In this document: positions 1 to 64,000 of the stretch, in pieces
How positions within the stretch are numbered: position 1 is the first letter of the stretch
Layout: every line of letters begins with the position of its first letter
Assembly (NCBI GenBank): GCA_035286585.1
Contig: DATEDC010000195.1
Location: 4,139-68,138, forward strand
DNA: 64,000 nt
Reading direction: 5' to 3'
Source of the DNA: Anaerolineales bacterium
GTDB taxonomy: Bacteria; Chloroflexota; Anaerolineae; Anaerolineales; UBA4823
Made by a program: the position numbers and the translations under genes
Notes under the pieces: generated by a model
Databases searched by the model: none
What the model saw: the letters and a program-made list of their open reading frames with translations, nothing else
What the model was told of the DNA's origin: nothing

Positions 1-252
1 GCGGGTAAATGGGGCGCAATCTACCGTAATACCGACCCGCATTCGTTCCCCTCCGGACATGCCGCCCGGGCGTTGATGCTGGCTGTGTTGGCTTCAGGAT
101 TGGGACCGGGCTGGTTTACGCTGGCGCTGCTGGTATGGTCGCCGCTGATGGTGCTGGCGCGCGTGGCGATGGGGGTCCATTATTTGTCCGATGTGATCGC
201 CGGGGGGCTTATAGGCGCGTTGATCGGCTTTGGGATCTTACAATTTATTTGA
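1..252 (+). CDS. PAP2-family phosphatase, 3' part (5' end outside window)
   Basis: Frame 1 reads ...HSFPSGHAARA...LARVAMGVHYLSDVIAG...LQFI* (PAP2 motifs PSGH and RxxxGxHYxSD); stop TGA at 250-252. Confidence 0.9.
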   Translation, partial: AGKWGAIYRNTDPHSFPSGHAARALMLAVLASGLGPGWFTLALLVWSPLMVLARVAMGVHYLSDVIAGGLIGALIGFGILQFI

Positions 253-1317
253 ATCTGGGGCGAAGGCTATCAACTCCCTTTTGAAGTTTTCAATCGCCTC
301 AACCGGGGTGGGATCGACCCCATATGCCATGGCGAGATAATAGGCGGTGTAATCGCCGAAGTGCAGCGAGGTCCACATATGTTCCAGCGGCGTGTCACCC
401 TTGGAGTCGATGTAGTCGGTAGAAATTCCCTCGAGCATAAAAATCTTGCGGGTGAGTTCGGATCTTAGCTGGTTGCGCTCGTGAAGTGATGACGAGCGCA
501 AAAAAAGCACCATCAGCCGTTTCAGGCCAACCTCCGGGTTCTGTATTCCAGCAAGGGTATTGTGGTTGGCTTCTGGCAGGAACTCGAACTGGCTCCAGCT
601 CTTCGCAACCTCGCTGATTTGGCCCTTCCATCTGCGCGCGACTGGGGCGAGAATACCCGATCCGATGACCACAACCAGGCGGTCCATAAGCTGCCCCGCC
701 ATGCGCTTGGCGGGATTTTGATGGACCGCCACATCTGCTTTTATGTATGCCTGCTGGGAGCGCATCGCATTGACTGCCTTTTCAAGCTCTGACCCCGGGT
801 CTGGGATCAACCCAAGGCGGGCAAAGGCGCTTAGCAGCAGCCCGAACGAGAATCCAACCGCGGCGCGCGGTTGTCCCTGGTGATCGAATTCCCAGGCAGA
901 TGCACCGATTTCCTGCGCCGCGTCTATCAACCAGCCTCCAGTGCTGACAACCAGTAGGCGGCAGCCACGCTTTTGGGCCTGGTGAAAGGCAGAGAGGGTT
1001 TCTTCTGTGTTTCCGGAGTGCGAGGAAGCGATGACCAGGGTAATTTCTCCTTGCGCCCAGGCAGGCAGGTCATAATCGCGCCAGATGAAAACGGGAACCG
1101 GGCATATGGTGGCCGCGTACGCTGCCAGAAGATCAGCGCCTATGGCAGATCCACCCATGCCAGAAATGATAACCCGTTGGATGCCGTCCCAATCCGGCAG
1201 GCGCAGGCTATTGCCGAGATTCCAGGCTGTTTCCAACTGCTGAGGCAGCTTATCGATTTCGGCAAGCATATTTTGGGTATCTATGGTGGAAAAAGATGAA
1301 TGGTTGTTTAAATCCAT
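238..1317 (-). CDS. Bifunctional phosphoglucose/phosphomannose isomerase (SIS domain)
   Basis: GMGGSAIG, SHSGNTEET, QPRAA, SEVAK, PEANHN, DPTPVEAI motifs. Confidence 0.92.
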   Translation of the reverse strand: MDLNNHSSFSTIDTQNMLAEIDKLPQQLETAWNLGNSLRLPDWDGIQRVIISGMGGSAIGADLLAAYAATICPVPVFIWRDYDLPAWAQGEITLVIASSHSGNTEETLSAFHQAQKRGCRLLVVSTGGWLIDAAQEIGASAWEFDHQGQPRAAVGFSFGLLLSAFARLGLIPDPGSELEKAVNAMRSQQAYIKADVAVHQNPAKRMAGQLMDRLVVVIGSGILAPVARRWKGQISEVAKSWSQFEFLPEANHNTLAGIQNPEVGLKRLMVLFLRSSSLHERNQLRSELTRKIFMLEGISTDYIDSKGDTPLEHMWTSLHFGDYTAYYLAMAYGVDPTPVEAIENFKRELIAFAPDSNKL

Positions 1318-1325
1318 ACGCGTCT

Positions 1326-2153
1326 CTACCTCGTTTCCAGATCAGTGATCATTTTATAAACTTCACGACGTGGCCAGCCCGATTGAGCGGCGACCTCGGC
1401 TGCCATCCTGGTGGGAGCTTCCCCGCGGGCAAGCCTGGCTTGCAGCGCTGCCTGCAGCCTGTCGAGCGACCAGGTCTGCTCGGCTGATCTATTCCCCTCG
1501 ATCACCAGGGTGAATTCACCGCGCGGCTCCTGAAGAGCCAATCTCTCCCTGGCTTGAGGGATGGTTCCGTGAAATATCTCTTCGTGGATCTTGGTCAGCT
1601 CGCGGGCGACGGCTATTCTCCGCGCCCCGAGAAATATTTCCAGGTCTGCCAGGGAGACCGACAGACGATGCGGGGTTTCTAAGAATATCAGGGTAAAAGG
1701 CAAGGCGACGATTTTTTCCAATAACTGGTGGCGCTCGGCGGATTTGCGCGGCAAGTAACCCAGGTAAAGGAAAGCGTCGGTAGGCAGCCCGGAAGCCACC
1801 AGCGCGGCGATGGGGGCGCTTGGTCCCGGCACGGGGCTCACCTGGTGACCAGCTTCGATGGCCGCCCTGACCAATTCATAACCGGGATCGTTCAACCCTG
1901 GCGTTCCCGCTTCCGAGACCAGGGCGATGTCCTCCACAGCCAGCTCGGCGAGCAGGGTATCCAATTTAACCAGCTTATTATGCTCGTGGTAAGAAGTTAG
2001 CCGGGCGCGGATGCCATAGTGGGTGAGCAGTTTGCGCGTCTGGCGGGTATCTTCTGCGGCAATGAGGCGGACCTGCTTCAGCGTGCGTAAAGCCCTGGCG
2101 CTGATATCCTCAAGATTGCCTATGGGAGTTGCGACCAGGTATAAAGTGCCCAT
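1326..2153 (-). CDS. rsmI: 16S rRNA (cytidine1402-2'-O)-methyltransferase
   Basis: LYLVATPIGNLEDIS, AAEDTR, VSEAGTPG, ARELTKIHEE, PRGEF. Confidence 0.96.
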   Translation of the reverse strand: MGTLYLVATPIGNLEDISARALRTLKQVRLIAAEDTRQTRKLLTHYGIRARLTSYHEHNKLVKLDTLLAELAVEDIALVSEAGTPGLNDPGYELVRAAIEAGHQVSPVPGPSAPIAALVASGLPTDAFLYLGYLPRKSAERHQLLEKIVALPFTLIFLETPHRLSVSLADLEIFLGARRIAVARELTKIHEEIFHGTIPQARERLALQEPRGEFTLVIEGNRSAEQTWSLDRLQAALQARLARGEAPTRMAAEVAAQSGWPRREVYKMITDLETR

Positions 2154-2165
2154 GGATTGATCGGA

Positions 2166-3260
2166 TCACGGGATCAGCCAGGTAAGGATATCCAGTGTCA
2201 GTGAAAAGGTTTCCGCGTTCAAGTTGATCAGGCGCGCTCGTCCAGGTAGACCCTGACCGGTCCGATAGCACAGATAGCTGCCAATCGGCGTATCTTCGAT
2301 GACGATTGGAGAGGCAGATAAGCTAGCGGTTTGGCAATTTGTAAACGAAGGCTGGTTCTGGCCGTAAATTCCTGCCATCGAATTGCCGAGCGGTAATAAG
2401 AGATGTTGACCCTGCTCGTTGTTGGTATAAGATAGATCCTCGCCGCCACTATTGACCTGGTTGGTATCCAGGTTTAAATTGTCGCCGACCTGCAGAGTGA
2501 TCGGTCCGCTGACCAAAACAGCAGGAGTGGAGGTGGCTGTCGGGCTGGGGGTGGGTGTTTGCGGGGTCGAGGTTGGCGTAGAAGTCTGAACGACAACGAT
2601 GCGCACCCAGAATGGAGCGCTTCCGCTGGGACCAATGCCAAACAATGCATTGCTGGCGTTCCTTAATTTCCAGTTTCCCTGGTACTTGCCAGCCGACGCG
2701 GGCGCGATCATATCAACGGCGATATCAATACTTTGCCCGGGCGCGACCTCACCGGGAAGTGGAACGCTGGCAGGGGCGCCCATTGGCTCTCCCGAGAAGA
2801 AAGCGATGGCATAGCTTCTCGTCCAGATGCAGGTGCCCACATTTTGCAAGCGCCAGATCTTGGTGAAAAGCTGGTTAGGCTGCATGTCGGTATCATCCGG
2901 GATGGTCACATCGATCGGATTGCCGGGGGCAGCCTGGTCGCAAAGGCTATCCGGAGTAGAAGTTGACCGGGGTGGATTTGGTGTGGAGGTGACGCCCCCC
3001 GTTGGGGTCGGTGTTGCCGGGGTCTCGCTGGCGAGTTGGTCGGGCACAGTGGGGGTGGTCGTCGAGCCCTGGGCAGTCAGTTTGAAAGACTCGGTCAGGC
3101 GCGCTTCGACCGTCTGGTAAGCCTGGGTGACGTTCAATGCAGGGGTCAGATCTCCAGCCGAACTGGGATAATTGCAACCGGCGATGATCACTCCACCCAA
3201 AGCTGCCAGCAGGACAACAAACATCTTCGTGATATCAGTCCGTTTGATGATGGCGTTCAA
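2166..3260 (-). CDS. Lipoprotein with NBR1-Ig-like (FW) domain and Thr/Pro-rich linkers
   Basis: Lipobox IIAGC; DVTIPD..F.K.WRLQNVGTC.W...WKL...FWV pattern; TPT repeats. Start could alternatively be ATG 3224. Confidence 0.8.
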   Translation of the reverse strand: MNAIIKRTDITKMFVVLLAALGGVIIAGCNYPSSAGDLTPALNVTQAYQTVEARLTESFKLTAQGSTTTPTVPDQLASETPATPTPTGGVTSTPNPPRSTSTPDSLCDQAAPGNPIDVTIPDDTDMQPNQLFTKIWRLQNVGTCIWTRSYAIAFFSGEPMGAPASVPLPGEVAPGQSIDIAVDMIAPASAGKYQGNWKLRNASNALFGIGPSGSAPFWVRIVVVQTSTPTSTPQTPTPSPTATSTPAVLVSGPITLQVGDNLNLDTNQVNSGGEDLSYTNNEQGQHLLLPLGNSMAGIYGQNQPSFTNCQTASLSASPIVIEDTPIGSYLCYRTGQGLPGRARLINLNAETFSLTLDILTWLIP

Positions 3261-4413
3261 GGTGTTCTGCCTGTTTGGGGTATCTACCCCTCACTCTTTC
3301 AACCAGAATGCGGGCAATCTGGCGCGCAGCCTGAGGCCGCGCCAGGCGCTGACAATTGATACGCGCCTGTTCGAGTTCGTCCGGATGGTCAATCCAGAAC
3401 CGCAGCGCGGCCACCATTTCACTCACCTGAGGCGCCCAAATGCCTGCCCCCTCAGAAGTGATAAAAGAGACATTGCCGCTTTCCTGACCAGGCAAGTGGC
3501 TGTAGAGCATCATCGGCAGACCGGCGTTCAGCGCCTCGCTGATCGTCCCTGGCCCCGCCTTGGTCACGAGAACATCGGCGGCTTGCATGAAATCCGGCAT
3601 CTCACGCACGAAGCCATAGATAAAGGTGGGGATAGGCCACTTGCGCGCTTCCAGCCGGGTTTTTAGCCCCTGGTTGCGCCCTGCGATCACAATCAGGGCG
3701 ATGGGCAGGCCAGCCTCGGCGATGGCCAGGGCGGTCTTTTCTATTGGACCCATCCCTTCGCTGCCTCCGACCAGCAGGACGAGCCGACGGTCGGCAGGCC
3801 ATCCATATCGGGACCTCAGGTCGAGCTGGCTTCTGGCAGGCTGGCAAAAACGATCCGCAACCGGTAGCCCGGTGACCTGGATGATCTCCGGCTTGAGTCC
3901 GTAGTGCAGCGCCCGCAGCCGGGCGTTCTCAGTGGGCACCAGGCACAGGTCGGTAAGCGGATGATACCAAAAGGCATGAGTTGAAACCAGGTCTGTCACC
4001 ACCGTGATGATCGGCGGTCTGGGTGTACCCAAAGCCCGGATTACCGGTCCAGTAGCCAGTGGATGAAGGGTAACGATGATATCGCTGGGGTGTTGAGAGA
4101 CCAAATCGCGAATAGCATGGCGCACATAAGGCCAGGCGCTTGCCATCAGCAAGCGAACTCTACGGCGACCATTGCTCATGTGATATCCCAGTCCCCATAC
4201 TCGAGGCAGGCGCACCATGCTGGGATATAACTCGGGCATGCGATTTAAAGGTACCGGGGCGATTTTAAATATATCCACCATCTCAGTGCGGATCGAATCC
4301 CCGTATTCCAGATGCAGGGCTTCGATAATCGCCTCGGCTGCGCTGCGGTGTCCACCTCCTGTATCAGAGAACAGAAAGAGTATTTTTCGAGTGTCAGGAG
4401 GCGGGCTCGGCAT
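3235..4413 (-). CDS. Diacylglycerol glycosyltransferase, GT28 (MGDG synthase/UgtP-like)
   Basis: SDTGGGHRSAAEA, TVVTDL..HAFW, GLPV, TKAGPGTISEA, PGQE.GN; ATG 4413 chosen as start. Confidence 0.9.
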   Translation of the reverse strand: MPSPPPDTRKILFLFSDTGGGHRSAAEAIIEALHLEYGDSIRTEMVDIFKIAPVPLNRMPELYPSMVRLPRVWGLGYHMSNGRRRVRLLMASAWPYVRHAIRDLVSQHPSDIIVTLHPLATGPVIRALGTPRPPIITVVTDLVSTHAFWYHPLTDLCLVPTENARLRALHYGLKPEIIQVTGLPVADRFCQPARSQLDLRSRYGWPADRRLVLLVGGSEGMGPIEKTALAIAEAGLPIALIVIAGRNQGLKTRLEARKWPIPTFIYGFVREMPDFMQAADVLVTKAGPGTISEALNAGLPMMLYSHLPGQESGNVSFITSEGAGIWAPQVSEMVAALRFWIDHPDELEQARINCQRLARPQAARQIARILVERVRGRYPKQAEHLERHHQTD

Positions 4414-4603
4414 CGGTTTTTTTCGGTAGTAGCGTTTTGAGCCGGCGGGCAAGTTCTCTGCGGGTCAGCAGAACCCGGCGTTCGCAGCGCAAACACTGCA
4501 GGCCAATATCAGCCCCTAACCGCACGATTTTCCATTCGTAGCTGCCGCATGGATGTGGCTTGCGCAATCGCACCAGGTCGTCTAAGTTCAGCTCTGGGAG
4601 CAT
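4394..4603 (-). CDS. DUF951 (YyzM-like) small Zn-ribbon protein
   Basis: LRKPHPCGS..W.I.RLGADI.L.C..C.R.V signature. Confidence 0.9.
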   Translation of the reverse strand: MLPELNLDDLVRLRKPHPCGSYEWKIVRLGADIGLQCLRCERRVLLTRRELARRLKTLLPKKTDAEPAS

Positions 4604-4609
4604 GGAGGC

Positions 4610-4618
4610 ATTATAACA
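4610..4618 (-). promoter_or_regulatory. Extended -10 promoter (TGtTATAAT), 6 nt before the DUF951 ATG (leaderless)
   Basis: Minus strand reads TGTTATAAT-gcctcc-ATG; no SD. Confidence 0.7.
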
Positions 4619-4710
4619 CGAGGCATTCTAGGGATAATGCACGAACACACACTCATAAACCGGGGTTGGGCATGAGAAATCCTGTGGCAGGCATGCAGGA
4701 CAGGCCGGGA

Positions 4711-4719
4711 TGGTATAAT
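4711..4719 (+). promoter_or_regulatory. Extended -10 promoter (TGgTATAAT) for the M50 protease operon
   Basis: Consensus match; AAGGA SD follows before ATG 4741. Confidence 0.65.
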
Positions 4720-4740
4720 CTGCCCCGAAAGGAAAAATAA

Positions 4741-5385
4741 ATGCTGGATTTAGATCCATCGACGCTGATTTCGCACTTCTTTGTCCTGGTGACCGCTTTT
4801 TCGGTGCATGAATTTGCCCATGCCTGGACCGCAAATTACTTTGGCGATAATACCCCGCGCCTGCATGGGCGGTTAACCTTGAATCCGCTCTCGCATCTGG
4901 ATCCCATCGGCTCGCTGTTACTGCTGGTGGCTGGCTTTGGATGGGCTAAACCGGTCCCGGTGAACCCCTACGCGCTGCGCCAGCGCTCCCCGGCGGCGTT
5001 GATGTGGGTGTCGATTGCCGGGCCAATGTCCAACTTGTTCCTGGCGATCCTGGCAGCCATCCCTTTCCGTCTGGACGTGCTCTCGGTTTTCGATGCCCAG
5101 TTTGCCCTATTTACCAGCAGCGACCATTTCTTGCCAACCTTGCCGCAGCTTTTATATGTTTTCATCTATACGAATTTACTGTTGATGCTGTTCAACCTGC
5201 TGCCGATCGCACCCCTGGATGGCGATAAAATCGCCGATTATTTTTTCCCTCCAGCCTGGGGGCGCGCCTTGGAGGTCATTCGTCCTTTTGGCCCGCTGAT
5301 CTTGCTGGCGGTGGTATTCCTCGGAGTTCTTCCCTATATTATCTCTCCACCCCTTGCGCTACTGATGGGGTTGTTGGTGGGATGA
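4741..5385 (+). CDS. Site-2 protease, peptidase M50
   Basis: HEFAH zinc motif, [16 protein letters not shown], hydrophobic helices. Confidence 0.95.
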
Positions 5386-5924
5386 TATTCAAGCGGATCA
5401 GCCACCGGGTACGGCAGTTTTGGAACGCCCTGTATGCCCGCCCAGCCCGCAGCGATCTCGAGGTGGCGTTCTCGATCCTGACTCCAGAACAAATGACCTT
5501 GTTTCTTCAATTGCAGCCCAGCGAGCAAGCCCATAGCCTGTCTGTTCTCAAGAGACTGGCGCAGGACAAGCATACCAACCTGGAGGATAAGAATCGGGAT
5601 TTAATGGTCGCAGCCCTTCTGCATGACGTAGGGAAAACCCTCCATCCCATTCACGTATGGGAGCGGGTCTTGATCGTGTTGTCGAAGGCCCTGTTCCGCG
5701 GGCGGGTCAGGCAGTGGGGGAGCGGTGAGCCAGCGGGGTGGCGGCGAGTATTTGTGATCGCTGAGCGGCATCCTGAGTGGGGGGCGCGGCTTGCGGCTCA
5801 AGCAGGCGCTTCTCGGCTGGCGGCGGAGTTAATTCGCCAGCATCAAAACCAAAACACAGATAAATCAGTAGATATGTTTAACGGTCTATTGCATCGACTG
5901 CAAGCAGCCGACCAGGATAGTTGA
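5382..5924 (+). CDS. HD-domain metal-dependent phosphohydrolase
   Basis: QAHS...LLHDVGK...HPEWGA...HQ...AD; ATGA overlap with the M50 gene. Confidence 0.88.
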   Translation: MIFKRISHRVRQFWNALYARPARSDLEVAFSILTPEQMTLFLQLQPSEQAHSLSVLKRLAQDKHTNLEDKNRDLMVAALLHDVGKTLHPIHVWERVLIVLSKALFRGRVRQWGSGEPAGWRRVFVIAERHPEWGARLAAQAGASRLAAELIRQHQNQNTDKSVDMFNGLLHRLQAADQDS

Positions 5925-6029
5925 TGCTGCTCGCGCTCTGTAGGCCAAGCATATGATCAAGCAGGAGATTGCCACAGCGGCAAAGAACGCCGCTTCGCAA
6001 TGACCGTTTTATCAATAGAGGATGTGAGC

Positions 6030-7031
6030 ATGGCGATTCAGATCACGATTGTAGGTTTGGGTCAAATCGGGGCTTCTATCGGCCTGGCGTTGGCGCAGCG
6101 CGCCGAAATGTTCGATCGAGTTGGGCATGATCGAGATATGGACATCGCCCGCAAAGCGCAGAAATTGGGTGCCGTAGACCGGGTCTCGCTCAATTTGCCT
6201 GCTGCGGTACGAAATGCGGATATCGTCATTCTGTCTTTGCCCATGGACCAAATCCAGGAGAGCCTCTCATTGATCGCTTCCGACTTAAAAGAGGATGTAG
6301 TCCTGCTCGACACTGCCCCGGTCAAGGAAGTGGTGACCGCCTGGGTTGGAGAGCTGCTGCCGGAAAAGCGGCATTACGTTGGCCTGACCCCAGTGATCAA
6401 TCCGGCTTACCTGCACGGAGTGAATTCGGGGCTGGACGCAGCCCGAGCAGATTTATTCCACAAAGGTATGCTGGCGATTGTGGCTCCACCGCGCACCGCC
6501 CCCGAAGCGATAAAATTGAGCGCTGACCTGGCTCGGATGCTCGGCGCAGAACCGTTCTTTGCAGATCCGAGCGAAATCGATGGTTTGATGGCGGCGACGC
6601 ATACCGTGCCTGAACTTTTATCCGCTGCCCTGCTCAATGCGACCGTCGATCAACCAGGTTGGAGAGAGGGGCGCAAGATAGCCGGGCGATTCTATGCGGA
6701 AATGACCAGCCCAAGCATGCAGATGAGCGATCCCATGGCGCTCAGCAGGACTGCATTATTGAACCGAGAGAATATTATCCGCAGAATAGATGGCTTAATC
6801 GCTGCCTTACAGGCGATTCGCAACGACATCGACAATGAGGATGGAGCTGCACTTGAAGGCCGATTGGAGCGCGCCAGGACAGGTCGAATTTTGTGGTGGC
6901 AGCAGCGCCAGGCAGCCGATTGGGCAGCAGAAGAGATGTCGAATGCCTATGCCGAAGTCCAGAGCGGATCAGAGATTTTCGGGCGGCTGCTGGGGCTGGG
7001 GCGCAAGCGAAAGCCAAAAACGGGCAAGTGA
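6030..7031 (+). CDS. Prephenate/arogenate dehydrogenase (TyrA)-like protein, atypical active site
   Basis: Rossmann GLGQIGASIGL and TyrA-like layout, but canonical DxxSVK reads DTAPVK and HP reads TP; SD GAGGA before ATG 6030. Confidence 0.75.
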   Translation: MAIQITIVGLGQIGASIGLALAQRAEMFDRVGHDRDMDIARKAQKLGAVDRVSLNLPAAVRNADIVILSLPMDQIQESLSLIASDLKEDVVLLDTAPVKEVVTAWVGELLPEKRHYVGLTPVINPAYLHGVNSGLDAARADLFHKGMLAIVAPPRTAPEAIKLSADLARMLGAEPFFADPSEIDGLMAATHTVPELLSAALLNATVDQPGWREGRKIAGRFYAEMTSPSMQMSDPMALSRTALLNRENIIRRIDGLIAALQAIRNDIDNEDGAALEGRLERARTGRILWWQQRQAADWAAEEMSNAYAEVQSGSEIFGRLLGLGRKRKPKTGK

Positions 7032-7042
7032 GGAGCCAGAGA

Positions 7043-8227
7043 ATGGCGGATAAATTGCATTGGTTAGCTGAAGAACTGCATAACTTGAAGGAAGCGGGGT
7101 TATACAACCGGATTCGCACGCTCGATTCGCCGCAGGGAGCCTGGCTGCGTGTGGATGGCAGGCAGGTGCTCAATTTTTGCTCGAATAATTACCTGGGATT
7201 GGCAAACCACCCTCGCCTGGCGCAGAGCGCCAAACAGGCGGTAGATCAGTATGGGGTCGGCCCGGCAGCGGTGAGAACCATCGCAGGCACCATGTATCTT
7301 CACGTGCAGCTCGAGGAGCGCATGGCCACCTTCAAGGGCGTGGAAGCCGCGATCACATTCCAATCCGGGTTCAACGCCAACCTGGGGACGATACCCGCGC
7401 TGGTGGGCAAAGCGGACGTAATATTTTCAGATGAGTTCAATCACGCCAGCATCATCGACGGCAGCCGCCTCTCCGGGTCGCAAATCGTGCGCTACAACCA
7501 CTGCGATCCAGCCGACCTGGAAAGAGCGCTGGAGCAGCACCGCTCGAAATTCCCGCGCGCCCTGGTAGTGACCGATGGGGTGTTCAGCATGGATGGCGAC
7601 GTGGCCCCATTAGATAAGATCTATGAAGTTACGCAGCGTTTCCAGTCCATCCTGATGGTGGATGACGCCCATGGGGAGGGTGTGCTTGGCAGGGGAGGCC
7701 GCGGGATCGTGGATCATTTTGGGCTGCATGGCAAAGTGGATGTGGAGGTGGGAACCTTATCGAAGGCTTTTGGCGTTGTCGGGGGCGTTGTCGCCGGCAA
7801 CCCGCTGGTGATTGAGTGGTTGAGGCAGCGCGGCCGACCGTTTTTATTCTCCTCAGCCATGACCGTTCCCGATGTCGCCGCGTGCCTCACTGCGATCGAT
7901 ATTCTTGAAGAATCCACTGAGCTGGTGGATAGGTTGTGGGAAAACACTCGCTACTTCAAGCAGGAAATGGAGCGCCTGGGCTTTAATACTGGGCAGAGCG
8001 TAACCCCGATAACACCGATCATGCTAGGCGAGGCGCCCCTGGCTCAGCAGTTCAGCCAGGAGCTGTTTGATAATAATGTCTTTGCGATGGCGATCGGTTT
8101 TCCCACCGTGCCGCGCAGCAAAGCCAGAATCCGGGTCATGATCTCAGCGGCCCACCAGCGAGAGGATCTGGAACGAGGCCTGGAGGCATTCGCGCGGGTT
8201 GGACAGAAGCTGGGTGTGATTGCCTGA
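7043..8227 (+). CDS. kbl: Glycine C-acetyltransferase (2-amino-3-ketobutyrate CoA ligase), alpha-oxoamine synthase family
   Basis: NFCSNNYLGLANHP, NHASIIDG, DGVFSMDG, DDAHG, GTLSKA (PLP Lys), ARIRVMISA; SD AGGAG. Confidence 0.88.
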   Translation: MADKLHWLAEELHNLKEAGLYNRIRTLDSPQGAWLRVDGRQVLNFCSNNYLGLANHPRLAQSAKQAVDQYGVGPAAVRTIAGTMYLHVQLEERMATFKGVEAAITFQSGFNANLGTIPALVGKADVIFSDEFNHASIIDGSRLSGSQIVRYNHCDPADLERALEQHRSKFPRALVVTDGVFSMDGDVAPLDKIYEVTQRFQSILMVDDAHGEGVLGRGGRGIVDHFGLHGKVDVEVGTLSKAFGVVGGVVAGNPLVIEWLRQRGRPFLFSSAMTVPDVAACLTAIDILEESTELVDRLWENTRYFKQEMERLGFNTGQSVTPITPIMLGEAPLAQQFSQELFDNNVFAMAIGFPTVPRSKARIRVMISAAHQREDLERGLEAFARVGQKLGVIA

Positions 8228-8312
8228 TGACCCCAGGCAGCAAAATCGGGTTGGGACATAGCCATCCTATGCGCCAACCCGGTGAATCAAGGAGGATCTG
8301 ATATGCGGCTGA

Positions 8313-8543
8313 TCAGGCTGGTTCAGAGAAGGGATCGTAGGCAGGGTTGGTGCCTGCCCAAACGCAACTGGATCTGCCATCCAGATTGCAAACGAGCGCC
8401 CGTGAGCAGCGATGGGCTGTCACCCTGGGTGCCTGTTCGGGGAGCATTTCTGCCGGGAAGGTGACCAGCGCCTCCATTTCGACTTCTGCGCCCACGTGAT
8501 GGCAGTAGCGGACTTTGATGGTTTGCCAGGTTCTAAGGGCCAT
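8313..8543 (-). CDS. Small Cys-rich hypothetical protein (76 aa, possible metal binder)
   Basis: YCHH...HRCS...CN...CVWAGTNP; SD AGGA and TATACT upstream. Confidence 0.7.
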   Translation of the reverse strand: MALRTWQTIKVRYCHHVGAEVEMEALVTFPAEMLPEQAPRVTAHRCSRALVCNLDGRSSCVWAGTNPAYDPFSEPA

Positions 8544-8695
8544 GATTCCTGTCTCAACCTGCCTCTCAAAAGGATGTACACTTCGAGTATACAGTGAATT
8601 TCAAGCCAGGCAAAGTGTCAGGTGTCATACAATAAAGCGGACAAAAAGCGTCGATTAAGATCGGTTCACGGACAATAATAACAGGGATATTGAAG

Positions 8696-9058
8696 TCAAG
8701 CCAGCAAGCGCAGAACCAGATAGCAGAGGGTGTAAATTGCAACCGAGATCAGAAGCAGGCGAAGTGATCGTTTCTTTAAAATCTCCAATCGCTTGCCTTC
8801 ACTCAAGTACCCCTCCGTGAACATCACCCACCCCAGCCAGATGATACCCAATATAAGCCATAATAGGCGGCTTAACCCATAAATCGTACCAGTTGTCCAT
8901 CCGGGCGGTCGGAGGGTTGGATTCTGTACCACCCAGACTGCGATAACGATTAATGTAGTATGTATCTGGAACCCTGTAAGCGTGACCAGTACTGCCAATG
9001 CCAACCAAATAATGTAGGTGCTCAGATTGTCGATCAGCAACTTTATCCGGTCTAACAT
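8696..9058 (-). CDS. Hypothetical membrane protein (about 3 TM)
   Basis: Hydrophobic helices; 33 nt downstream of the ABC permease, same strand. Confidence 0.7.
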   Translation of the reverse strand: MLDRIKLLIDNLSTYIIWLALAVLVTLTGFQIHTTLIVIAVWVVQNPTLRPPGWTTGTIYGLSRLLWLILGIIWLGWVMFTEGYLSEGKRLEILKKRSLRLLLISVAIYTLCYLVLRLLA

Positions 9059-9091
9059 TTGTTGTCCGGAAGTTAAATAGATTTGGAATAA

Positions 9092-10018
9092 TTATCGACC
9101 TCGTAACCTCGGATCCAGGGCGTCACGCAAACCATCGCCAATAAAATTCACACTCAGAACCGTTAAAGAGATAAACAATCCGGGCCAAAGTACGAGCGAG
9201 GGCGTCAGCGTCAGGAAGTCCTTGCCATCGTAAAGCAAACGACCCCAGGTGGGAAAATCTGAAGGAAAGCCCAGACCTAAAAAGGAGAGCGCTGACTCAT
9301 TGATAATTGCGCCAGCCAGACCCAGCGTCGCGGATACCAAAATTGGGCTGAGGACATTTGGAAAGATGTGGCGGATGAGGATGCGGTAATTCCGGGTACC
9401 TATGCTTCTGGCTGCGAGGATAAATTCCTGTTCTTTGAGCGATAACACTTCAGCGCGCACGACGCGCGCGGTGGACATCCAGTTCAAGATGCCAATCACA
9501 AAGACGATCAACATAAATATTCCCAACTCAGGTCCGAAAATCGCCCGTAAGGTATCTCGCATCAAAAAGATTGTCACTAGCAACAGGGGGAGTTGCGGTA
9601 AGGCCAGGAACATATCGGTGATGCGCATCAAGGGGCCATCGAGTCTTGAGTAATATCCGGCGAGCAGACCGACGATTGTGCCGAAAAATATGGCGATTAA
9701 CATGGCAGTAATACCGACAGAAAGCGAGATACGTCCGCCAGCCATGGAGCGCGCCAGGGTATCTCGCCCGAGATTATCCGTTCCAAATATATGTTCGGGA
9801 GAGGGATGGGCATTGGCTGCGGTTACATCTATATATTTTGGGTCGACTGTGTAGATGAGCGGGCCAAGTGTCACGCCCAACACCAGGATCGTCAGTATGC
9901 CGACTCCCGACATGGCTAAGTTATGCTTACGGAATTGAACCCAGACGTCCCCCCACAACGAGCGGTGTTTGTGTTCGGGTATTAAGGGAAGCTCAACAAC
10001 GGATGAGGCAGTAGCCAT
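9092..10018 (-). CDS. Peptide/nickel ABC transporter permease (DppC/OppC-like)
   Basis: FGTDNLGRD, EAA-like loop, ESALSFLGLG, GDGLRDALDPR. Confidence 0.95.
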   Translation of the reverse strand: MATASSVVELPLIPEHKHRSLWGDVWVQFRKHNLAMSGVGILTILVLGVTLGPLIYTVDPKYIDVTAANAHPSPEHIFGTDNLGRDTLARSMAGGRISLSVGITAMLIAIFFGTIVGLLAGYYSRLDGPLMRITDMFLALPQLPLLLVTIFLMRDTLRAIFGPELGIFMLIVFVIGILNWMSTARVVRAEVLSLKEQEFILAARSIGTRNYRILIRHIFPNVLSPILVSATLGLAGAIINESALSFLGLGFPSDFPTWGRLLYDGKDFLTLTPSLVLWPGLFISLTVLSVNFIGDGLRDALDPRLRGR

Positions 10019-10046
10019 GATTTACCTCTCTCGACATTTCCATGAT

Positions 10047-11060
10047 TCAATCATAGCGGATGCGGGGATCCAGGATGCCGTAGACTAAATCGACGATGAT
10101 ATTGAAAAAGACAATCAGTAACGCATATATGAATGTCAAGGACTGTACGAGCGGAATGTCTGCACCCTGTATGGCGATGATGAGCAATGCCCCCAATCCA
10201 TTGACACGGAAAATTTGCTCTGTGATGATTGCTCCGGCAAATATCTGAGGGATTCCTATGGCAACCAGTGTTGCTACTGGAATTAAGCTGTTCCTTAAAA
10301 CGTGCCCTACGATCACCGCCTGCTCGATCAGCCCTTTGGAGCGGGCTGTTCGGACGTAGTCGAGGTTCAGGTTATTTAACATCGAGGAACGCGTAAAGCG
10401 GGCCAGTTGAGCAGCGCTATAAAAAGCCAGCACAGTCACCGGCATAATGCTTTGCTTGACTTGAACGATAAAACTAGACCAGTCTGTGACCTTATGGGTC
10501 GTGTTATACACCGAAGGGAACCATCCCAGGTTGACACTGAAAATGACGATCGCTACCAGACCGGTAAAGAAAGTCGGGACGGAGAATCCAACCATGGAGA
10601 CAAACGTCCCCACCTGGTCAAAGATGGAATACTGTTTCACCGCTGAGATGACTCCGATTGGAATGGCGATGAGAATAGCGAGCAAATAGGATAGACCAAC
10701 GACCCAAAGAGTTTGGGGCGTGCGTTCGATGACCAAGTCGATCACCGGGCTGCGGGTTGCATACGAACGCACACGAAGCCGATTTTCCGAGTCACCTATC
10801 TTTACGTCAAAAACCTCTTCGATGAGATTAAGTGGTTCGTTGATAAAAAATTGTTGCATCCATTTCACGTAGCGAACGTGGAAGGGCTCTCCAAGGCCGA
10901 GTGATTCCCGAATTTTGGCACGTACTTCGGCTGGGATCGTTAAGGGTAAATTTCCAGTGGGATCATTAGGCGCCAGGTCGAGGATGGCGAAAACCACAAA
11001 ACTGATGACCAGCAGTGTTGGTATGGCAGTCAGTAAACGGCGAATGATATATTTTCCCAT
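10047..11060 (-). CDS. Peptide/nickel ABC transporter permease (DppB/OppB-like)
   Basis: YIIRRLL, DYVRTARSKGL, HVLRNSLIP, DLVYGILDPRI. Confidence 0.95.
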   Translation of the reverse strand: MGKYIIRRLLTAIPTLLVISFVVFAILDLAPNDPTGNLPLTIPAEVRAKIRESLGLGEPFHVRYVKWMQQFFINEPLNLIEEVFDVKIGDSENRLRVRSYATRSPVIDLVIERTPQTLWVVGLSYLLAILIAIPIGVISAVKQYSIFDQVGTFVSMVGFSVPTFFTGLVAIVIFSVNLGWFPSVYNTTHKVTDWSSFIVQVKQSIMPVTVLAFYSAAQLARFTRSSMLNNLNLDYVRTARSKGLIEQAVIVGHVLRNSLIPVATLVAIGIPQIFAGAIITEQIFRVNGLGALLIIAIQGADIPLVQSLTFIYALLIVFFNIIVDLVYGILDPRIRYD

Positions 11061-11094
11061 ACACACCTTGCCCTCAGTATGATGATAATAATGA

Positions 11095-11132
11095 AAAGCG
11101 GCCTGCGGTCATTATCGGCCGCAGACCGCTTT
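11095..11132 (-). terminator. Stem-loop after the substrate-binding gene (partial terminator or mRNA-stabilising hairpin)
   Basis: Minus strand AAAGCGGTCTGCGGCC-gataat-GACCGCAGGCCGCTTT then TCATTATT; 16 bp stem with one G-U pair and one mismatch. Confidence 0.75.
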
Positions 11133-11190
11133 GTCATTGTGATATGCGTGCCATAGAGTTATATCAGCACCATATCCTGCGGCTTACAAG

Positions 11191-13032
11191 TTATTGGCTG
11201 GCACGTGACCAGTCAGCGACGTTCCACAGTTCCGAATCCCAAACGTTGAAACGCACGCCAAGGAGCGTATTGTTGATGGACGAGACACTACCACGGTGAA
11301 CTAGCGGGACGAGGACGTAATTTTGCATCAGCAGGTCGTTCAGCTTCTTCGCAATCTCAGCTCGCTCCTCCAACGCGGCAGTCCCTGCCATCTCGGCTAC
11401 CAACGCTTCGTACTCTGCGCTGCACCAGCGCGAGTCGTTGTTGCCGATCCATTGATTAGCGGGTCCGGAAATTTGATCGCACGTCCAGATGCCCATGTAT
11501 CCTTCCGGGTCGGTGCCGGGGAAGTCATTCGTGTACATCTCGACATCGGCGTAGAACTTTCCGTAGGTGTCCGGGCTGGCCGGATCACCGCCGAAGAAGA
11601 CAGCTGCGTCGATATTGCGTAGCTCGGTCTCCACGCCAATCGCCTCCCACATCTGCTTGATCAGCGCCTGGGTGCCCTGGCGCACTGAGTTGGTGGAGGT
11701 CTGATACAGGATGCTAAGACGGACGCCGTCTTTGGCACGGATGCCATCCGTACCGCGCACCCAGCCAGCTTCATCCAGCAGGCGATTCGCTTCAGCGACG
11801 TTTTGAATCAGACACTCGTCGTTTGCGGTAGAAGCGTAAATCGCCGGCGCGGCCAATACGTTACAGGTCGCCGTTCCCGCTTCACCATAACCCACCTGGA
11901 CGATGATATTGCGGTCGATGGCCAAGGACAGAGCCTTGCGGACATTGGGATCCGACAGGAATGGATGTGGATTATCCGCGACGAAATCACCGTCAGCATC
12001 TTCATAGACTGAACGGAGGTCGCCCAACGCTGGATCGGGGTTGGTGAAGTTAAGCAACAGACGCTCTACAGCGGTACCGTAAGCGCTGACGACCTTGCCC
12101 CTACCTGCAGCTTCCATTGCCCGCAAGATCTCCGGCTCGACTTGCAGATTCCAGGCGTAGTCCGCCTCGCCAGTCTCCAAAACAGCCCTGGCAGCCGAAG
12201 CTGCATCGCCACCGCCTTTGAGGATCACCTCAGCGAAAAAGGGCTTGTTCGGATCGCGGTAATTTGGATTGGCCTCGTAAATTACCACGTCATTGGCTCG
12301 GAATTCTTTGACCATGAAGGGACCGGTGCCAATGGGGCCGAAATTCTCCTCTGTGCACTCCTGGGCTTTTGCGCCCTGGCAGTTCTCAAACTGCGCCTTC
12401 TGAAGAATCGCTCCATATTGTGCGCCAACGAAGGGCAGGTAAGGGAAAGGCTTGGCGACAGTGAAATTAACTCTGACGGTCGATTCGTCGAGCGCTTCAA
12501 AGCTTTCTATATCGGAATACGCAGACAGAGCATTGCAACCCATATCCGGGTTCAGGCAGTACTCCCCGGTGAAAACGACGTCTTCTGCGGTCAAGGGTGT
12601 GCCATCGGACCAAAGGATGCCTGGTTTCAGCTTCCAGGTAATGCTGGTCAGGTCCTCGGCGACCCCGCCATTATCGACTGTGGGAATCTCCACTGCCAGC
12701 CAGGGCACCAGATTGCCAGCCTCGTCATATCGCGCCAAGGGCTCCAAAACGAGCGAAGAGCCGTGGATATCCTTGGTACCACCTGAGAGGTATGGGTTCA
12801 ACGTCGATATGGCCTGCCAGTACAGGATGGTAACCGTGCCGCTCGTGCCGCGCGCGCCGCCAGGGACCTCAACCTCGACCTCCTGGGTAACGATCACCTC
12901 TCTTTCCACTTCTTGCGTGACGATGACCTCTCTCTCAACCACCTGGGTTTCGATGATCGTCTGGGGCTGGCAGGCAGCGACCAGGATCGTGGCGAGAACG
13001 AGCACCACAAATAGCTTAGCATTTCTTTTCAT
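11191..13032 (-). CDS. Peptide ABC transporter substrate-binding lipoprotein (family 5)
   Basis: Lipobox VAAC, WSDG.PLTAEDV.FT, PIGTGPF, VRKALSLAIDR; VEREVIVTQE linker repeats. Confidence 0.95.
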   Translation of the reverse strand: MKRNAKLFVVLVLATILVAACQPQTIIETQVVEREVIVTQEVEREVIVTQEVEVEVPGGARGTSGTVTILYWQAISTLNPYLSGGTKDIHGSSLVLEPLARYDEAGNLVPWLAVEIPTVDNGGVAEDLTSITWKLKPGILWSDGTPLTAEDVVFTGEYCLNPDMGCNALSAYSDIESFEALDESTVRVNFTVAKPFPYLPFVGAQYGAILQKAQFENCQGAKAQECTEENFGPIGTGPFMVKEFRANDVVIYEANPNYRDPNKPFFAEVILKGGGDAASAARAVLETGEADYAWNLQVEPEILRAMEAAGRGKVVSAYGTAVERLLLNFTNPDPALGDLRSVYEDADGDFVADNPHPFLSDPNVRKALSLAIDRNIIVQVGYGEAGTATCNVLAAPAIYASTANDECLIQNVAEANRLLDEAGWVRGTDGIRAKDGVRLSILYQTSTNSVRQGTQALIKQMWEAIGVETELRNIDAAVFFGGDPASPDTYGKFYADVEMYTNDFPGTDPEGYMGIWTCDQISGPANQWIGNNDSRWCSAEYEALVAEMAGTAALEERAEIAKKLNDLLMQNYVLVPLVHRGSVSSINNTLLGVRFNVWDSELWNVADWSRASQ

Positions 13033-13156
13033 TTTTTCTCTCCTCCGGGTTGTAATTGACAGATTACACGATTTTGGGCTAGATCGTTGATAGATTATTT
13101 AGGATAATAACCACCTCCTTTGGCATTCTTAATTTATACCGGTCGATCATGTATAT

Positions 13157-14140
13157 TTATTCCGCCAGGTGACAGGCAACCCAATGCCTGGGCCTGAGTT
13201 CTCTCCAGGCAGGAACTTCCTGCCGACATAAATCCACTGCAAGTGGGCAGCGCGTATGAAATGGGCAGCCAAGCGGAGGGTTTGCAGGGCTGGGAACGTC
13301 TCCTTTGAGGATGATCCGGTTACGCCTCTCTTCTATCACCGGATCAGGTGTTGGGACGGCTGAAAGCAAGGCTTGGGTATAAGGGTGAAGCGGGTCTTCA
13401 TACACATTCTTACGGCTGCCCAACTCCACGATACGCCCCAGGTACATCACTGCCACTCGTTGAGATATGTGACGGATCATGCTCAGGTCATGCGAAATGA
13501 ACAGATAGGTGAGCCCAAATTCAGCCTGTAAATCTTCAAGCAAATTCACTACCTGAGCCTGGATAGATACATCCAATGCTGCAATAGGCTCATCGCAAAC
13601 AATAAATTCGGGGTTAAGTGCGAGAGCGCGGGCGATACCGATCCGCTGACGTTGCCCACCAGAGAACTCGTGCGGGTAACGGCTGGCATGGGTTGGACTC
13701 AGCCCAACCAACTCTAATAATTCCTCGACACGTTTTTGTAACTTCCTGCCGCGCAAAACGCCATGTTCAATGATGGGCTCGCTAATAATGCTCCCAACCG
13801 TCATGCGCGGGTTGAGTGAAGCGTGCGGATCCTGAAAGATCATCTGCATCATGGGACGTAATTTCCGTAGCGCTTCGCTATCAAGCTTCGCCAGGTCTTT
13901 GCCTTTGAAAATAATCTTGCCAGAAGTAACCGGGTATAACTGTAAGATCACACGTCCAGTCGTTGATTTACCACAACCGCTTTCTCCAACGAGACCGAGT
14001 GTTTCTCCTTTGTAGACATCGAATGAGATGCCGTCCACTGCCTTGATATCTCCAACCTTACGACGGATCAAGCCACGCATAATGGGGAAATATTTCTTCA
14101 GGTTTTCAACTTTCAGTAAAACCCCGTCGTTGTTGGTCAT
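13157..14140 (-). CDS. Oligopeptide ABC transporter ATPase (OppF/DppF-like)
   Basis: [28 protein letters not shown]-terminal GCPFHTRCP...C...VACH. Confidence 0.95.
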
Positions 14141-14150
14141 GATGTTCCGT

Positions 14151-15149
14151 TCATTCTTTGATTTCCAACCAACAGGCAACTTTATGATTGGAACTGATCG
14201 GCCACAAAGCGGGATTTTCTTCCAGGCAACGCTCGAATACGTACGGACAGCGAGGCGCAAATGGGCAGCTGGTCGGCTCACTAAACAAGTTTGGCGGCTG
14301 GCCCTTTATATTCGTCAACCGCTCCGCCATCCGTTCTTCAAGGCGAGGTAAAGAACCCAGCAATCCCTGTGTGTAAGGGTGTTTGGGGTTAGCATAAAGT
14401 TCTTTTACCGGGGCCTGTTCGACGATATAACCACCGTACATAACGATTACTCTGTCTGCAATGCCAGCCACTATCCCCAGGTCATGGGTGATCCAGATGA
14501 TGGACATACCTAGTTCCCGGCGCAATTGTTTTATCAAGTCAATAATTTGGGCTTGAATGGTTACATCCAGGGCAGTTGTGGGTTCATCGGCTATAAGAAC
14601 CTGAGGGATGCAAGACAGTGCAATGGCGATCATCACGCGCTGACGCATTCCACCAGAGAATTGATGTGGGTAATCGTCAAGCCTCGCCTCAGCCATAGGG
14701 ATGCCAATCATTCCTAATAATCTTATCGCATCATCTCTGGCTTCGTCGCGAGATTTTCCCAAATGGGCGCGAATTGGCTCCATGATTTGCTGACCAATGG
14801 TCATCACTGGATTCAATGAAGTCATAGGGTCCTGAAAGATGAAACCGATTTGATGGCCTCTCACATGGCGAATTTCATTCGCACTCATGGCGATTAAATC
14901 ACGTCCATGAAAAAAGGCACGTCCATCCACAATCTCACCTGGAGGAATGGGTATAAGCTTCAGGAGTGACATTACGGTAACACTTTTCCCACATCCGCTT
15001 TCCCCTACAATGCCCAATAACTCCCCCTCCTTTAATTCGAAACTGACCCCATTTACTGCATGAAGAGTTCCATCATGAGTATGAAAGCGAGTCTTCAGGT
15101 TGTGGACTTCTAGAACATTAGCTCCATTCTTCGCTAACATCTCAACCAA
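14151..15149 (-). CDS. Oligopeptide ABC transporter ATPase (OppD/DppD-like)
   Basis: [35 protein letters not shown]. Confidence 0.95.
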
Positions 15150-15503
15150 CTATTACCTCAGGGATTCAGCTTGGTGCATTAGCATAAATCAGTATAGCTA
15201 TATTGGATGTGGTTCGAAAAAGCTGCAGGTGCGAGGTTGATTTGGGATAATGATTACTGATTTTACCACTTTTATCTGACCTATTCCTGGTGTTCCATCT
15301 GGGATCATTGGAAATCCGTTGAGAGTTTGAACTCCACGACATTACCTCATGAGGTCATCGGGCTGTCTGGCGGGGATAGCTGAGCCGACGACTATTGGAT
15401 CCTGGTTACATGTAATACTGAAAACGAAGCGCTTTGGTTTGAAATACCTTTCAATCACTGTAATTGTACTGATTTATGGGACTTTACGGTTTTGTGAGCA
15501 CCT

Positions 15504-15532
15504 TTGACATTCTGCCTTGCCAAGGCTAAAAT
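15504..15532 (+). promoter_or_regulatory. Sigma70-type promoter for coaE
   Basis: TTGACA-N17-TAAAAT; GGAGG SD before ATG 15571. Confidence 0.8.
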
Positions 15533-15570
15533 GGATGTGTGTCCAGTCGAGTCGGCTTTTGGAGGCAGAC

Positions 15571-16704
15571 ATGAACGCCTGGCCGGGCAAATATATCATC
15601 GGGTTGACAGGCAATATCGCCACGGGGAAAAGCGTCGTGCGCCGGATGCTCGAACATTTGGGCGCCTATGGCATCGACGCCGACGCGCTGGGCAGGCGGG
15701 CGATTGCTAGAGGCGCGCCGGGATACCGGCCGGTAGTGGATATCTTCGGCACCTGGATACTGGACCCAGACGGTCAAATCGATCGCGCCAGGCTGGCGCG
15801 CATTGTGTTCGCGGATCGAGAAGCGCTGAAGCGCCTGGAGGCGGTTGTCCACCCCTTGGTGGGCCAGGGCGTGGATCTGCTGGTCCGCCGTTCCAGACAG
15901 AAGGTGATCGTGTTGGAAGCGATTAAATTGCTGGAGTCGGCACTGCACTCCAAGTGCGACACGATCTGGGTGACTTACGCCCCCCTCAATTTGCAGCTAA
16001 GCCGCCTGATAAGCAAGCGCAATTTGAGCGAAGCAGCCGCGCGTCAGCGTATCGCCGCGCAATCACCCCAGGACGAGAAAATAGGGGTGGCGAATGTCGT
16101 CATTCGTAATGATGGCACATTTGAGGATACCTGGCAGGAAGTGGTCGTCGCCTGGCAGAAGATTTTTCCAGCCGCGCAGGTCGAACCGGCCGAGGAGATA
16201 AAGGCGGCAAAAGGCAGACTGGTCGTGCGGCGGGCTGGTCCCCGCCATGCAGACGAGATCGCGGCATTCATCTCCCGGGCAAGCAGCGGGGCGCTGGATG
16301 TGCGCCGCGAGGATGTGATGGAAGCTTTCGGAGACAAGGCTTTCCTGCTGTTGAAGCGGGATGGCAGATTGATGGGATTGGCTGGCTGGCAGGTGGAGAA
16401 CCTGGTAGCCCGGACGGATGATATTTACCTCGAGCCTGGCTTGCCATTTGATCAAGCCATGCAGGCGCTTACCCTGGAGGTGGAAAGAGCCTCCCGAGAG
16501 CTGCAATGCGAGATATCGCTCTTGTTCTTACCCAGCGGATTTCCACGGCAAGCTGAAATTCTGAACAGCCTGGGGTATCATGAGCGCTCGCTCCAAAGCC
16601 TGAAGGTGAGTGCCTGGCAGGAGGCAGCCAGCGAGTCGATGCCGATAGGGGCGGTGATGTACTTTAAACAGCTTCGCAAAGATCGAGTTTTACGTCCGGT
16701 TTAG
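15571..16704 (+). CDS. coaE: Dephospho-CoA kinase with a C-terminal GNAT-like extension
   Basis: IGLTGNIATGKS, DAD, IDR..LA.IVF, LEAVVHP, RIAAQ; about 170 extra C-terminal residues. Confidence 0.92.
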   Translation: MNAWPGKYIIGLTGNIATGKSVVRRMLEHLGAYGIDADALGRRAIARGAPGYRPVVDIFGTWILDPDGQIDRARLARIVFADREALKRLEAVVHPLVGQGVDLLVRRSRQKVIVLEAIKLLESALHSKCDTIWVTYAPLNLQLSRLISKRNLSEAAARQRIAAQSPQDEKIGVANVVIRNDGTFEDTWQEVVVAWQKIFPAAQVEPAEEIKAAKGRLVVRRAGPRHADEIAAFISRASSGALDVRREDVMEAFGDKAFLLLKRDGRLMGLAGWQVENLVARTDDIYLEPGLPFDQAMQALTLEVERASRELQCEISLLFLPSGFPRQAEILNSLGYHERSLQSLKVSAWQEAASESMPIGAVMYFKQLRKDRVLRPV

Positions 16705-16823
16705 GGGATTTTCTCGTTAAATTGGTATAAGTCCTACTATAATTAAGTCCAAGACAATGCAATCAATTTCGCAATCGATTATTCACCTGCTGACCTTTGT
16801 ATGGTTGGTAGGGGGGCTGAACT

Positions 16824-17708
16824 GTGCCTGAACTCTTCGACCGTTTACTCAACAATGTCTATTTTATCTTCCAGCGACTCGATTGGTTGAACCTGGTCGA
16901 CTTAATCCTGGTTACCCTGGTGTTTTGGGGTATTTTACTCTTGCTTCGCGATACCCAGGCAATGGTGCTCATTCGTGGGGCTCTGCTTTTGATTGTCTTG
17001 ATCAGCCTGTTGACCTCTTTGGAAGTGCTACCGGCATTTTCCTGGCTGGTTCGCAATACACTCCCCGCGCTGGTCCTGGCTATCCCTGTGATCTTTGCGC
17101 CGGAGATCCGCCGGACCTTAGAGCGCCTGGGACGGGCAGGGTCTCTGGTGCCGCCTGGCAAGCCTGCATCCAGCACACTGCCGGCGATTGCCACGGTAGT
17201 CAGCGCAACATCGCGCCTGTCTGACCGGAAGCACGGCGCTTTAATCGTCATGAAACGAACGGACAACCTGGACGAATATGTCAAGACAGGCGTCAAGCTT
17301 GGGGCTTCACTCACCCCAGAATTGCTGCTGCAGGTGTTTTATCCGAATACCCCCTTACATGATGGGGCTGTGGTTATTTCAGGCGAGAGATTGGTCGCGG
17401 CTGCTTGTGTCATGCCACTATCCGCCAGTGGCGTGCTCACTCGTTCTCCAGAACGCCAGATGGGCCTGCGCCACCGGGCAGCCCTGGGAATATCCGAAAT
17501 CACTGATGCTGTGGCCGTTGTGGTTTCAGAAGAGACAGGCTTTATATCGGTGGTGCATGGTGGACGCATGATCCGGCGGCTGGATGCAGAGCGATTAGAG
17601 AATATCCTCATGGCTTTTTACAGGCCTCTGGAAGAAAAAAAAGGCCTGGTAGGAATGCTGGAGCGGCTTTTTTCTCGCGCCAGAGAGGCGAGCCAGGAGG
17701 AGAATTAG
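16824..17708 (+). CDS. cdaA: Diadenylate cyclase (c-di-AMP synthase)
   Basis: Three N-terminal TMs, PEIRR.LE.LG, PLHDGA, GLRHRAALG, VSEETG. Confidence 0.96.
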   Translation: MPELFDRLLNNVYFIFQRLDWLNLVDLILVTLVFWGILLLLRDTQAMVLIRGALLLIVLISLLTSLEVLPAFSWLVRNTLPALVLAIPVIFAPEIRRTLERLGRAGSLVPPGKPASSTLPAIATVVSATSRLSDRKHGALIVMKRTDNLDEYVKTGVKLGASLTPELLLQVFYPNTPLHDGAVVISGERLVAAACVMPLSASGVLTRSPERQMGLRHRAALGISEITDAVAVVVSEETGFISVVHGGRMIRRLDAERLENILMAFYRPLEEKKGLVGMLERLFSRAREASQEEN

Positions 17709-18971
17709 ATGCTGCGCTGGTTGGGCCGAAACCTGAGCACCCTGGTCTTAGCTTTCATTTTGGCTGTGTTTGTCTGGGTCGCCGCAGTCATCTCAACTGA
17801 CCCTAATGTCGAGCAGGTGTATTCACGCTCAATTGATATTGAAATCATCGGACAAGACCCCGGTTTGCTTTTGGTAAAAAACATCCCTGGTCAGGTCCGC
17901 TTGATCCTCAATGCCCCGCAATCGATTTGGAATCAGCTCGAGGCTGACCCCGAGCTGCTGAAAGCCTGGATCGATCTCTCTGGCCTGGGAAAGGGCGACC
18001 ATATCGTTGAGGTTAAAACCCAAATCGCCCTGGCGCCGGTGATCGTGGTCAACCGCGACCCGGATGAGATCGAGTTAACTCTGGAGCCAGCTCTGACGCA
18101 GTTGCATTCGGTTGAGCTCAGAGTCAGCGGCGATCCAGCCCTGGGATACCGGCGAGGTACAGCAACCATCGAACCAGCCCAGGTCAGCGTTTCTGGGCGC
18201 GAATCGCTGGCCAAGCAGGTCGTAGGCGTCCGGGCTTTGTTAGATATAAGCGGTGCAAACGATACGGTGCGCAGATTGGTGTCGATTCAACCCATCAACG
18301 AAAATGGGGAAATTGTCAACGGGGTCACACTGACTCCAGCCACGGTCTCGGTAACGATGCCGATCAACCTGCTGGGTGGGTATCGCAACGTAGTCGTCAA
18401 AGTCATCACCACGGGTCAGGTGGCTGAGGGCTATTGGTTGACGAATATTTCTATCTCGCCTCCAAATGTAACGGTATTTTCCTCCAATCCGCAACTGGTG
18501 AACGCTCTGCCGGGTTACGTCGAGACACTCCCGCTAAATTTGGATGGGTTGAGCGATGATGTGGACATCCGGGCTTCATTGAATCTACCTGAAGGCGTCA
18601 CCCTTGTGGGCGAGGAGAGTGTGCTGGTCAGGTTCAGCATTGCCGCGTTGGAAGGCAGCCTGCCTATTTCCTTGCCTGTCGAGGTGATCGGCCTGCCGCC
18701 TGAATTGGAGGCTATCGTTTCGCCTGAGACAGTCGACCTGTTGCTGACTGGCCCGACTCCAATTTTGAATAATCTAAATCCGGCGGGAATCCGGGTCTCC
18801 GTCAATCTCACCGGGTTGGAAATTGGCGTGTACCAGATCGCTCCGGTTGTGGATTTGCTCCCCGCCCAGGTCCGAGTAGCCTCGATCTTGACACCGACTG
18901 TGGAGGTGACGATCCAAATCGCCTCGACGCCAACCCCAACATCTCCACCCGTGGCGACGTCTGTACCTTGA
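17709..18971 (+). CDS. cdaR: CdaA regulator with YbbR repeats
   Basis: N-terminal TM followed by repeated P..V.V.G...D/ID.SGL..G units; abuts cdaA. Confidence 0.88.
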   Translation: MLRWLGRNLSTLVLAFILAVFVWVAAVISTDPNVEQVYSRSIDIEIIGQDPGLLLVKNIPGQVRLILNAPQSIWNQLEADPELLKAWIDLSGLGKGDHIVEVKTQIALAPVIVVNRDPDEIELTLEPALTQLHSVELRVSGDPALGYRRGTATIEPAQVSVSGRESLAKQVVGVRALLDISGANDTVRRLVSIQPINENGEIVNGVTLTPATVSVTMPINLLGGYRNVVVKVITTGQVAEGYWLTNISISPPNVTVFSSNPQLVNALPGYVETLPLNLDGLSDDVDIRASLNLPEGVTLVGEESVLVRFSIAALEGSLPISLPVEVIGLPPELEAIVSPETVDLLLTGPTPILNNLNPAGIRVSVNLTGLEIGVYQIAPVVDLLPAQVRVASILTPTVEVTIQIASTPTPTSPPVATSVP

Positions 18972-18980
18972 GGTGGAGCA

Positions 18981-20354
18981 GTGCCCAGACCGGTCGTTGC
19001 GCTTGTAGGGAGACCTAATGTCGGTAAAAGCACGCTGTTCAACCGCCTGGCTGAAGAGCGGCTGGCGGTAGTTGACGATGTGCCGGGTACGACCCGGGAC
19101 AGACTCGTAGCCCAGTCAGAATGGGCTGGGGTGATTTTTGACATTATCGATACAGGGGGAATCGACCCCACACAGGTGAGCCCGGGTGGAAAACGCAAAC
19201 CGCTTTCGGTTGGTTCGGTCGATTTTATCGATCAGATTCGCGTTCAAGCCGAGATTGCCATACAAGAGGCCGACGCGGTGCTGTTCATCACCGACGTCGA
19301 GAGCGGGGTCACCCCGGCGGATATCGAGGTAGCCCAGATATTGCGCCGCCGCCAGCGGAAACAGGGGGTCAGGCTCGCACCTCCGGTGCTGCTGGTGGTC
19401 AACAAATCTGACAGCGAAGCGCGCCGCCAGCAGGCGCATCAGTTCTACGAGCTGGGCATGGGGGAGCCATATCCCATATCCGCCCTGCACGGCACGGGCA
19501 CCGGAGATATGCTGGATGCCCTGATAGAGATGCTACCCGGGGTTGGAGAAGAGATTGAGGACGACTCCGTCAAAGTAGCGATTGTGGGAAAGCCCAATGT
19601 CGGCAAATCCAGCCTGCTAAACCGGCTGGTGGGCGAGGAGCGGGCTATCGTCAGCCCGATCGCGGGAACGACCCGCGATGCCGTGGATACTCTGATCACC
19701 TATAATGACATCCCGGTCACCCTGATCGACACTGCGGGAATCCGGCGGCGCGGCCGAATCGAGCCTGGGGTGGAGAAATACAGTGTGATCCGGGCGATGC
19801 GCGCCATCGAACGCTCTGATGTCTCATTGCTGGTCCTGGATGCGACGACAGGGCTGACGGCTCAGGATGCCCACATCGCTGGTTATATCCTGGACGCCTG
19901 GAAAAGCGCGGTCGTGGTGGTGAATAAGTGGGACGCCATAAAAAAGGACACCCACACGATGGATGAGTTCACCCAACGCGTGCGCCAGGAGCTCAATTTC
20001 ATGAGTTATGTGCCGGTGCTTTTTATCTCAGCCACAACCGGGCAGCGTGTCGAACAGGTGCTGCCGATGGCGTTGCGGGTGCAGGAAGAGCGATTGATTA
20101 ACTTGCCCACCTCGCAGTTAAACCAGATTTTGCAACGAGCGCAGAGCCTGCACCCAGCCCCATCCCATGCGGGCCGTCAATTGAAGATCTACTACGGCAC
20201 ACAGGTTCGCAACGACCCGCCCACATTCCTGCTGCACGTAAACGATCCCAAGCTGAGCCATTTCACCTATACCCGCTACCTGGAAAATCGCATCCGGGAA
20301 GCCTACCAATTTATCGGCACGCCCATCCGCATCGTCATGCGCCCCCGGCGTTGA
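18981..20354 (+). CDS. der: Ribosome biogenesis GTPase Der/EngA
   Basis: Two G domains (GRPNVGKS, GKPNVGKS, GTTRD twice, DTGG/DTAG, NKxD) plus KH-like tail. Confidence 0.98.
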   Translation: MPRPVVALVGRPNVGKSTLFNRLAEERLAVVDDVPGTTRDRLVAQSEWAGVIFDIIDTGGIDPTQVSPGGKRKPLSVGSVDFIDQIRVQAEIAIQEADAVLFITDVESGVTPADIEVAQILRRRQRKQGVRLAPPVLLVVNKSDSEARRQQAHQFYELGMGEPYPISALHGTGTGDMLDALIEMLPGVGEEIEDDSVKVAIVGKPNVGKSSLLNRLVGEERAIVSPIAGTTRDAVDTLITYNDIPVTLIDTAGIRRRGRIEPGVEKYSVIRAMRAIERSDVSLLVLDATTGLTAQDAHIAGYILDAWKSAVVVVNKWDAIKKDTHTMDEFTQRVRQELNFMSYVPVLFISATTGQRVEQVLPMALRVQEERLINLPTSQLNQILQRAQSLHPAPSHAGRQLKIYYGTQVRNDPPTFLLHVNDPKLSHFTYTRYLENRIREAYQFIGTPIRIVMRPRR

Positions 20355-20432
20355 TATTAAGGAGCATGGTCACTTTGGTAATCCCGAAAACTGTCGGGTC
20401 TGGCAGCAGGGAGATATACCATACGATCACAG

Positions 20433-20729
20433 ATGGAGGACACGGGGAATAAATTAATTCAAAACCGGGAGGAGGTGGAATTAGGGGAGCCGCAACGCGC
20501 CAAAAGCGGTTTGGCGCGGTTCTTGAGGGACATCATCGAGACACAGGCAATAGCGCTCCTGCTCTTTCTGGGCTTTAACACCGAAACGGCGCGCATCCGG
20601 GTGGAAGGTTTCAGCATGGAACCCAGCATGCATAACCGCGATTTCGTGCTCGTCAACCGCCTGGCGTACCAATTTGAAGCGCCCAGCTATGGCGACGTGA
20701 TCGTATTTCATTTTCCCATCGACCCCTAG
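20433..20729 (+). pseudogene. lepB: Truncated signal peptidase I
   Basis: VEGFSMEP (catalytic Ser box) and GDVIVF present; stops just before the KR box (catalytic Lys); no continuation seen. Confidence 0.8.
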
Positions 20730-20738
20730 CTGCGCGGG

Positions 20739-23198
20739 TCACTCTCCCGTAGGCACCCAGATATTCTTCACCTGGGTGGCTTCGTGCAGGAATTCGTGCC
20801 CGGCACCCTGGTACGGGTCGAGCCAATCGCGCTCGATGCCGTAACTGACCCAGGTGCGCTTCATATTGGAGGCGGATTCGTACTCGACATGATAGCTGCC
20901 CTCGGCGCTGCCAAAATACCAGACGGCGTCCACATCCTCGTGCTGGATCAGGGTTTTCACCAGGTGATCGCGATCGCCAGTGACGATATTGACGACCCCC
21001 GGCGGCACATCGGAGGTGTCCAAAACCTGGTAGAAATCCGTCCCGCTGAGGGGATGCTTCTGGCTGGGGATGATCACAACCGTGTTGCCGCGAGCGATAG
21101 CCGGAGCCATCAGCGAGACGAATCCCAGAAGCGGGTATTCATCCGGGCAGGCAATGCCGATCACGCCGATCGGCTCGTTTACCGCGACCGTAATCCCGCG
21201 CAGGGTGGTTTCCTGCAATGCGCCGCCGTATTTGTCGGCCCAGGCAGCCCAGGTAAACAGGCGCTCGATGGCGGCTTGGACTTCCAGTTGGGCGGACTTG
21301 TGCGAGCGCCCCGTCATGGCGGCAATCCGCTTGGCGAATTCGTCCTGGCGAGCATCCAAATTCTCAGCGATAAAATAGAGAACTTGAGCGCGGTTGTAGG
21401 CGTGGCGCATCGCCCAGCCCGGTTTGGCGGTGTGCGCAGCATGGGCGGCTTCAACCGCGTCGCGAATATCCTTGCGATTGCCGTCGCCGACCTGCCCGAT
21501 CAGCACCCCGCGGGGTCCGTAAACAGCGCGGGTGTAATGCCCGTCCGGGCGCACCTGCTTGCCACCGATATACATTTTCGGTGTACGGTCAATCCGGGCA
21601 GACTTTCTTCCATCCATGCCATCATCCATGCCACCGCCTCCAGGAGGGGTGGGGCGGGCAGGTGTATAAGCGCCCCAGGAGGATTTCCGCTCGCTGGCGG
21701 CGTTCAGATCGAACTTCGGTCGTGGGCGTTCCTGCCAGGCAGTGCGCAAATATTCGAACAGACCTTCTTTGCCCCCCTCGCGCCCGAAGCCGCTCTCGCG
21801 ATAACCGCCAAAACCGGAGGCGCCGTCGAAGAGATTGGTGCAGTTGACCCACACTGAACCGGATTTCAGTTTGCTGGCCACATCCAGGGCGAGGTTGATA
21901 TTTTCGCTCCAGACGCTGGCAGCCAGGCCGTAGCGGGTGTTATTTGCCAGCTCGATAGCTTCCGACGGCGAGCGGAAGGTTAATGAAACCAGTATCGGCC
22001 CAAAAATCTCTTCCTGGACAGCCTCGGCTGCCGGTTCGAGATTGGTGATCAGGGTAGGTGGATAGAAAATGCCGCGCTTGGGGAGATCGATATTCGGTTG
22101 GAAAACCTCACCGCCTTCACGGATGCCGATCTTGACCCAAGAGTCGATCGTATTCCATTGGGATTGGTCCACGATCGCGCCCATGTCAATGCATTTGTCG
22201 AGCGGGTCGCCCACCCGCAGGTGCTCCATGCGTTTTTTGAGCTTGTTGAGGAAGCTCTCGGCGACGTTTTCCTGCACCAGCAAGCGCGACCCGGCGCAGC
22301 ACACCTGACCCTGATTGAACCAGATCGCATCGACCACACCTTCCACCGCGCCATCCAGGTCGGCGTCTTCAAACACGACGAACGGAGACTTGCCGCCCAA
22401 CTCGAGAGAAAGTTTTTTGCCCGACCCGGCGGTCTGACGGCGCAAGATGCGCCCAACCTCGGTCGAGCCGGTGAATGCGACCTTGTCGATATCTGCATGG
22501 GTGACGAGCATGGTGCCCGCCTGGCTGCTGCCAGTGATGATGTTCACCACGCCAGGGGGCACGCCGGCTTCAGCCACGATCTCTGCAAAAAGCAAAGCAG
22601 ACAGGCGCGTGTAGGAGGCAGGCTTGAGCACGATAGTATTTCCCATGGCAATTGCCGGGGCGATTTTCCAGGCCAGCATCAGCAGGGGGAAATTCCAGGG
22701 GATGATCTGCCCCACCACACCAACCGGCTGGTAATCTCGCAGTTCGGTATCCATTAGCTGAGCCCAACCGGCGTAATAGTAAAAATGCCGGGCGAGCAGA
22801 GGCACGTCGATATCCCTTGATTCGCGGATCGGCTTGCCGTTATCCATCGATTCCAGCACGGCCAAAAGGCGGTGATGCTTCTGGACGTTGCGCGCAATGG
22901 CATACAAATAGCGGGCGCGCGCCTGTCCCGGAGTGTTGGCCCAGATATCCAGAGCCTGGCGAGCGGCAGCCACGGCTGCATCGACCTCTGCCTGGCCTGC
23001 CTGCACGGTGTCAGCCAGCTTCTCGCCGGTTGCCGGGTTGTAGCTGGGGTAGTATTTAGGTTCAAGCGGGGTCACCCACTGGTTGTTGATAAAGAGCCCG
23101 AACTTGCGCTGATGATCATCCAGCCAGGCTTCGGCCGCGGCGGGTGATTCAGGGGCGGGCCCATAATCCAGGTGTTCGAAGGTCTGTAATACGCTCAT
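20739..23198 (-). CDS. Aldehyde dehydrogenase, ALDH16-like (full ALDH plus second partial Rossmann domain)
   Basis: PWNFP, FTGSTEVG, LELGGKSP, GQVCCAG, EEIFGP, GFGREGG; duplicated N-terminal domain in the C-terminal 280 aa. Confidence 0.92.
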   Translation of the reverse strand: MSVLQTFEHLDYGPAPESPAAAEAWLDDHQRKFGLFINNQWVTPLEPKYYPSYNPATGEKLADTVQAGQAEVDAAVAAARQALDIWANTPGQARARYLYAIARNVQKHHRLLAVLESMDNGKPIRESRDIDVPLLARHFYYYAGWAQLMDTELRDYQPVGVVGQIIPWNFPLLMLAWKIAPAIAMGNTIVLKPASYTRLSALLFAEIVAEAGVPPGVVNIITGSSQAGTMLVTHADIDKVAFTGSTEVGRILRRQTAGSGKKLSLELGGKSPFVVFEDADLDGAVEGVVDAIWFNQGQVCCAGSRLLVQENVAESFLNKLKKRMEHLRVGDPLDKCIDMGAIVDQSQWNTIDSWVKIGIREGGEVFQPNIDLPKRGIFYPPTLITNLEPAAEAVQEEIFGPILVSLTFRSPSEAIELANNTRYGLAASVWSENINLALDVASKLKSGSVWVNCTNLFDGASGFGGYRESGFGREGGKEGLFEYLRTAWQERPRPKFDLNAASERKSSWGAYTPARPTPPGGGGMDDGMDGRKSARIDRTPKMYIGGKQVRPDGHYTRAVYGPRGVLIGQVGDGNRKDIRDAVEAAHAAHTAKPGWAMRHAYNRAQVLYFIAENLDARQDEFAKRIAAMTGRSHKSAQLEVQAAIERLFTWAAWADKYGGALQETTLRGITVAVNEPIGVIGIACPDEYPLLGFVSLMAPAIARGNTVVIIPSQKHPLSGTDFYQVLDTSDVPPGVVNIVTGDRDHLVKTLIQHEDVDAVWYFGSAEGSYHVEYESASNMKRTWVSYGIERDWLDPYQGAGHEFLHEATQVKNIWVPTGE

Positions 23199-23228
23199 GT
23201 CTCGCTCCGTTTGATCGCTCGTCCGATG

Positions 23229-24191
23229 TTAACCCATCGGCATATGATGGCGGGCGGCGTATCGACCGGTGATGTAATGGTAGAGCTGGCGCTCCAGGTC
23301 GGTCAACAACCCGCTCGCTCCGATGCGTAACAGCTCCGGCATCTGCCAATCGGCCCCCAGCTCTTCTCTCATCAGAGCCTGCCAGGCCAGGACTTGCTTG
23401 GCATGGCTGATGCCCCCGGCTGGCTTGAAGCCGACCTTGCTGCCGGTGCGCTCCCAGAATTCGCGGATTGCACGGGCCATCACCAGGCCAAATTCCAGCG
23501 TGGCATTGACGGATTCCTTACCCGTCGAGGTCTTGATGAAATCCGAGCCAGCCATCATGGCCACCAGGCTGGCCTGGTAAACTTGTTTGAGCGTTGCCAG
23601 ATCGCCCGTTGCCAGGATGGTCTTCATGTGGGCAGCTTCGCCACATGTCTGGCGAAACTGGCGGATTTCATCGTAGAGAGCCTGCCAGTTGCCAGTTAAA
23701 ACATGGGTGCGAGTGATGACGACATCGATCTCTTTTGCACCAGCCTCGATCGCTTGCTCGATTTCAGCGATGCGTTGGGGCAGGGGCGTTTGTCCGGCTG
23801 GAAAACCCGTCGCCACCGAGGCTACCGGGATATCTGTGCCTCTGAGGGCTTCAACCGCGTCTCTCACCCGGCTGGGGTATACGCACACCGCGCCGACGTG
23901 GATAGTATGGTCGGAGATCTCCAAGGCAGTCAGAATGTCCGGTCGCACCGGCTGCCTTGCTTTGGCGCACAAACGCCTGATCCTGCCCGGAGTGTCATCG
24001 CCGGCGAGGGTGGTGAGGTCGATGCAGGTGACAGCGCGCAGCAGCCAGGCTGCCTGCCAGTCTTTTTTAATCGCCCGCCGGGTGGGTAAGGTGGCAACGC
24101 GCCGCTCCACCGCGCTGCGGTTGACACGCGCGCGCATCACCCAACCCAGATCGAGCGGTATCGTTTGGTTGCGGATATGTTTGGATGGCAT
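23229..24191 (-). CDS. deoC: Deoxyribose-phosphate aldolase (long type)
   Basis: IDLTTL.GDD, CVYP, GFPAGQ, EIDVV, MKTIL, FIKTSTGK, GFKPAGGI, RIGASGLL. Confidence 0.95.
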   Translation of the reverse strand: MPSKHIRNQTIPLDLGWVMRARVNRSAVERRVATLPTRRAIKKDWQAAWLLRAVTCIDLTTLAGDDTPGRIRRLCAKARQPVRPDILTALEISDHTIHVGAVCVYPSRVRDAVEALRGTDIPVASVATGFPAGQTPLPQRIAEIEQAIEAGAKEIDVVITRTHVLTGNWQALYDEIRQFRQTCGEAAHMKTILATGDLATLKQVYQASLVAMMAGSDFIKTSTGKESVNATLEFGLVMARAIREFWERTGSKVGFKPAGGISHAKQVLAWQALMREELGADWQMPELLRIGASGLLTDLERQLYHYITGRYAARHHMPMG

Positions 24192-24412
24192 AGGAAGTTC
24201 CTCATTCAGGTGGTCGCACTCAGGATCAGCGCTATTGATACCTGCCAACACCTAAAATATACCATAATGGACCTGTGGCAGATAAATTGGTTTGGCAATT
24301 TTGTATTATTTATTGTATGAATTTGTTGCGTCTGAATCATTAGAGATCAAGGTGCTTACAAAATCATCATCTATCTTCTGGGGCATTTTAGCGTATAATT
24401 ATACAAGCGAGT

Positions 24413-24697
24413 ATGGCCAGAAAACGCAATTACGATCCAGAAGCTTCAGGCATTCCCTGTCCCGAATGCCATACGGGTGTGCTGCATCTGCAGCGACTCA
24501 CCTATTTCACCTGGCTGAACGCCGAGTTAATTTCAGTGCCGAATTTTCCAGCCTGGGTTTGCGACCTGTGCGGGCGGCGTGATTTCGATCCCCGGGCGAA
24601 AAAATGGCTGAACACACTGCTCATCGCAGACACCTCGAAAAGGTCCGGACAGCGCCGAAATTTCCCCTTCCAGGGAGATCGCATTCCACCGAATTGA
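24413..24697 (+). CDS. YgiT/MqsA-type zinc finger protein (no HTH)
   Basis: CPEC..G...VPNFPAWVCDLCG; TATAAT at 24394-24399. Confidence 0.82.
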   Translation: MARKRNYDPEASGIPCPECHTGVLHLQRLTYFTWLNAELISVPNFPAWVCDLCGRRDFDPRAKKWLNTLLIADTSKRSGQRRNFPFQGDRIPPN

Positions 24698-24806
24698 GCC
24701 CTTGCGGGTAATCCAATCCGTCTCGGCTGGGGGGTCGTTGAACGTATAAGCCTGGGGATAAAAAAATTAATAATCCAGTTGCCCTGCACTCGGGGATCAG
24801 GTAGGA

Positions 24807-25340
24807 TCAGCCCGTATCCAGGCGATTTTTAGCCAACAGCAAGGCGGCTAGTGTTTTGGCGTCGTGAACCTCACCGCGTTCAGCCATGCGGTATGCCCGG
24901 TTAGCGGGGATGCGCTCCACGCGGATGTATTCATCCTCATCGCCCGGTAATGGGCTTGCCTGCAGCCGGCGAGCCAGGAAGACGTACAGGTATTCGCTTG
25001 TATAGCCGGGCGCCATGAAGAATTCGCCGATCAAGTCGAGATCCTGCGCAGACATACCGATCTCTTCACGGATCTCGCGCCGGGCGCAGCTCTCCGCAGA
25101 TTCACCCGGTTCGATAACCCCGGCAGGTAATTCCATGATCCCTTTACCTGCGGCGTGGCGATACTGGTGGATGAACCAGATATCGCCGTTTTCATCCACA
25201 GGCACGATCAAGACCGCGGGTGGATGATCGACAATATCCAGGCGCACCAATCGTCCATCAGGCATTTGCACCTGATCCTGGCGCACGCTGAAGACGCGTC
25301 CCTGGTAAATTTGCTGGGTGGCAATCGTCTTAAAATCCAC
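24807..25340 (-). CDS. NUDIX hydrolase (ADP-ribose pyrophosphatase-like)
   Basis: ELPAGVIEPGESAESCARREIREEIG Nudix box, DEDE, DAKT. Confidence 0.93.
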   Translation of the reverse strand: MDFKTIATQQIYQGRVFSVRQDQVQMPDGRLVRLDIVDHPPAVLIVPVDENGDIWFIHQYRHAAGKGIMELPAGVIEPGESAESCARREIREEIGMSAQDLDLIGEFFMAPGYTSEYLYVFLARRLQASPLPGDEDEYIRVERIPANRAYRMAERGEVHDAKTLAALLLAKNRLDTG

Positions 25341-25388
25341 GGGCTTCTCCTTGATCGATTTCTATTCAACCAGGCTAAAGATACCACA

Positions 25389-25430
25389 AACCGGTTCGAC
25401 CTCTCGGCAGTCGGCCGGATCGAACCGGTT
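25389..25430. repeat. 11 bp inverted repeat with 20 nt spacer
   Basis: AACCGGTTCGA (25389-25399) and TCGAACCGGTT (25420-25430). Confidence 0.6.
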
Positions 25431-25524
25431 GCAGTATTCGCCCTAATTCAGGCCTGACGAATCAACGGGCAATCAGGGCAGGGAAGGCAAGTCTCGTGCG
25501 CGGATTTGATCCGAGCGAGCGCGT

Positions 25525-26211
25525 CTAGGGTATTCTCAGCACCTGGCCCGCCTCCAACCTGTATGGAGCGCTCAGACCATTAGCGGCCGCCAGAGTGTTA
25601 GGGTCCAAATCGCCGAACTCACAGGCGATGGTGTAGATCGTGTCCCCAGCACCCACGGTATAGGTCTCGGGATGGGGTTTTAACGCCCGGGCGCCAGGGA
25701 ATTTCCCTCCGGATTGGGGGATTCTCAGGACGGTGCCAGGCGAGTAATTGCCGCTGGCACTGAGCCCGCTCAAATTCAGCATCTCGATAGGATTGACATT
25801 GAACCTGCGGGCGATGCAGTAGGGATGTTCGCCTTTTTGCAAGGTGTAGGTGGAGGGAATGCCCGGGGTGGGCGTGGGATAGGATAACGCAGCAGAGGTG
25901 GGAGAGGCGACCACCGGGGCGGCGGTGGATACCGGCACGGGGCTGGCTTCGGCGCCCTGGGAGGCCGTGGTAGCCGTGGGTTGGGCCAGCGGCGCGCCAC
26001 CCGACATGGCAATGGCTGTCTGGGTGGCAAAACTCTCAAGCTGACCCATCACGTCATCTGTGTCTCCTGGGAGCGGGAACTCCGCCGTTCCCGTGGTGGG
26101 AGTGGTTTCGCCGGTAGGAGCTTGCGAAGCCGGTCTTTCACATGCTGCCAGGCTGGTGATGATTAAAATCATAATGAACAACACCAGGAAACTTTTAATT
26201 GACATTTTCAT
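25525..26211 (-). CDS. LysM-domain lipoprotein (2 LysM)
   Basis: Lipobox LAAC; YTLQKGE...IARRF...LRIP and YTVGAGDTIYTIA...N.L...GQVLRIP. Confidence 0.9.
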   Translation of the reverse strand: MKMSIKSFLVLFIMILIITSLAACERPASQAPTGETTPTTGTAEFPLPGDTDDVMGQLESFATQTAIAMSGGAPLAQPTATTASQGAEASPVPVSTAAPVVASPTSAALSYPTPTPGIPSTYTLQKGEHPYCIARRFNVNPIEMLNLSGLSASGNYSPGTVLRIPQSGGKFPGARALKPHPETYTVGAGDTIYTIACEFGDLDPNTLAAANGLSAPYRLEAGQVLRIP

Positions 26212-26304
26212 TCTCCTTGGTTATAGTCGCCTGTTGGTAGTTTATTCGCTTCGCCAGGACTACCTGGCTTCAGATGCGTGGGTTGGCTCGCATGCATTGC
26301 AATG

Positions 26305-26333
26305 ATACTAGCACAATCTAGATAAAGCGTCAA
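26305..26333 (-). promoter_or_regulatory. Sigma70-type promoter for the LysM gene
   Basis: Minus strand TTGACG-N17-TAGTAT with TG extension. Confidence 0.55.
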
Positions 26334-26392
26334 GCATATTGCATAATGGCTTGCAAGACGGCAAGGGGGGTGTTGCGGTTGAAAAAAGCCAA

Positions 26393-28480
26393 TCAATCCG
26401 CATCATCAGCGCTTTCAGTAAGACAAAAAACGTGCAGCTCGCCTGGACCGTGAACGCCGATAGTCAGCGTCATCTCGATATCTGCGGTGCGCGATGGGCC
26501 GCTCACCAGCACCGAGGACCGCGATGCGGTCACGGCAGGGCTCTTGAGAACCTCAGGCAGGCGGGGAAGGATATCATTGGCTCGCAGAACGACCATATGA
26601 ATTTCGGGCAATAATGAGTGGGCGAGCGCTCTGCCGCGACCGGAGGTGATCAGCAGGCTGCCTGTCTCCGCTAACCCGGCGGATGCGCCGGTCAGACCAA
26701 CCAAGATGGTCGGGTCGGGTTGATATTGGATCTCGATGTGGGCGTCGATCAAGCGCTGGATTAAGCCAGGGGGAAAATTATCCTCAGAACAGGCTGCAAG
26801 CCTGGCGACCCTGCGCCCCTGGAAGAATGCGATCAACCTCCCAGACAGGTCCTCCGCTGTGCACAGGTGAAACTGGCCGCCTAGAGCGGTTAGCTCGTTT
26901 TGAAACCGGGTGATCAATGAGCTTTGTTTCATGGTCACAGATGGGGTAACGGAATCGTCGCTGGATCGGAGATGGGGTTGGGGGTGGTTTTTTGAGAGAT
27001 AGGAGGCTGAGGCTGACTGCCCGTTGGGGCTTGAGCCGCTATTCGCGGCGGGGCGCTTCAGCCACCTAGCTCTGAATGAACTTTCTGCTGGTCGGGGGAA
27101 ATCCCTGCTTTTTCCCCAACCGGTGAAGCCTGGCAAGCGCATCCATTGCGGAAAAAAGCGAGCCACCCAGCCGACAAATTTTTGCATCCGTGCAAACCTG
27201 ACAGGCGAAGTGGCTAACCAGGTGTAGAGCATCACTCCCAGCAGGATGGATGTGGGTGGATTAGGGGGAATTGGTCTGTTTGGAGGGGCTTGAGTGGGCT
27301 CTGGCACCAGCCCGGCTCGAACGCGCAGCAGCAGGGTGGGGAGGTCAATCGCCACCGGGCAGACTTCCCGGCAAGCCCCACACAGGCTGGAGAGGCGCGC
27401 CAGGTGACCAAAATCTTCCCGCCCAAATATCCCCGGTGAGACGATAGAGCCTATCGGACCGGGATACGGGCTGCTTTCGCCGCGTTGGCTCACATATGCG
27501 TGCCCGCCAATCTCCTGGAAGACGGGGCAGGCGTTGAGGCATGCGCCGCAGCGAATGCACAACAACGCTTCAGCTAAAGGCGAGCGACGCATTGCCTGGC
27601 GCCCGTTATCCACCAGGATCAAATGCCGTTCTTCAGGTCCATCGTCGTCCAAGGGATGGCGCGGCCCATGGATCAGGCTTGTGTAAACGGTTATTTTTTG
27701 ACCGGTAGCAGAACGTGGCAGCAGGTAGAGCATTAAGGCGAGGTCGTCGAGCGTTGGCACTAACCGCTCAATGCCCATCAGGGCAATGTGCGTTTTGGGG
27801 AGGGTGGTCACCATGCGCCCGTTGCCTTCGTTGGTCACTAGGCACAGTGTGCCAGTCTCGGCCACGCCGAAATTTACTCCGGAAATGCCGATATCAGCGT
27901 CCAAAAACACCTGCCTCAACACCTGTCGCGCTGTCGCAGTGAGCGCGGCGACATCGCTGGTCTCAGGCGTGCCCAGCTTCTGGTGAAACGTCCGACCAAC
28001 CTGGTCGCGCTGTAAATGAACAGCCGGGGCGATTATGTGGGAAGGTCGTTCTCCACGCAACTGGACGATATACTCGCCAAGATCTGTCTCCACCACCTGG
28101 ATGCCCCGGGATAGCAGCGCCTGATTGAGGTCAATTTCTTCGCTGACCATCGATTTCGATTTTGCCACCAGCTTTGCCCCTTTACGCGCAGCGATATCCA
28201 GGACAATCTGGGCGGCATCGCCCGCTCCATGGGCCCAATGCAGCCTGACGCCATTCGCCTGCAGGCGTCCAGTGAATTGCTCGAGATAATGGTCCAGATC
28301 GGCGATCACCCGCGAGCGCATCTGGTGGGCGCGCTGACGCATGACTTCCCAGGGTTCCGGCAGGGAGGCGTAAGCCCCCAGATGGGCTTCCCGGCTGCGA
28401 CTGGCGTTGAGATCTAGCGCCGCCTGGAGAGCGGGATTGTCGAGGGCTGCCTGGATGCGTTTATAAATGAGATCGGCCAT
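26393..28480 (-). CDS. lutB: Lactate utilisation LutB-LutC fusion (LUD, Fe-S, LUD)
   Basis: KSKSMVSEE, ETDLGEY, NEGNGR, CIRCGACLNACP, YPGPIG; C-terminal AETGSL...SLLP.IH...GPSRTADIE..L.IGVHGP (LutC). Confidence 0.93.
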   Translation of the reverse strand: MADLIYKRIQAALDNPALQAALDLNASRSREAHLGAYASLPEPWEVMRQRAHQMRSRVIADLDHYLEQFTGRLQANGVRLHWAHGAGDAAQIVLDIAARKGAKLVAKSKSMVSEEIDLNQALLSRGIQVVETDLGEYIVQLRGERPSHIIAPAVHLQRDQVGRTFHQKLGTPETSDVAALTATARQVLRQVFLDADIGISGVNFGVAETGTLCLVTNEGNGRMVTTLPKTHIALMGIERLVPTLDDLALMLYLLPRSATGQKITVYTSLIHGPRHPLDDDGPEERHLILVDNGRQAMRRSPLAEALLCIRCGACLNACPVFQEIGGHAYVSQRGESSPYPGPIGSIVSPGIFGREDFGHLARLSSLCGACREVCPVAIDLPTLLLRVRAGLVPEPTQAPPNRPIPPNPPTSILLGVMLYTWLATSPVRFARMQKFVGWVARFFPQWMRLPGFTGWGKSRDFPRPAESSFRARWLKRPAANSGSSPNGQSASASYLSKNHPQPHLRSSDDSVTPSVTMKQSSLITRFQNELTALGGQFHLCTAEDLSGRLIAFFQGRRVARLAACSEDNFPPGLIQRLIDAHIEIQYQPDPTILVGLTGASAGLAETGSLLITSGRGRALAHSLLPEIHMVVLRANDILPRLPEVLKSPAVTASRSSVLVSGPSRTADIEMTLTIGVHGPGELHVFCLTESADDAD

Positions 28481-28519
28481 GAGCGTGAAGGGTCTAAGTA
28501 GGCTGGATCGGCATACAGA

Positions 28520-29293
28520 TCATTTCAGGTGGATGTGGAAATCGATCAGCTCAGGGTTTTTTTTTCCACTGGAGGCTAGAATGTGGGCGATGTGGACTGC
28601 CCTGCTCGGTTGACCCTGCCGGTGTAAGCCCCCGTTGATATGGGTGACGCAGCCCAGGTCGCAAGATACGACCAGGTCTGCGCCGCTGTCTTGAATATTG
28701 AGAATCTTGCGCTGGAGCATAGCAGCGGATATTTCCGGGTATTCTAGCGAAAAAAGACCGCCAAAGCCGCAGCACTCCTGCGCGCCGGTCAGTTCGATGA
28801 GTTCGGCATCCTGGATAGAGGCGAGCAGATCCCTTGGCTGGCGGTCCACACCCAGATCCCGCAGCAGGTGGCAAGAGGCATGGTAGGCGAGCTTACCGGT
28901 GTAGCTGGCGTGTACATCGCTCACACCGAGAATATCCACAAGGTACTCAGTGAATTCGTAAGCGCGGTCCGCCAGTTTTTCCGCTCTCACCAGCCAGGCA
29001 CGATCTTCGCGAAAAAGTTCCCGATAGCCATGGCGGAGCATAGCCGCGCACGAGCCCGAGGGGATAACGAGCGGAGCCGCCGATTTTTCAAATACCCGGA
29101 TAGTATGCTCTGCCATCCGGCGCGCCTGGGAACGCATCCCGGCGTTAAAGGCGGGCTGTCCACAGCAAGTCTGCTCGCTGGGGAATTCAACCTTCAGGCC
29201 GATTTTACCCAATACCTGCAGGACTGCTTCCCCCGTTTCGGGGTAAAGTACATCCAGCAAGCAGGTAACCATGAGCTGCACGGTTTGGTTCAT
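28520..29293 (-). CDS. lutA: Lactate utilisation protein A (CCG-domain Fe-S protein)
   Basis: TCCGQPAFNAG, SGSC, YHASCH, CCGFGG, CDLGC. Confidence 0.93.
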   Translation of the reverse strand: MNQTVQLMVTCLLDVLYPETGEAVLQVLGKIGLKVEFPSEQTCCGQPAFNAGMRSQARRMAEHTIRVFEKSAAPLVIPSGSCAAMLRHGYRELFREDRAWLVRAEKLADRAYEFTEYLVDILGVSDVHASYTGKLAYHASCHLLRDLGVDRQPRDLLASIQDAELIELTGAQECCGFGGLFSLEYPEISAAMLQRKILNIQDSGADLVVSCDLGCVTHINGGLHRQGQPSRAVHIAHILASSGKKNPELIDFHIHLK

Positions 29294-29467
29294 ATAACGC
29301 TACGCTGTGAACTCTCCCCGGTATTGTAACCCTGGGGTAGAGACATGGCAAGTGGGCTTGATTTAGGGGAGATTATCTGTGGTAAGATTCTCCCCGGTTT
29401 ACCATCGGGGCGAACCCCTGTTCCCGTTGAGGGTTCAAATTCATTCCTATGATGAGAAGGATGTTGC

Positions 29468-31651
29468 GTGAATATGGAACCATTTCGAACGGAGATCCCC
29501 AATCAATTCAGCTTGCCCAGACGCATATACCGCCTCGGCGAACTGGCTTATAACCTGTGGTGGACATGGAATCCGGACTCCCAGCGCCTGTATCTACGCA
29601 TTGACCGCGAGCTGTGGGAAGAATGCCAATACAACCCGGTGGTGTTTCTGCGCCAGGTGGAAAGAGTGCGTTTGAATTCGGCTACAAATAATCGTTATTA
29701 TCTTGAGTTCTATGATCGGATCATGCGCTCCTTCGATACCTACATGCAGGCCGAATCCACCTGGTTTACCCAGAATTACCCGGATTTTAAAAACCGCCCA
29801 ATTGCCTACTTCTCCATGGAATTCGGTCTGCATGAGATTTTCCCGATCTATGCCGGCGGTCTGGGCGTATTATCTGGCGACCATGTGAAAGAAGCGAGCG
29901 ACCTGGGTATGCCTTTCATCGGGATTGGTCTTTACTATTCTCAGGGATATTTCAACCAGCAGATCACCGAAGATGGCTGGCAAGAAGCCCACTATGACAC
30001 ACATCCGCTGGAAGAGCTGCCGATCATGTCCGTAGTGGATGCAGAGGGTAAACCCGTGAGCGTCCCCGTGGAGCTGCCGGGGAGAGAGGTGACAGCTCGA
30101 ATTTGGGAGATTCGCGTCGGCCGGGTGCCGGTTTACCTGCTGGATACGGATATCCCCGAGAACTCACCTAACGACAGGGCGCTGTCCGCACGCCTGTACA
30201 GCGGCGATTTGGAGAGACGCATTTCCCAGGAGATCCTGCTCGGGATTGGCGGCCTGCGGGCATTGCGCGTCCTGGGCTACAATCCCAGCGTGTGGCATTT
30301 GAACGAAGGCCATGCGGCATTTCTGATCCTGGAGCAAATTCGGGAAAAGGTACAGGCGGGTTATGATTTTGAACAGGCGGCGGACATTATCCGAGGTTCC
30401 AATGTTTTTACGACCCATACGCCAGTGCCAGCCGGAAACGATGAGTTTCCCCTCTGGCTGGTAGACAAATATTTTGCGCATATCTGGCCCGAATTAAATC
30501 TGACGCGTGATCAATTCATCGATCTGGCTCGTTCTACCGTCTCGTGGGGGGATGTATTCAGCATGCCGGTGCTGGCGCTGCGCCACTCGCAATCCAATAA
30601 TGCGGTCTCAGAGCTGCATGGGCGGGTGACGCGCAGAATGTGGCATTTTTTGTGGCCGGACCGGCGGGTGGATGAAGTGCCGATCACGCACATTACCAAT
30701 GGCATCCACACCGATACCTGGTTGGCACGCCGGCTAGGGCACCTGTACGACCGCTACCTGGGGGCGGATTGGCGCGAGCATATCGATGACCACGAATTGT
30801 GGGAGCAGGTGCAGAATATCCCGGACGATCAGCTCTGGACAGTGAGGCGGCACCTCAAGCGAAAGCTGGTTCACTACATGCGTGAGAGCGCCCGTCGGCG
30901 CTGGCTGCGCGGCGGAGTTCATCCGGTGCAGATCCTGGCTTCTGGCGTACTATTGGACCCCTATGCGCTGACCATCGGCTTTGCGCGGCGTTTCGCCCCC
31001 TACAAGCGCGCCAATCTGGTTTTTCGGGATTTTGAGCGCTTGATAAGCCTGCTCAACCGACCGGGTATGCCGGTGCAGATTATTTTTGCCGGCAAGTCAC
31101 ATCCTGATCACGAAGGCGGAAAGCTGCTGATCCAGCAGGTCTACCGGGCGGTGAAACGATCGGAGAGCGGCGGGCGACTGGTTTTCCTGGAAGAATATAA
31201 CATGAAACTGGCGCGCTACCTGCTGCAGGGAGTGGACGTATGGATGAACACCCCGCGTCGCCCGAATGAAGCTTCTGGAACTTCGGGGCAAAAGGCTGCC
31301 TTGAACGGGGTATTGAATTTTTCAGTGTACGATGGTTGGTGGCGCGAGGCATATAACGGCAAGAATGGTTGGGCGATAGGTGACGACATCGATTATCCCG
31401 ATCCAAGCCAGCAGGACGAAGCCGACGCAGAAAGCCTGTACGATATCCTGGAGAATGAGATCATCCCGCTTTATTACAAGGAGCGCTCTTCCGATGGCTT
31501 GCCCGGCGAATGGATTTTGCGGATGAAAGAATCAATCCGCACTCTGGCGCCGCAATTCAGCATGCGCCGCATGATCAGGGAATACGTGGAGCGCATTTAC
31601 ATACCTGCCATGCAGAGCCGCGAGGTGGTTAAGCCATCCGGAGGTAAGTAA
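29468..31651 (+). CDS. glgP: Alpha-glucan (glycogen/maltodextrin) phosphorylase
   Basis: YAGGLGVLSGD, HLNEGH, ITNGIH, ARRFAPYKR, EASGTSGQK (PLP Lys). Confidence 0.96.
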   Translation: MNMEPFRTEIPNQFSLPRRIYRLGELAYNLWWTWNPDSQRLYLRIDRELWEECQYNPVVFLRQVERVRLNSATNNRYYLEFYDRIMRSFDTYMQAESTWFTQNYPDFKNRPIAYFSMEFGLHEIFPIYAGGLGVLSGDHVKEASDLGMPFIGIGLYYSQGYFNQQITEDGWQEAHYDTHPLEELPIMSVVDAEGKPVSVPVELPGREVTARIWEIRVGRVPVYLLDTDIPENSPNDRALSARLYSGDLERRISQEILLGIGGLRALRVLGYNPSVWHLNEGHAAFLILEQIREKVQAGYDFEQAADIIRGSNVFTTHTPVPAGNDEFPLWLVDKYFAHIWPELNLTRDQFIDLARSTVSWGDVFSMPVLALRHSQSNNAVSELHGRVTRRMWHFLWPDRRVDEVPITHITNGIHTDTWLARRLGHLYDRYLGADWREHIDDHELWEQVQNIPDDQLWTVRRHLKRKLVHYMRESARRRWLRGGVHPVQILASGVLLDPYALTIGFARRFAPYKRANLVFRDFERLISLLNRPGMPVQIIFAGKSHPDHEGGKLLIQQVYRAVKRSESGGRLVFLEEYNMKLARYLLQGVDVWMNTPRRPNEASGTSGQKAALNGVLNFSVYDGWWREAYNGKNGWAIGDDIDYPDPSQQDEADAESLYDILENEIIPLYYKERSSDGLPGEWILRMKESIRTLAPQFSMRRMIREYVERIYIPAMQSREVVKPSGGK

Positions 31652-31655
31652 GATC

Positions 31656-32183
31656 ATGGACATATTTCTATCGCCCCAGGCCTGGTACGGTGCAGGCCTG
31701 ATTTTTCTTTTGCGCGTCGGCGATATGACCCTGGATACGCTGCGCGTGCTGGTTGTCATGCGGGGGAAGAAGGGTTATGCCTGGATCCTGGGTTTTTTCC
31801 AGGCTTCGATTTTCGTGCTGGCGATCAGCTCGGTGCTGCGCGACCTGGATAACCCGATCAACTTGATTGGTTATGCGGCTGGTTTTGCTACCGGCAACGT
31901 GGTCGGCATGCTCATCGAGGAGAAGCTCGCCATCGGGCATATTCACATCAGTGTTGTCAGCCCCAGGAGAGGGGCTGCGATTGCCGATCATTTGCGCCTT
32001 CAGGGTTTCGCAGTGACCGAAATCCCAGCCCGCGGCAAAGATGGCATGGTGACCATGTTGAATTGTGATGTATTGCGACGGCACGTCGACCCGGTGCGCA
32101 AATTGGTTAACGAGATAGATCCGGACGCTTTCATCACGGCTGAAGATTTACGGCCGGTGCGGCGCGGTTTTTGGAGAGCTTGA
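31656..32183 (+). CDS. UPF0316 (DUF5698-DUF2179) membrane protein, copy 1
   Basis: LDTLRV...GK, GYAAGFATGNVVGM.IE.KLAIG, C-terminal IDPDAFIT. Confidence 0.88.
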   Translation: MDIFLSPQAWYGAGLIFLLRVGDMTLDTLRVLVVMRGKKGYAWILGFFQASIFVLAISSVLRDLDNPINLIGYAAGFATGNVVGMLIEEKLAIGHIHISVVSPRRGAAIADHLRLQGFAVTEIPARGKDGMVTMLNCDVLRRHVDPVRKLVNEIDPDAFITAEDLRPVRRGFWRA

Positions 32184-32193
32184 GCGTTATAGA

Positions 32194-32706
32194 ATGAACG
32201 CAGCGATCGTTTCTGCACTGATCGTTTTTATCCTGCGCGCGCTGGACATTGCGGTGTACACCGTACGTATTACCATGGTTATGCGCGGTCGTAAGGCGTA
32301 TGCCTGGTTATTTGGGTTCATCCAGGCGTTCGTTTTCGTGAGCGCAATTCGGGTAGTGCTGATCGACCTGGACAACTGGCTGAACATTGCCGGCTATGCG
32401 GCGGGATTCGCCACGGGCAATGTTGTGGGTATGTTCATCGAAGGCAGGCTGGCGATTGGAATCACCCACCTGCGCATTTTCAGCCCACGGCGCGGGGCAG
32501 AGCTGGCCGAGCAACTGCGCCTCTCCGGCTACGCAGTCACGGAAGTGGCAGGTCGCGGCATTCAAGGCGTCGTCGAGGTGATTAACTGCAGCGTGCGCCG
32601 CAGAGAAGAGCGGCAAGTCACCGAGTTAGTGGCAAAGATCGATGCTCAGGCGTACATCACCGCTGAAGACGTGCGCCTGGTCTGGCATGGTTTTTGGGGG
32701 AATTAA
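32194..32706 (+). CDS. UPF0316 (DUF5698-DUF2179) membrane protein, copy 2
   Basis: Same motifs as copy 1 (GYAAGFATGNVVGM, LAIG, ITAED). Confidence 0.88.
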   Translation: MNAAIVSALIVFILRALDIAVYTVRITMVMRGRKAYAWLFGFIQAFVFVSAIRVVLIDLDNWLNIAGYAAGFATGNVVGMFIEGRLAIGITHLRIFSPRRGAELAEQLRLSGYAVTEVAGRGIQGVVEVINCSVRRREERQVTELVAKIDAQAYITAEDVRLVWHGFWGN

Positions 32707-32826
32707 CGCCTGCAAAGTGATATATGTTACGTGACAGGAGGGGGAAAACTTGGCACAATATAAAAATCAGGTCCCATCTGGAGCTTTCCGACTGAAAAAC
32801 CCGTTTAAATATCTTGGAGGCGAGCG

Positions 32827-33816
32827 ATGAAGCGCAACCTATGGCATACCCTGGTCCGACCTTCCACGCTAGAATTTTATGAGGAAGGCAGGCGCACACC
32901 GGGTTACACTCTCCTTGATTTTTTGCATGGTTATGTTTATGGTCGCTGGCCATACCTCTATATCGGCATTGGCACGGGAGAACACTTCCTGGCGAAAACC
33001 ATCGGTCCGATAATTCTTCTAATTCAAGAATTTCTGGCAGCCCTAAATTTTATGAACGGCCAACCGGAAGCGAATGGCAGAACGGCTGTGCCGCGGGAAG
33101 AGACCGACCTCACCTGGGCGGAAAGCTACCATGGCAAAGTGGTGCCTTTGGCTTCGGCGACCAGGCTGGTATCCATCCAGGAAAATATCCAGCTAAAAAA
33201 TCTGGAAAAGATTATCCCTTACAGCAAAGCGCGGGATATCATCTTGCACAACCCCGATCATATCGTAGCCCTGGAATGCCCCTGCCGCACTTCTCGCCAA
33301 AATCCGTGTCTGCCCTTGGATGTGTGCCTGGTTGTCGGAGATCCTTTTGCCAGCTTTGTTGAAGCACATCACCCGCGTCGCTCGCGCCGCATCACCCAGA
33401 GCGAGGCGGTGGAAATATTGAAGGCCGAGAATCAACGCGGGCACGTCCACCACGCATTTTTCAAAGACGCCATGCTGAGCCGCTTTTACGCCATTTGCAA
33501 TTGCTGCGCCTGTTGTTGCGGCGCGATGCACGCTCACAGGAACGGAACCCCGATGCTGGCGGCTTCGGGTTATATTTCTCAGGTGGATGCCGATTTATGC
33601 ATTGGGTGTGGGGATTGTGTGGAAGCCTGCCAATTCGGAGCAATTAGCCTCAATGAATTTTGCGCTGTGGTGAGTGGGCAGGATTGCATGGGGTGCGGCA
33701 TCTGCGAGTCGATATGCCTGCAGGGCGCACACACATTGTTGCGTGATCCGTCCAAGGGTGAGCCGTTAGAGATCAGTGAGCTTATCCGGGACTTCGAGAA
33801 GGCGGTCAGATTATGA
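32827..33816 (+). CDS. Multi-cysteine 4Fe-4S dicluster protein
   Basis: CPCR..C..C, ICNCCACCC, CIGCGDCVEAC, CMGCGICESIC. Confidence 0.85.
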   Translation: MKRNLWHTLVRPSTLEFYEEGRRTPGYTLLDFLHGYVYGRWPYLYIGIGTGEHFLAKTIGPIILLIQEFLAALNFMNGQPEANGRTAVPREETDLTWAESYHGKVVPLASATRLVSIQENIQLKNLEKIIPYSKARDIILHNPDHIVALECPCRTSRQNPCLPLDVCLVVGDPFASFVEAHHPRRSRRITQSEAVEILKAENQRGHVHHAFFKDAMLSRFYAICNCCACCCGAMHAHRNGTPMLAASGYISQVDADLCIGCGDCVEACQFGAISLNEFCAVVSGQDCMGCGICESICLQGAHTLLRDPSKGEPLEISELIRDFEKAVRL

Positions 33817-34915
33817 ACTGGCCGTCCCGATAAAAGATTTCCCCGTCCACCGTTATTTCAGAGTCCTGGCGCAGGTCGCAGATCATATCCCAATGGATCT
33901 GGCTTTTATTCTGACTGCCTGTCTCCGGGTATCCAGCACCCAATGCCATGTGGAATGAGCCGCCGATCTTCTCATCGAGCAAGGTGCTGTGAGTGAAGCG
34001 GTTGATTTCAAAATTCGTGCCGATAGCGAACTCGCCGACGTAGCGCGCGCCGGCGTCGATGTCCAGCATGGCGAGCAGCACATCCTGGTTCTTAACTGCC
34101 GTGGCGTTGACCACTCTGCCATCCTCAAATTGGAGCTCGATACCTTCGACTACCCTGCCCTGGTAAATCGCCGGGTAGCTGTATCGAACCCAACCGTTTA
34201 CCGAGTCCTCCACGGGTCCGGTGAAAATCTCGCCGTCCGGCAGGTTGTTCTGCCCGCAGGCGTTCTTGAACGTACGCCCCTGAACCGAAAGGGTCAGATC
34301 GGCATGCGGGCCGCGCACCGCAACCTTATTGCGGCCCTGGACAGCGACAATAATGCGCTGCTGCTCCCGCTCGATTCCCTGCCAGTGGGCGACCGGGTCC
34401 GGCGTCCCTTCGTCTGCGTGGCAGGCGCGGAAGAAGAAATCGGAGTACTCCTCGATGCCCATTTCGGCTTCCATGGCATAGGCGGGAGTGGGGTACTGGG
34501 TGCTCAACCAGCGCAAGGAGCCTTCGGCGCCGCGGCGCATTTGGGTGCTGATCAGGTTGGCGATTGCCTTTTGACGGTGAGAGAGACGCTCCGAGGCGAC
34601 CCCGGACAGGCCGCGGGTATTGAGCTCAGAGCGAATTTTGATCAAAACATCGAATTGATCGAATGCGGCTTGATGGAAGATGGGGACGAATTCGAGCTGT
34701 TCGTCGCTGGCGTGGGCGAAGAGGATTTCCTCCTGAGCGGGGAGGTCGATCAGCAGGTGGGGATAGCCACCCCGCTCGAGGATCAGCTCATAGAGCGGCA
34801 GGAGAACCGGCTCGGCCGCGGTGGTGGCATTCACAGCCACGCGATCGCCAGGTCGCACTCGCGTCGAATGATCGACCATAATTTGGGCAAATTTTCTAAG
34901 GCGTAGATCGCTCAT
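33806..34915 (-). CDS. Aminopeptidase, M29 (AmpS/AmpT) family
   Basis: NLPDGEIFTGP, GEFAIG, LDEKIGGSFHMALG.GY, S.IHWDM; real start probably ATG 34915 (GGAG SD). Confidence 0.93.
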   Translation of the reverse strand: MSDLRLRKFAQIMVDHSTRVRPGDRVAVNATTAAEPVLLPLYELILERGGYPHLLIDLPAQEEILFAHASDEQLEFVPIFHQAAFDQFDVLIKIRSELNTRGLSGVASERLSHRQKAIANLISTQMRRGAEGSLRWLSTQYPTPAYAMEAEMGIEEYSDFFFRACHADEGTPDPVAHWQGIEREQQRIIVAVQGRNKVAVRGPHADLTLSVQGRTFKNACGQNNLPDGEIFTGPVEDSVNGWVRYSYPAIYQGRVVEGIELQFEDGRVVNATAVKNQDVLLAMLDIDAGARYVGEFAIGTNFEINRFTHSTLLDEKIGGSFHMALGAGYPETGSQNKSQIHWDMICDLRQDSEITVDGEIFYRDGQFII

Positions 34916-34943
34916 GGGGTTGCTCCGGGGGAAAATTCGGCTC

Positions 34944-34977
34944 ATTATAACATGCTGACTTTCAAACGCGCTATAAT
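34944..34977. promoter_or_regulatory. Back-to-back divergent -10 boxes
   Basis: Minus TGtTATAAT (34952-34944) and plus TATAAT (34972-34977, 9 nt before ATG 34987). Confidence 0.6.
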
Positions 34978-34986
34978 GGCGAGGAT

Positions 34987-37212
34987 ATGAAGCAGCTCTT
35001 ACAGAATCTGCGCACGGGTGAGACCTCGGTCGTGGAGGTCCCCATTCCCACGCCGCGCCCCGGCACCGCCCTGGTGAGGACCTGCGCCTCGCTGGTGTCG
35101 ACGGGAACAGAGAGGATGGTGGTTGAATTCGCCGAGAAGTCCCTGCTCGGGAAAGCCCGCGCCCGTCCCGATTACGTCCGCCAGGCGCTGGATAAGGCGC
35201 GCCGAGAGGGCATTCTTGGGACGATTGAGGCCATATTTGGGCGCCTCGACCAACCGATGGCGCTGGGTTACTCTTCCTCCGGGATCGTCTCGTCGGTCGG
35301 AGAAGAGGCGGCTGGCGTTCAGGTCGGGCAGCGTGTGGCCTGCGCTGGCGGCGGCTACGCCGTTCACGCCGAGTATGCGCTGGTGCCGACAAACCTGCTC
35401 GTTCCCTTACCCGAGCAGGTGGATTTCGAATCCGCAGCGTTTACAACGCTTGGGGCGATCGCCTTGCATGGCTACCGCCTGGCGCACACCCAGATTGGGG
35501 AACGGGTGGCGGTCATCGGGCTGGGGATATTGGGATTGTTGTCCCTGGGCATTATCCGGGCAGCCGGGTGCCACGCCCTGGGAATTGACCTGGATCTCGA
35601 ACGGGTAGAGCTGGCCCAAGGGATGGGTTTTACCGCCGTGCGCCGGGAAGGTGCTGAGGAAGCTGGGGCAACCTTCTCCCGCGGGCGGGGCTGCGATGCG
35701 GTCATGATCTGCGCCGATACGCCCTCCTCCGACCCGGTTGAACTGGCCGGCGCTCTGGCGCGCGATCGGGCGCATGTCGTGGCGGTTGGGGCGGTGGGTC
35801 TTGCCGTGCCGCGCAAGATCTACTATGAGAAGGAACTGACCCTGGTCAATTCGCGGTCCTACGGCCCGGGCCGATACGACCCCTCCTATGAAGAGGAAGG
35901 CCGGGATTACCCCATCGGCTACGTTCGCTGGACAGAAGGGCGCAATCTGGAGGCGTTCGTCGAGCTTTTAGCCAGCGGTCAGGTTGATGTGCGCCCGCTG
36001 ATCACGCACCGCTTCCCGATTAAAAACGCCTCCCAGGCTTATTCTCTGATCACCGGAAAGACCAATGAGCGCTTTTTGGGGGTGCTGCTGACGTATAATG
36101 AGACAGGGGGTGTACCCGTCGTCCTGGAAGAGGCTCGCCGGCCTGAATTCAGGGTGAAGATTCCCAAAATTACTCAGCCACGAATGACAGATGAAGTCAC
36201 CCTCGGTGCGTTGGGGGCGGGGAATTTCGCCAAAGCGGTGCTTTTCCCGGTTCTACGCAAAACTGAGGGGATACGCCTGGTTAGCGTGGCGTCTGCCTCC
36301 GGCTTGAATGCCCAATATGCCGCCCGCAAGTTCGGCTTCGCCTACGCAACCACGGACGAGGAGCAGGTTCTGGAGGACCCGGAAGTCAACACGATTGCGG
36401 TGCTGACCCGCCACCATTTGCATGCAAGGCAGGTGATCGCCGCTCTGCGCAACGGCAAGCACGTGTTTTGCGAAAAACCCTTGGCGCTGAACGCGGCGGA
36501 GCTGGATGAGATCGCGACCCTGTTGCAGGAGGTCTCCCCGCTGGATCCTTCCGGAGCGACTAAAAAGGTCGAGCGCGCCCCGCTGCTGATGGTTGGCTTC
36601 AACCGGCGGTTTTCTCCTCAGGGAATCGCTCTGCGAGAGTTCCTCGCCAGCCGCAAAGAACCGCTGGCAGCCCATTACCGGGTAAACGCTGGATACCTGC
36701 CGCCTGATCACTGGCTGCACAACCCCCAGCAGGGCGGAGGAAGGATCATCGGTGAGGGCTGCCATTTTATCGACTTTATCACCTTCCTGGTGGGCGCCTC
36801 TCCCCGGTCGGTGCTGGCGCGCGCTCTTCCGGATGCAGGTCGCTACCGGGCGGATAACGTGGTGATGACGCTCATTTTTCCGGATGATTCCATCGGCACG
36901 ATCAGCTATCTGGCAAATGGCGACCGGTCGTTTTCCAAAGAGAGGCTGGAGGTCTTCACCGCAGGGCGGGTGGCTGTATTGGAGGACTACCGCAGGCTGG
37001 ATTTGATCCGGGATGGCAGGCGGCGGACAATCCGATCGACTTTGCGCCAGGACAAAGGTCATTTTGGGGAGTGGCAGGCGTTCATTGAGGCAATTCGCGC
37101 TGGCAAGGCGCCTCCCATCCCATACCGGGATATATTCGGCGTAACCAGGGCTACCTTTGCGGCGCTCGAGGCGCTGCGCACCCAGGAGCAGGTGGAAATA
37201 CAGGTTGGCTAG
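34987..37212 (+). CDS. Bi-domain oxidoreductase (MDR/Zn-ADH-like plus Gfo/Idh/MocA), polysaccharide-associated
   Basis: STGTE, SYGPGRYD..YE, VRWTE.RN; GAGNFA, CEKPLA, GFNRRF, GEGCHFID, DKGH. Confidence 0.9.
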   Translation: MKQLLQNLRTGETSVVEVPIPTPRPGTALVRTCASLVSTGTERMVVEFAEKSLLGKARARPDYVRQALDKARREGILGTIEAIFGRLDQPMALGYSSSGIVSSVGEEAAGVQVGQRVACAGGGYAVHAEYALVPTNLLVPLPEQVDFESAAFTTLGAIALHGYRLAHTQIGERVAVIGLGILGLLSLGIIRAAGCHALGIDLDLERVELAQGMGFTAVRREGAEEAGATFSRGRGCDAVMICADTPSSDPVELAGALARDRAHVVAVGAVGLAVPRKIYYEKELTLVNSRSYGPGRYDPSYEEEGRDYPIGYVRWTEGRNLEAFVELLASGQVDVRPLITHRFPIKNASQAYSLITGKTNERFLGVLLTYNETGGVPVVLEEARRPEFRVKIPKITQPRMTDEVTLGALGAGNFAKAVLFPVLRKTEGIRLVSVASASGLNAQYAARKFGFAYATTDEEQVLEDPEVNTIAVLTRHHLHARQVIAALRNGKHVFCEKPLALNAAELDEIATLLQEVSPLDPSGATKKVERAPLLMVGFNRRFSPQGIALREFLASRKEPLAAHYRVNAGYLPPDHWLHNPQQGGGRIIGEGCHFIDFITFLVGASPRSVLARALPDAGRYRADNVVMTLIFPDDSIGTISYLANGDRSFSKERLEVFTAGRVAVLEDYRRLDLIRDGRRRTIRSTLRQDKGHFGEWQAFIEAIRAGKAPPIPYRDIFGVTRATFAALEALRTQEQVEIQVG

Positions 37213-39223
37213 GTTCTCTGCACGCCTGCGGCTCATCAGCAAAGCCCTGCTAGAACTCGGACCCAGCCAGCTCGCTTTGTATGGGTTGTACCGGCTGGGG
37301 CTGATTTCGGGTTATTTCCGCTGGCAGACGTCCTCCGTCGAACGGGCACCTGAGCAGGGAGCCAACAGGTACACGCTCAAGCCGATGCTCGTATTGCCCC
37401 CTCGGCAGGAGTTGATCTCGATTTTGGACGAGGTTGGCTACGCCCGCTTGCTCGGACAGGCGGAGGAGATCGTCGCGGGAGGCGTGCGCCTGTTCGGCGG
37501 AGAGCTGCGCCCGCTCAAGCTCCAACCCCCCGAACCCCGGCTGCATTGGACGGCATACGAGCAGGAGGGCATTCCTGGGGAAGAAGATGTGAAAGATTTC
37601 TGGGAGCCAGCCCGTTTTGGGTGGGCGTATACCCTTGGACGGGCGTATTATCTCAGCGGCGAGGAGCGCTATGCGAGGGCTTTCTGGGATTATACCCTTG
37701 AGTTTCTCCATGCCAATCCACCCTACATGGGTTTGAATTGGATTTCTTCGCAGGAGGCAGCACTGCGCTTGATCGCTCTTGTGTACGCGGCCCAGATATT
37801 CGCGGATTCTCCGCACTCAAGCCTCGAGCGTATGGAACGATTGGGCTGGCTCGTCGCCTGCCATGCACGGCGCATGCCGCCCACACTGGTCTACGCCCGA
37901 GCGCAGAACAACAACCATCTGCTCGCCGAGGCGGCGGGTTTGCTCACCGCAAGCCTAACATTGCCCGATCACCCGCGCAGTGCAGGCTGGCGGTCGGCGG
38001 GCTGGCGCTGGTTTATCTACGGGCTGCGAACCCAGATTCAGCCAAACGGCGCCTACACCCAGCACAGCGCAAATTACCAGCGCGTGATGCTGCAACTGGC
38101 GCTGTGGGTGGCAGCAATTGCCAGAACGCAGCAGATGGAATTCCCCACAGCAGGGCAGGGCAAATTACAAGCCGCCACCCAGTGGCTGATCGCCCTGCTC
38201 GATCCGCTCAGCGGCAGGCTTCCGAACCTGGGGCCGAACGATGGGGCGTATGTTCTACCATTGACCGTATGCCCGTTTGCAGATTATCGCCCCGTCCTGC
38301 AGGCGGCTGCGCTGGAATTTCTGGGCCAAACACTCGTACCGGCGGGGGAATGGGACGAAATGAGCGCCTGGCTCGTTCGTCCGGAAAAGCGTGGAAGCCG
38401 CATTGCAAGCCAGGCGCGGCTGGAAAAGCGATCGGCAAATACGGACCCACAGGTGCTGGTGAACCGACGCAGCGAATCCTGGGCTTATCTGCGTACAGCT
38501 CGCTTTACCTCCCGCCCGGGCCATGCCGACCAGCTCCACCTGGACTTGTGGTGGCGGGGAATGAATATCGCTCAAGACGCCGGCACCTATCTCTACAACG
38601 CGCCAAAACCCTGGGACAACTCTCTGGCTCGCACCGCGGTGCACAACACCTTGACGATCAACGGACAGGATCAAATGCTGCTGGCAGGGCGATTTTTGTG
38701 GCTGTATTGGGCTTACAGCCGGGTACTGGAGTGCGACCAGGCGGCTGGGGATGGGACGCCCTGCCTGGTTGCCGAGCACGATGGCTATAGCCGTCTCGGG
38801 ATGATTCATCGTCGCTCGGTTGAGGCGCAAAAAGATGGGAACTGGATCATCGAAGACAGGCTGATCTTTTCCCATCCGAGGCGGGCGAGGCGCTACCTGC
38901 CGGCGCGTATCCGCCTGCATTGGCTGGCGCCCGATTGGCTCTGGCGCTGCGATCAGGCGGAAGACTGGGTCGCTTTCGAGTTAGAATCACCCCAAGGATG
39001 GATTCGGCTGACTATCTTTGCGGAGCAAGATGCTCAGCCTGCGCCTGAGCTCGAGCCTCTGATCGTCCGAGCCGGGGAGAAATTGTCCGGCTCAGAGGAG
39101 GCGCACCCTACCTGGGGATGGGCGTCTCCCTCCTACGGCATAAAGATTCCAGCCCTATCGCTATCGGTAACTGTCAGCGCCTCAGCGCCGGTCAGGCTGG
39201 TCAGCGTCTGGCAGTTGCCATAG
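37205..39223 (+). CDS. Heparinase II/III-family protein
   Basis: K.FWEPARF, NW.S.QE.ALR, NNHL, HSANY, G.NDG, GHADQL, DAGTY.Y, HNT, HDGY; TTG start overlapping upstream stop is inferred. Confidence 0.85.
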   Translation: MARFSARLRLISKALLELGPSQLALYGLYRLGLISGYFRWQTSSVERAPEQGANRYTLKPMLVLPPRQELISILDEVGYARLLGQAEEIVAGGVRLFGGELRPLKLQPPEPRLHWTAYEQEGIPGEEDVKDFWEPARFGWAYTLGRAYYLSGEERYARAFWDYTLEFLHANPPYMGLNWISSQEAALRLIALVYAAQIFADSPHSSLERMERLGWLVACHARRMPPTLVYARAQNNNHLLAEAAGLLTASLTLPDHPRSAGWRSAGWRWFIYGLRTQIQPNGAYTQHSANYQRVMLQLALWVAAIARTQQMEFPTAGQGKLQAATQWLIALLDPLSGRLPNLGPNDGAYVLPLTVCPFADYRPVLQAAALEFLGQTLVPAGEWDEMSAWLVRPEKRGSRIASQARLEKRSANTDPQVLVNRRSESWAYLRTARFTSRPGHADQLHLDLWWRGMNIAQDAGTYLYNAPKPWDNSLARTAVHNTLTINGQDQMLLAGRFLWLYWAYSRVLECDQAAGDGTPCLVAEHDGYSRLGMIHRRSVEAQKDGNWIIEDRLIFSHPRRARRYLPARIRLHWLAPDWLWRCDQAEDWVAFELESPQGWIRLTIFAEQDAQPAPELEPLIVRAGEKLSGSEEAHPTWGWASPSYGIKIPALSLSVTVSASAPVRLVSVWQLP

Positions 39224-39294
39224 CTCGTGAGTTAATGCCGGTGAACCCGCGCAGGTGTTCGTCTGGCTTCGATCCTGGGTAAAAGACTATCCGC

Positions 39295-40515
39295 ATGCAT
39301 ATCCTGCTCATCCACCAGGCATTCGCCTCTCTCGATGAACCCGGCGGCACGCGCCACCACGAATTGTCCCGCTACTTGGTCGGTCGTGGGCAGCGCGTCA
39401 CGGTCATTGCCAGCCCAGTCAGCTACCTGACGGGCGCCGCCAGAGGAGATCGCCCCGAGATGAAACATGAGCCGCTAGATGAAGGCGTGGAGGTGCAGCG
39501 AGCCTACACCTATGCGGCGCTCCACCGGAGTTTCGTACATCGGGTGATCAGCTTCATCAGCTTCATGCTGTCTTCGTTTTATGCTGGCTTGCGGGTAAAA
39601 AATGTTGATGTGCTCTGGGGCACTTCCCCGCCGATCTTTCAGGGGCTGACCGCCTGGGCGTTGGCGCGCTTGAAGGGGGCGCCCTTTCTCTTCGAGGTGC
39701 GCGATTTGTGGCCTGCCTTTGCGGTGGCTGTTGGCGTGATGCGGCAGCCTGCGCTTGTATACGCTGCGGAGAAGGTGGAGCGCTTCCTTTACCGGCGGGC
39801 AGATGTGGTCGTCGTCAACTCGCCCGGGTTTATCGACTATGTTCGGGAGCGAGGCGCCAGGAAGGTGGTCCTGGTGCCGAACGGCTCCGACACGCGCATG
39901 TTCGACCCCCAGGCAGACGGCGCGGACTTCCGCCGGGCGTATAATTTGGAGGATAAGTACGTGGCGCTGTATGCAGGGGCGCATGGGATGTCCAATGACC
40001 TGGAGGTCGTGCTGGAAGCCGCAAGGCTGCTCCAGAGGCGGGAAGAGATCTTGATCCTGCTAGTTGGGGATGGTAAGGAAAAACCCGCTTTGGTGGGCAA
40101 AGCCCAGGCGATGGGCCTGACTAATGTGCGTTTTCTCCCTCCGGTGGCAAAAGTGGATATGGGCGCAGCGTTGGCCGCGGCAGACGCCTGCATTGCCATC
40201 CTGAAGCCGGTGGCGATGTACAAGACCGTCTATCCCAATAAGGTTTTCGATTACATGGCGGCGGGGCGTCCGGTGATCCTGGCGATTGACGGCGTGATTC
40301 GCGAGCTGGTCGAGAAAGCGGGGGCGGGCATACCCGTGCCGCCGGGAGACGCCAGGGCGCTGCGGGAGGCGATAGAAAGCCTGGCAGATGACCGACCAGC
40401 GGGCAAAGCCATGGGGCTGCGCGGCCGCCAGTACGTTGAAGAGCATTTTGACCGCCCGATACTGGCGGAAAAAATGCTGGCGACCATGCGAGCACTTATC
40501 CCGACGAAGGGTTAA
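39295..40515 (+). CDS. Glycosyltransferase family 4 (WbuB-like)
   Basis: TSPP, FEVRDLWP, PNG, PNKVFDYMAAGRP. Confidence 0.92.
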   Translation: MHILLIHQAFASLDEPGGTRHHELSRYLVGRGQRVTVIASPVSYLTGAARGDRPEMKHEPLDEGVEVQRAYTYAALHRSFVHRVISFISFMLSSFYAGLRVKNVDVLWGTSPPIFQGLTAWALARLKGAPFLFEVRDLWPAFAVAVGVMRQPALVYAAEKVERFLYRRADVVVVNSPGFIDYVRERGARKVVLVPNGSDTRMFDPQADGADFRRAYNLEDKYVALYAGAHGMSNDLEVVLEAARLLQRREEILILLVGDGKEKPALVGKAQAMGLTNVRFLPPVAKVDMGAALAAADACIAILKPVAMYKTVYPNKVFDYMAAGRPVILAIDGVIRELVEKAGAGIPVPPGDARALREAIESLADDRPAGKAMGLRGRQYVEEHFDRPILAEKMLATMRALIPTKG

Positions 40516-41389
40516 TTTCAGGCAGCAAGCGAAAAACGCCATCCGGGTCGGGGGAAAAATTCCGTACGGCAGCTACCGCCTCGATATTGATTGGGCCATA
40601 GATGTGGGGGAAGACCTCATCAGTCACTGCTTCCCACCTGATGGGCGCCTTTACCTTGAGCGGATCGATCAACAACAGGGCTAACGGACTGGCAGCCTGG
40701 TAAAAATTGTTGGCGGCGCGCAGTACCTGGTCGAGGCGCGAGCAGTGGATGAAGTTGCCCTGCTTGAGCGGTTCGGGGGCATAGGCGCCCGATTTCAGAG
40801 CGGCCTGCCAGTCATGCGGCTGGCAAATGTGGAAGAGATAATCCGTGGCGCCTGGGAAGTGATCCCGGGTGTTTATCTGTTCACGCCAATCTTCTCGGGT
40901 AATCCCGAACAACCACTCATTCAATGCCAGGCCGCGCTTGCGCACTGCCTTGCGGATCGTCCCCTCCAATTGAAAGCCGTTTTTTTCGAAAATCCCCCTG
41001 CTCGCCCAATTGCCAACGAACACATAGCCCTCGATTTTTTCGAGCCCCAGAGCGTCGAAACCATAGGCGAGCAGCTTGCGAACGACCTGCGTTCCATAAC
41101 CCTTATCCTGGTACGGCTGCCCAATCCACAGCCCGATATCGCCGCGAAATTTATCCGCATCAGGGCGAATGCTGGCGCTGCCAATCGGCTGACCAGAGAC
41201 CGACTCGATAATCGTAAAGATGAATCGTTCGCCGCGGGCGACCTGCAAGGCGCGCTCGTCCAGGGCATTGCGAAACGATTCCAGGGATTCTGGCCCATCC
41301 CAGACCAGGGTGTCCGCGACCAGTGTGTTGAAGATCAACGGAAATAACGCCTCTGCGTCGCTGCCTTGCACGGGTTGCAGAAAGATCAT
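40496..41389 (-). CDS. RimJ/RimL-type GNAT acetyltransferase fused to DUF952
   Basis: IGLWIG.PYQDKGYGT, N.AS..IFEKNGF..EG; C-terminal FHIC...FIHCS...FPHIYGPIN..AV. Confidence 0.88.
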   Translation of the reverse strand: MIFLQPVQGSDAEALFPLIFNTLVADTLVWDGPESLESFRNALDERALQVARGERFIFTIIESVSGQPIGSASIRPDADKFRGDIGLWIGQPYQDKGYGTQVVRKLLAYGFDALGLEKIEGYVFVGNWASRGIFEKNGFQLEGTIRKAVRKRGLALNEWLFGITREDWREQINTRDHFPGATDYLFHICQPHDWQAALKSGAYAPEPLKQGNFIHCSRLDQVLRAANNFYQAASPLALLLIDPLKVKAPIRWEAVTDEVFPHIYGPINIEAVAAVRNFSPDPDGVFRLLPEINPSSG

Positions 41390-42624
41390 TGTCCCTGCTC
41401 CCGGAGAACGGCGAGCACCCGCTCCAGCACGGCTTCGGCGACCTCATATTTGCTCATCAGGGGCAGGCTTTCGACCTCACCGCGCGAGTCGAGCAATGTG
41501 ACGCGGTTGGTATCTGCGCCAAAGCCCGCATCCAGCGCAGTGATGTCGTTAGCGACCATTATATCCACGCGTTTCGACCTCATTTTCGCCCCGGCGCTCT
41601 CGATCACTTTTTGACTTTCGGCGGCGAATCCAACCGTCACTTTTGGATAGCCGGTTTTGGCTTTGCGGTCTGCTACGGCTGCCAGGATATCCGGGGTGGG
41701 GATCAACTCGAGGCGAGGCGGACCGGCTTCCCGTTTAAATTTTTCGGAGGCGGATCGAGCGGGCTTGAAGTCTGCCACGGCTGCCGCCATGATCAGGGCA
41801 TCCGCCTGCGGCGTGGATTCTTGCACCGCGGAGAGCATCTCCTCGGCGGTCAGCACGTTCATGCGCCTGGCGCCCACGGGTGTTTCGAGACAGACCGGCC
41901 CGGCGATCAGGTCCACCTTTGCGCCCAGATCGAGGGCGGCTTGCGCCAGGGCAAACCCCTGTTTTCCCGAGGAGCGGTTGCTCAGCACCCGGACGGGGTC
42001 GACCGGCTCCTGGTTTCCGCCAGCAGTGACGACGATTTTACGACCCTGCAAGAGCCCTCCACGGGCAAGAGCCAGGCGGATGTGCCCGAGCAAATCGACG
42101 GGTTCTACCATCCTGCCCACTCCGAGCTGGCCGGAAGCAAGATGTCCTTCGGCTGGACCGACGATAATGGCGCCTCGTTGGCGCAGAATTTCCAGGTTTG
42201 CCTGGGTTGCCGGGTGGGTGAACATGCCGCCGTCCATGGCGGGCGCTACCAGCATCGGGCAGGGCGCTGCCAGTGCGGCCACGCTCAGTAAATTATCGGC
42301 GATGCCCAGGGCAATTTTTGCAAGGGTGTTGGCGGTCGCCGGCGCGATGACCAGCAGGTCGGCGTTATGCGCCAGGCCGATGTGAACCACATGGCCCTCG
42401 CGGTCCCACAGGTCCGAGTCGGTGAATACCCGCCGACCGGTTACAGACTGGAGGGTTAAAGGGGTAATAAATTGCAGAGCCGACTGGGTCAGGATGGCGT
42501 CCACAAGCGCGCCCATCTGGCTGAGCTTGGAAGCCAGATCGGCGGCTTTGTAGCAAGCAATGGAGCCGGTAATGCCCAGGAGGATGCGCTTGGTTTTTAT
42601 CGGGTTGCCCATGGGAAATTCCAT
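41386..42624 (-). CDS. coaBC: Phosphopantothenoylcysteine decarboxylase/ligase
   Basis: GITGSIACYK, APATAN, PAM, DPVR.LSN.SSGK.G, AAVADF, GFAAE, VAND. Confidence 0.96.
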   Translation of the reverse strand: MEFPMGNPIKTKRILLGITGSIACYKAADLASKLSQMGALVDAILTQSALQFITPLTLQSVTGRRVFTDSDLWDREGHVVHIGLAHNADLLVIAPATANTLAKIALGIADNLLSVAALAAPCPMLVAPAMDGGMFTHPATQANLEILRQRGAIIVGPAEGHLASGQLGVGRMVEPVDLLGHIRLALARGGLLQGRKIVVTAGGNQEPVDPVRVLSNRSSGKQGFALAQAALDLGAKVDLIAGPVCLETPVGARRMNVLTAEEMLSAVQESTPQADALIMAAAVADFKPARSASEKFKREAGPPRLELIPTPDILAAVADRKAKTGYPKVTVGFAAESQKVIESAGAKMRSKRVDIMVANDITALDAGFGADTNRVTLLDSRGEVESLPLMSKYEVAEAVLERVLAVLREQGQ

Positions 42625-42650
42625 TTCCTATCCACTACCCCGAGCCATAC

Positions 42651-43400
42651 CTAAGGTCGAGCGACGAAACTCAGGGTAACTTTCACTTCATCCTCAGTTT
42701 TCAAGATTCCGGCGATATCGATGGGTCCAAAGCCAAAGTCGCTCATCAAAATCGTGGTGGTGGCTTCGCCAGTCAGGCTGTCGGCTTCAATTTGAACCGT
42801 AGTCTTTAAAGTGATCGGCAGTGTAGTCTCACGGATGGTGAGCTCACCGCTGATCTGTAGCTGCACGACCTGACCCTCCTGGTAGGAGGTGGGTAAACCA
42901 GCGATCTCGCTGGCGATGAACGTGACGATGGGATAGCGCCGTGATTCGATGAAGCGGTCACGCAAGGCATTATCCCGCCGGCTGCTGTTTGAGGTAAACT
43001 GGCTGATGTCCGCAGTGATCGCTCCCATGCTGCTTTTTTGTGGCTCCGCCAGGTTTACCAGGATTTCTCCGTTGATCTGGGTTGTCACACCAACGGCGAC
43101 ATTGAAGCGGTTGTTCTCGTTTAAAAATACCTCTCCAACTTCATATTGTAACTTAGATTCACCCGCTACAATCCGGTATGTGACAGTTTCAGACGGGCCG
43201 GGTTCTTCAGCGTTCGTGGGTGCAGGCGCTTCGATCGGATCGATAGGCGCTGTGGTCGATTCGCGGGTAGGTGTGTTTGAGGCCACCGGCTCGGTTGCTT
43301 CGAGCGCTGGAACTCCCTCGGTTGCATCTGGGATTGCCTGGACCCCGCAAGCTGCGATGAGCAGGGCGAGGGCGAGACAGAGCAGGGATTGTTTTTTCAT
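42651..43400 (-). CDS. YceI-family lipoprotein
   Basis: Lipobox IAAC; RRDNALR...YP..TF...GELTIR...DFG...DEV. Confidence 0.88.
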   Translation of the reverse strand: MKKQSLLCLALALLIAACGVQAIPDATEGVPALEATEPVASNTPTRESTTAPIDPIEAPAPTNAEEPGPSETVTYRIVAGESKLQYEVGEVFLNENNRFNVAVGVTTQINGEILVNLAEPQKSSMGAITADISQFTSNSSRRDNALRDRFIESRRYPIVTFIASEIAGLPTSYQEGQVVQLQISGELTIRETTLPITLKTTVQIEADSLTGEATTTILMSDFGFGPIDIAGILKTEDEVKVTLSFVARP

Positions 43401-43504
43401 GATTTACTTCCTTGATGGATGTTGCTTTGCCAGAGGGATAAGTCTGCCAGTACAATCTACTGTACGTGGAATCAGGTTGGCTGGATGGTCGAGAAGATGA
43501 TACT

Positions 43505-44365
43505 CTATACGCAGGGATAGCTGGCTGAGATCTGCGCGGCGACCAGGCGGTCATGACCGGCCAGATCAAGGATCAGCTCGATTTTCGCACGCGGAAAGGC
43601 AGCCGAAACAATTTTGCAAACCGCTTCGCCCTGGCTGGCTTCGATTTCCAGCAGGAGCAGGCTGTACCCGGCCAGCGATTGGGGCGCTTGGGCAACAAGG
43701 CCGCGGATCAACTCCAATCCGTCCTGACCGCCGCGTAAGGCTATATTGGGCTCCCAACGGTGCACTTTCAAGCGCTTTAATACTTTTACCGAAATATAGG
43801 GAAGGTTAGCGCAGATTAAACTAAAGCCAGCCGCAGTGGGGGGGATGAGATCGGACTGTACGCATTCGATACGCGCTTCCAGGTTGTGTAGCTTGACATT
43901 CGAGCGCGCAATTTCCAGCGCGGGGAGAGAGATATCGCTGGCGATCACCCGCAGGCCGGGGTGATTTTTAGCGAGCGCTACAGCGATGCAGCCTGAGCCC
44001 GTGCCAATATCGGCGGCCAGGTGTTCGCCTGGATGCGCGCGCAGCCAGTGCAAAGCCTTTTCCACCAGCAGCTCGGTTTCAGGGCGCGGGATCAGCACGG
44101 CCGGCGAAAGCTGGAATTTCAGCCCATAGAATTCCCATTCACCGATGACATAGGGCAGCGGCTCACCCGCCTCAAGCCGGGCGATCTTTTCGGCGATGAG
44201 GGCGATTTGCTGGGCAGAGAGCAGCGCCTCCGAATGCGCCAGCACCCAGGCGCGATTTTTTCCCGCCACATGGGCAAGTAGCACCTGGGCGTCCAACCGA
44301 GGTGTTTGGCTTACTCCGGCAAGCCTGGAGGCCAGTTCAGAATATTGATCGGCGATCGATTTCAA
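43505..44365 (-). CDS. prmC: Release factor glutamine methyltransferase
   Basis: GEPL.Y, LIPRPETE.LV, DIGTGSGCIA, ANLPY; follows prfA. Confidence 0.95.
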   Translation of the reverse strand: MKSIADQYSELASRLAGVSQTPRLDAQVLLAHVAGKNRAWVLAHSEALLSAQQIALIAEKIARLEAGEPLPYVIGEWEFYGLKFQLSPAVLIPRPETELLVEKALHWLRAHPGEHLAADIGTGSGCIAVALAKNHPGLRVIASDISLPALEIARSNVKLHNLEARIECVQSDLIPPTAAGFSLICANLPYISVKVLKRLKVHRWEPNIALRGGQDGLELIRGLVAQAPQSLAGYSLLLLEIEASQGEAVCKIVSAAFPRAKIELILDLAGHDRLVAAQISASYPCV

Positions 44366-44408
44366 AACAGCGCCTGGAAGAGGGCACTCTTTAGTGGCAG
44401 ATCAACGG

Positions 44409-45476
44409 CTAATTTTCTAAGCCTACCGCAGCCAACCGTTCTGCCTCGGCGCGAGTGGCCAGCTCATCGATAAACTCGTCGATTGCACCTTCCATCACTG
44501 CCGGTAAATTGTAGTTGGACAGGTTGATGCGATGATCTGTCACTCGCGATTGGGGATAGTTGTAAGTGCGGATCTTTTCGGCTCGCTCGCCGGTGCCCAC
44601 CTGCGAGCGGCGGTCTTCTTCAAGCGCCAGGCGGCGCTTTTCCTCTTCGATCTCGTATAACCGGGCGCGGAGAATGCTCATCGCCCGCTGGCGATTCTGG
44701 AGCTGGGAGCGCTCATCCTGGCATTGAACCACAATCCCGGTGGGGAGATGGGTGATCCGCACTGCGGTGGCGTTTTTCTGAACGTTTTGACCGCCGGCGC
44801 CAGCGGATTTATACACATCCATGCGGATATCGTTCTCCGGGATATCCACTTCTACTTCGTCCACCTCCGCCAAAACAGCGACCGTCGCCGTGGAGGTGTG
44901 AATACGCCCCTGGGATTCGGTCACCGGGACGCGTTGGACGCGGTGGACGCCGGATTCGTACTTCAGGCGTGAATACGCCCCGCGACCTTTCACTAAAAGA
45001 ATAATTTCCTTGAACCCACCGATGCCAATTTCGTTGGCTGAGAGCACTTCAATCGACCAGTTGCGCTTTTCGGCATAGCGGTTGTACATGCGGAACAAAT
45101 CTGCAGCGAACAAGGCTGCCTCGTCTCCGCCTGTGCCGGCCCGAATTTCCATAATGACGTTGCGTTGGTCGCGTTTATCAGTGGGCAGCAGCATGCTCTT
45201 CAGCTCAGCCTCGAGTTTTTCGAGCTGCGGTTCGATTTCTTGGATTTCGGCTTCGGCTAACGAGCGCAGCTCATCATCGTCCGCGTTTTGCAATTCCTCG
45301 GCTTCATCACGGCGAGCCAGGAATTGGCGGTACTGGCGGGCTTTGCTCACCAGGGGTTCCAGCTCGGCGCGCTCGATGCCCAACTCGGCTGCGCGCTGGT
45401 AATCATCCCCCACTTCAAGGAGAAGCCGGTTGATCTCTTCGTATCTTTCTTCAACGCCTTTTAGTTTATCTAGCAT
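44409..45476 (-). CDS. prfA: Peptide chain release factor 1
   Basis: GTGGDEA, GVHRVQRVPVTES (PVT motif), GAGGQ, IRTYNYPQ.R.TDHR. Confidence 0.97.
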   Translation of the reverse strand: MLDKLKGVEERYEEINRLLLEVGDDYQRAAELGIERAELEPLVSKARQYRQFLARRDEAEELQNADDDELRSLAEAEIQEIEPQLEKLEAELKSMLLPTDKRDQRNVIMEIRAGTGGDEAALFAADLFRMYNRYAEKRNWSIEVLSANEIGIGGFKEIILLVKGRGAYSRLKYESGVHRVQRVPVTESQGRIHTSTATVAVLAEVDEVEVDIPENDIRMDVYKSAGAGGQNVQKNATAVRITHLPTGIVVQCQDERSQLQNRQRAMSILRARLYEIEEEKRRLALEEDRRSQVGTGERAEKIRTYNYPQSRVTDHRINLSNYNLPAVMEGAIDEFIDELATRAEAERLAAVGLEN

Positions 45477-45562
45477 ACCTATCCTGCACTGGCTCGTGAG
45501 GCGTCCCAGGTTTTCGGAGGAAGCCCGGGGGCGCACCACGGGTTATTAAATTCGCATAATTA

Positions 45563-45593
45563 AGGCACAAAGTTCGTGGAAAACTTTGTGCCT
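45563..45593. repeat. Perfect 12 bp hairpin in the prfA leader region
   Basis: AGGCACAAAGTT-cgtggaa-AACTTTGTGCCT. Confidence 0.75.
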
Positions 45594-45610
45594 CGGCCTA
45601 GCAAATACTG

Positions 45611-45619
45611 ATTATACCA
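45611..45619 (-). promoter_or_regulatory. Extended -10 promoter (TGgTATAAT) for prfA-prmC
   Basis: Consensus match on the minus strand. Confidence 0.6.
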
Positions 45620-45723
45620 TTGGAACTTTTTTTCGCTGGAAAGCGTCTTGGCATCAAAATGGAGCCGCGAATTATTTATCTCCCATCTGGTTCGCCAGAC
45701 GATTCATCTCTTGGAGGGGTGCG

Positions 45724-48126
45724 ATGATAACGAAATCGCTCAGGATTGCTTTGTTAATTGCCGTCATCATAGCTCTCTACCCCGGCCCGGCTCGGGCGGA
45801 TGGGATCATCATCCCCGAGCCGCCGGTTTGCGTGCCGCGACCCTGCCCACCGCCGCCATGCCCCGGTCCCTGGCCCTGCCCACCCATGCCGCCAATCGCC
45901 CAACTAGTTATTCGCTATCATCGCGTTACTGTAGATATCCAGGATCAAATTGCCACCACCCGGGTAGATCAGATATTTTACAACCCGAACGACTGGCAGG
46001 TGGAGGGGGTTTACATGTTCCCCATCCCCGCTGAGGCGGCTGTATCCTCATTTTCATTATGGGTGGATGGTAAGCCAGTTGAAGGCCAAATTTTGGATAA
46101 AGACGAAGCGCGAGCGAAGTACGAAGAGATTGTCACCAGCATGCAGGATCCGGCATTGCTGGAATACGCTGACCGGGGAGCTCTGCAGGCGAGCATTTTC
46201 CCCATACCGCCAGGAGGCGAACGCCGGATTGAGCTGGAGTATTCGCAGGTGCTGCCTTACGATAACGGGCTGGTTCGCTATTCCTACCCGCTCAACACAG
46301 AGAAATTTTCCCTGTGGCCAATTGAAAATGTGACCATCAGTGTGAGCATCCGCGCCAGCACCACCTCGCTGCGGGCAATCTATTCACCCAGCCACGAGGT
46401 AGCGATCAGCCGGGAGGGCAATCGTTATGCTGCCGTAGGCTATGAGGACAGAGATATTCGCCCGGATAAAGACTTTGTGCTGTTTTATTCATTGGGTGAA
46501 GAGCAGGCCTTTCACCTGGTCTCGTATAGAGAACCGGATGGGAGCGACCCGGATGGGTTTTTCCTGGCCTTGATTGCCCCTGAGCCCGACGCCCCGCTGC
46601 GTGAGATATCCAAGGACCTGATCCTGGTGCTCGACCGCTCGGGCAGCATGGAAGGCGAGAAGTTCCAACAGGCGAAGCAAGCCTTAGGGTATATCCTGGC
46701 GCACCTGAATGGGGAAGATCGCTTCAATGTGGTCGCCTTCAGTACGGGGCTGGACGCATATAGGGATCATTTGCGCCCCGCGGAGGAGGCGAATGAAGCA
46801 ATATCCTGGGTGGAGCGCATGAGCGCCCAGGGGAGTACGGATATCAACCGGGCTTTGCTCGAAGCGGTGTACATGGTGGACCGTGAACGGCCAACCTACC
46901 TGATCTTCCTTACCGATGGCCTGCCAACCGAAGGTGTTGTCGACAGCCAAAAAATCCTCGCCAACCTGGAGGGGGCTGCGCCGGCTAACCTGCGCCTGTT
47001 TGCCTTTGGGGTTGGATATGATGTGGACACCTACCTGTTGGATTCTCTGGCCCAGGCTCACCACGGAACCAGCGTGTACGTGCGCCCGGAGGAACGGCTG
47101 GATGAAATTCTGTCGAGCTTCTACGCCCGGATCAGCACCCCGGTTTTAACCAATCTGTCGCTGGATTTTGGCGAGGTCGGCGTCTACGACACATACCCTG
47201 ACCCACTGCCGGACCTGTTTGCCGGCTCACAGATTGTACTGGTAGGTCGCTACCGCCGCCCAGGAACCACAACCGTGAGGCTGACCGGAGAAGTTGGCGG
47301 CGAGGTTCGATCGTTCCATTTTGAGGCGCAAGAATTCGTCAACCAGGCCTCGTTCACCGGCGTTCAAGCGGTCATACCCAGGCTTTGGGCGACCCGGAAG
47401 ATCGGTCACCTGCTGAACCTGGTAAGGCTGCACGGACCTGACGAGGAGACAATCAATCAAATTGTAAAACTGAGCATACGCTACGGCATCATAACCCCTT
47501 ACACCTCCTACCTGGTTACAGAGGATATGCCTTTCGGCTCGGCGGAGCAGGAGCGCATCGCCCAGGAGCAATTAAGCCAGATGCAAAGCCAGCCGGCTGC
47601 GCCGGCGTTCGGTCGGGACGCGGTCGAAAAAGCGGCTGGGCAGGGCGCTCTTGCCGGGGCAGAGGCGCCGGTTGAGCCAGAAAATGAGGCTGCCGAGGTG
47701 GTCCGAATCGTGGGCGCGCGCACTTTCGTGCTCGCTGATGGGGTCTGGATCGACACAGCTTATGACCCGGAGGCGATGGGAACTGTAAAAGTTGGCTTTC
47801 TGAGCGAGGATTATTTCGCCTTGATCGCTGCGCTGCCCGACCTGGGAGCTGGCTTCGCCCTGGGACAAAGGGTGATCGCCGTGGCAGCCGGGACTGCTTA
47901 CGAGGTGGTGGATTCACAGGCTGTTAGCGGGCCGATCCACATCCCAACGGCTCAACTGCCGCAAGCGATCGAGCAATCGCCAGAGATAGAGCCGGCGAGC
48001 ACGCTGTCCCCGCAATCAAACGATCTTCCGGAAGCAGCACCCACCTCAAATTGCCTGGGGAGCCTCGGGCTTATTGTGTTGGCGCTGATCGTTCCGCTCA
48101 TTTATCGACGACGCCAGGGTACATAG
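45724..48126 (+). CDS. Secreted VIT + vWA domain protein with C-terminal membrane anchor
   Basis: Signal peptide (ARA/D), VIT (F.NP...EG.Y.FP.P), MIDAS DRSGSM...TDG, LWA.RKI, TPYTS; C-terminal TM plus RRR. Confidence 0.9.
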   Translation: MITKSLRIALLIAVIIALYPGPARADGIIIPEPPVCVPRPCPPPPCPGPWPCPPMPPIAQLVIRYHRVTVDIQDQIATTRVDQIFYNPNDWQVEGVYMFPIPAEAAVSSFSLWVDGKPVEGQILDKDEARAKYEEIVTSMQDPALLEYADRGALQASIFPIPPGGERRIELEYSQVLPYDNGLVRYSYPLNTEKFSLWPIENVTISVSIRASTTSLRAIYSPSHEVAISREGNRYAAVGYEDRDIRPDKDFVLFYSLGEEQAFHLVSYREPDGSDPDGFFLALIAPEPDAPLREISKDLILVLDRSGSMEGEKFQQAKQALGYILAHLNGEDRFNVVAFSTGLDAYRDHLRPAEEANEAISWVERMSAQGSTDINRALLEAVYMVDRERPTYLIFLTDGLPTEGVVDSQKILANLEGAAPANLRLFAFGVGYDVDTYLLDSLAQAHHGTSVYVRPEERLDEILSSFYARISTPVLTNLSLDFGEVGVYDTYPDPLPDLFAGSQIVLVGRYRRPGTTTVRLTGEVGGEVRSFHFEAQEFVNQASFTGVQAVIPRLWATRKIGHLLNLVRLHGPDEETINQIVKLSIRYGIITPYTSYLVTEDMPFGSAEQERIAQEQLSQMQSQPAAPAFGRDAVEKAAGQGALAGAEAPVEPENEAAEVVRIVGARTFVLADGVWIDTAYDPEAMGTVKVGFLSEDYFALIAALPDLGAGFALGQRVIAVAAGTAYEVVDSQAVSGPIHIPTAQLPQAIEQSPEIEPASTLSPQSNDLPEAAPTSNCLGSLGLIVLALIVPLIYRRRQGT

Positions 48127-48342
48127 GTGGCTGAGAAATTACGGAAATGTTGGGCGTCAAGCAGCCAGATTAAAACGCGAATATCGGATTTTTAGGGTAT
48201 AATTCAGGCAGCACCAGGGGAATACCGCGGACTAGCTGGCATTTATTCGAGTATCTGATTGCGCACCGAAAATAATGTAGCGACGTTGCAATCTGGGGCG
48301 CAGCTAAAGCTATCCATGAGAGATTTGGTCGAGTAACAAAGC

Positions 48343-48371
48343 TTGTAGACAATATATTTGAATGCTATAAT
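48343..48371 (+). promoter_or_regulatory. rho promoter
   Basis: TTGTAG-N17-TATAAT with TG extension. Confidence 0.7.
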
Positions 48372-48522
48372 CCAAATATTAATTTTCCCCTGATTTTATT
48401 CACCCCTTATTGATCTTTTTACTTCTTAAATGGTGTATCTGTCGCCTGCCATCCGTATGGATGGGTCTCGACAGTTCAACCTGATTGAGTTAAGCTAACC
48501 TTACCACATCGAGAATAGGAAT

Positions 48523-49800
48523 ATGAAAGTACTAGAATTAGAAAACACTCCCCTTGAAGCATTGCGCCAGAAGGCCAAAGATTTAAACGTTCACAATGCG
48601 AACCGCATGAAGAAGGAAGATTTAATCCTTCGCATCCAGCAGGCTCAAGCCGAGATGGATGGAATGGAAGTTCGCGGCGGCATTTTAGAGATTATGAGCG
48701 AGGGGATCGGATTCCTGCGCTCAAGTCACTACCAGCCAGGTCCCTATGATATTTATGTATCTCAATCGCAGATCCGCAGATACAACCTCAGAAATGGCGA
48801 CCTGATCATTGGTCATGTCCGCCCACCGCGCGAGTCGGAAAGGCATTACGGGTTGCTGCGCGTGCAGAACATCAACGGCGTGGACCCAGAAGAAGCCCGG
48901 CACAGGCCAACCTTCGAATCGCTCACCCCAATCTTCCCGGAAATGCGTTTTGATTTGGAGACAGACAGACATACTCTAGCAACACGGCTGATCAACCTGG
49001 TTACCCCCATCGGACGTGGACAGCGCGGCTTGATCGTATCGCCGCCCAAGGCAGGTAAGACGACCATTCTCAAGCAGATTGCCAACTCGATCTCGACCAA
49101 ATATCCGGAAGTGCATCTGATGGTCGCCTTAATTGGTGAGCGCCCGGAAGAGGTTACCGACATGGATCGCTCGGTAGATGCTGAGGTGATCTCCTCGACC
49201 TTCGATGAGCCGGTAACTTCTCACGTGCGCGTGGCTGAGATGGTATTGGAGCGCGCCAAACGTCTTGTAGAAGTTGGTCGCGACGTGGTCATCTTGATGG
49301 ATTCGATTACCCGCCTGGCCCGCGCCTATAACCTGGTGGTCACACCATCGGGTCGTACACTTTCCGGGGGTATCGATCCATCAGCCCTTTACCCGCCCAA
49401 GCGTTTCTTTGGAGCTGCCCGTAACATCGAAGAAGGCGGGTCACTGACCATCATCGCCACCTGTCTGGTGGATACAGGCTCGCGCATGGACGATGTAGTC
49501 TACGAGGAATTCAAGGGGACAGGCAACATGGAGCTGCACCTGTCCCGCCGTTTGCAGGAACGGCGGGTGTTCCCGGCGATCGATATCGAGCGTTCTTCCA
49601 CCCGCCGGGAAGAGCTGCTGCTTGGTCCGGACATTACGCCCCGCGTCTGGCTCATGCGCCGGATGTATGACCAGATGGTTAGCTCTCCGCCGCATGGAGC
49701 CGGTTTAGATCCGTCTACAGCCACTGAAGCTATATTGCAGCGGTTAAGCCGTACACAGGGTAATCAGGAATTCCTGGAGACGCTGACCGAAGACAATTAG
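48523..49800 (+). CDS. rho: Transcription termination factor Rho
   Basis: GFLR, DIYVS.SQI, PPKAGKT, ERPEEVTD, DSITRLARAYN, EEFKGTGNME. Confidence 0.98.
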   Translation: MKVLELENTPLEALRQKAKDLNVHNANRMKKEDLILRIQQAQAEMDGMEVRGGILEIMSEGIGFLRSSHYQPGPYDIYVSQSQIRRYNLRNGDLIIGHVRPPRESERHYGLLRVQNINGVDPEEARHRPTFESLTPIFPEMRFDLETDRHTLATRLINLVTPIGRGQRGLIVSPPKAGKTTILKQIANSISTKYPEVHLMVALIGERPEEVTDMDRSVDAEVISSTFDEPVTSHVRVAEMVLERAKRLVEVGRDVVILMDSITRLARAYNLVVTPSGRTLSGGIDPSALYPPKRFFGAARNIEEGGSLTIIATCLVDTGSRMDDVVYEEFKGTGNMELHLSRRLQERRVFPAIDIERSSTRREELLLGPDITPRVWLMRRMYDQMVSSPPHGAGLDPSTATEAILQRLSRTQGNQEFLETLTEDN

Positions 49801-49814
49801 CCCCGGACCCCGGA

Positions 49815-50918
49815 TTGTCTGAAGATCATTTAGACCTCACCCCGCAGCCGAGCAAATCCAGCGGGATTGTCCCTATCATCGCCTGGTTTGGCGCGTTGAC
49901 CCTGGTCGCTGCGGCAGTCTACCTGGGCTGGCGCAGGAGCAGCCCGGGCGTTCCAGAGACGGCTATTGAACCGGCTGTTGCCCAGGCAGCTTTGGGGTCG
50001 GAAGCGATGGGTGAGACCGTCGAGTCTCTGCCTGAGACCACCTTTGCTGAAGGCAGCCTGGCAGTCTCTCGCAAAGCGATGGTGCATACCATCATACCTG
50101 ACAGGCCAAGCGAGGAGGTGCGGAATTATGTCGTTGTCACAGGGGATTCGGTTTTCGAGATCGCAAAAAACTTCAATATCAAGCCCGAGACCCTGCTGTG
50201 GGCAAATTACGATCTGCTGAATGATAACCCGGATACCATCTCCATCAGCATGGAACTCAAAGTGCCGCCTGTTGATGGGGTGTATTATCTCGCCCAGGAG
50301 GGGGACACCCTGGAAAGCATCGCCGTCCGCTTCGAAGCCAAGGTCGAGGATATTCTCAACTGGTCGGCTAATCAACTGGACCTGACCCAGCCAGAGATCC
50401 AACCTGGCACCTGGCTGATGGTCCCCGGGGGGCACCGCGAGTTTCGACAGTGGATCATCCCTGTAATCCCCCGCGGTAGCGCAGGCGTTTCAAAGTCTGT
50501 TTATGGCGCTGGCGCGTGCGAAGGCAGTTACGACGGCGCGTATGGCACCGGCGCGTTTATCTGGCCGGCTGGCAACCACTATCTCTCCGGGAATGATTAT
50601 TGGGGCGGGCACCTGGGCATCGATATCGCCGCCGGAGAAGGGGCTGCGGTATACGCTGCGGACAGCGGGGTGGTCGTATTCGCCGGCTGGGCAACAGGAG
50701 GTTATGGCTACACGGTCATGATCGATCATGGCAATGGTTATCAGACTTTATATGCCCATATGAGCAGCCTGCGCGCTTCTTGTGGGCAAAGCGTTGGGCA
50801 GGGAGGAGTAATCGGTTATGCGGGCAGCACCGGCGATTCAACCGGAGCTCACCTGCATTTCGAGGTGCGCTATTTTGGCGGCTTTGTCAGCCCATGGTAC
50901 GTACTTCCCGCGCCTTAA
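49815..50918 (+). CDS. LysM + peptidase M23 cell-wall endopeptidase
   Basis: N-terminal TM, two LysM, HLGID, YAHM, STGAHLHFE. Confidence 0.92.
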   Translation: MSEDHLDLTPQPSKSSGIVPIIAWFGALTLVAAAVYLGWRRSSPGVPETAIEPAVAQAALGSEAMGETVESLPETTFAEGSLAVSRKAMVHTIIPDRPSEEVRNYVVVTGDSVFEIAKNFNIKPETLLWANYDLLNDNPDTISISMELKVPPVDGVYYLAQEGDTLESIAVRFEAKVEDILNWSANQLDLTQPEIQPGTWLMVPGGHREFRQWIIPVIPRGSAGVSKSVYGAGACEGSYDGAYGTGAFIWPAGNHYLSGNDYWGGHLGIDIAAGEGAAVYAADSGVVVFAGWATGGYGYTVMIDHGNGYQTLYAHMSSLRASCGQSVGQGGVIGYAGSTGDSTGAHLHFEVRYFGGFVSPWYVLPAP

Positions 50919-50999
50919 AGGCTGCGCCAACCAAGGTATTAGCGCCCGACCGGCAACCTGCCGCTACGTTCGTGAAACCTTCTAAGTGAGGCGATTAAG

Positions 51000-51188
51000 A
51001 TGGCAAAATACGACCCTGAACTTGATACTGATATCATCGCGGAGACTGAAAACTACCTGGCCTGGCAAGCGGAGGAGCCAGATGGAGAAGTCACCTTCCA
51101 CCTGGAATTAAATAACGTCACCATCCATTTTTTCCGGGAGGAATGGGAGGAATTCTTGAAGCTGGTCCGGGCGATCCCTCAATCATGA
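51000..51188 (+). CDS. Small acidic hypothetical protein (62 aa)
   Basis: GAGG SD, ATG start, protein-like composition (IAETENY..W...DGE.TFHLEL..VT.HF..EEW). Confidence 0.7.
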   Translation: MAKYDPELDTDIIAETENYLAWQAEEPDGEVTFHLELNNVTIHFFREEWEEFLKLVRAIPQS

Positions 51189-51229
51189 TATCGATCGGTT
51201 AGTGCGAGCCAGCTTATCCTCAGGAGCGG

Positions 51230-52846
51230 TCAGGGCGCTATTTTTTCCACGTAGGGTATTACCCCCTGGCATGGGATGGTGAACTGCGAGCGCACCTCGT
51301 CCCAGAGCAAGCGCCTACCGTTGGCATTCCAGGCCTGATGGACCGCGTAGGACAAGCAACCCGGGCCGGCGTGGTAGTTCGCAATTGTCAGGCGCCACAG
51401 GTCCTGGTAATTGCTCACCGTCCCGGCGATTTTTCCCGTTGCATTATAAACAATCTGCGCTACCTGCTCGCAGTTCGCCAGCAATGTATTTGCAAACAAT
51501 GACACACTGAAATCCACGTTCGTCAGGTCTATCCCTTGCTGGCAGGCCGGGCAATCGGCTCTGGCTTGAGCGGCGAGCGCCCCGCGCAGCATGGCCTGTT
51601 CCTCAGGTTTCAAGTTTAGGTAGCCGCGTTTGCAGGTATCCTGGGCAAGGATAAGCGGGCATAACTGGTTGTAAAAGGAGGGGTCCCACTGCAGGATTGT
51701 ATCCGCGCCGTTGTCCGTGATTTGACCCAGGCCAAACTCATTTGGTACCCGGAACATGCCTGGCCAAAACTGGGATTCCTGGGCGAACAGGTTTTTCATC
51801 AAGGTTGCCGGGACACCGCTCTCCTTGGCGATTGCGATAATCCGGCTGTCGAACTGGTTTTGCCAGGTTTCCAACGCAGGCCTGGCAGTTTCTAAGCCAC
51901 ATGCATCGGCGTAGCCATTGGGTTGCAGTCCGCCGGTGGGGCAGGCGGAGGCGTTAACAACACCCTGGGCAATTAAGCGCCCAGCGAGATAATAATAGGG
52001 CTGGTTCGAGGAGAGCAAATTAGAGTGATCGGGGGTCGAAAGCCAGCCTGTCAACCCTCCAACGGGAGGGAACGCCCGCCAGGTCTGAGAACAACTGGCC
52101 AGCCGGGCGCCGCGCCACTGGCTGCTCAAGACATCCACATACCAGCCCGAGCCGCGCGGCACCGGCGATACCCCGCTTTCTATCACCCGCACCTGAGCTT
52201 TGAATGTGCGGCTTACATCACCATAGCTGGATTTAGCCACAAATTCTACTTCAACCCCCTCCGTCGACGTCACCCGTAATGGAATGGCGCAGGTGGATCC
52301 CTCACAGGCGAAGGGCTGGTTATTATACAGTCCCTCTATCGCAGTGATCTGCTCATTGGGCAGTGGCTCCTCGCCCGTCAGGAGCAATTTCGGTAATTTC
52401 TCGCAGCGATTCTGCGGGGGGACGGGCTCGCAGCCATCCAGACTGACCCAAACCTGGAGAGGCGGGAGGGTCACCAGCATCTCCTTTGTTTTGGGCGAGG
52501 AGGTGACCAGGTGTAAATATAACCCTTCACACGAACCGGTCTTCAAATTTCCTTTGAGAAGATTTTTGCAAGGGGGTGTAGCCAGCCATTGGGCTTGCAG
52601 GTCTGCACCGCAAGCCTTATACACCTCCGTGCTGGTGGGCAGCCCCTCATGATCGCTGAGGATTTGGCAGAGAATCATGTTGTCCGTCCAGCTCAGCAGC
52701 CACCACTGGTATTCGGTATAAGAAACAATGATCTTCGTTTGGCGAGTGGATGTTTGAGCGGGGGCGCGTTCATAGATCACCGCTGTCATGCCGATGAAAG
52801 CAAGTAAGAAACACGCGGCTTTAAAAATTCTTCGCGGCCCCTTCAT
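51230..52846 (-). CDS. Secreted Cys-rich protein with a C-terminal lytic transglycosylase-like domain
   Basis: Signal peptide; FAQESQF, GLGQIT, ANYHAGPG resemble SLT motifs; 19 Cys. Confidence 0.7.
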   Translation of the reverse strand: MKGPRRIFKAACFLLAFIGMTAVIYERAPAQTSTRQTKIIVSYTEYQWWLLSWTDNMILCQILSDHEGLPTSTEVYKACGADLQAQWLATPPCKNLLKGNLKTGSCEGLYLHLVTSSPKTKEMLVTLPPLQVWVSLDGCEPVPPQNRCEKLPKLLLTGEEPLPNEQITAIEGLYNNQPFACEGSTCAIPLRVTSTEGVEVEFVAKSSYGDVSRTFKAQVRVIESGVSPVPRGSGWYVDVLSSQWRGARLASCSQTWRAFPPVGGLTGWLSTPDHSNLLSSNQPYYYLAGRLIAQGVVNASACPTGGLQPNGYADACGLETARPALETWQNQFDSRIIAIAKESGVPATLMKNLFAQESQFWPGMFRVPNEFGLGQITDNGADTILQWDPSFYNQLCPLILAQDTCKRGYLNLKPEEQAMLRGALAAQARADCPACQQGIDLTNVDFSVSLFANTLLANCEQVAQIVYNATGKIAGTVSNYQDLWRLTIANYHAGPGCLSYAVHQAWNANGRRLLWDEVRSQFTIPCQGVIPYVEKIAP

Positions 52847-52928
52847 CTACTAAGAAAAATAACATGAGATGATATGCTTGTCAACACGCAAATCAGGCGC
52901 GCTTATCAAAAATGAACGTTATCCTCAC

Positions 52929-52957
52929 TTGCACAGGCTTAAGGCCCATGATACACT
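52929..52957 (+). promoter_or_regulatory. Sigma70-type promoter, leaderless for ORF 52964
   Basis: TTGCAC-N17-TACACT with TG extension, then ctaaaa-ATG; no SD. Confidence 0.75.
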
Positions 52958-52963
52958 CTAAAA

Positions 52964-54160
52964 ATGGCAGAATATTTGTTCCCCTGGCTGTCGGATGTCG
53001 ACCGCGCCGCCCAATACCTGGCCAGTCTATCACTGTCCACAGCCGCGCAGGCAGCCATGCTCATCCGGGCCGAACGGCTCTGGGCTTATGCTGGCGAACT
53101 CTCGCAACCTGCAATCGAGGAACTGCTCAAGGCTGTCCTCAGGAAGAACCCGGCTGCAGGCGAAAAGGATATTACCCAGGGCTTGGATATTGCCCAGGGC
53201 AAAGACTATGCCCAGTTTGTAGCCTTAGAGTCTAGCGGCAGCGAATACCTGCTTTATAGCACTCGATTAGATGAAGGCATGCTGCTGGCGCTGGCCTTTG
53301 ATATCGAAGTACCTTTCAGCAAAATCAGATTGCAGGCTAACCGCCTGGCGAACGCGCTTAAGGCGCCGCCTGGCACGGTCTCGCTCGACCAGGATGACTT
53401 GCAGCAAGATGAAGACCGCTCCCAACTCGGGTTGCAACCATTATTCCCTCTCGAAGAACTCCCCCCGCCTACTCCTGCTCTGGCCTCCAGGCCGAGAAAT
53501 GGAGAGGAGGGCTATACCAACTGGCAGCATGAGACAGAGAGCGACCCATCACGTTCTGAAGACGATTTGCCCGGTTCTATGAAGGTTGGCGGGTTTGGGG
53601 CTCGGGAGCAGGAGACCTCGTGGGGATTCCATAACCCATCTGCGGTGCCGTCTGGTAGAGATCTGTCTTCAAACTTCACCGCATTGGAAGAAGGTCCGTT
53701 GCCGGAGGAGCGACAGCCCCTCGATGGGGAAACGAATCTCGGGCTGCCCAAATACAAAGCCGTACAGCCGCAACTGGACATCGGTTATACATTTCTGCTT
53801 GTGCCGCGCATGCCCGCTCATCGCCTGTTGGGGGAGCTGGCTATTGCCCTGGAAGAGGATATGCGTCAGCTATCGATGGCATTCGGATGGCGGTTAGAGC
53901 GCATGGTGATCCAAACGGAAACCCTGCAGTGGGGAGCCAGGGTAACCCCGAGCACCTCCCCCAGCCGCCTGGTCCGCCTGATCCGCAAGCATACTTCGCA
54001 AAGGTTGTTTGCCCGCTTTCCGCAACTCGAACGCGATAACCCTTCCGGTGACTTTTGGGCGCCGGGTTATCTGGTGATGAGCAGCACCCGGCCTTTGCCG
54101 GCTCAGGTAGTCAAATCTTTTGTCCAGCAGACACGTTTAAATCAAGGAGCGTCTGCTTGA
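52964..54160 (+). CDS. Roadblock/LC7-like domain + acidic linker + catalytically dead IS200/IS605 TnpA (Y1)-like domain
   Basis: C-terminus Y.F.LVPR...LLGE...PS.SPSRLV..I...TS.RL..RFPQL...GDFWAPGYLV.S...VVKSFV matches the TnpA layout with HUH read as TLQ and Tyr as Phe; N-terminus LLY.....MLLALAFD..VPFSKIRLQA.RL. Confidence 0.75.
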   Translation: MAEYLFPWLSDVDRAAQYLASLSLSTAAQAAMLIRAERLWAYAGELSQPAIEELLKAVLRKNPAAGEKDITQGLDIAQGKDYAQFVALESSGSEYLLYSTRLDEGMLLALAFDIEVPFSKIRLQANRLANALKAPPGTVSLDQDDLQQDEDRSQLGLQPLFPLEELPPPTPALASRPRNGEEGYTNWQHETESDPSRSEDDLPGSMKVGGFGAREQETSWGFHNPSAVPSGRDLSSNFTALEEGPLPEERQPLDGETNLGLPKYKAVQPQLDIGYTFLLVPRMPAHRLLGELAIALEEDMRQLSMAFGWRLERMVIQTETLQWGARVTPSTSPSRLVRLIRKHTSQRLFARFPQLERDNPSGDFWAPGYLVMSSTRPLPAQVVKSFVQQTRLNQGASA

Positions 54161-54177
54161 GCGTTTATTGGTGAGAA

Positions 54178-56979
54178 ATGCCGCCTACGTTGTATTTAAT
54201 TGACGGTCATGCCCTGGCATACCGCGCCTATTTTGCATTGTTACGCGCTTCGACGAGCGGCTTCGCCACCAGCAAAGGCGAGCCCACGGCGGGAATATTT
54301 GGCTTTACCAGCGTTTTGCTGCGCATCCTGGAGCAGGAACGTCCGGATTATCTGGCGGTCGCCTTTGATACCGGAAAAACATTCAGGGATGACCTGTATC
54401 CTGAATATAAAGGCACGCGAGCGAAGATGCCCGATGACCTGCGAGCGCAGATCGAGCGCATCCGCCAGCTTGTAGACGCGTTCAACATCCCGCGCCTGGA
54501 AGTCGAAGGCTACGAAGCTGATGATGTATTGGGAAGTGTGGCGAAGTGGGCGGTAGGCCAGGGCCTGGGGGTGAAGATTATAACGGGCGACCGGGATCTG
54601 CTCCAACTGGTGGAGGAACGCATCATCGTCAACCTGCCAGGCAAATCGCTTTCCGAGGCGCGCGACTACCTGCCCGAGCATGTGCAGGAATATCTCGGCG
54701 TGCGCCCCGATCAGGTGGTCGACTATAAAGCCCTGGTAGGCGATAAGTCTGATAATATCCCAGGTGTGGCAGGGATTGGTGAAAAAACAGCCGCCTCGCT
54801 CCTGCAATCGTATGGTAATCTCGACGAAATTTACGCCCATCTGGATGATTTATCAAAAGGCGTGCGCGAAAAGCTCGCAACGGGACGAGAGGATGCTTAC
54901 CTGAGCCAGCAGCTATCCAAAATTGTCACTAATCTCTCGATACCCCTGGATCTTGAGCAGGCTCGCCCACACGATTTCGATCCCGGGCGCATTGAAGCCC
55001 TCTTCAGGGAATTGGAATTCCGCACCTTGTTGGGCCGGCTGAGCAGCCTGATGCAGTCCTTTGGGTTATCCCAAGCTCAGGCAGGTCGCCAGTTGGGCTT
55101 ATTCCAGGAACCTGCGCCGCAGGTTATACAGCCAGCGCCGCCCTCTTCAGAGAGATTGAGCGCGCAGGTGGTCGATACGCCCGAATCGTTGCAGGCATTG
55201 GTAAGCCGCCTGGAGCAGGCGCAGGTGATCGCCTTCGATACCGAGACCACCTCCACGGACCAAATGCTGGCTGATCTGGTGGGAATCGCCCTGGCCGTGG
55301 ATGGTGACAGCAGCTATTACATTCCAGTGGGTCACCGCAGAGAACTGGGCCAACAGCTGCCGCTGGAGACCGTCATCGAAGCCCTGCGTAAACCACTGAC
55401 AGATGCGAAGATACCTAAAGCGGGGCATAACTTGAAATACGATTTCATCCTGCTGGCCCGGAATGGGTTGAGGGTAACCCCGCTCTCGTTCGATTCGATG
55501 ATCGCCGAGTGGTTGATAAACCCGGCTTCGCGCAACCTGGGCTTGAAGAACCTGGCGTGGATCCGCTTGAATTTCAAGATGACAGACATCGAAGATCTGA
55601 TCGGGAAGGGCAGAAATCAAATCAGCATGGCCGAGGTAGCGATCGATCGGGCGGTCTCTTACGCGGGAGCGGACGTGAAGGCGGTGCTCCGCCTGATGCC
55701 GGTGCTGCAGGGCGAGCTGGAAAAATGCCAGGAGACCAAATTATTCTATGAATTGGAAATGCCCCTGGTCGAAATTCTGGCAGATATGGAGATGAACGGC
55801 ATAGTCCTGGACACGCAGTTCCTGGCCACCATGTCTGCCCAACTGCAAGCTCGCCTGGACCAGATCGAGGATCAGATCCACCGGGTGTCTGGCGATACGT
55901 TTAACATCAATTCACCGCAACAGCTCTCCGAGGTCCTTTTTAAGCGGTTGGGGATCCAGCCTCCTGACCGAACCCAGAAGACCGCCAGCGGGTTTTATTC
56001 CACATCAGCGGAGGTGCTGGAAGCGTTGAGCGGAAAACATCCCATGGTGGACTGGGTTTTAGAATATCGAGAACTCTCGAAATTAAAATCCACCTATCTC
56101 GATGCTCTGCCATTGCAGGTGAATCCTGCGACCGGGCGAGTGCACACCTCGTACAACCAGACCGGGTCGGTCACTGGAAGGATCGCCTCCTCGAATCCAA
56201 ACCTGCAAAATATCCCCATCAGAACCGAGCTGGGCAAACAGGTCCGCCAGGGGTTCGTGGCAGCCCCCGGACTGAGTTTACTCTCGGTGGATTATTCGCA
56301 GATCGAGCTGCGCATCGTCGCCCACATCTCGGGGGACGAAGCCATGCTGGCTGCGTTCCGAGCCGGACAGGACATCCACGCGGCTACAGCCGCAAGGATA
56401 CTTGGCATCCCGATAGAATCAATCACCCCGGATCAGCGCCGGCACGCCAAGGCGATTAACTTCGGGTTGATCTACGGGATGAGCGCTTATGGATTGACTC
56501 GTACAACCGACCTGACCCTGGCGGAAGCGGAGGATTTCGTCGAGTCGTATTTTCACCAGTTTCCCGGCGTCAAGCGCTACCTGGACTCGATGCGCCGCCA
56601 GGCCGTGGAGCGCGAGTATGTGGAGACTTTATTGGGTCGCAGGCGTTACTTTCCAGGCCTGAAGAATCAAAGCAACCGCAATATTCGCAATCGCGAAGAA
56701 CGCGAGGCAATCAATGCCCCCATCCAGGGCGCGGCTGCGGATATCATCAAAATCGCCATGCTGCGGGTACCCGCTGCCCTGGCAGAAGCGGGTTTGTCAG
56801 CGCGCATGCTGCTGCAGGTCCATGACGAGCTGGTCCTGGAGTGCCCAGAGGAGGAATTGAATGCCACGGCTCGCTGGGTTCGGGAGGTGATGGAATCAGC
56901 CTACCAATTGAAGATACCCTTGCTGACGGAAGCGCGCAGCGGCCTGAACTGGGGAGAAATGGTGCCGGTGGCTGATTAA
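54178..56979 (+). CDS. polA: DNA polymerase I (5'-3' nuclease, intact 3'-5' exonuclease, polymerase)
   Basis: LIDGH, YEADD, GD.SDNIPGV.GIG.KTA, FDTET, TGRIASS.PNLQNIP, DYSQIELR, KAINFGLIYG, QVHDELV. Confidence 0.99.
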   Translation: MPPTLYLIDGHALAYRAYFALLRASTSGFATSKGEPTAGIFGFTSVLLRILEQERPDYLAVAFDTGKTFRDDLYPEYKGTRAKMPDDLRAQIERIRQLVDAFNIPRLEVEGYEADDVLGSVAKWAVGQGLGVKIITGDRDLLQLVEERIIVNLPGKSLSEARDYLPEHVQEYLGVRPDQVVDYKALVGDKSDNIPGVAGIGEKTAASLLQSYGNLDEIYAHLDDLSKGVREKLATGREDAYLSQQLSKIVTNLSIPLDLEQARPHDFDPGRIEALFRELEFRTLLGRLSSLMQSFGLSQAQAGRQLGLFQEPAPQVIQPAPPSSERLSAQVVDTPESLQALVSRLEQAQVIAFDTETTSTDQMLADLVGIALAVDGDSSYYIPVGHRRELGQQLPLETVIEALRKPLTDAKIPKAGHNLKYDFILLARNGLRVTPLSFDSMIAEWLINPASRNLGLKNLAWIRLNFKMTDIEDLIGKGRNQISMAEVAIDRAVSYAGADVKAVLRLMPVLQGELEKCQETKLFYELEMPLVEILADMEMNGIVLDTQFLATMSAQLQARLDQIEDQIHRVSGDTFNINSPQQLSEVLFKRLGIQPPDRTQKTASGFYSTSAEVLEALSGKHPMVDWVLEYRELSKLKSTYLDALPLQVNPATGRVHTSYNQTGSVTGRIASSNPNLQNIPIRTELGKQVRQGFVAAPGLSLLSVDYSQIELRIVAHISGDEAMLAAFRAGQDIHAATAARILGIPIESITPDQRRHAKAINFGLIYGMSAYGLTRTTDLTLAEAEDFVESYFHQFPGVKRYLDSMRRQAVEREYVETLLGRRRYFPGLKNQSNRNIRNREEREAINAPIQGAAADIIKIAMLRVPAALAEAGLSARMLLQVHDELVLECPEEELNATARWVREVMESAYQLKIPLLTEARSGLNWGEMVPVAD

Positions 56980-57042
56980 GCTATCGAACGCGATACTGGC
57001 GTTGTGCTCCTTTTTCAAATGGGATAGTTTGCAGGAGTTGTT

Positions 57043-59370
57043 ATGAGTGGGACAGAAGAAATATTCCAGCGGGTAATGGATCAGGGTCATTCTGCCGCAT
57101 GGGATCAAAAATGGGACCAGGCGGCTGGCTATTACAGCCAGGCGTTAGAAATGTATCCGAATAATATTTCTGCGTTAACCAGCCTGGGGCTGGCTCTATA
57201 TGAACTCCACAGGCTCGAGGATGCGTTGCGCTGTTACATCCAGGCTGCCAAACTGACCCCCAACGACCCGCTGCCGCTGGAAAAGATAGCCCATATTTAT
57301 CGCCAAATGGGAAATAGTAAGTTTGCTCAGGCTGCGGCCACGCGCGCGGCCGAGATTTTCTTAAAAAATCATGAGGTCAACAAGGCCTTAGAAAACTGGC
57401 AATTCATCGCCCAACTCAATCCGGGATATCTCCCGGCGCATACCCGGTTGGCGTACATCTATGAACGGCTCGGACGCAAAGAGGATGCGGCTGGCGAATA
57501 CCTGGCGCTGGCAAGCCTTCTGCAAAAGGCGAACGATGTCGATCGGGCGGTACAGGCAGCCAACCGCGCAGCGCAAATTAACCCCGGAAGCGCTGATGTC
57601 CTGGATGCACTTGCAGCGCTCAGAGAATTCCAACCTGTGCCGATGCCTGACAGGTACGCTAAGAGCCAGACCAGCACGCAGTCTGCCACGACTCCTGGGT
57701 CGGCTGTATCAGCGCAGGTTGAATCTACTGCCGAGGAGCTGGACCCGATATCCGCAGCGCGGCAAAAATCTCTGGCAGTGCTGGCTAGCGTCCTGTTCGA
57801 TGCCGTTGAGGAGGCGGAGGAAGTGGGCGTGGAACGTTCTGGATTCCGCTCGATCATGCGCGGGACAGGGAAGCTGATGAGCGCCAACGTGGATCGCTCG
57901 CGAATCGTGCTGCATGTCAGCCAGGTAATCGAACTGCAGACGCAGGGGGAAGTATCTCAAGCAGCCGAGGAGCTTGAACGGGCGGTTCAATCGGGCCTGG
58001 AAACTGCGGCGGCATATTTTGATTTAGGGTTATTAAAATATCTCGGTGGCGATCTAGAAGAGGCGAAACGTTATATGAAATCCGCGCTGCAGAGCCCTGA
58101 GTTTGCCTTGGGGGCGCGATTGGTCATGGGGCAGATGCTGCAAAAATCGGGGAAACACAAAGAAGCCGCGCTTGAATATTTGGAAGCTTTGCGTTTAGCC
58201 GAGATCGATGTGCTGCCTAAGGATCAGGCGAAAGAATTGGATCAACGATACGACCCACTGATCGAGTCGCAAAGGCTGGAGCCGGATCCCCGGGTGCACG
58301 AGCGAGTGTGTGAAAATATTTCTGGCCTGCTCATCCAGCCCGGCTGGCAGAAGAGGCTCAGCCAGGCGCGTAAAGAGATGGCGCAACAAGGGGAGGAGAG
58401 TCGAGTCGTGCCGCTGGCGGAGCTGATCATCCAGTCAGGAAGCAGCCAGATTGTAGAAGCAGTGAGTCGAATAACCGCTCTCGAGAGGGCTGGTCTTTGG
58501 CGGTCTGCGATGGAAGAAGCTTATTTTGCGCTGGATTTTGCGCCTACGTACCTGCCCTTGCATTTGCAGATGGCAGGGTTATTGCTGAGCCAGGGACAGA
58601 CGCAGGAAGCTATCGAGAAGCTGCTCGTGGTAGCCGAGGCGCATCAGACGCGCGGCGAAGCGAAGCGGGCGATCGAGATCTACCGCCAGGTGATCGAATT
58701 GGCGCCGTTGGAGCTTGCACCGCGCAATTTACTGATTCAACAATTGATCCGTCTCGGCCAGATTGAAGAGGCTGTCCAGGAATATGTTCATCTGGCGGAG
58801 GTGTACTACAACCTGGCAAACCTGGAAAAGGCACGCAGTACGTATGTTGAAGCCTTTAAACTTGCGCAGCAAGCCAATACGGATCCGTCACTGCGCGCCG
58901 GCATCCTACACCACATAGCGGATATCGATCTGCAAAGCCTGGATTGGCGCCAGGCGATTCAGGTCTTTGAACAAATACGCACCTTGCTGCCCGATGATGA
59001 AAAGGCACGTTCCAGCCTGGTGGAGATAAACGTACGCCTTGGGCAAGAGCAAAAAGCCATGGTGGAGATCGATAACTACATAGCTTACTTGTTGAAATCG
59101 GGGTTCAAGGGCAGGGCAGTCAGTTTTTTGGAGAATCTGAGGCGGGAATATCCTGAGCGATTGGCAATCCGTCACCGCCTGGCTTCCTTCTATAAACGCG
59201 AGGGCAGGAAAACCGAAGCGATTACCGAATTGGATGCCATCGGGGAAATGCTGGTCGAAGCGGGCAAAATTGCTGACGCGGCTCGAATCATCGAAGAGAT
59301 CCTGGCGTTGGGACCGCCGAACGTGGGAGATTATCGTGCATTGTTAGATCAGCTAAAACGGGGGAGTTGA
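57043..59370 (+). CDS. Large tetratricopeptide-repeat protein
   Basis: Many TPR-like units (A..YY.QAL...P.N..A...LG..L); SD AGGAG. Confidence 0.88.
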   Translation: MSGTEEIFQRVMDQGHSAAWDQKWDQAAGYYSQALEMYPNNISALTSLGLALYELHRLEDALRCYIQAAKLTPNDPLPLEKIAHIYRQMGNSKFAQAAATRAAEIFLKNHEVNKALENWQFIAQLNPGYLPAHTRLAYIYERLGRKEDAAGEYLALASLLQKANDVDRAVQAANRAAQINPGSADVLDALAALREFQPVPMPDRYAKSQTSTQSATTPGSAVSAQVESTAEELDPISAARQKSLAVLASVLFDAVEEAEEVGVERSGFRSIMRGTGKLMSANVDRSRIVLHVSQVIELQTQGEVSQAAEELERAVQSGLETAAAYFDLGLLKYLGGDLEEAKRYMKSALQSPEFALGARLVMGQMLQKSGKHKEAALEYLEALRLAEIDVLPKDQAKELDQRYDPLIESQRLEPDPRVHERVCENISGLLIQPGWQKRLSQARKEMAQQGEESRVVPLAELIIQSGSSQIVEAVSRITALERAGLWRSAMEEAYFALDFAPTYLPLHLQMAGLLLSQGQTQEAIEKLLVVAEAHQTRGEAKRAIEIYRQVIELAPLELAPRNLLIQQLIRLGQIEEAVQEYVHLAEVYYNLANLEKARSTYVEAFKLAQQANTDPSLRAGILHHIADIDLQSLDWRQAIQVFEQIRTLLPDDEKARSSLVEINVRLGQEQKAMVEIDNYIAYLLKSGFKGRAVSFLENLRREYPERLAIRHRLASFYKREGRKTEAITELDAIGEMLVEAGKIADAARIIEEILALGPPNVGDYRALLDQLKRGS

Positions 59371-59391
59371 GCTAATCAGCTTATCCTAGAA

Positions 59392-60375
59392 TTAATACCA
59401 CAGGCGGAAGGAAGTCACCGCCTGCGTCTGGAAGCCCTCATACGTGATTGTGGCAACTATCTCTACCTGACCAACGGGTTTATTGTCAAACGAAAAAGTG
59501 TGGCTGACGATGCCCTTAGCGTTTGTCACCTGATTTACAAGTATTTGTGCTTTGTCCTTGGACGGCCAGGTAATCGATAGGGAGACTTCTGCACCGGAGA
59601 GAGGCATCAGTTTTTGATCCTGCAAGGTGATATAGATGGTTTGTGATCCGCTTTGGGGTAAAACTGCGTGCTGGACGAAGGCGCGCGCCTGGATGCCCAG
59701 GGTCATCTGCACCATCGGATTCGTTCGCGTTGGGGGAGGTTCGGGTTCCAGTCGGCTTGGATCTTCACCGATGAAGTGGAAGTAACGGCGGCCAAGGTCT
59801 GTAAGGGTGACCCGTCTGCCTGGAGGCAGCTCAGCATGCCATTCAAAACGAGCGCGTTGGAAGTATTGGACGATTAATCTATCCCGAATTTCAAAGTTTG
59901 AGATCGGGTAGCCGAACAGGGCAGCGCCGCCGTTGGCTTCGAAAAAATCCAGGAAGGCGTAACAGATTTTCTTGCCGCTTTCCACAAATTCTCGGCAGGC
60001 GGGCAGGTTTGCCGAAGGCTTCAGCTCGGGCCCCGGGGTGTACATCAATTCACCGAGCAAGGAGATTTTGACCCGAAAATCGGCGGGATTGTCGGGGATA
60101 AGCTCGAACCGGGCGCGCTCGAAATATTGAACGTATCGCCCGCCAACTGGTTCCAGGTAGGCTTCCGTAATTGGGTTGCCGAAGATCATGGCTGGATCTG
60201 GCACGCTATCGTAGGTGGCGAGAAATTCCCCAATAACCCAATGACCTTTTGCGGGGAAGTACCTTTGATCGCTCGCCGGTTGATACGGACTCTGCGCTAC
60301 TGATGGTATCCAGCCCTGGCCCACGACAACGATCACGGCAATCAATGCGAGATACCGGTGGACCTTCATTTGCAC
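59392..60375 (-). CDS. Secreted protein with two Chloroflexota-type YFP..GH/FG.PI..QYF.RARFE repeats and a C-terminal Ig-like domain
   Basis: FGNPITE...QYFERARFE and FGYPISN...QYFQRARFE; signal peptide; GTG 60375 (or ATG 60369) start 6 nt after TATAAT. Confidence 0.8.
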   Translation of the reverse strand: MQMKVHRYLALIAVIVVVGQGWIPSVAQSPYQPASDQRYFPAKGHWVIGEFLATYDSVPDPAMIFGNPITEAYLEPVGGRYVQYFERARFELIPDNPADFRVKISLLGELMYTPGPELKPSANLPACREFVESGKKICYAFLDFFEANGGAALFGYPISNFEIRDRLIVQYFQRARFEWHAELPPGRRVTLTDLGRRYFHFIGEDPSRLEPEPPPTRTNPMVQMTLGIQARAFVQHAVLPQSGSQTIYITLQDQKLMPLSGAEVSLSITWPSKDKAQILVNQVTNAKGIVSHTFSFDNKPVGQVEIVATITYEGFQTQAVTSFRLWY

Positions 60376-60639
60376 AAGATGATTATATGCAAAAACGCGA
60401 TTAAATACAATAGCCTGTGCAGGAAAAAACCGTCCCACAGCGATTAAAACTATAACCAATTTCCGTGTGGATGCCCATCTGTTCAGCCGACCTGATCGGC
60501 GTTTCTGCAAACGGATTTGTACGCTCGCAGGTCTTAGATTTCGCTGTGCCGAATCTTAACGCTCCCCACCCTCCTTGTAGTAGAATAGGTTGGTGGTGCA
60601 GACAAATTTCTGTGTCGAGTCCACTGGAATGACGAGTGC

Positions 60640-60993
60640 ATGAAGCCCATCCGTTTTATCGAGGAACAAATAGAAGTAATGTTTCCAACGCCGCCTCTCC
60701 TGGAGAAGAAACCGGGCTGTCCGGATGGTTTTGCATGGCGAGGCGAGGTGTTTCGCATTACGGAACTGCTCGAAGAATGGCACGATTATGCCCGTCGCGG
60801 GCGGGCGAGTCGCAATATGCGCGAGGCTCACGCCGTCGCCGCGGAACGACGCGGCTCCTGGGGGGTGGGTAAAGATTATTTCCGGGTCTGCACAGACGCT
60901 CAGAGGGTCTTTGACCTGTACTTTGATCGCGCCCCTAAAGGCGTCGAGCACAGAAAGGGCGCCTGGTTTTTATTCCAGGAGCTGGAGTCCTAA
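60640..60993 (+). CDS. DUF6504-like protein
   Basis: P..F.WRG..F.I..LLEEW...YFRV...FDLY.D...WFL pattern. Confidence 0.7.
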   Translation: MKPIRFIEEQIEVMFPTPPLLEKKPGCPDGFAWRGEVFRITELLEEWHDYARRGRASRNMREAHAVAAERRGSWGVGKDYFRVCTDAQRVFDLYFDRAPKGVEHRKGAWFLFQELES

Positions 60994-61028
60994 ATTCGAA
61001 CTGGCGAGTGTTACTCGGCTGCCATGCC

Positions 61029-62807
61029 ATGACAATCGAAATTATACTACTCCTGGTTATTCTAGGCATAACCCTGGTATTTTTCACTTTTGAATGGCTG
61101 TCGGTGGATATCGTCGCCCTGGGTGTGTTGCTTTCGCTGGTGCTACTCGGTCTTGTACCGCTGGAGCGAGCATTTGACAGTTTTGGCAGCGATACGGTGG
61201 TACTCATCCTGGGACTGCTGATCCTCACTGCGTCTCTGGTGCGCACCGGGGTGGTGGAGATTACCGGTCGTTATTTGTTGAAAAGAGTGACCGCCAATCC
61301 GAATCGGCTGCTGTGGATGGTGATGGGAGCTGGGGCAGGGATGAGCGCTTTCATGAGCAACACGGCTGCGGCGGCATTTTTCGTGCCTACTGTGATCGGG
61401 CTGGCGAATCGTTTGAAAATCAACGCCTCGCGCTTGCTCATGCCACTGGCATTTGCGGCGATTCTTGCCAGCTCGGTGACATTCGTAAGCACATCGACGA
61501 ACATCGTTGTCAGCGGCGTGATGACTCAATATGGCATGCCCCCAATGAGGATGTTCGAGCTGACCCGGGTTGGTTTGCCGATAGTGGTGGTCGGTTTGTT
61601 ATACATGGCTTCGATCGGCCAGCGGTTGATGCCTCAACGCGCCAGTCAGGAAGACCTGACGGTTGAGTTTGATCTGCCCTCGTATCTTACCGAAATATCA
61701 ATTATGGAGTCCTCGCCTTTAGCAGGGAAGACGCTAGCCGAATCCGGATTAGGACACGACCTGGACATCACCGTCTTGCGGATCGTGCGGGATGAAGACA
61801 AGCTTCTGGCGCCGCGGGCGGACGAGACACTGGAAAAAGGGGATGTGCTCCTGGTAGAGGCAAATCGGGATGAAATTATCAAAATAAAGGACTCAGTCGG
61901 TATAGGCATCGCTTCCGAAACCCCGCACTACGATCCAGATTTGCAAGCCGAGGACGTGCAGTTGGCCGAAGTCATCCTGTTGCCACGCTCGCCATTCATC
62001 GGACGCCGGCCGCGAGGGTTAGATTTGAGGGAACGATTTGGTTTACAGGTGCTGGCGATCAACCGCCAGGAACAGACCATCCACCGCAAGATCAGCCAGG
62101 TGCCGCTGAGGATGGGCGACGTCCTCCTGGTCCAAGGCCCACGAACGAACATTTCATTACTGGAGAGAAATAATGCCTTTCGGGTGTTGGGCATGCTAGA
62201 AGACGTAACCCCAGACTATTCCCGAGCGCGACTGGCAGTGGGGATATTTATTGGGGCGTTGCTTTTGGCAACTTTTAACATCCTAACGCTGCCGGTTGCT
62301 ATTCTGGCGGGTGTGGTGATATCCTTCCTGACCAAATGCATCACCCCAGAAGAGGCCTATCGCGAGGTGGAGTGGAAAGCGATTATTCTCATCGGCAGCA
62401 TGTTGGCGTTTGGGAGCGCCATGGAATATACTGGCGCGGCCCAATTCCTTGCCAGGCAGATTGTCCTGCTCCTGGGGGATGGGAACCCCATCTGGCTCTT
62501 GTCTGCGTTCTTTATCCTGACCGTGCTCTTGACACAACCGATGTCGAATCAGGCGGCTGCTGTGGTGGTGCTGCCGGTGGCAATCCAGGCTGCCTTACAG
62601 CTTGGCCTCAATCCAAGAACCTTCGCAATGATGATTGCCGTAGCGGCGAGCACATCGTATATCACACCGCTGGAGCCCGCATGCCTGATCGTCTACAGCT
62701 TAGGTCATTATAAATTTTTGGATTTCATAAAGGTTGGGTCCCTGTTGACGATTGTGGTCTACATCATCGCAATACTGCTTGTCCCACTCATCTGGCCTAT
62801 ATCCTGA
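61029..62807 (+). CDS. SLC13/CitMHS-family permease with two TrkA-C (RCK_C) domains
   Basis: SAFMSNT, LLMPLAFA, STSTN, two SPL.G...L..GD.LLV units, MSNQAAA, AASTSY.TP. Confidence 0.92.
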   Translation: MTIEIILLLVILGITLVFFTFEWLSVDIVALGVLLSLVLLGLVPLERAFDSFGSDTVVLILGLLILTASLVRTGVVEITGRYLLKRVTANPNRLLWMVMGAGAGMSAFMSNTAAAAFFVPTVIGLANRLKINASRLLMPLAFAAILASSVTFVSTSTNIVVSGVMTQYGMPPMRMFELTRVGLPIVVVGLLYMASIGQRLMPQRASQEDLTVEFDLPSYLTEISIMESSPLAGKTLAESGLGHDLDITVLRIVRDEDKLLAPRADETLEKGDVLLVEANRDEIIKIKDSVGIGIASETPHYDPDLQAEDVQLAEVILLPRSPFIGRRPRGLDLRERFGLQVLAINRQEQTIHRKISQVPLRMGDVLLVQGPRTNISLLERNNAFRVLGMLEDVTPDYSRARLAVGIFIGALLLATFNILTLPVAILAGVVISFLTKCITPEEAYREVEWKAIILIGSMLAFGSAMEYTGAAQFLARQIVLLLGDGNPIWLLSAFFILTVLLTQPMSNQAAAVVVLPVAIQAALQLGLNPRTFAMMIAVAASTSYITPLEPACLIVYSLGHYKFLDFIKVGSLLTIVVYIIAILLVPLIWPIS

Positions 62808-63005
62808 TCGATTGGCATTCAGCGAAATTGGTTAAGCTCTTCGCCGCCAAGTGTATGGCAATTTTGATCATAGGGGGATATCCTTATCTGGGGCTGGTAA
62901 CCATATATGGTTTCGCCAGCCATAATGAGCTTGGAGCAGCAGGATGGCGATACTAGTCTGGCGGTCTTTATTCTGGCTTATACTTATGCGGATGAGAAAA
63001 GGGAA

Positions 63006-63614
63006 ATGGATGAGATCGCCCTAATCCGGGAAGCCCAAAAGGGAGATCTGGATGCGTTCAACCGGCTTATCCTGGCTTACCAGGATATCGTCTACTCACA
63101 GGCTTATCGCATGATGAGCGAGCCGGAGGCCGCCGCCGACGCGACGCAAGAAGCCTTCATCTCGGCCTTTCGCAAGTTGCATACCTATCGGGGCGGGTCG
63201 TTTCGCGCCTGGCTCCTGAGAATTGTCACCAACGCCTGCTACGACGAGCACCGCCGACGCAAGCGGCGTCCTGCGATACCGCTACAGCCATCAGACAGCG
63301 AAGCGGATGAGATCGAGTCGCCGCATTGGATGGCCGACGATGGCGAAGGGCCCGAAGGAGCTGCTGAACGGATGGAATTAAGCAGCGCCATCCAAAAGTG
63401 CCTGGATAACCTGCCGGATGAATTTCGAGCAATTGTGGTATTGGTTGATATTCAACAGCTGGATTACAGCGAAGCGGCGATGGTGATCGGCAAGCCAGTT
63501 GGAACAGTTAAAAGCCGGCTGGCGCGCGCAAGAATGCGCCTGCGCGATTGCCTGCAGGGCGTGTGGGAACTTTTACCCACTCAATTTCGTCTGGTAGGTG
63601 AGGAAACACCATGA
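63006..63614 (+). CDS. ECF RNA polymerase sigma factor
   Basis: DATQEAF, SFRAWLLRIVTN.CYD, LDYSEAA...GTVKSRLARAR. Confidence 0.95.
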   Translation: MDEIALIREAQKGDLDAFNRLILAYQDIVYSQAYRMMSEPEAAADATQEAFISAFRKLHTYRGGSFRAWLLRIVTNACYDEHRRRKRRPAIPLQPSDSEADEIESPHWMADDGEGPEGAAERMELSSAIQKCLDNLPDEFRAIVVLVDIQQLDYSEAAMVIGKPVGTVKSRLARARMRLRDCLQGVWELLPTQFRLVGEETP

Positions 63615-64000
63615 CGAAGCAGATTATAAGGCGTGAGTGGGAGGAGTTATCCGCTTATTTGGATGAGCAGCTTGCCCCGCGCGAGCGAGCTCGGCTGGAG
63701 AAAAGTCTCCAGGCGCGAGCGGACCTGCGCGCTGAACTTGCCGAATTGAAGCGCACGCGGATGCTTTTACGCAGCCAGCCGGCCATTCGCTCGCCGCGCA
63801 ATTTCATCCTGACTCGTGCCATGGCAGGCGCTCAACGAGCAGAGCCAACGCCTCGCGGCGTATTCCAAGCCATGCGCCTGGCCTCCGTCATGGCCAGCGC
63901 TCTTTTTGTGCTGGTCGTTGTAGGCGAGGCGTTTTTTGGCAGCCGGATGAGCAGCGGCGTGCCGATGATCGCTGATTCCCGGGCTGTGCAGGAATTCGCC
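63611..64000 (+). CDS. Anti-sigma factor, 5' part (runs off window)
   Basis: ATGA overlap with sigma; MTKQIIRREWEELSAYLDEQL...PRNF then a TM helix. Confidence 0.85.
   Translation, partial: MTKQIIRREWEELSAYLDEQLAPRERARLEKSLQARADLRAELAELKRTRMLLRSQPAIRSPRNFILTRAMAGAQRAEPTPRGVFQAMRLASVMASALFVLVVVGEAFFGSRMSSGVPMIADSRAVQEFA

Follow-up and report, generated by a model that had tools for sequence, protein, structure and literature searches.

The window analysed here is a 64,000-nucleotide stretch of DNA from an Anaerolineales bacterium. It contains an intact open reading frame of 398 amino acids (52964..54160, +) whose product consists of a Roadblock domain, an acidic Pro-rich linker and a catalytically dead Y1 (TnpA) domain, and lacks a receiver domain. 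An initial annotation had reported an intact frame with a start at 52929. The frame is indeed intact between 52964 and 54160, but frame 1 read from 52929 contains many stops, and this position is the first base of TTGCAC, the -35 box of a promoter-like site (52929..52957, +). The site comprises TTGCAC (52929-34), a 17-nt spacer and TG-n-TACACT (52949-57), with the ATG 6 nt after TACACT. The seven closest relatives after the protein's own cluster (P0003-P0009) share the start position of this ORF. Sites upstream of relatives often read TTG-N17-TGATA(C/A)ACT, and the same arrangement precedes many of them. Because TAnnnT is most frequent 6-10 nt ahead of the start codon in relatives (79 hits, 107 family loci, raw count), a conserved, likely leaderless promoter, as initially proposed, is credible. 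The promoter pattern had five matches in the genome, including the site at 52929; a scan with the sigma-70 consensus did not list this site, which scores 7/12.

A polA-like gene encoding 933 amino acids (54178..56979, +; identity read from the sequence) begins 17 nt downstream and is followed by a gene for a 775-residue TPR protein (57043..59370, +), a cluster found in 60 of the 80 loci kept among the matches listed. The TPR protein was considered as a candidate SgmX and rejected (42 bits, cut-off 1800). No tnpB was present among ORFs of at least 80 amino acids in 44000-64000, folding at three places predicted no stable DNA hairpin (z -0.32, 0.10 and 1.20), and no repeat family, repeat array, hairpin or REP palindromes occurred in 52700-54400, in agreement with the original report that tnpB and IS-end hairpins are missing. 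GC and GC3 of the gene resemble those of neighbouring genes. The AlphaFold model (mean pLDDT 76.8) has two confident domains and a disordered linker, and its pTM of 0.46 does not indicate fixed domain packing.

A dead TnpA domain fused to a Roadblock domain

The C-terminal region (aa 272-396; 53777..54151, +) has the IS200/IS605 TnpA (Y1) fold according to profile, Foldseek and VIA comparisons. PF01797 matched aa 274-389 (E 3.4e-9, 37 bits, cut-off 23), and NF033573 scored 45 bits, under its cut-off of 55. Foldseek retrieved ISDra2 TnpA (E 1.7e-9), and VIA aligned 108 residues with 2ec2 (Z 16.1, rmsd 2.0). The peptide motifs quoted initially are all present in the ORF, and the replacement of the catalytic residues holds as described: T320-L321-Q322 (53921..53929, +) occupies the position of the HUH motif in the alignment, and the relic of the Y-x-x-x-Q motif (54119..54133, +) has F386 in place of the catalytic Tyr and T390 in place of the metal-ligand Gln. 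His, His and Tyr occurred together in none of the 121 closest proteins and in none of the 425 family Y1 domains (those of at least 100 amino acids, near-duplicates included). Both His residues were kept in 7 of these 425 domains, Tyr in 159 and Gln in 7, the latter two never alongside both His. All four catalytic residues were present in 14 of 19 stand-alone TnpAs from the same taxonomic order. Several deep members have retained Tyr, some of them Tyr and Gln, and have lost HUH, which would fit a stepwise loss. A search for shorter homologues returned 86 family fragments and zero active TnpAs, and an atlas feature search returned Y1 clusters only, all below 0.9. We regard it as nearly certain that this is a real, conserved and catalytically dead TnpA domain inside a host protein.

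The N-terminal region (aa 6-136; 52979..53371, +) is an MglB-class Roadblock/LC7 domain by profile, Foldseek and VIA. Of the two Pfam matches initially expected, PF01797 was obtained; Pfam, PF03259 included, gave no match for the N-terminal domain. Its match to NCBIfam MglB was weak (E 0.001; NF052242, 17-19 bits against a cut-off of 200). A 46-sequence profile matched Myxococcus and Thermus MglB (E 5e-10 to 7e-8), Foldseek retrieved the MglB structure 1j3w (E 1.6e-5), and VIA aligned the domain with the Roadblock/LC7 domain 3leq (Z 13.1, rmsd 2.4, 100 aligned) and with MglB 6hjm (Z 11.5). The model has the Roadblock/LC7 layout, a five-stranded sheet between alpha2 and alpha1/alpha3. The Roadblock assignment, the less certain of the two at first, is thereby borne out.

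In the available portions of two reports, MglB is described as binding MglA through helix alpha2 (A64/G68; PMC3199381) and MglC through K14/R115/K120, the KRK patch (PMC10329633). In a profile alignment read by eye, R14, R122 and R127 align with MglB K14, R115 and K120, so that Arg is found here at all three patch positions. Arg occupies the R122 position, the counterpart of R115, in 346 of the 354 fused members and in all 21 Y1-less members. Columns 59-63 of helix alpha2, around G68, were gapped in 283-295 of the 354 fused members, and at the shortened alpha2 this copy carries a Pro together with an insert. The insert, at the end of alpha2 (approximately aa 64-79; 53153..53202, +), is lineage-specific, corresponds to a gap in 118 of 121 aligned sequences, contains an imperfect 18-nt tandem duplication (repeat D6, 53167-53202) and has a pLDDT of 57-66. 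The G68 position is occupied by bulky residues in stand-alone MglBs of MglA operons too, so that only the alpha2 deletion argues against GAP activity.

The two domains are joined by an acidic, Pro-rich and largely disordered linker (aa 137-269; 53372..53770, +; pLDDT mostly below 50), which contains 19% D/E and 12% Pro and agrees with the linker originally described. A semi-conserved hydrophobic-acidic-PxP motif at approximately aa 161-170 was present in 204 of the 354 fused members, among which linker length varies from 9 to 491 amino acids (median 134). Coupling analysis placed 38 inter-domain pairs in the top 100, compared with 52 expected (effective depth 186).

By these tests, the protein is not a member of the IS200/IS605 transposases or the RAYTs, and probably not of the MglB GAPs. 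It shares with IS200/IS605 TnpAs (ISDra2 2xm3/2xma, IS608 2vhg, Sulfolobus 2ec2/2f4f) the fold, sequence, interface Pro and basic residue, Trp and basic helix; unlike them, it has no HUH, Tyr or Gln, carries a Roadblock domain and a long acidic linker ahead of the TnpA part, and is encoded by a single-copy gene at a fixed locus without IS ends or tnpB. These TnpAs correspond to subclass 1.1 in the available text of Quentin et al. (PMC6006769). RAYTs (TnpA-REP, 4er8) are similar in being host-retained, low-copy Y1 proteins, and their fold aligned with Z 8.8 (rmsd 3.0, 108 aligned). In the accessible parts of PMC3479197 and PMC6006769, however, RAYTs are described as keeping HUH and Tyr, cutting at REPs and having a Y-x-x-x-NP signature, with E. 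coli TnpA-REP being a monomer. HUH and a Tyr within Y-x-x-x-NP are missing here, and the present family is catalytically dead, resembles IS200 TnpA more closely and is not flanked by a repeat array at this locus; the distinction from RAYTs drawn earlier was therefore correct. MglB and MglC of the Myxococcus and Thermus MglA polarity module share the Roadblock fold, and the R115 equivalent is nearly invariant in this family, but alpha2 is shortened or disrupted here, the gene is not beside mglA and the domain is fused to a TnpA fold.

To our knowledge, the IS200/IS605 proteins described so far as domesticated are TnpB or IscB, or a TnpA that stayed active (RAYT). Here, a TnpA fold survives without its chemistry within a signalling-type host protein. 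RomR is composed of a receiver, a Pro-rich linker and an acidic C-terminal part, and we know of no Roadblock or TnpA domain in it. We liken the family to RomR in layout, for the combination of a receiver with an acidic Pro-rich linker. RomR is tied to Roadblock proteins in PMC10329633. TldR, as described in the accessible text of PMC10705468, is likewise a dead IS200/IS605 protein recruited by the host; it is TnpB-derived and RNA-guided, whereas the present protein is TnpA-derived and fused to signalling-type domains.

Family distribution, locus and history

A protein search listed 1932 relatives among 7993 candidates scored. Named relatives came from Anaerolineales or Chloroflexota and were designated 'transposase', 'IS200/IS605 family transposase', 'response regulator' or 'RayT'. 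Among the 607 matches listed from a pattern search of GTDB contigs, 567 were confirmed and 80 loci were kept, all but one metagenome belonging to Chloroflexota by title; one of these titles we presumed to be from this phylum. Among 477 distinct sequences, many short ones being contig fragments, 296 had the receiver-Roadblock-Y1 architecture, 45 Roadblock-Y1 and 38 receiver-Roadblock, and 91 contained Y1 only and 7 Roadblock only. A description of the family was not found in the literature searched, subscription journals, bioRxiv supplements and other supplements lying outside its scope. The available parts of a review of recruited mobile-element genes (PMC8987985) and of a Chloroflexi paper with a Y1 neighbour (PMC8756737) do not describe it, and the accessible portion of bioRxiv 2024.12.22.630000 has no usable residue map. 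Quentin et al. (PMC6006769), in the sections available, discarded unusually long proteins and kept only proteins with HUH and Tyr in their tree.

The gene is under purifying selection and retained by the host. The median dN/dS of the Y1 domain was 0.071 in 27 disjoint pairs picked from 210 with dS 0.1-1 (maximum 0.75, in distant pairs); the corresponding values were 0.081 for the Roadblock domain and 0.28 for the linker, and comparison of this gene with a same-genus relative gave dN/dS 0.21/1.56. Family profiles matched a single ORF in the genome, which is 82% complete, and the Y1 profile at E 1e-18 matched 15 of 251 genomes of the class, one each, with two in G142. The domesticated, dead TnpA-Roadblock fusion proposed in the initial annotation is thus upheld by the absence of the catalytic set (425/425), the single copy and a dN/dS of about 0.07, the pattern that it had anticipated from an orthologue alignment. 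It had also named three outcomes that would speak against this reading, namely no Y1 fold match, orthologues with HUH/Tyr at variable loci with IS ends, and a unique, neutrally evolving ORF; the Y1 fold is present, the orthologues are dead at one locus and selection is purifying.

Control by a signalling domain, as it was first suggested, applies in part: the Roadblock domain is present, and the N-terminal receiver of most relatives, which is absent here, had been overlooked. Since this copy has no receiver, any signalling control would depend here on the Roadblock domain alone. We found no orphan receiver of the family type in the 82%-complete genome. A split gene for the receiver was considered and rejected, the best receiver match in the genome reaching E 7.5e-15 against a family median of 2e-37, and tblastn found no clear receiver remnant upstream of the gene (best E 0.01). 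In the 293 fused members with a receiver, Asp was kept in 92% and Lys in 80%, the first acidic residue was Thr in 77% and Asp in 5%, and the Ser/Thr switch position was Pro in 43%. The relatives' receiver is atypical in that its acidic pocket and Ser/Thr switch are mostly lost, and the full set of a canonical response regulator (acidic pocket, phospho-Asp, Ser/Thr and Lys) is not found in it.

polA followed the gene in 75 of the 80 loci among the matches listed. The other five comprised one more with polA, three that end within 426 nt and one true exception, giving polA downstream in 76 of 77 assessable loci among the matches listed. When all distinct loci were considered, with two motif misses corrected, polA was at most 500 nt away in 109 of the 124 fused loci that could be assessed and in 16 of the 24 Y1-less loci. 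As Y1-less forms already sit before polA, this adjacency predates the TnpA domain and says little about the dead domain. The earlier reading had noticed neither the conserved place in front of polA nor the TnpA-free, older receiver-Roadblock form. Between the gene and polA, one pattern detected a terminator-like hairpin with a T-run in 29 of 96 loci. Many loci also contained sites resembling what we take to be the SOS-box motif. The downstream hairpin was considered as a relic IS end and rejected, being terminator-like and restricted to one subclade.

In other Anaerolineae families, the same gene encodes a receiver-Roadblock protein of 255-340 amino acids without Y1 and often precedes polA. 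A quick Roadblock tree of 70 rows, which leave out the window's own protein, placed all 39 Y1-fused rows on one side of a branch (SH-aLRT 99); four Y1-less rows were nested among them, and other Y1-less forms and stand-alone MglBs were on the opposite side. In a Y1 tree, 39 dead domains and 19 stand-alone TnpAs were split by one branch (support 100/96), and a second tree, from which 23 rows of the first were dropped and to which 9 were added, gave 99/99 for 31 versus 13 rows; the root was assumed from the stand-alone proteins. The nearest stand-alone relatives were intact IS200/IS605 TnpAs, one followed by a tnpB-like ORF (L266-L268). The trees support a single capture event that added TnpA to the 3' end of a pre-existing receiver-Roadblock gene in front of polA. 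The simplest reading of later events is at least three losses of the TnpA domain and repeated losses of the receiver, including that in this copy; the receiver was lost separately in other lineages. The history is traceable, with Y1-less forms at the locus, HUH lost and Tyr kept in deep members, and then Tyr and Gln lost.

Possible functions of the fusion protein

Being dead yet strongly conserved, the IS200 enzyme was likely recruited as a non-cutting adaptor. Our preferred reading, to which we assign a probability of roughly 45%, is that the protein is a dimeric, non-cutting adaptor that would bind branched or hairpin DNA and dock partners of an MglA-like GTPase network. It would dimerise via the TnpA interface, bind structured DNA non-catalytically through the retained basic helix and dock a partner on the four-helix Roadblock face rather than act as a GAP on MglA, and might in this way join a small-GTPase signalling network to DNA. 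We consider it the most likely explanation, ahead of a pure protein scaffold and of an accessory of PolA.

With regard to dimerisation, the interface of IS608 involves P73, K18 and T115 (available text of PMC3479197), which, judged by spacing, probably correspond to P329, R282 and position 373. P329 is kept in 400 and R282 in 406 of the 425 domains, and position 373 is occupied by Ser/Thr in 157 domains and by Gly in 222. The mapping of DNA contacts follows the TnpA-REP report: the helix said to enter the hairpin in the excerpts of PMC3479197 should, by its spacing from HUH, be aa 337-351 here. The putative hairpin-binding helix (53975..54004, +) carries R338, R341, K342, T344, S345 and R347. 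Among the 425 domains, R/K341 is found in 394, T344 in 367, S345 in 410, R/K347 in 361 and W365 in all. The net charge of helix 337-351 is +5 in this protein and 0 to +5 in the 19 stand-alone TnpAs. Arg284, conserved in 17 of these 19, is replaced in the family, and where 16 of the 19 have Gly342 the family most often has Gln, Arg, Lys or Glu. A covariation between R341 and D363 (rank 2 in a shallow alignment) could reflect an internal salt bridge rather than a DNA contact. Overall net charge was rejected as a test of DNA binding, dead domains having a median of +2 and the nearest intact TnpA 0. DNA binding cannot be general in the family, since Met or Ile replaces the basic residue at position 341 in 9 of the 16 deep-branching members and the net charge of some Y1 domains falls to -14. 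Sequence evidence for DNA binding by the dead domain is thus mixed: the main clade has retained the helix and the deep branches have lost it, so that binding appears plausible for the former, which includes this protein, and doubtful for the latter.

The link to a GTPase is suggested by gene content. The genome has one MglA-like GTPase gene and two stand-alone Roadblock genes. The MglA-like gene is located on another contig in a PATAN operon, so that the gene studied is not beside mglA, and in three relatives the corresponding GTPase gene comes after a PATAN-type gene, an arrangement noted for groups 1 and 5 in the available part of PMC4316618. This conserved MglA-like GTPase was present in 123 of 151 genomes of the order. 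Group-1 MglA occurred in 29 of 151 and in none of the 15 genomes of family f15, all 15 of which have the fused family, and this distribution ruled it out as the partner. By hand count, a fused or receiver-Roadblock member of the family occurs in about 91 genomes, with about 85 of 123 GTPase-positive genomes containing one versus 6 of 28 GTPase-negative genomes, where kin are counted as independent and 8 of the 28 were assigned from family tallies. In family f16 the GTPase and the gene are confined to the same 2 of 15 genomes, and in f17 none of 3 has either. Gene losses shared by related genomes may account for this pattern. The link is also not an obligate one, since the TnpA domain has disappeared on at least three occasions and the receiver on several, and about 38 of the 123 MglA-positive genomes have no family member. 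The family is nevertheless a first candidate partner for this uncharacterised, highly conserved GTPase module. It is rather unlikely that a Ras-like MglA/Roadblock switch is held at replication-fork or hairpin DNA by the TnpA domain; if it were, this domain would be a transposon-derived link from chromosome replication to GTPase-controlled polarity or division in Anaerolineae.

The co-occurrence with an MglA-like GTPase would also suit a pure protein scaffold, in which the dead TnpA domain is a dimerisation or protein module of the MglA/Roadblock/PATAN network that binds no nucleic acid. The loss of the basic helix residue in 9 of 16 deep members, the acidic domains in family f43, invariant surface motifs specific to the family (N359-P360-x-x-D363 and R391/Q394), a separate receiver-MglB fusion that adjoins group-1 mglA (L243 and L218) and the greater age of the polA adjacency relative to the TnpA capture (16/24 receiver-Roadblock loci) are all consistent with such a module. 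However, the main clade holds R338, R341, T344, S345, R347 and W365 under strong selection, and dead and active domains are not separable by net charge, the nearest intact TnpA being at 0. We regard the scaffold as a possible but tentative alternative to the non-cutting adaptor.

An accessory role in replication or repair, in which the TnpA domain targets the lagging strand or the beta clamp and works with DNA polymerase I independently of a GTPase, is suggested by the polA gene downstream in 76 of 77 loci among the matches listed, within 500 nt in 109 of 124 fused loci and 17 nt away here. IS608 TnpA is reported, in the accessible portion of PMC5027513, to bind forked DNA and four-way junctions and to interact with the beta clamp DnaN. 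Such a role is nonetheless improbable, given that the Y1-less, ancestor-like form already lies before polA, that terminator-like hairpins and SOS-box-like sites split the two genes in many loci, and that genomes without the gene stay viable (44 of 151 have no Roadblock-profile match).

Two further roles have very little probability. A transposon silencer, in which the dead subunit blocks transposition either by pairing with active TnpA in a heterodimer or by covering IS ends, would account for the retained dimer determinants, and Y1 genes are common in the order (PF01797 in 48 of 61 genomes, family members included). But the 82%-complete genome has no intact IS200 TnpA and only two other, weak PF01797 matches, the receiver and Roadblock parts would be left unexplained, and evolution is slow, unlike that of a conflict gene. 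A regulator of transcription, or an RNA-binding one, with a TnpA-derived output directed at a hairpin in RNA or DNA, for example one before polA, would agree with the receiver-plus-output layout of 296 of the 477 sequences and with a TATAAT-bearing hairpin between the gene and polA in one subclade; that hairpin is missing here and in deep branches, and the receiver is atypical and missing in this copy. Finally, a decaying IS fused by chance, or a mobile transposase as database names imply, is refuted by the dN/dS of 0.07, the one fixed locus in one clade, the loss of the catalytic set (425/425), GC like that of neighbouring genes and the absence of IS-end hairpins. As the 1932 listed relatives are named transposase or RayT, mobile-element counts in Anaerolineae are inflated.

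Genes flanking the fusion gene and polA

A gene for a TPR protein of 775 aa (57043-59370, + strand) is located 3' of polA; it was kept in 60 of 80 loci and was also found in a distant family. This protein is a candidate partner of the Roadblock-Y1 fusion protein. Its assignment as SgmX was ruled out by score. Upstream of the fusion gene, a divergent SLT-like gene (51230-52846, - strand; E 6e-4, below the cut-off) was detected, which is the upstream neighbour of the family gene in several relatives as well. Further upstream are a LysM/M23 peptidase gene (49815-50918, + strand) and a rho-like gene, whose identity was read from the sequence.

Among the spacers between the family gene and polA at loci L039-L118, those of one subclade contained a hairpin, GCGCAGAG-TATAAT-CTCTGCGC, with a T-run. 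It was often preceded by GAAC-N4-GTTC-like sites, which resemble the SOS-box motif, and palindromic repeat insertions were also present in these spacers. The hairpin is possibly a terminator, and may overlap with a damage-inducible promoter of polA.

MglA-like GTPase and a separate receiver-MglB fusion

The MglA-like GTPase is highly conserved (74-89% identity across the order), and no characterisation of it was found in the literature searched. In the window's genome it is encoded at L146 (G000:C135:1-5299). In three relatives (L263-L265) it follows a PATAN/DUF4388 gene. Hydrolase, hexapeptide and receiver-GGDEF genes occur 3' of the GTPase gene in two of these relatives and in the window's genome, joined by a V4R gene in L263.

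A receiver-MglB fusion adjoining a group-1 mglA gene (L243:1627-2583, L218:2187-3155) clustered with stand-alone MglBs and is thus separate from the family linked to polA.

Variants of the family and stand-alone dead Y1 proteins

Members from family f43 (L140, L143, L153-L157) were very long (600-990 aa). They had an additional acidic linker separating receiver from Roadblock, and their Y1 domain had diverged strongly and was often acidic. Two members on long branches (L213:1102-2439, L234:1724-3022) had a Roadblock-Y1 linker of just ~9 residues. The same-genus orthologue in G001 was broken up by an N-gap and between two distant places of one scaffold (L005, L160), probably an assembly artefact.

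In two genomes, a dead Y1 protein that stands alone was encoded at a site not adjoining polA: as a second copy in G142 (L151:4615-5199), and in G039 (L152:4605-5345) as the only trace of the family, this genome also having neither the Roadblock part nor the MglA-like GTPase. An ESM Atlas feature search identified short Y1-like clusters (110-123 aa, scores 0.86-0.89) in Planctomycetota and Gemmatimonadota.

Follow-up and report, generated by a model that had tools for sequence, protein, structure and literature searches.

The gene directly upstream of polA in this locus encodes an MglB-like Roadblock domain joined to a dead IS200-type transposase (TnpA) fold. We propose, with a probability of about one half, that this protein and the large TPR protein encoded downstream of polA are likely parts of an MglA-type GTPase module for Tad pili, polA itself likely being a long-standing neighbour. 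All functional links of the module are drawn from co-occurrence across genomes. The window, by which we mean the whole stretch of DNA analysed, covers 64,000 nt of an Anaerolineales bacterium (GCA_035286585.1, DATEDC010000195.1 positions 4,139 to 68,138, forward). Three genes follow each other on its + strand: gene 1 (52964-54160, 398 aa), polA (gene 2, 54178-56979, 933 aa) and the TPR gene (gene 3, 57043-59370, 775 aa), with intergenic gaps of 17 and 63 nt, exactly as the first-pass annotation had described them. A divergent SLT-like gene on the - strand (51230-52846) bounds the 5' side and lies outside the unit. The polA product is an ordinary, full-length, three-domain DNA polymerase I (TIGR00593, 990 bits, cut-off 600), with the 5' nuclease, 3'-5' exonuclease and polymerase domains all scoring above their cut-offs.

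The Roadblock domain that the first-pass annotation had placed in gene 1 is borne out by fold and profile alike. It spans residues about 7-138 (52982-53377, + strand), matches MglB 1j3w in Foldseek (E 4e-5), reaches structural Z values of 11-13 to Roadblock/MglB chains, and the family profile finds MglB as its best PDB sequence matches (E 5e-4). Compared with the Myxococcus MglB and MglC proteins, it is most like MglB, with a GAP role only putative; the gene 1 product scores 16.8 bits against the MglB equivalog (cut-off 200), and a profile comparison between its Roadblock and one free Roadblock of its own genome gave no match. Unlike MglB, which is coupled to mglA within four genes, gene 1 has no mglA among the genes conserved around it in 80 loci. 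A linker follows at residues about 139-267 (53378-53764, + strand), acidic, proline-rich and largely disordered in the model (pLDDT below 50 at 179-241 and 253-267).

Most relatives (98/115 aligned rows) also carry an N-terminal receiver domain, which keeps its Asp and Lys, lacks the acidic pocket pair, and is missing from the window copy and its lineage. Their arrangement resembles that of RomR, described as a receiver followed by a disordered linker and a C-terminal module (PMC10329633), although the C-terminus of RomR is Glu-rich and helical instead of a TnpA fold, and the gene 1 family combines Roadblock and receiver (the latter atypical or absent) in one chain. The family comprises 531 clusters at 50% identity (E up to 1e-30), and protein atlas look-ups added further clusters only from Chloroflexota, with no function attached. 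Its members are named transposase or RayT in databases, so that IS counts are inflated and a host gene is hidden. A literature search, with most subscription journals outside it, found no paper on this Roadblock-TnpA fusion.

The C-terminal domain (residues about 268-398; 53765-54157, + strand) matches Y1_Tnp (PF01797) at 274-389 with an E of 3e-9 (37 bits, cut-off 23) and superposes on 2ec2 with Z 15.8 and an rmsd of 1.7 over 108 aligned residues; the match to 4er8 is weaker (Z 8.9). Its score against the NCBIfam TnpA model is 45 bits, below the cut-off of 55. The domain is catalytically dead as judged from its residues, in agreement with the first-pass annotation: the HUH position reads T-L-Q (320-322), the alphaD tyrosine position is F386, and T390 occupies the Gln position of Y-x-x-x-Q. 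In the two alignments checked (121 and 66 rows), H-x-H occurs in 6 and 1 rows and YxxxQ in 0 and 2, respectively, and no row combines H-x-H with the tyrosine. The domain is nonetheless kept, with a median dN/dS of 0.23 indicating purifying selection, and forms a single conserved lineage far from active TnpAs. With the Y1 HUH enzymes of IS200/IS605 elements (ISDra2, IS608, Sulfolobus IS200) it shares the fold, 15-21% identity, the strand pattern and the dimer proline, P329 matching the dimer residue P73 of IS608 (PMC3479197) and being retained in 120/121 rows. Those enzymes, however, are stand-alone genes of about 150 aa within mobile elements that have end hairpins and often tnpB, whereas gene 1 lacks HUH plus Tyr in the rows checked, is a 398-aa Roadblock fusion with a receiver in most relatives, and sits in single copy, fixed next to polA. 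No REP array, IS-end hairpins or tnpB were seen here, nor any close inverted repeat among the 25 longest repeats listed; repeats in this part of the window appear to be chance occurrences. TnpA-REP (RAYT), the Y1 transposase already known as domesticated, is likewise a host-fixed Y1 fold; it is described as a monomer that is active in catalysis and has REPs on its flanks (PMC3479197, PMC6006769). It differs from gene 1 in keeping an active HUH with Y-x-x-x-NP and REP/BIME arrays, while gene 1 is dead and IS200-like.

What the dead fold contributes can be approached from the residues that it keeps. R281 and R341 are invariant and T344-S345 near-invariant, all at positions where active TnpA is basic or conserved, and the window domain itself remains basic, so that nucleic-acid binding may be possible. 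Dead TnpB proteins have been reused as regulators, and by the same logic the TnpA fold could be a nucleic-acid-binding output domain through which the receiver-Roadblock sensor would recognise a hairpin in DNA or RNA and control genes. This idea draws on the intact fold under selection and on the ability of TnpA to read hairpins by backbone shape (10.1101/2024.12.22.630000). Its candidate target, a terminator hairpin with a TATAAT loop between gene 1 and polA, is found in one clade; 36/49 long gaps contain a conserved hairpin whose loop includes TATAA, but it appears in 0/26 short gaps and is absent from the 17-nt gap of the window, and a terminator plus a promoter would account for it adequately. 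Moreover, in the K-G-x-S/T-S helix of active TnpA the Gly is replaced by Q, E or K in the dead family, whose mean net charge is +2.2 (window domain, +6); six active TnpAs range from +5 to +10. We regard an output function as quite unlikely. Since dimer-interface positions are kept and some DNA-facing ones are changed, the TnpA fold would, by analogy, mainly supply an interwoven dimer, as the C-terminus of RomR supplies oligomerisation.

A dimerising but dead TnpA could also act as a dominant-negative restraint on active IS200/IS605 elements, through mixed dimers or occupation of IS ends, as the first-pass annotation had suggested. IS200 TnpAs are reported to be obligatory dimers (PMC3479197), and the dimer proline fits. 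The genomes give this idea no support: IS200 TnpA genes occur in 13/62 carriers of the dead domain and 7/58 non-carriers (Fisher p 0.23, opposite direction), in counts from draft genomes, which under-assemble IS copies. The distance of the dead lineage from active ones also speaks against restraint, and the receiver-Roadblock fusion would be left unexplained; we consider it extremely improbable.

The evidence that carries the proposed module comes from gene losses. The TPR gene is absent from 18 of the 120 genomes of the order, and these lack in turn an MglA-type GTPase (17/18), the Tad-pilus protein CpaB (16/18) or all three (15/18). Five taxonomic groups account for the losses (f16, f17, f9/g146, f1/g137 and f13); one genome sampled per group showed free Roadblock genes in 0/5, compared with 5/5, 4/5 and 3/5 for the controls M23, ECF sigma and SLT. 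Among 150 genomes of the class, 76 have both TPR gene and MglA, 3 the TPR gene only, none MglA only, and 71 neither. All these counts come from related genomes that are not independent, with no species tree behind them, and the f16 and f17 losses may be one. The gene 1 Roadblock is likewise enriched, being present in 67/102 TPR-positive and 3/18 TPR-negative genomes of the order, and at class level, where the search was done domain by domain because a full-alignment search was swamped by receiver domains, 29/31 of its carriers have the TPR gene. In the window's own genome, MglA, two free Roadblocks and tadB/tadC-like genes all lie elsewhere, mglA on another contig; CpaB gave no match at E 1e-8 in this 82% complete assembly. 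The MglA found here is of the GTPGQ type (groups 2-5), next to DUF4388, whereas that of Myxococcus belongs to group 1.

The association with MglA is looser for gene 1 than for the TPR gene. Gene 1 is missing from 35/102 TPR-positive genomes, the dead TnpA is kept in 5/18 TPR-negative ones, and genome G201 (92% complete) has an intact gene 1 with no MglA, TPR gene or CpaB. Such cases raise the alternative that the two genes are functionally unrelated, with the TPR protein serving MglA and Tad pili, gene 1 doing something else, and their order being inherited housekeeping synteny; this would fit with the TPR gene having come to lie beside polA, probably when argF dropped out of an earlier polA-argF-TPR-dacA series. 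The enrichment of the Roadblock with TPR gene and MglA, seen within the order and again within the class, and its resemblance to MglB, argue the other way and make an unrelated pair very unlikely.

For the TPR protein, the closest known parallels are SgmX and Bd2492, TPR proteins reported to bind MglA (PMC7519303). The protein here, a TPR solenoid, shares with them its large size and its co-occurrence with MglA and with a pilus system; unlike SgmX it has 775 instead of 1060 residues, goes with Tad rather than type IVa pili, and its binding to MglA is predicted only. It scores 42 bits against the SgmX model (cut-off 1800), and a fold search with its model returned generic TPR solenoids only (TM up to 0.20 by query), SgmX not being among the matches listed, which leaves a likeness possible. 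A predicted complex of the TPR protein (48-row alignment) with its own MglA (12 rows), GTP and Mg scored 0.00, evidence neither way. As a candidate SgmX-like effector, it would connect MglA-GTP with the pilus machine. By analogy, the receiver-Roadblock protein would serve the MglA/MglB switch as a scaffold or accessory regulator, a single chain in the manner of RomR plus MglC; the receiver-less gene 1 of the window's own genome would work without phospho-input. Such a module would position or switch on Tad pili, which in Chloroflexales are described as anchored at septa (PMC7332563). The first-pass annotation had offered a Roadblock-TPR signalling module as one of its two ideas. That idea, taken together with an MglA-like GTPase, is the better supported, but the evidence points to Tad pili and not to the proposed tie to replication or repair.

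The position next to polA is one argument for that tie. The dead TnpA is found in 62/120 genomes of the order, directly upstream of polA in 53 of these and within 6 kb in 4 more; gene order conservation is far above chance, as the synteny expected by the first-pass annotation would have it, and the adjacency is very old and tight. A conserved promoter precedes gene 1 (52929-52957, + strand; -35 TTGCAC, a 17-nt spacer, extended -10 TG-a-TACACT) and ends 6 nt before the ATG, implying a leaderless or near-leaderless start. A consensus promoter scan missed it, with nothing on the + strand ahead of gene 1 passing the threshold. Its TGATA[ACG]ACT core lies upstream of gene 1 in 75/77 testable relatives, against 65/4000 random 200-nt windows from the same loci, and is kept in front of polA in 6/7 inspected relatives that lack gene 1. 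In this lineage it probably drives polA as well; a scan for terminator-like sites on the + strand of both gaps of the window listed none. The first-pass annotation is right about a promoter shared in this lineage. In 28/61 loci the TPR gene has a -10 box to itself, 12-13 nt ahead of its start; in the window, a weak extended -10-like site is seen by eye only at 57020-57028.

These data bear on the possibility that gene 1 works in replication or repair, its dead TnpA binding lagging-strand hairpins or Pol I and its receiver-Roadblock part coupling to the MglA switch, for example in timing pili or division. Besides the adjacency and the common promoter, two weak family members of another order (one family) lie before dnaA instead of polA, conservation extends to the basic residues of helix alphaB and to the PR motif, and active IS200 TnpA is reported to act at forks (PMC6006769, PMC3971601). 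Yet polA is present in all 120 genomes, including the 58 for which the searches returned no dead TnpA, and seven inspected relatives have cleanly lost gene 1, leaving the SLT-like gene directly divergent from polA. Adjacency also occurs where TnpA is absent: 15 genomes of the order have a receiver-Roadblock gene without it, each no more than about 2 kb ahead of polA, and in 6 loci from other orders such a gene is the immediate upstream neighbour of polA. Where the gene 1/polA gap is at least 80 nt, a terminator and separate polA promoter elements are found in 41/49 (shuffle mean 0.13), LexA-like boxes in these gaps (12/49, shuffle mean 3.5) are positioned after gene 1, and a C-terminal clamp-binding motif occurs in 0/254 family proteins. 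A separate polA promoter was one of the outcomes that the first-pass annotation had named as counting against its reading; because many relatives have one, and because adjacency persists without TnpA, the idea of a lagging-strand partner of Pol I is weakened, and a role in replication or repair appears unlikely.

The behaviour of gene 1, polA and the TPR gene is not that of a single unit, given the terminator between gene 1 and polA in many relatives, the TPR gene's own -10 box, the TnpA-less receiver-Roadblocks before polA, the TPR gene's location in other orders (polA flanks 0 of the 15 loci located out of 20, the neighbours being mostly argF, dacA, cdaR or der) and its tracking of unlinked genes. 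In G039 and G214, gene 1 is reduced to a linker-TnpA remnant away from polA. TnpA may have been added after the link to polA; the remnants in families f43 and f28 fit either order. A broader reading, which we hold to be speculative and quite improbable, is that a once-captured transposase, dead but hairpin-binding, was wired into the MglA/Roadblock/TPR polarity switch, so that ssDNA or replication state would determine where Tad pili are placed at the septa in filamentous Anaerolineae, the place before polA (dnaA in one family) reflecting this coupling.

Gene 1 is a case of a prokaryotic transposase domesticated, without its catalysis, as one domain of a signalling protein, and it is common in a large order. 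Surface motility in Chloroflexota is poorly understood; the co-loss pattern names candidate parts of a likely Tad-pilus control in this phylum (MglA, the DUF4388 protein, Roadblocks and the 775-aa TPR protein) and makes this likely control system directly testable.

Separately, a LexA-like box inside gene 1 (52970-52981) was set aside: it has one mismatch, lies near the start in only 2/65 relatives, and sits where the loss of the receiver probably left its junction.

The gene 1 fusion (52964..54160, + strand) is real and conserved. Its predicted structure has a disordered linker between two domains modelled with confidence: by structure comparison, residues about 7–138 match Roadblock/MglB chains and residues 267–392 match IS200 transposases, and the first PDB match of the family's Roadblock profile is MglB (E 5e-4). 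The TnpA domain had been proposed to be catalytically dead, and the alignments agree. The motif D-H-I-H-L has become E-Y-L-Q-W in the family (T-L-Q in the window copy), Y-I-E-E-Q has become F-I-K-Q-T, and neither the set of 121 rows nor that of 66 includes one with H-x-H together with the catalytic Tyr. Purifying selection acts on both domains, with a median dN/dS of 0.23 in 160 pairs and 0.21 in 115 pairs. Searching with the domain profile gives 531 representatives at E 1e-30. In a 46-row tree, a 100/99 branch separates 40 dead domains from six active TnpAs of these same genomes, so the sequences fit a single capture of the transposase domain. Most relatives have about 530 residues and carry an atypical receiver at the N-terminus (98 of 115 rows), which the window's lineage lacks. 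Among relatives' loci (L numbers), L167:473-955 (-) is a decay intermediate of 160 residues before polA, in which an internal deletion has joined a partial receiver to a partial TnpA fold. The linker and dead TnpA also occur as stand-alone genes away from polA (L119:8115-8699 and L018:1459-2199, both -), one being a second copy and one lying in a genome without MglA, TPR and CpaB.

ORF calls in the window bear out the three same-strand genes, with gaps of 17 nt and 63 nt; polA (54178..56979) encodes a Pol I of the usual kind, and the product of gene 3 (57043..59370) is a TPR solenoid. On the 5' side an SLT-like gene, divergently oriented, begins 117 nt ahead of gene 1; on the 3' side a convergent gene ends 21 nt past gene 3. 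The promoter predicted ahead of gene 1 was missed by the consensus scan, which gave none there on the + strand, but conservation revealed it as TTGCAC-17-TG-a-TACACT (52929-52957): of the 77 relatives that could be tested, 75 have its core upstream. A LexA-like box with one mismatch (52970-52981), within the first codons of gene 1, is probably there by chance.

The gene order is also conserved, as had been anticipated. Across the top-scoring 80 of 567 confirmed GTDB loci, titled mostly Anaerolineales or Chloroflexota, polA follows gene 1 in 76 (three end too early, one lacks polA), and the TPR gene is present in 61, with differing surroundings. In an even sample of 120 Anaerolineales genomes, with weak short-frame matches excluded as IS copies, dead TnpA occurs in 62: 53 have it no more than 700 nt from polA, 4 have it up to 6 kb away and 5 at some other site. 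Of the 102 genomes with the TPR gene, 59 have it adjoining polA and 3 near it, whereas in 7 it shares the contig at a distance and in 33 it is on another contig.

Judged from sequence, the three genes do not form one transcription unit everywhere. The gap between gene 1 and polA is at least 80 nt in 49 of 75 measured loci, mostly from one clade; a terminator-like hairpin stands in 41 of these 49 long gaps (shuffle mean 0.13), as against none of the 26 short ones, and 36 have TATAA in the loop. Such a hairpin may both end the gene 1 transcript and start that of polA. A T run follows the TATAAT-loop hairpin in 36 of the 49 (e.g. L028, L032, L036, L066). LexA-like boxes appear in 12 of the 49 (shuffle mean 3.5), in several loci just ahead of the hairpin, and a copy of the box stands ahead of the own genome's lexA. 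In 28 of 61 loci a -10 box lies 12–13 nt ahead of the TPR ATG. The sequence TACG[GT]TATAAT, a promoter of leaderless type, is seen 6–7 nt ahead of this ATG (L028, L032, L036, L048 and others), often just downstream of a short inverted repeat. Seven inspected relatives have cleanly lost gene 1, and in six the same promoter motif stays ahead of polA. Co-transcription in the window's genome, as the proposed single-promoter operon would have it, is therefore plausible.

The link to polA needs neither TnpA nor the TPR gene: a Roadblock without TnpA precedes polA in 15 genomes of the order. Among 17 loci of other orders, polA lies directly downstream in 8 (6 without TnpA), beyond one gene in 1, and is absent from the fetched stretch in 8, two of which are weak family members ahead of dnaA (L116:7835-10505 and L118:7810-10286, receiver-Roadblock genes of one family). 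That the gene 1 product is a Pol I partner, for which these dnaA neighbours and the tight gene 1–polA order count, we consider unlikely; gene 1 and polA do form a genuine ordered pair, but the two probably do not share a pathway. Some IS200 TnpAs bind the clamp via a C-terminal motif (PMC3971601); no such motif was found among the 40 C-terminal residues of 254 family proteins, which speaks against fork targeting through the clamp. Restraint of IS200 elements gained no support either, IS200 TnpA genes being undepleted (in 13 of 62 genomes with dead TnpA vs 7 of 58 without).

TnpA remnants occur in two other families. A script found the TPR gene in 15 of 20 other-order loci, mostly within an argF-TPR-dacA-cdaR-der run and with no polA among the three printed genes per side; gene 1, polA, argF, TPR is a bridging order in two loci. 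Outside the order dacA, a c-di-AMP cyclase gene, follows the TPR gene, mostly then cdaR (L139, L141, L142, L145-L151, L154, L157, L158), and could tie the TPR module to c-di-AMP.

The TPR gene instead keeps company with MglA and CpaB. Unlinked in the own genome are an MglA-type GTPase, two free Roadblocks and tadB/tadC-like genes. Among the 120 genomes, TPR is absent from 18, MglA from 22 and CpaB from 18, jointly TPR and MglA from 17, TPR and CpaB from 16 and all three from 15. The five genomes taken to represent five loss groups, one from each, also have no free Roadblocks, while M23 (5/5), ECF sigma (4/5) and SLT (3/5) genes remain. Across 150 class genomes, 76 have TPR and MglA, 3 TPR only, none MglA only and 71 neither, the last possibly representing few clades. 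Gene 1 tracks this pattern more loosely than TPR does (Roadblock in 67/102 TPR-positive vs 3/18 TPR-negative genomes; dead TnpA in 57/102 vs 5/18). In all these counts related genomes are not independent, and draft assemblies lack some genes. The GTPase (G000:C135:4486-5025; L126) is unusually well conserved, most genomes of the class having it at 70–88% identity, and usually follows a DUF4388 gene.

By analogy, we infer a module resembling MglA/Roadblock/TPR systems, of which this would be a variant bearing a domesticated dead transposase. In published work, the TPR proteins SgmX and Bd2492 bind MglA, SgmX promoting pili (PMC7519303); RomR consists of a receiver, a disordered stretch and an oligomerising C-terminus, the last of which binds the Roadblock MglC (PMC10329633); Roadblocks often take part in heteromeric GTPase regulators (PMC9481161); and septum-anchored Tad pili are the only pili of Chloroflexales (PMC7332563). 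Against the analogy, the own genome's MglA falls in a different group from that of Myxococcus (PMC4316618). The main role of the TnpA fold would be as a dimer unit. Dimerisation is obligatory for IS200 TnpAs, which have a key Pro following beta4 (PMC3479197); the dead domain keeps this Pro, has lost the helix Gly and much positive charge, and has gained invariant N359, P360 and D363. Retention of R281, R341 and T-S, and the basic character of the window's domain, speak against a dimer unit only.

The fusion is apparently undescribed so far. Our literature search (supplements aside) found no published work on a TnpA-Roadblock fusion, nor any on Tad pili being controlled by MglA in Anaerolineae. 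A survey of Y1 transposases dropped long fusions and required both HuH and Y of the rows it retained (PMC6006769). In another order, a receiver-Roadblock-TnpA gene (L103:1997-7618) lies downstream of tadA/tadB/tadC/comF lookalikes, judged by eye from N-termini only. Finally, the window's Pol I linker carries Q-L-x-L-F (residues about 304–309; 55087-55104), which resembles a clamp-binding motif; of the 52 Pol I sequences checked, 45 have it.
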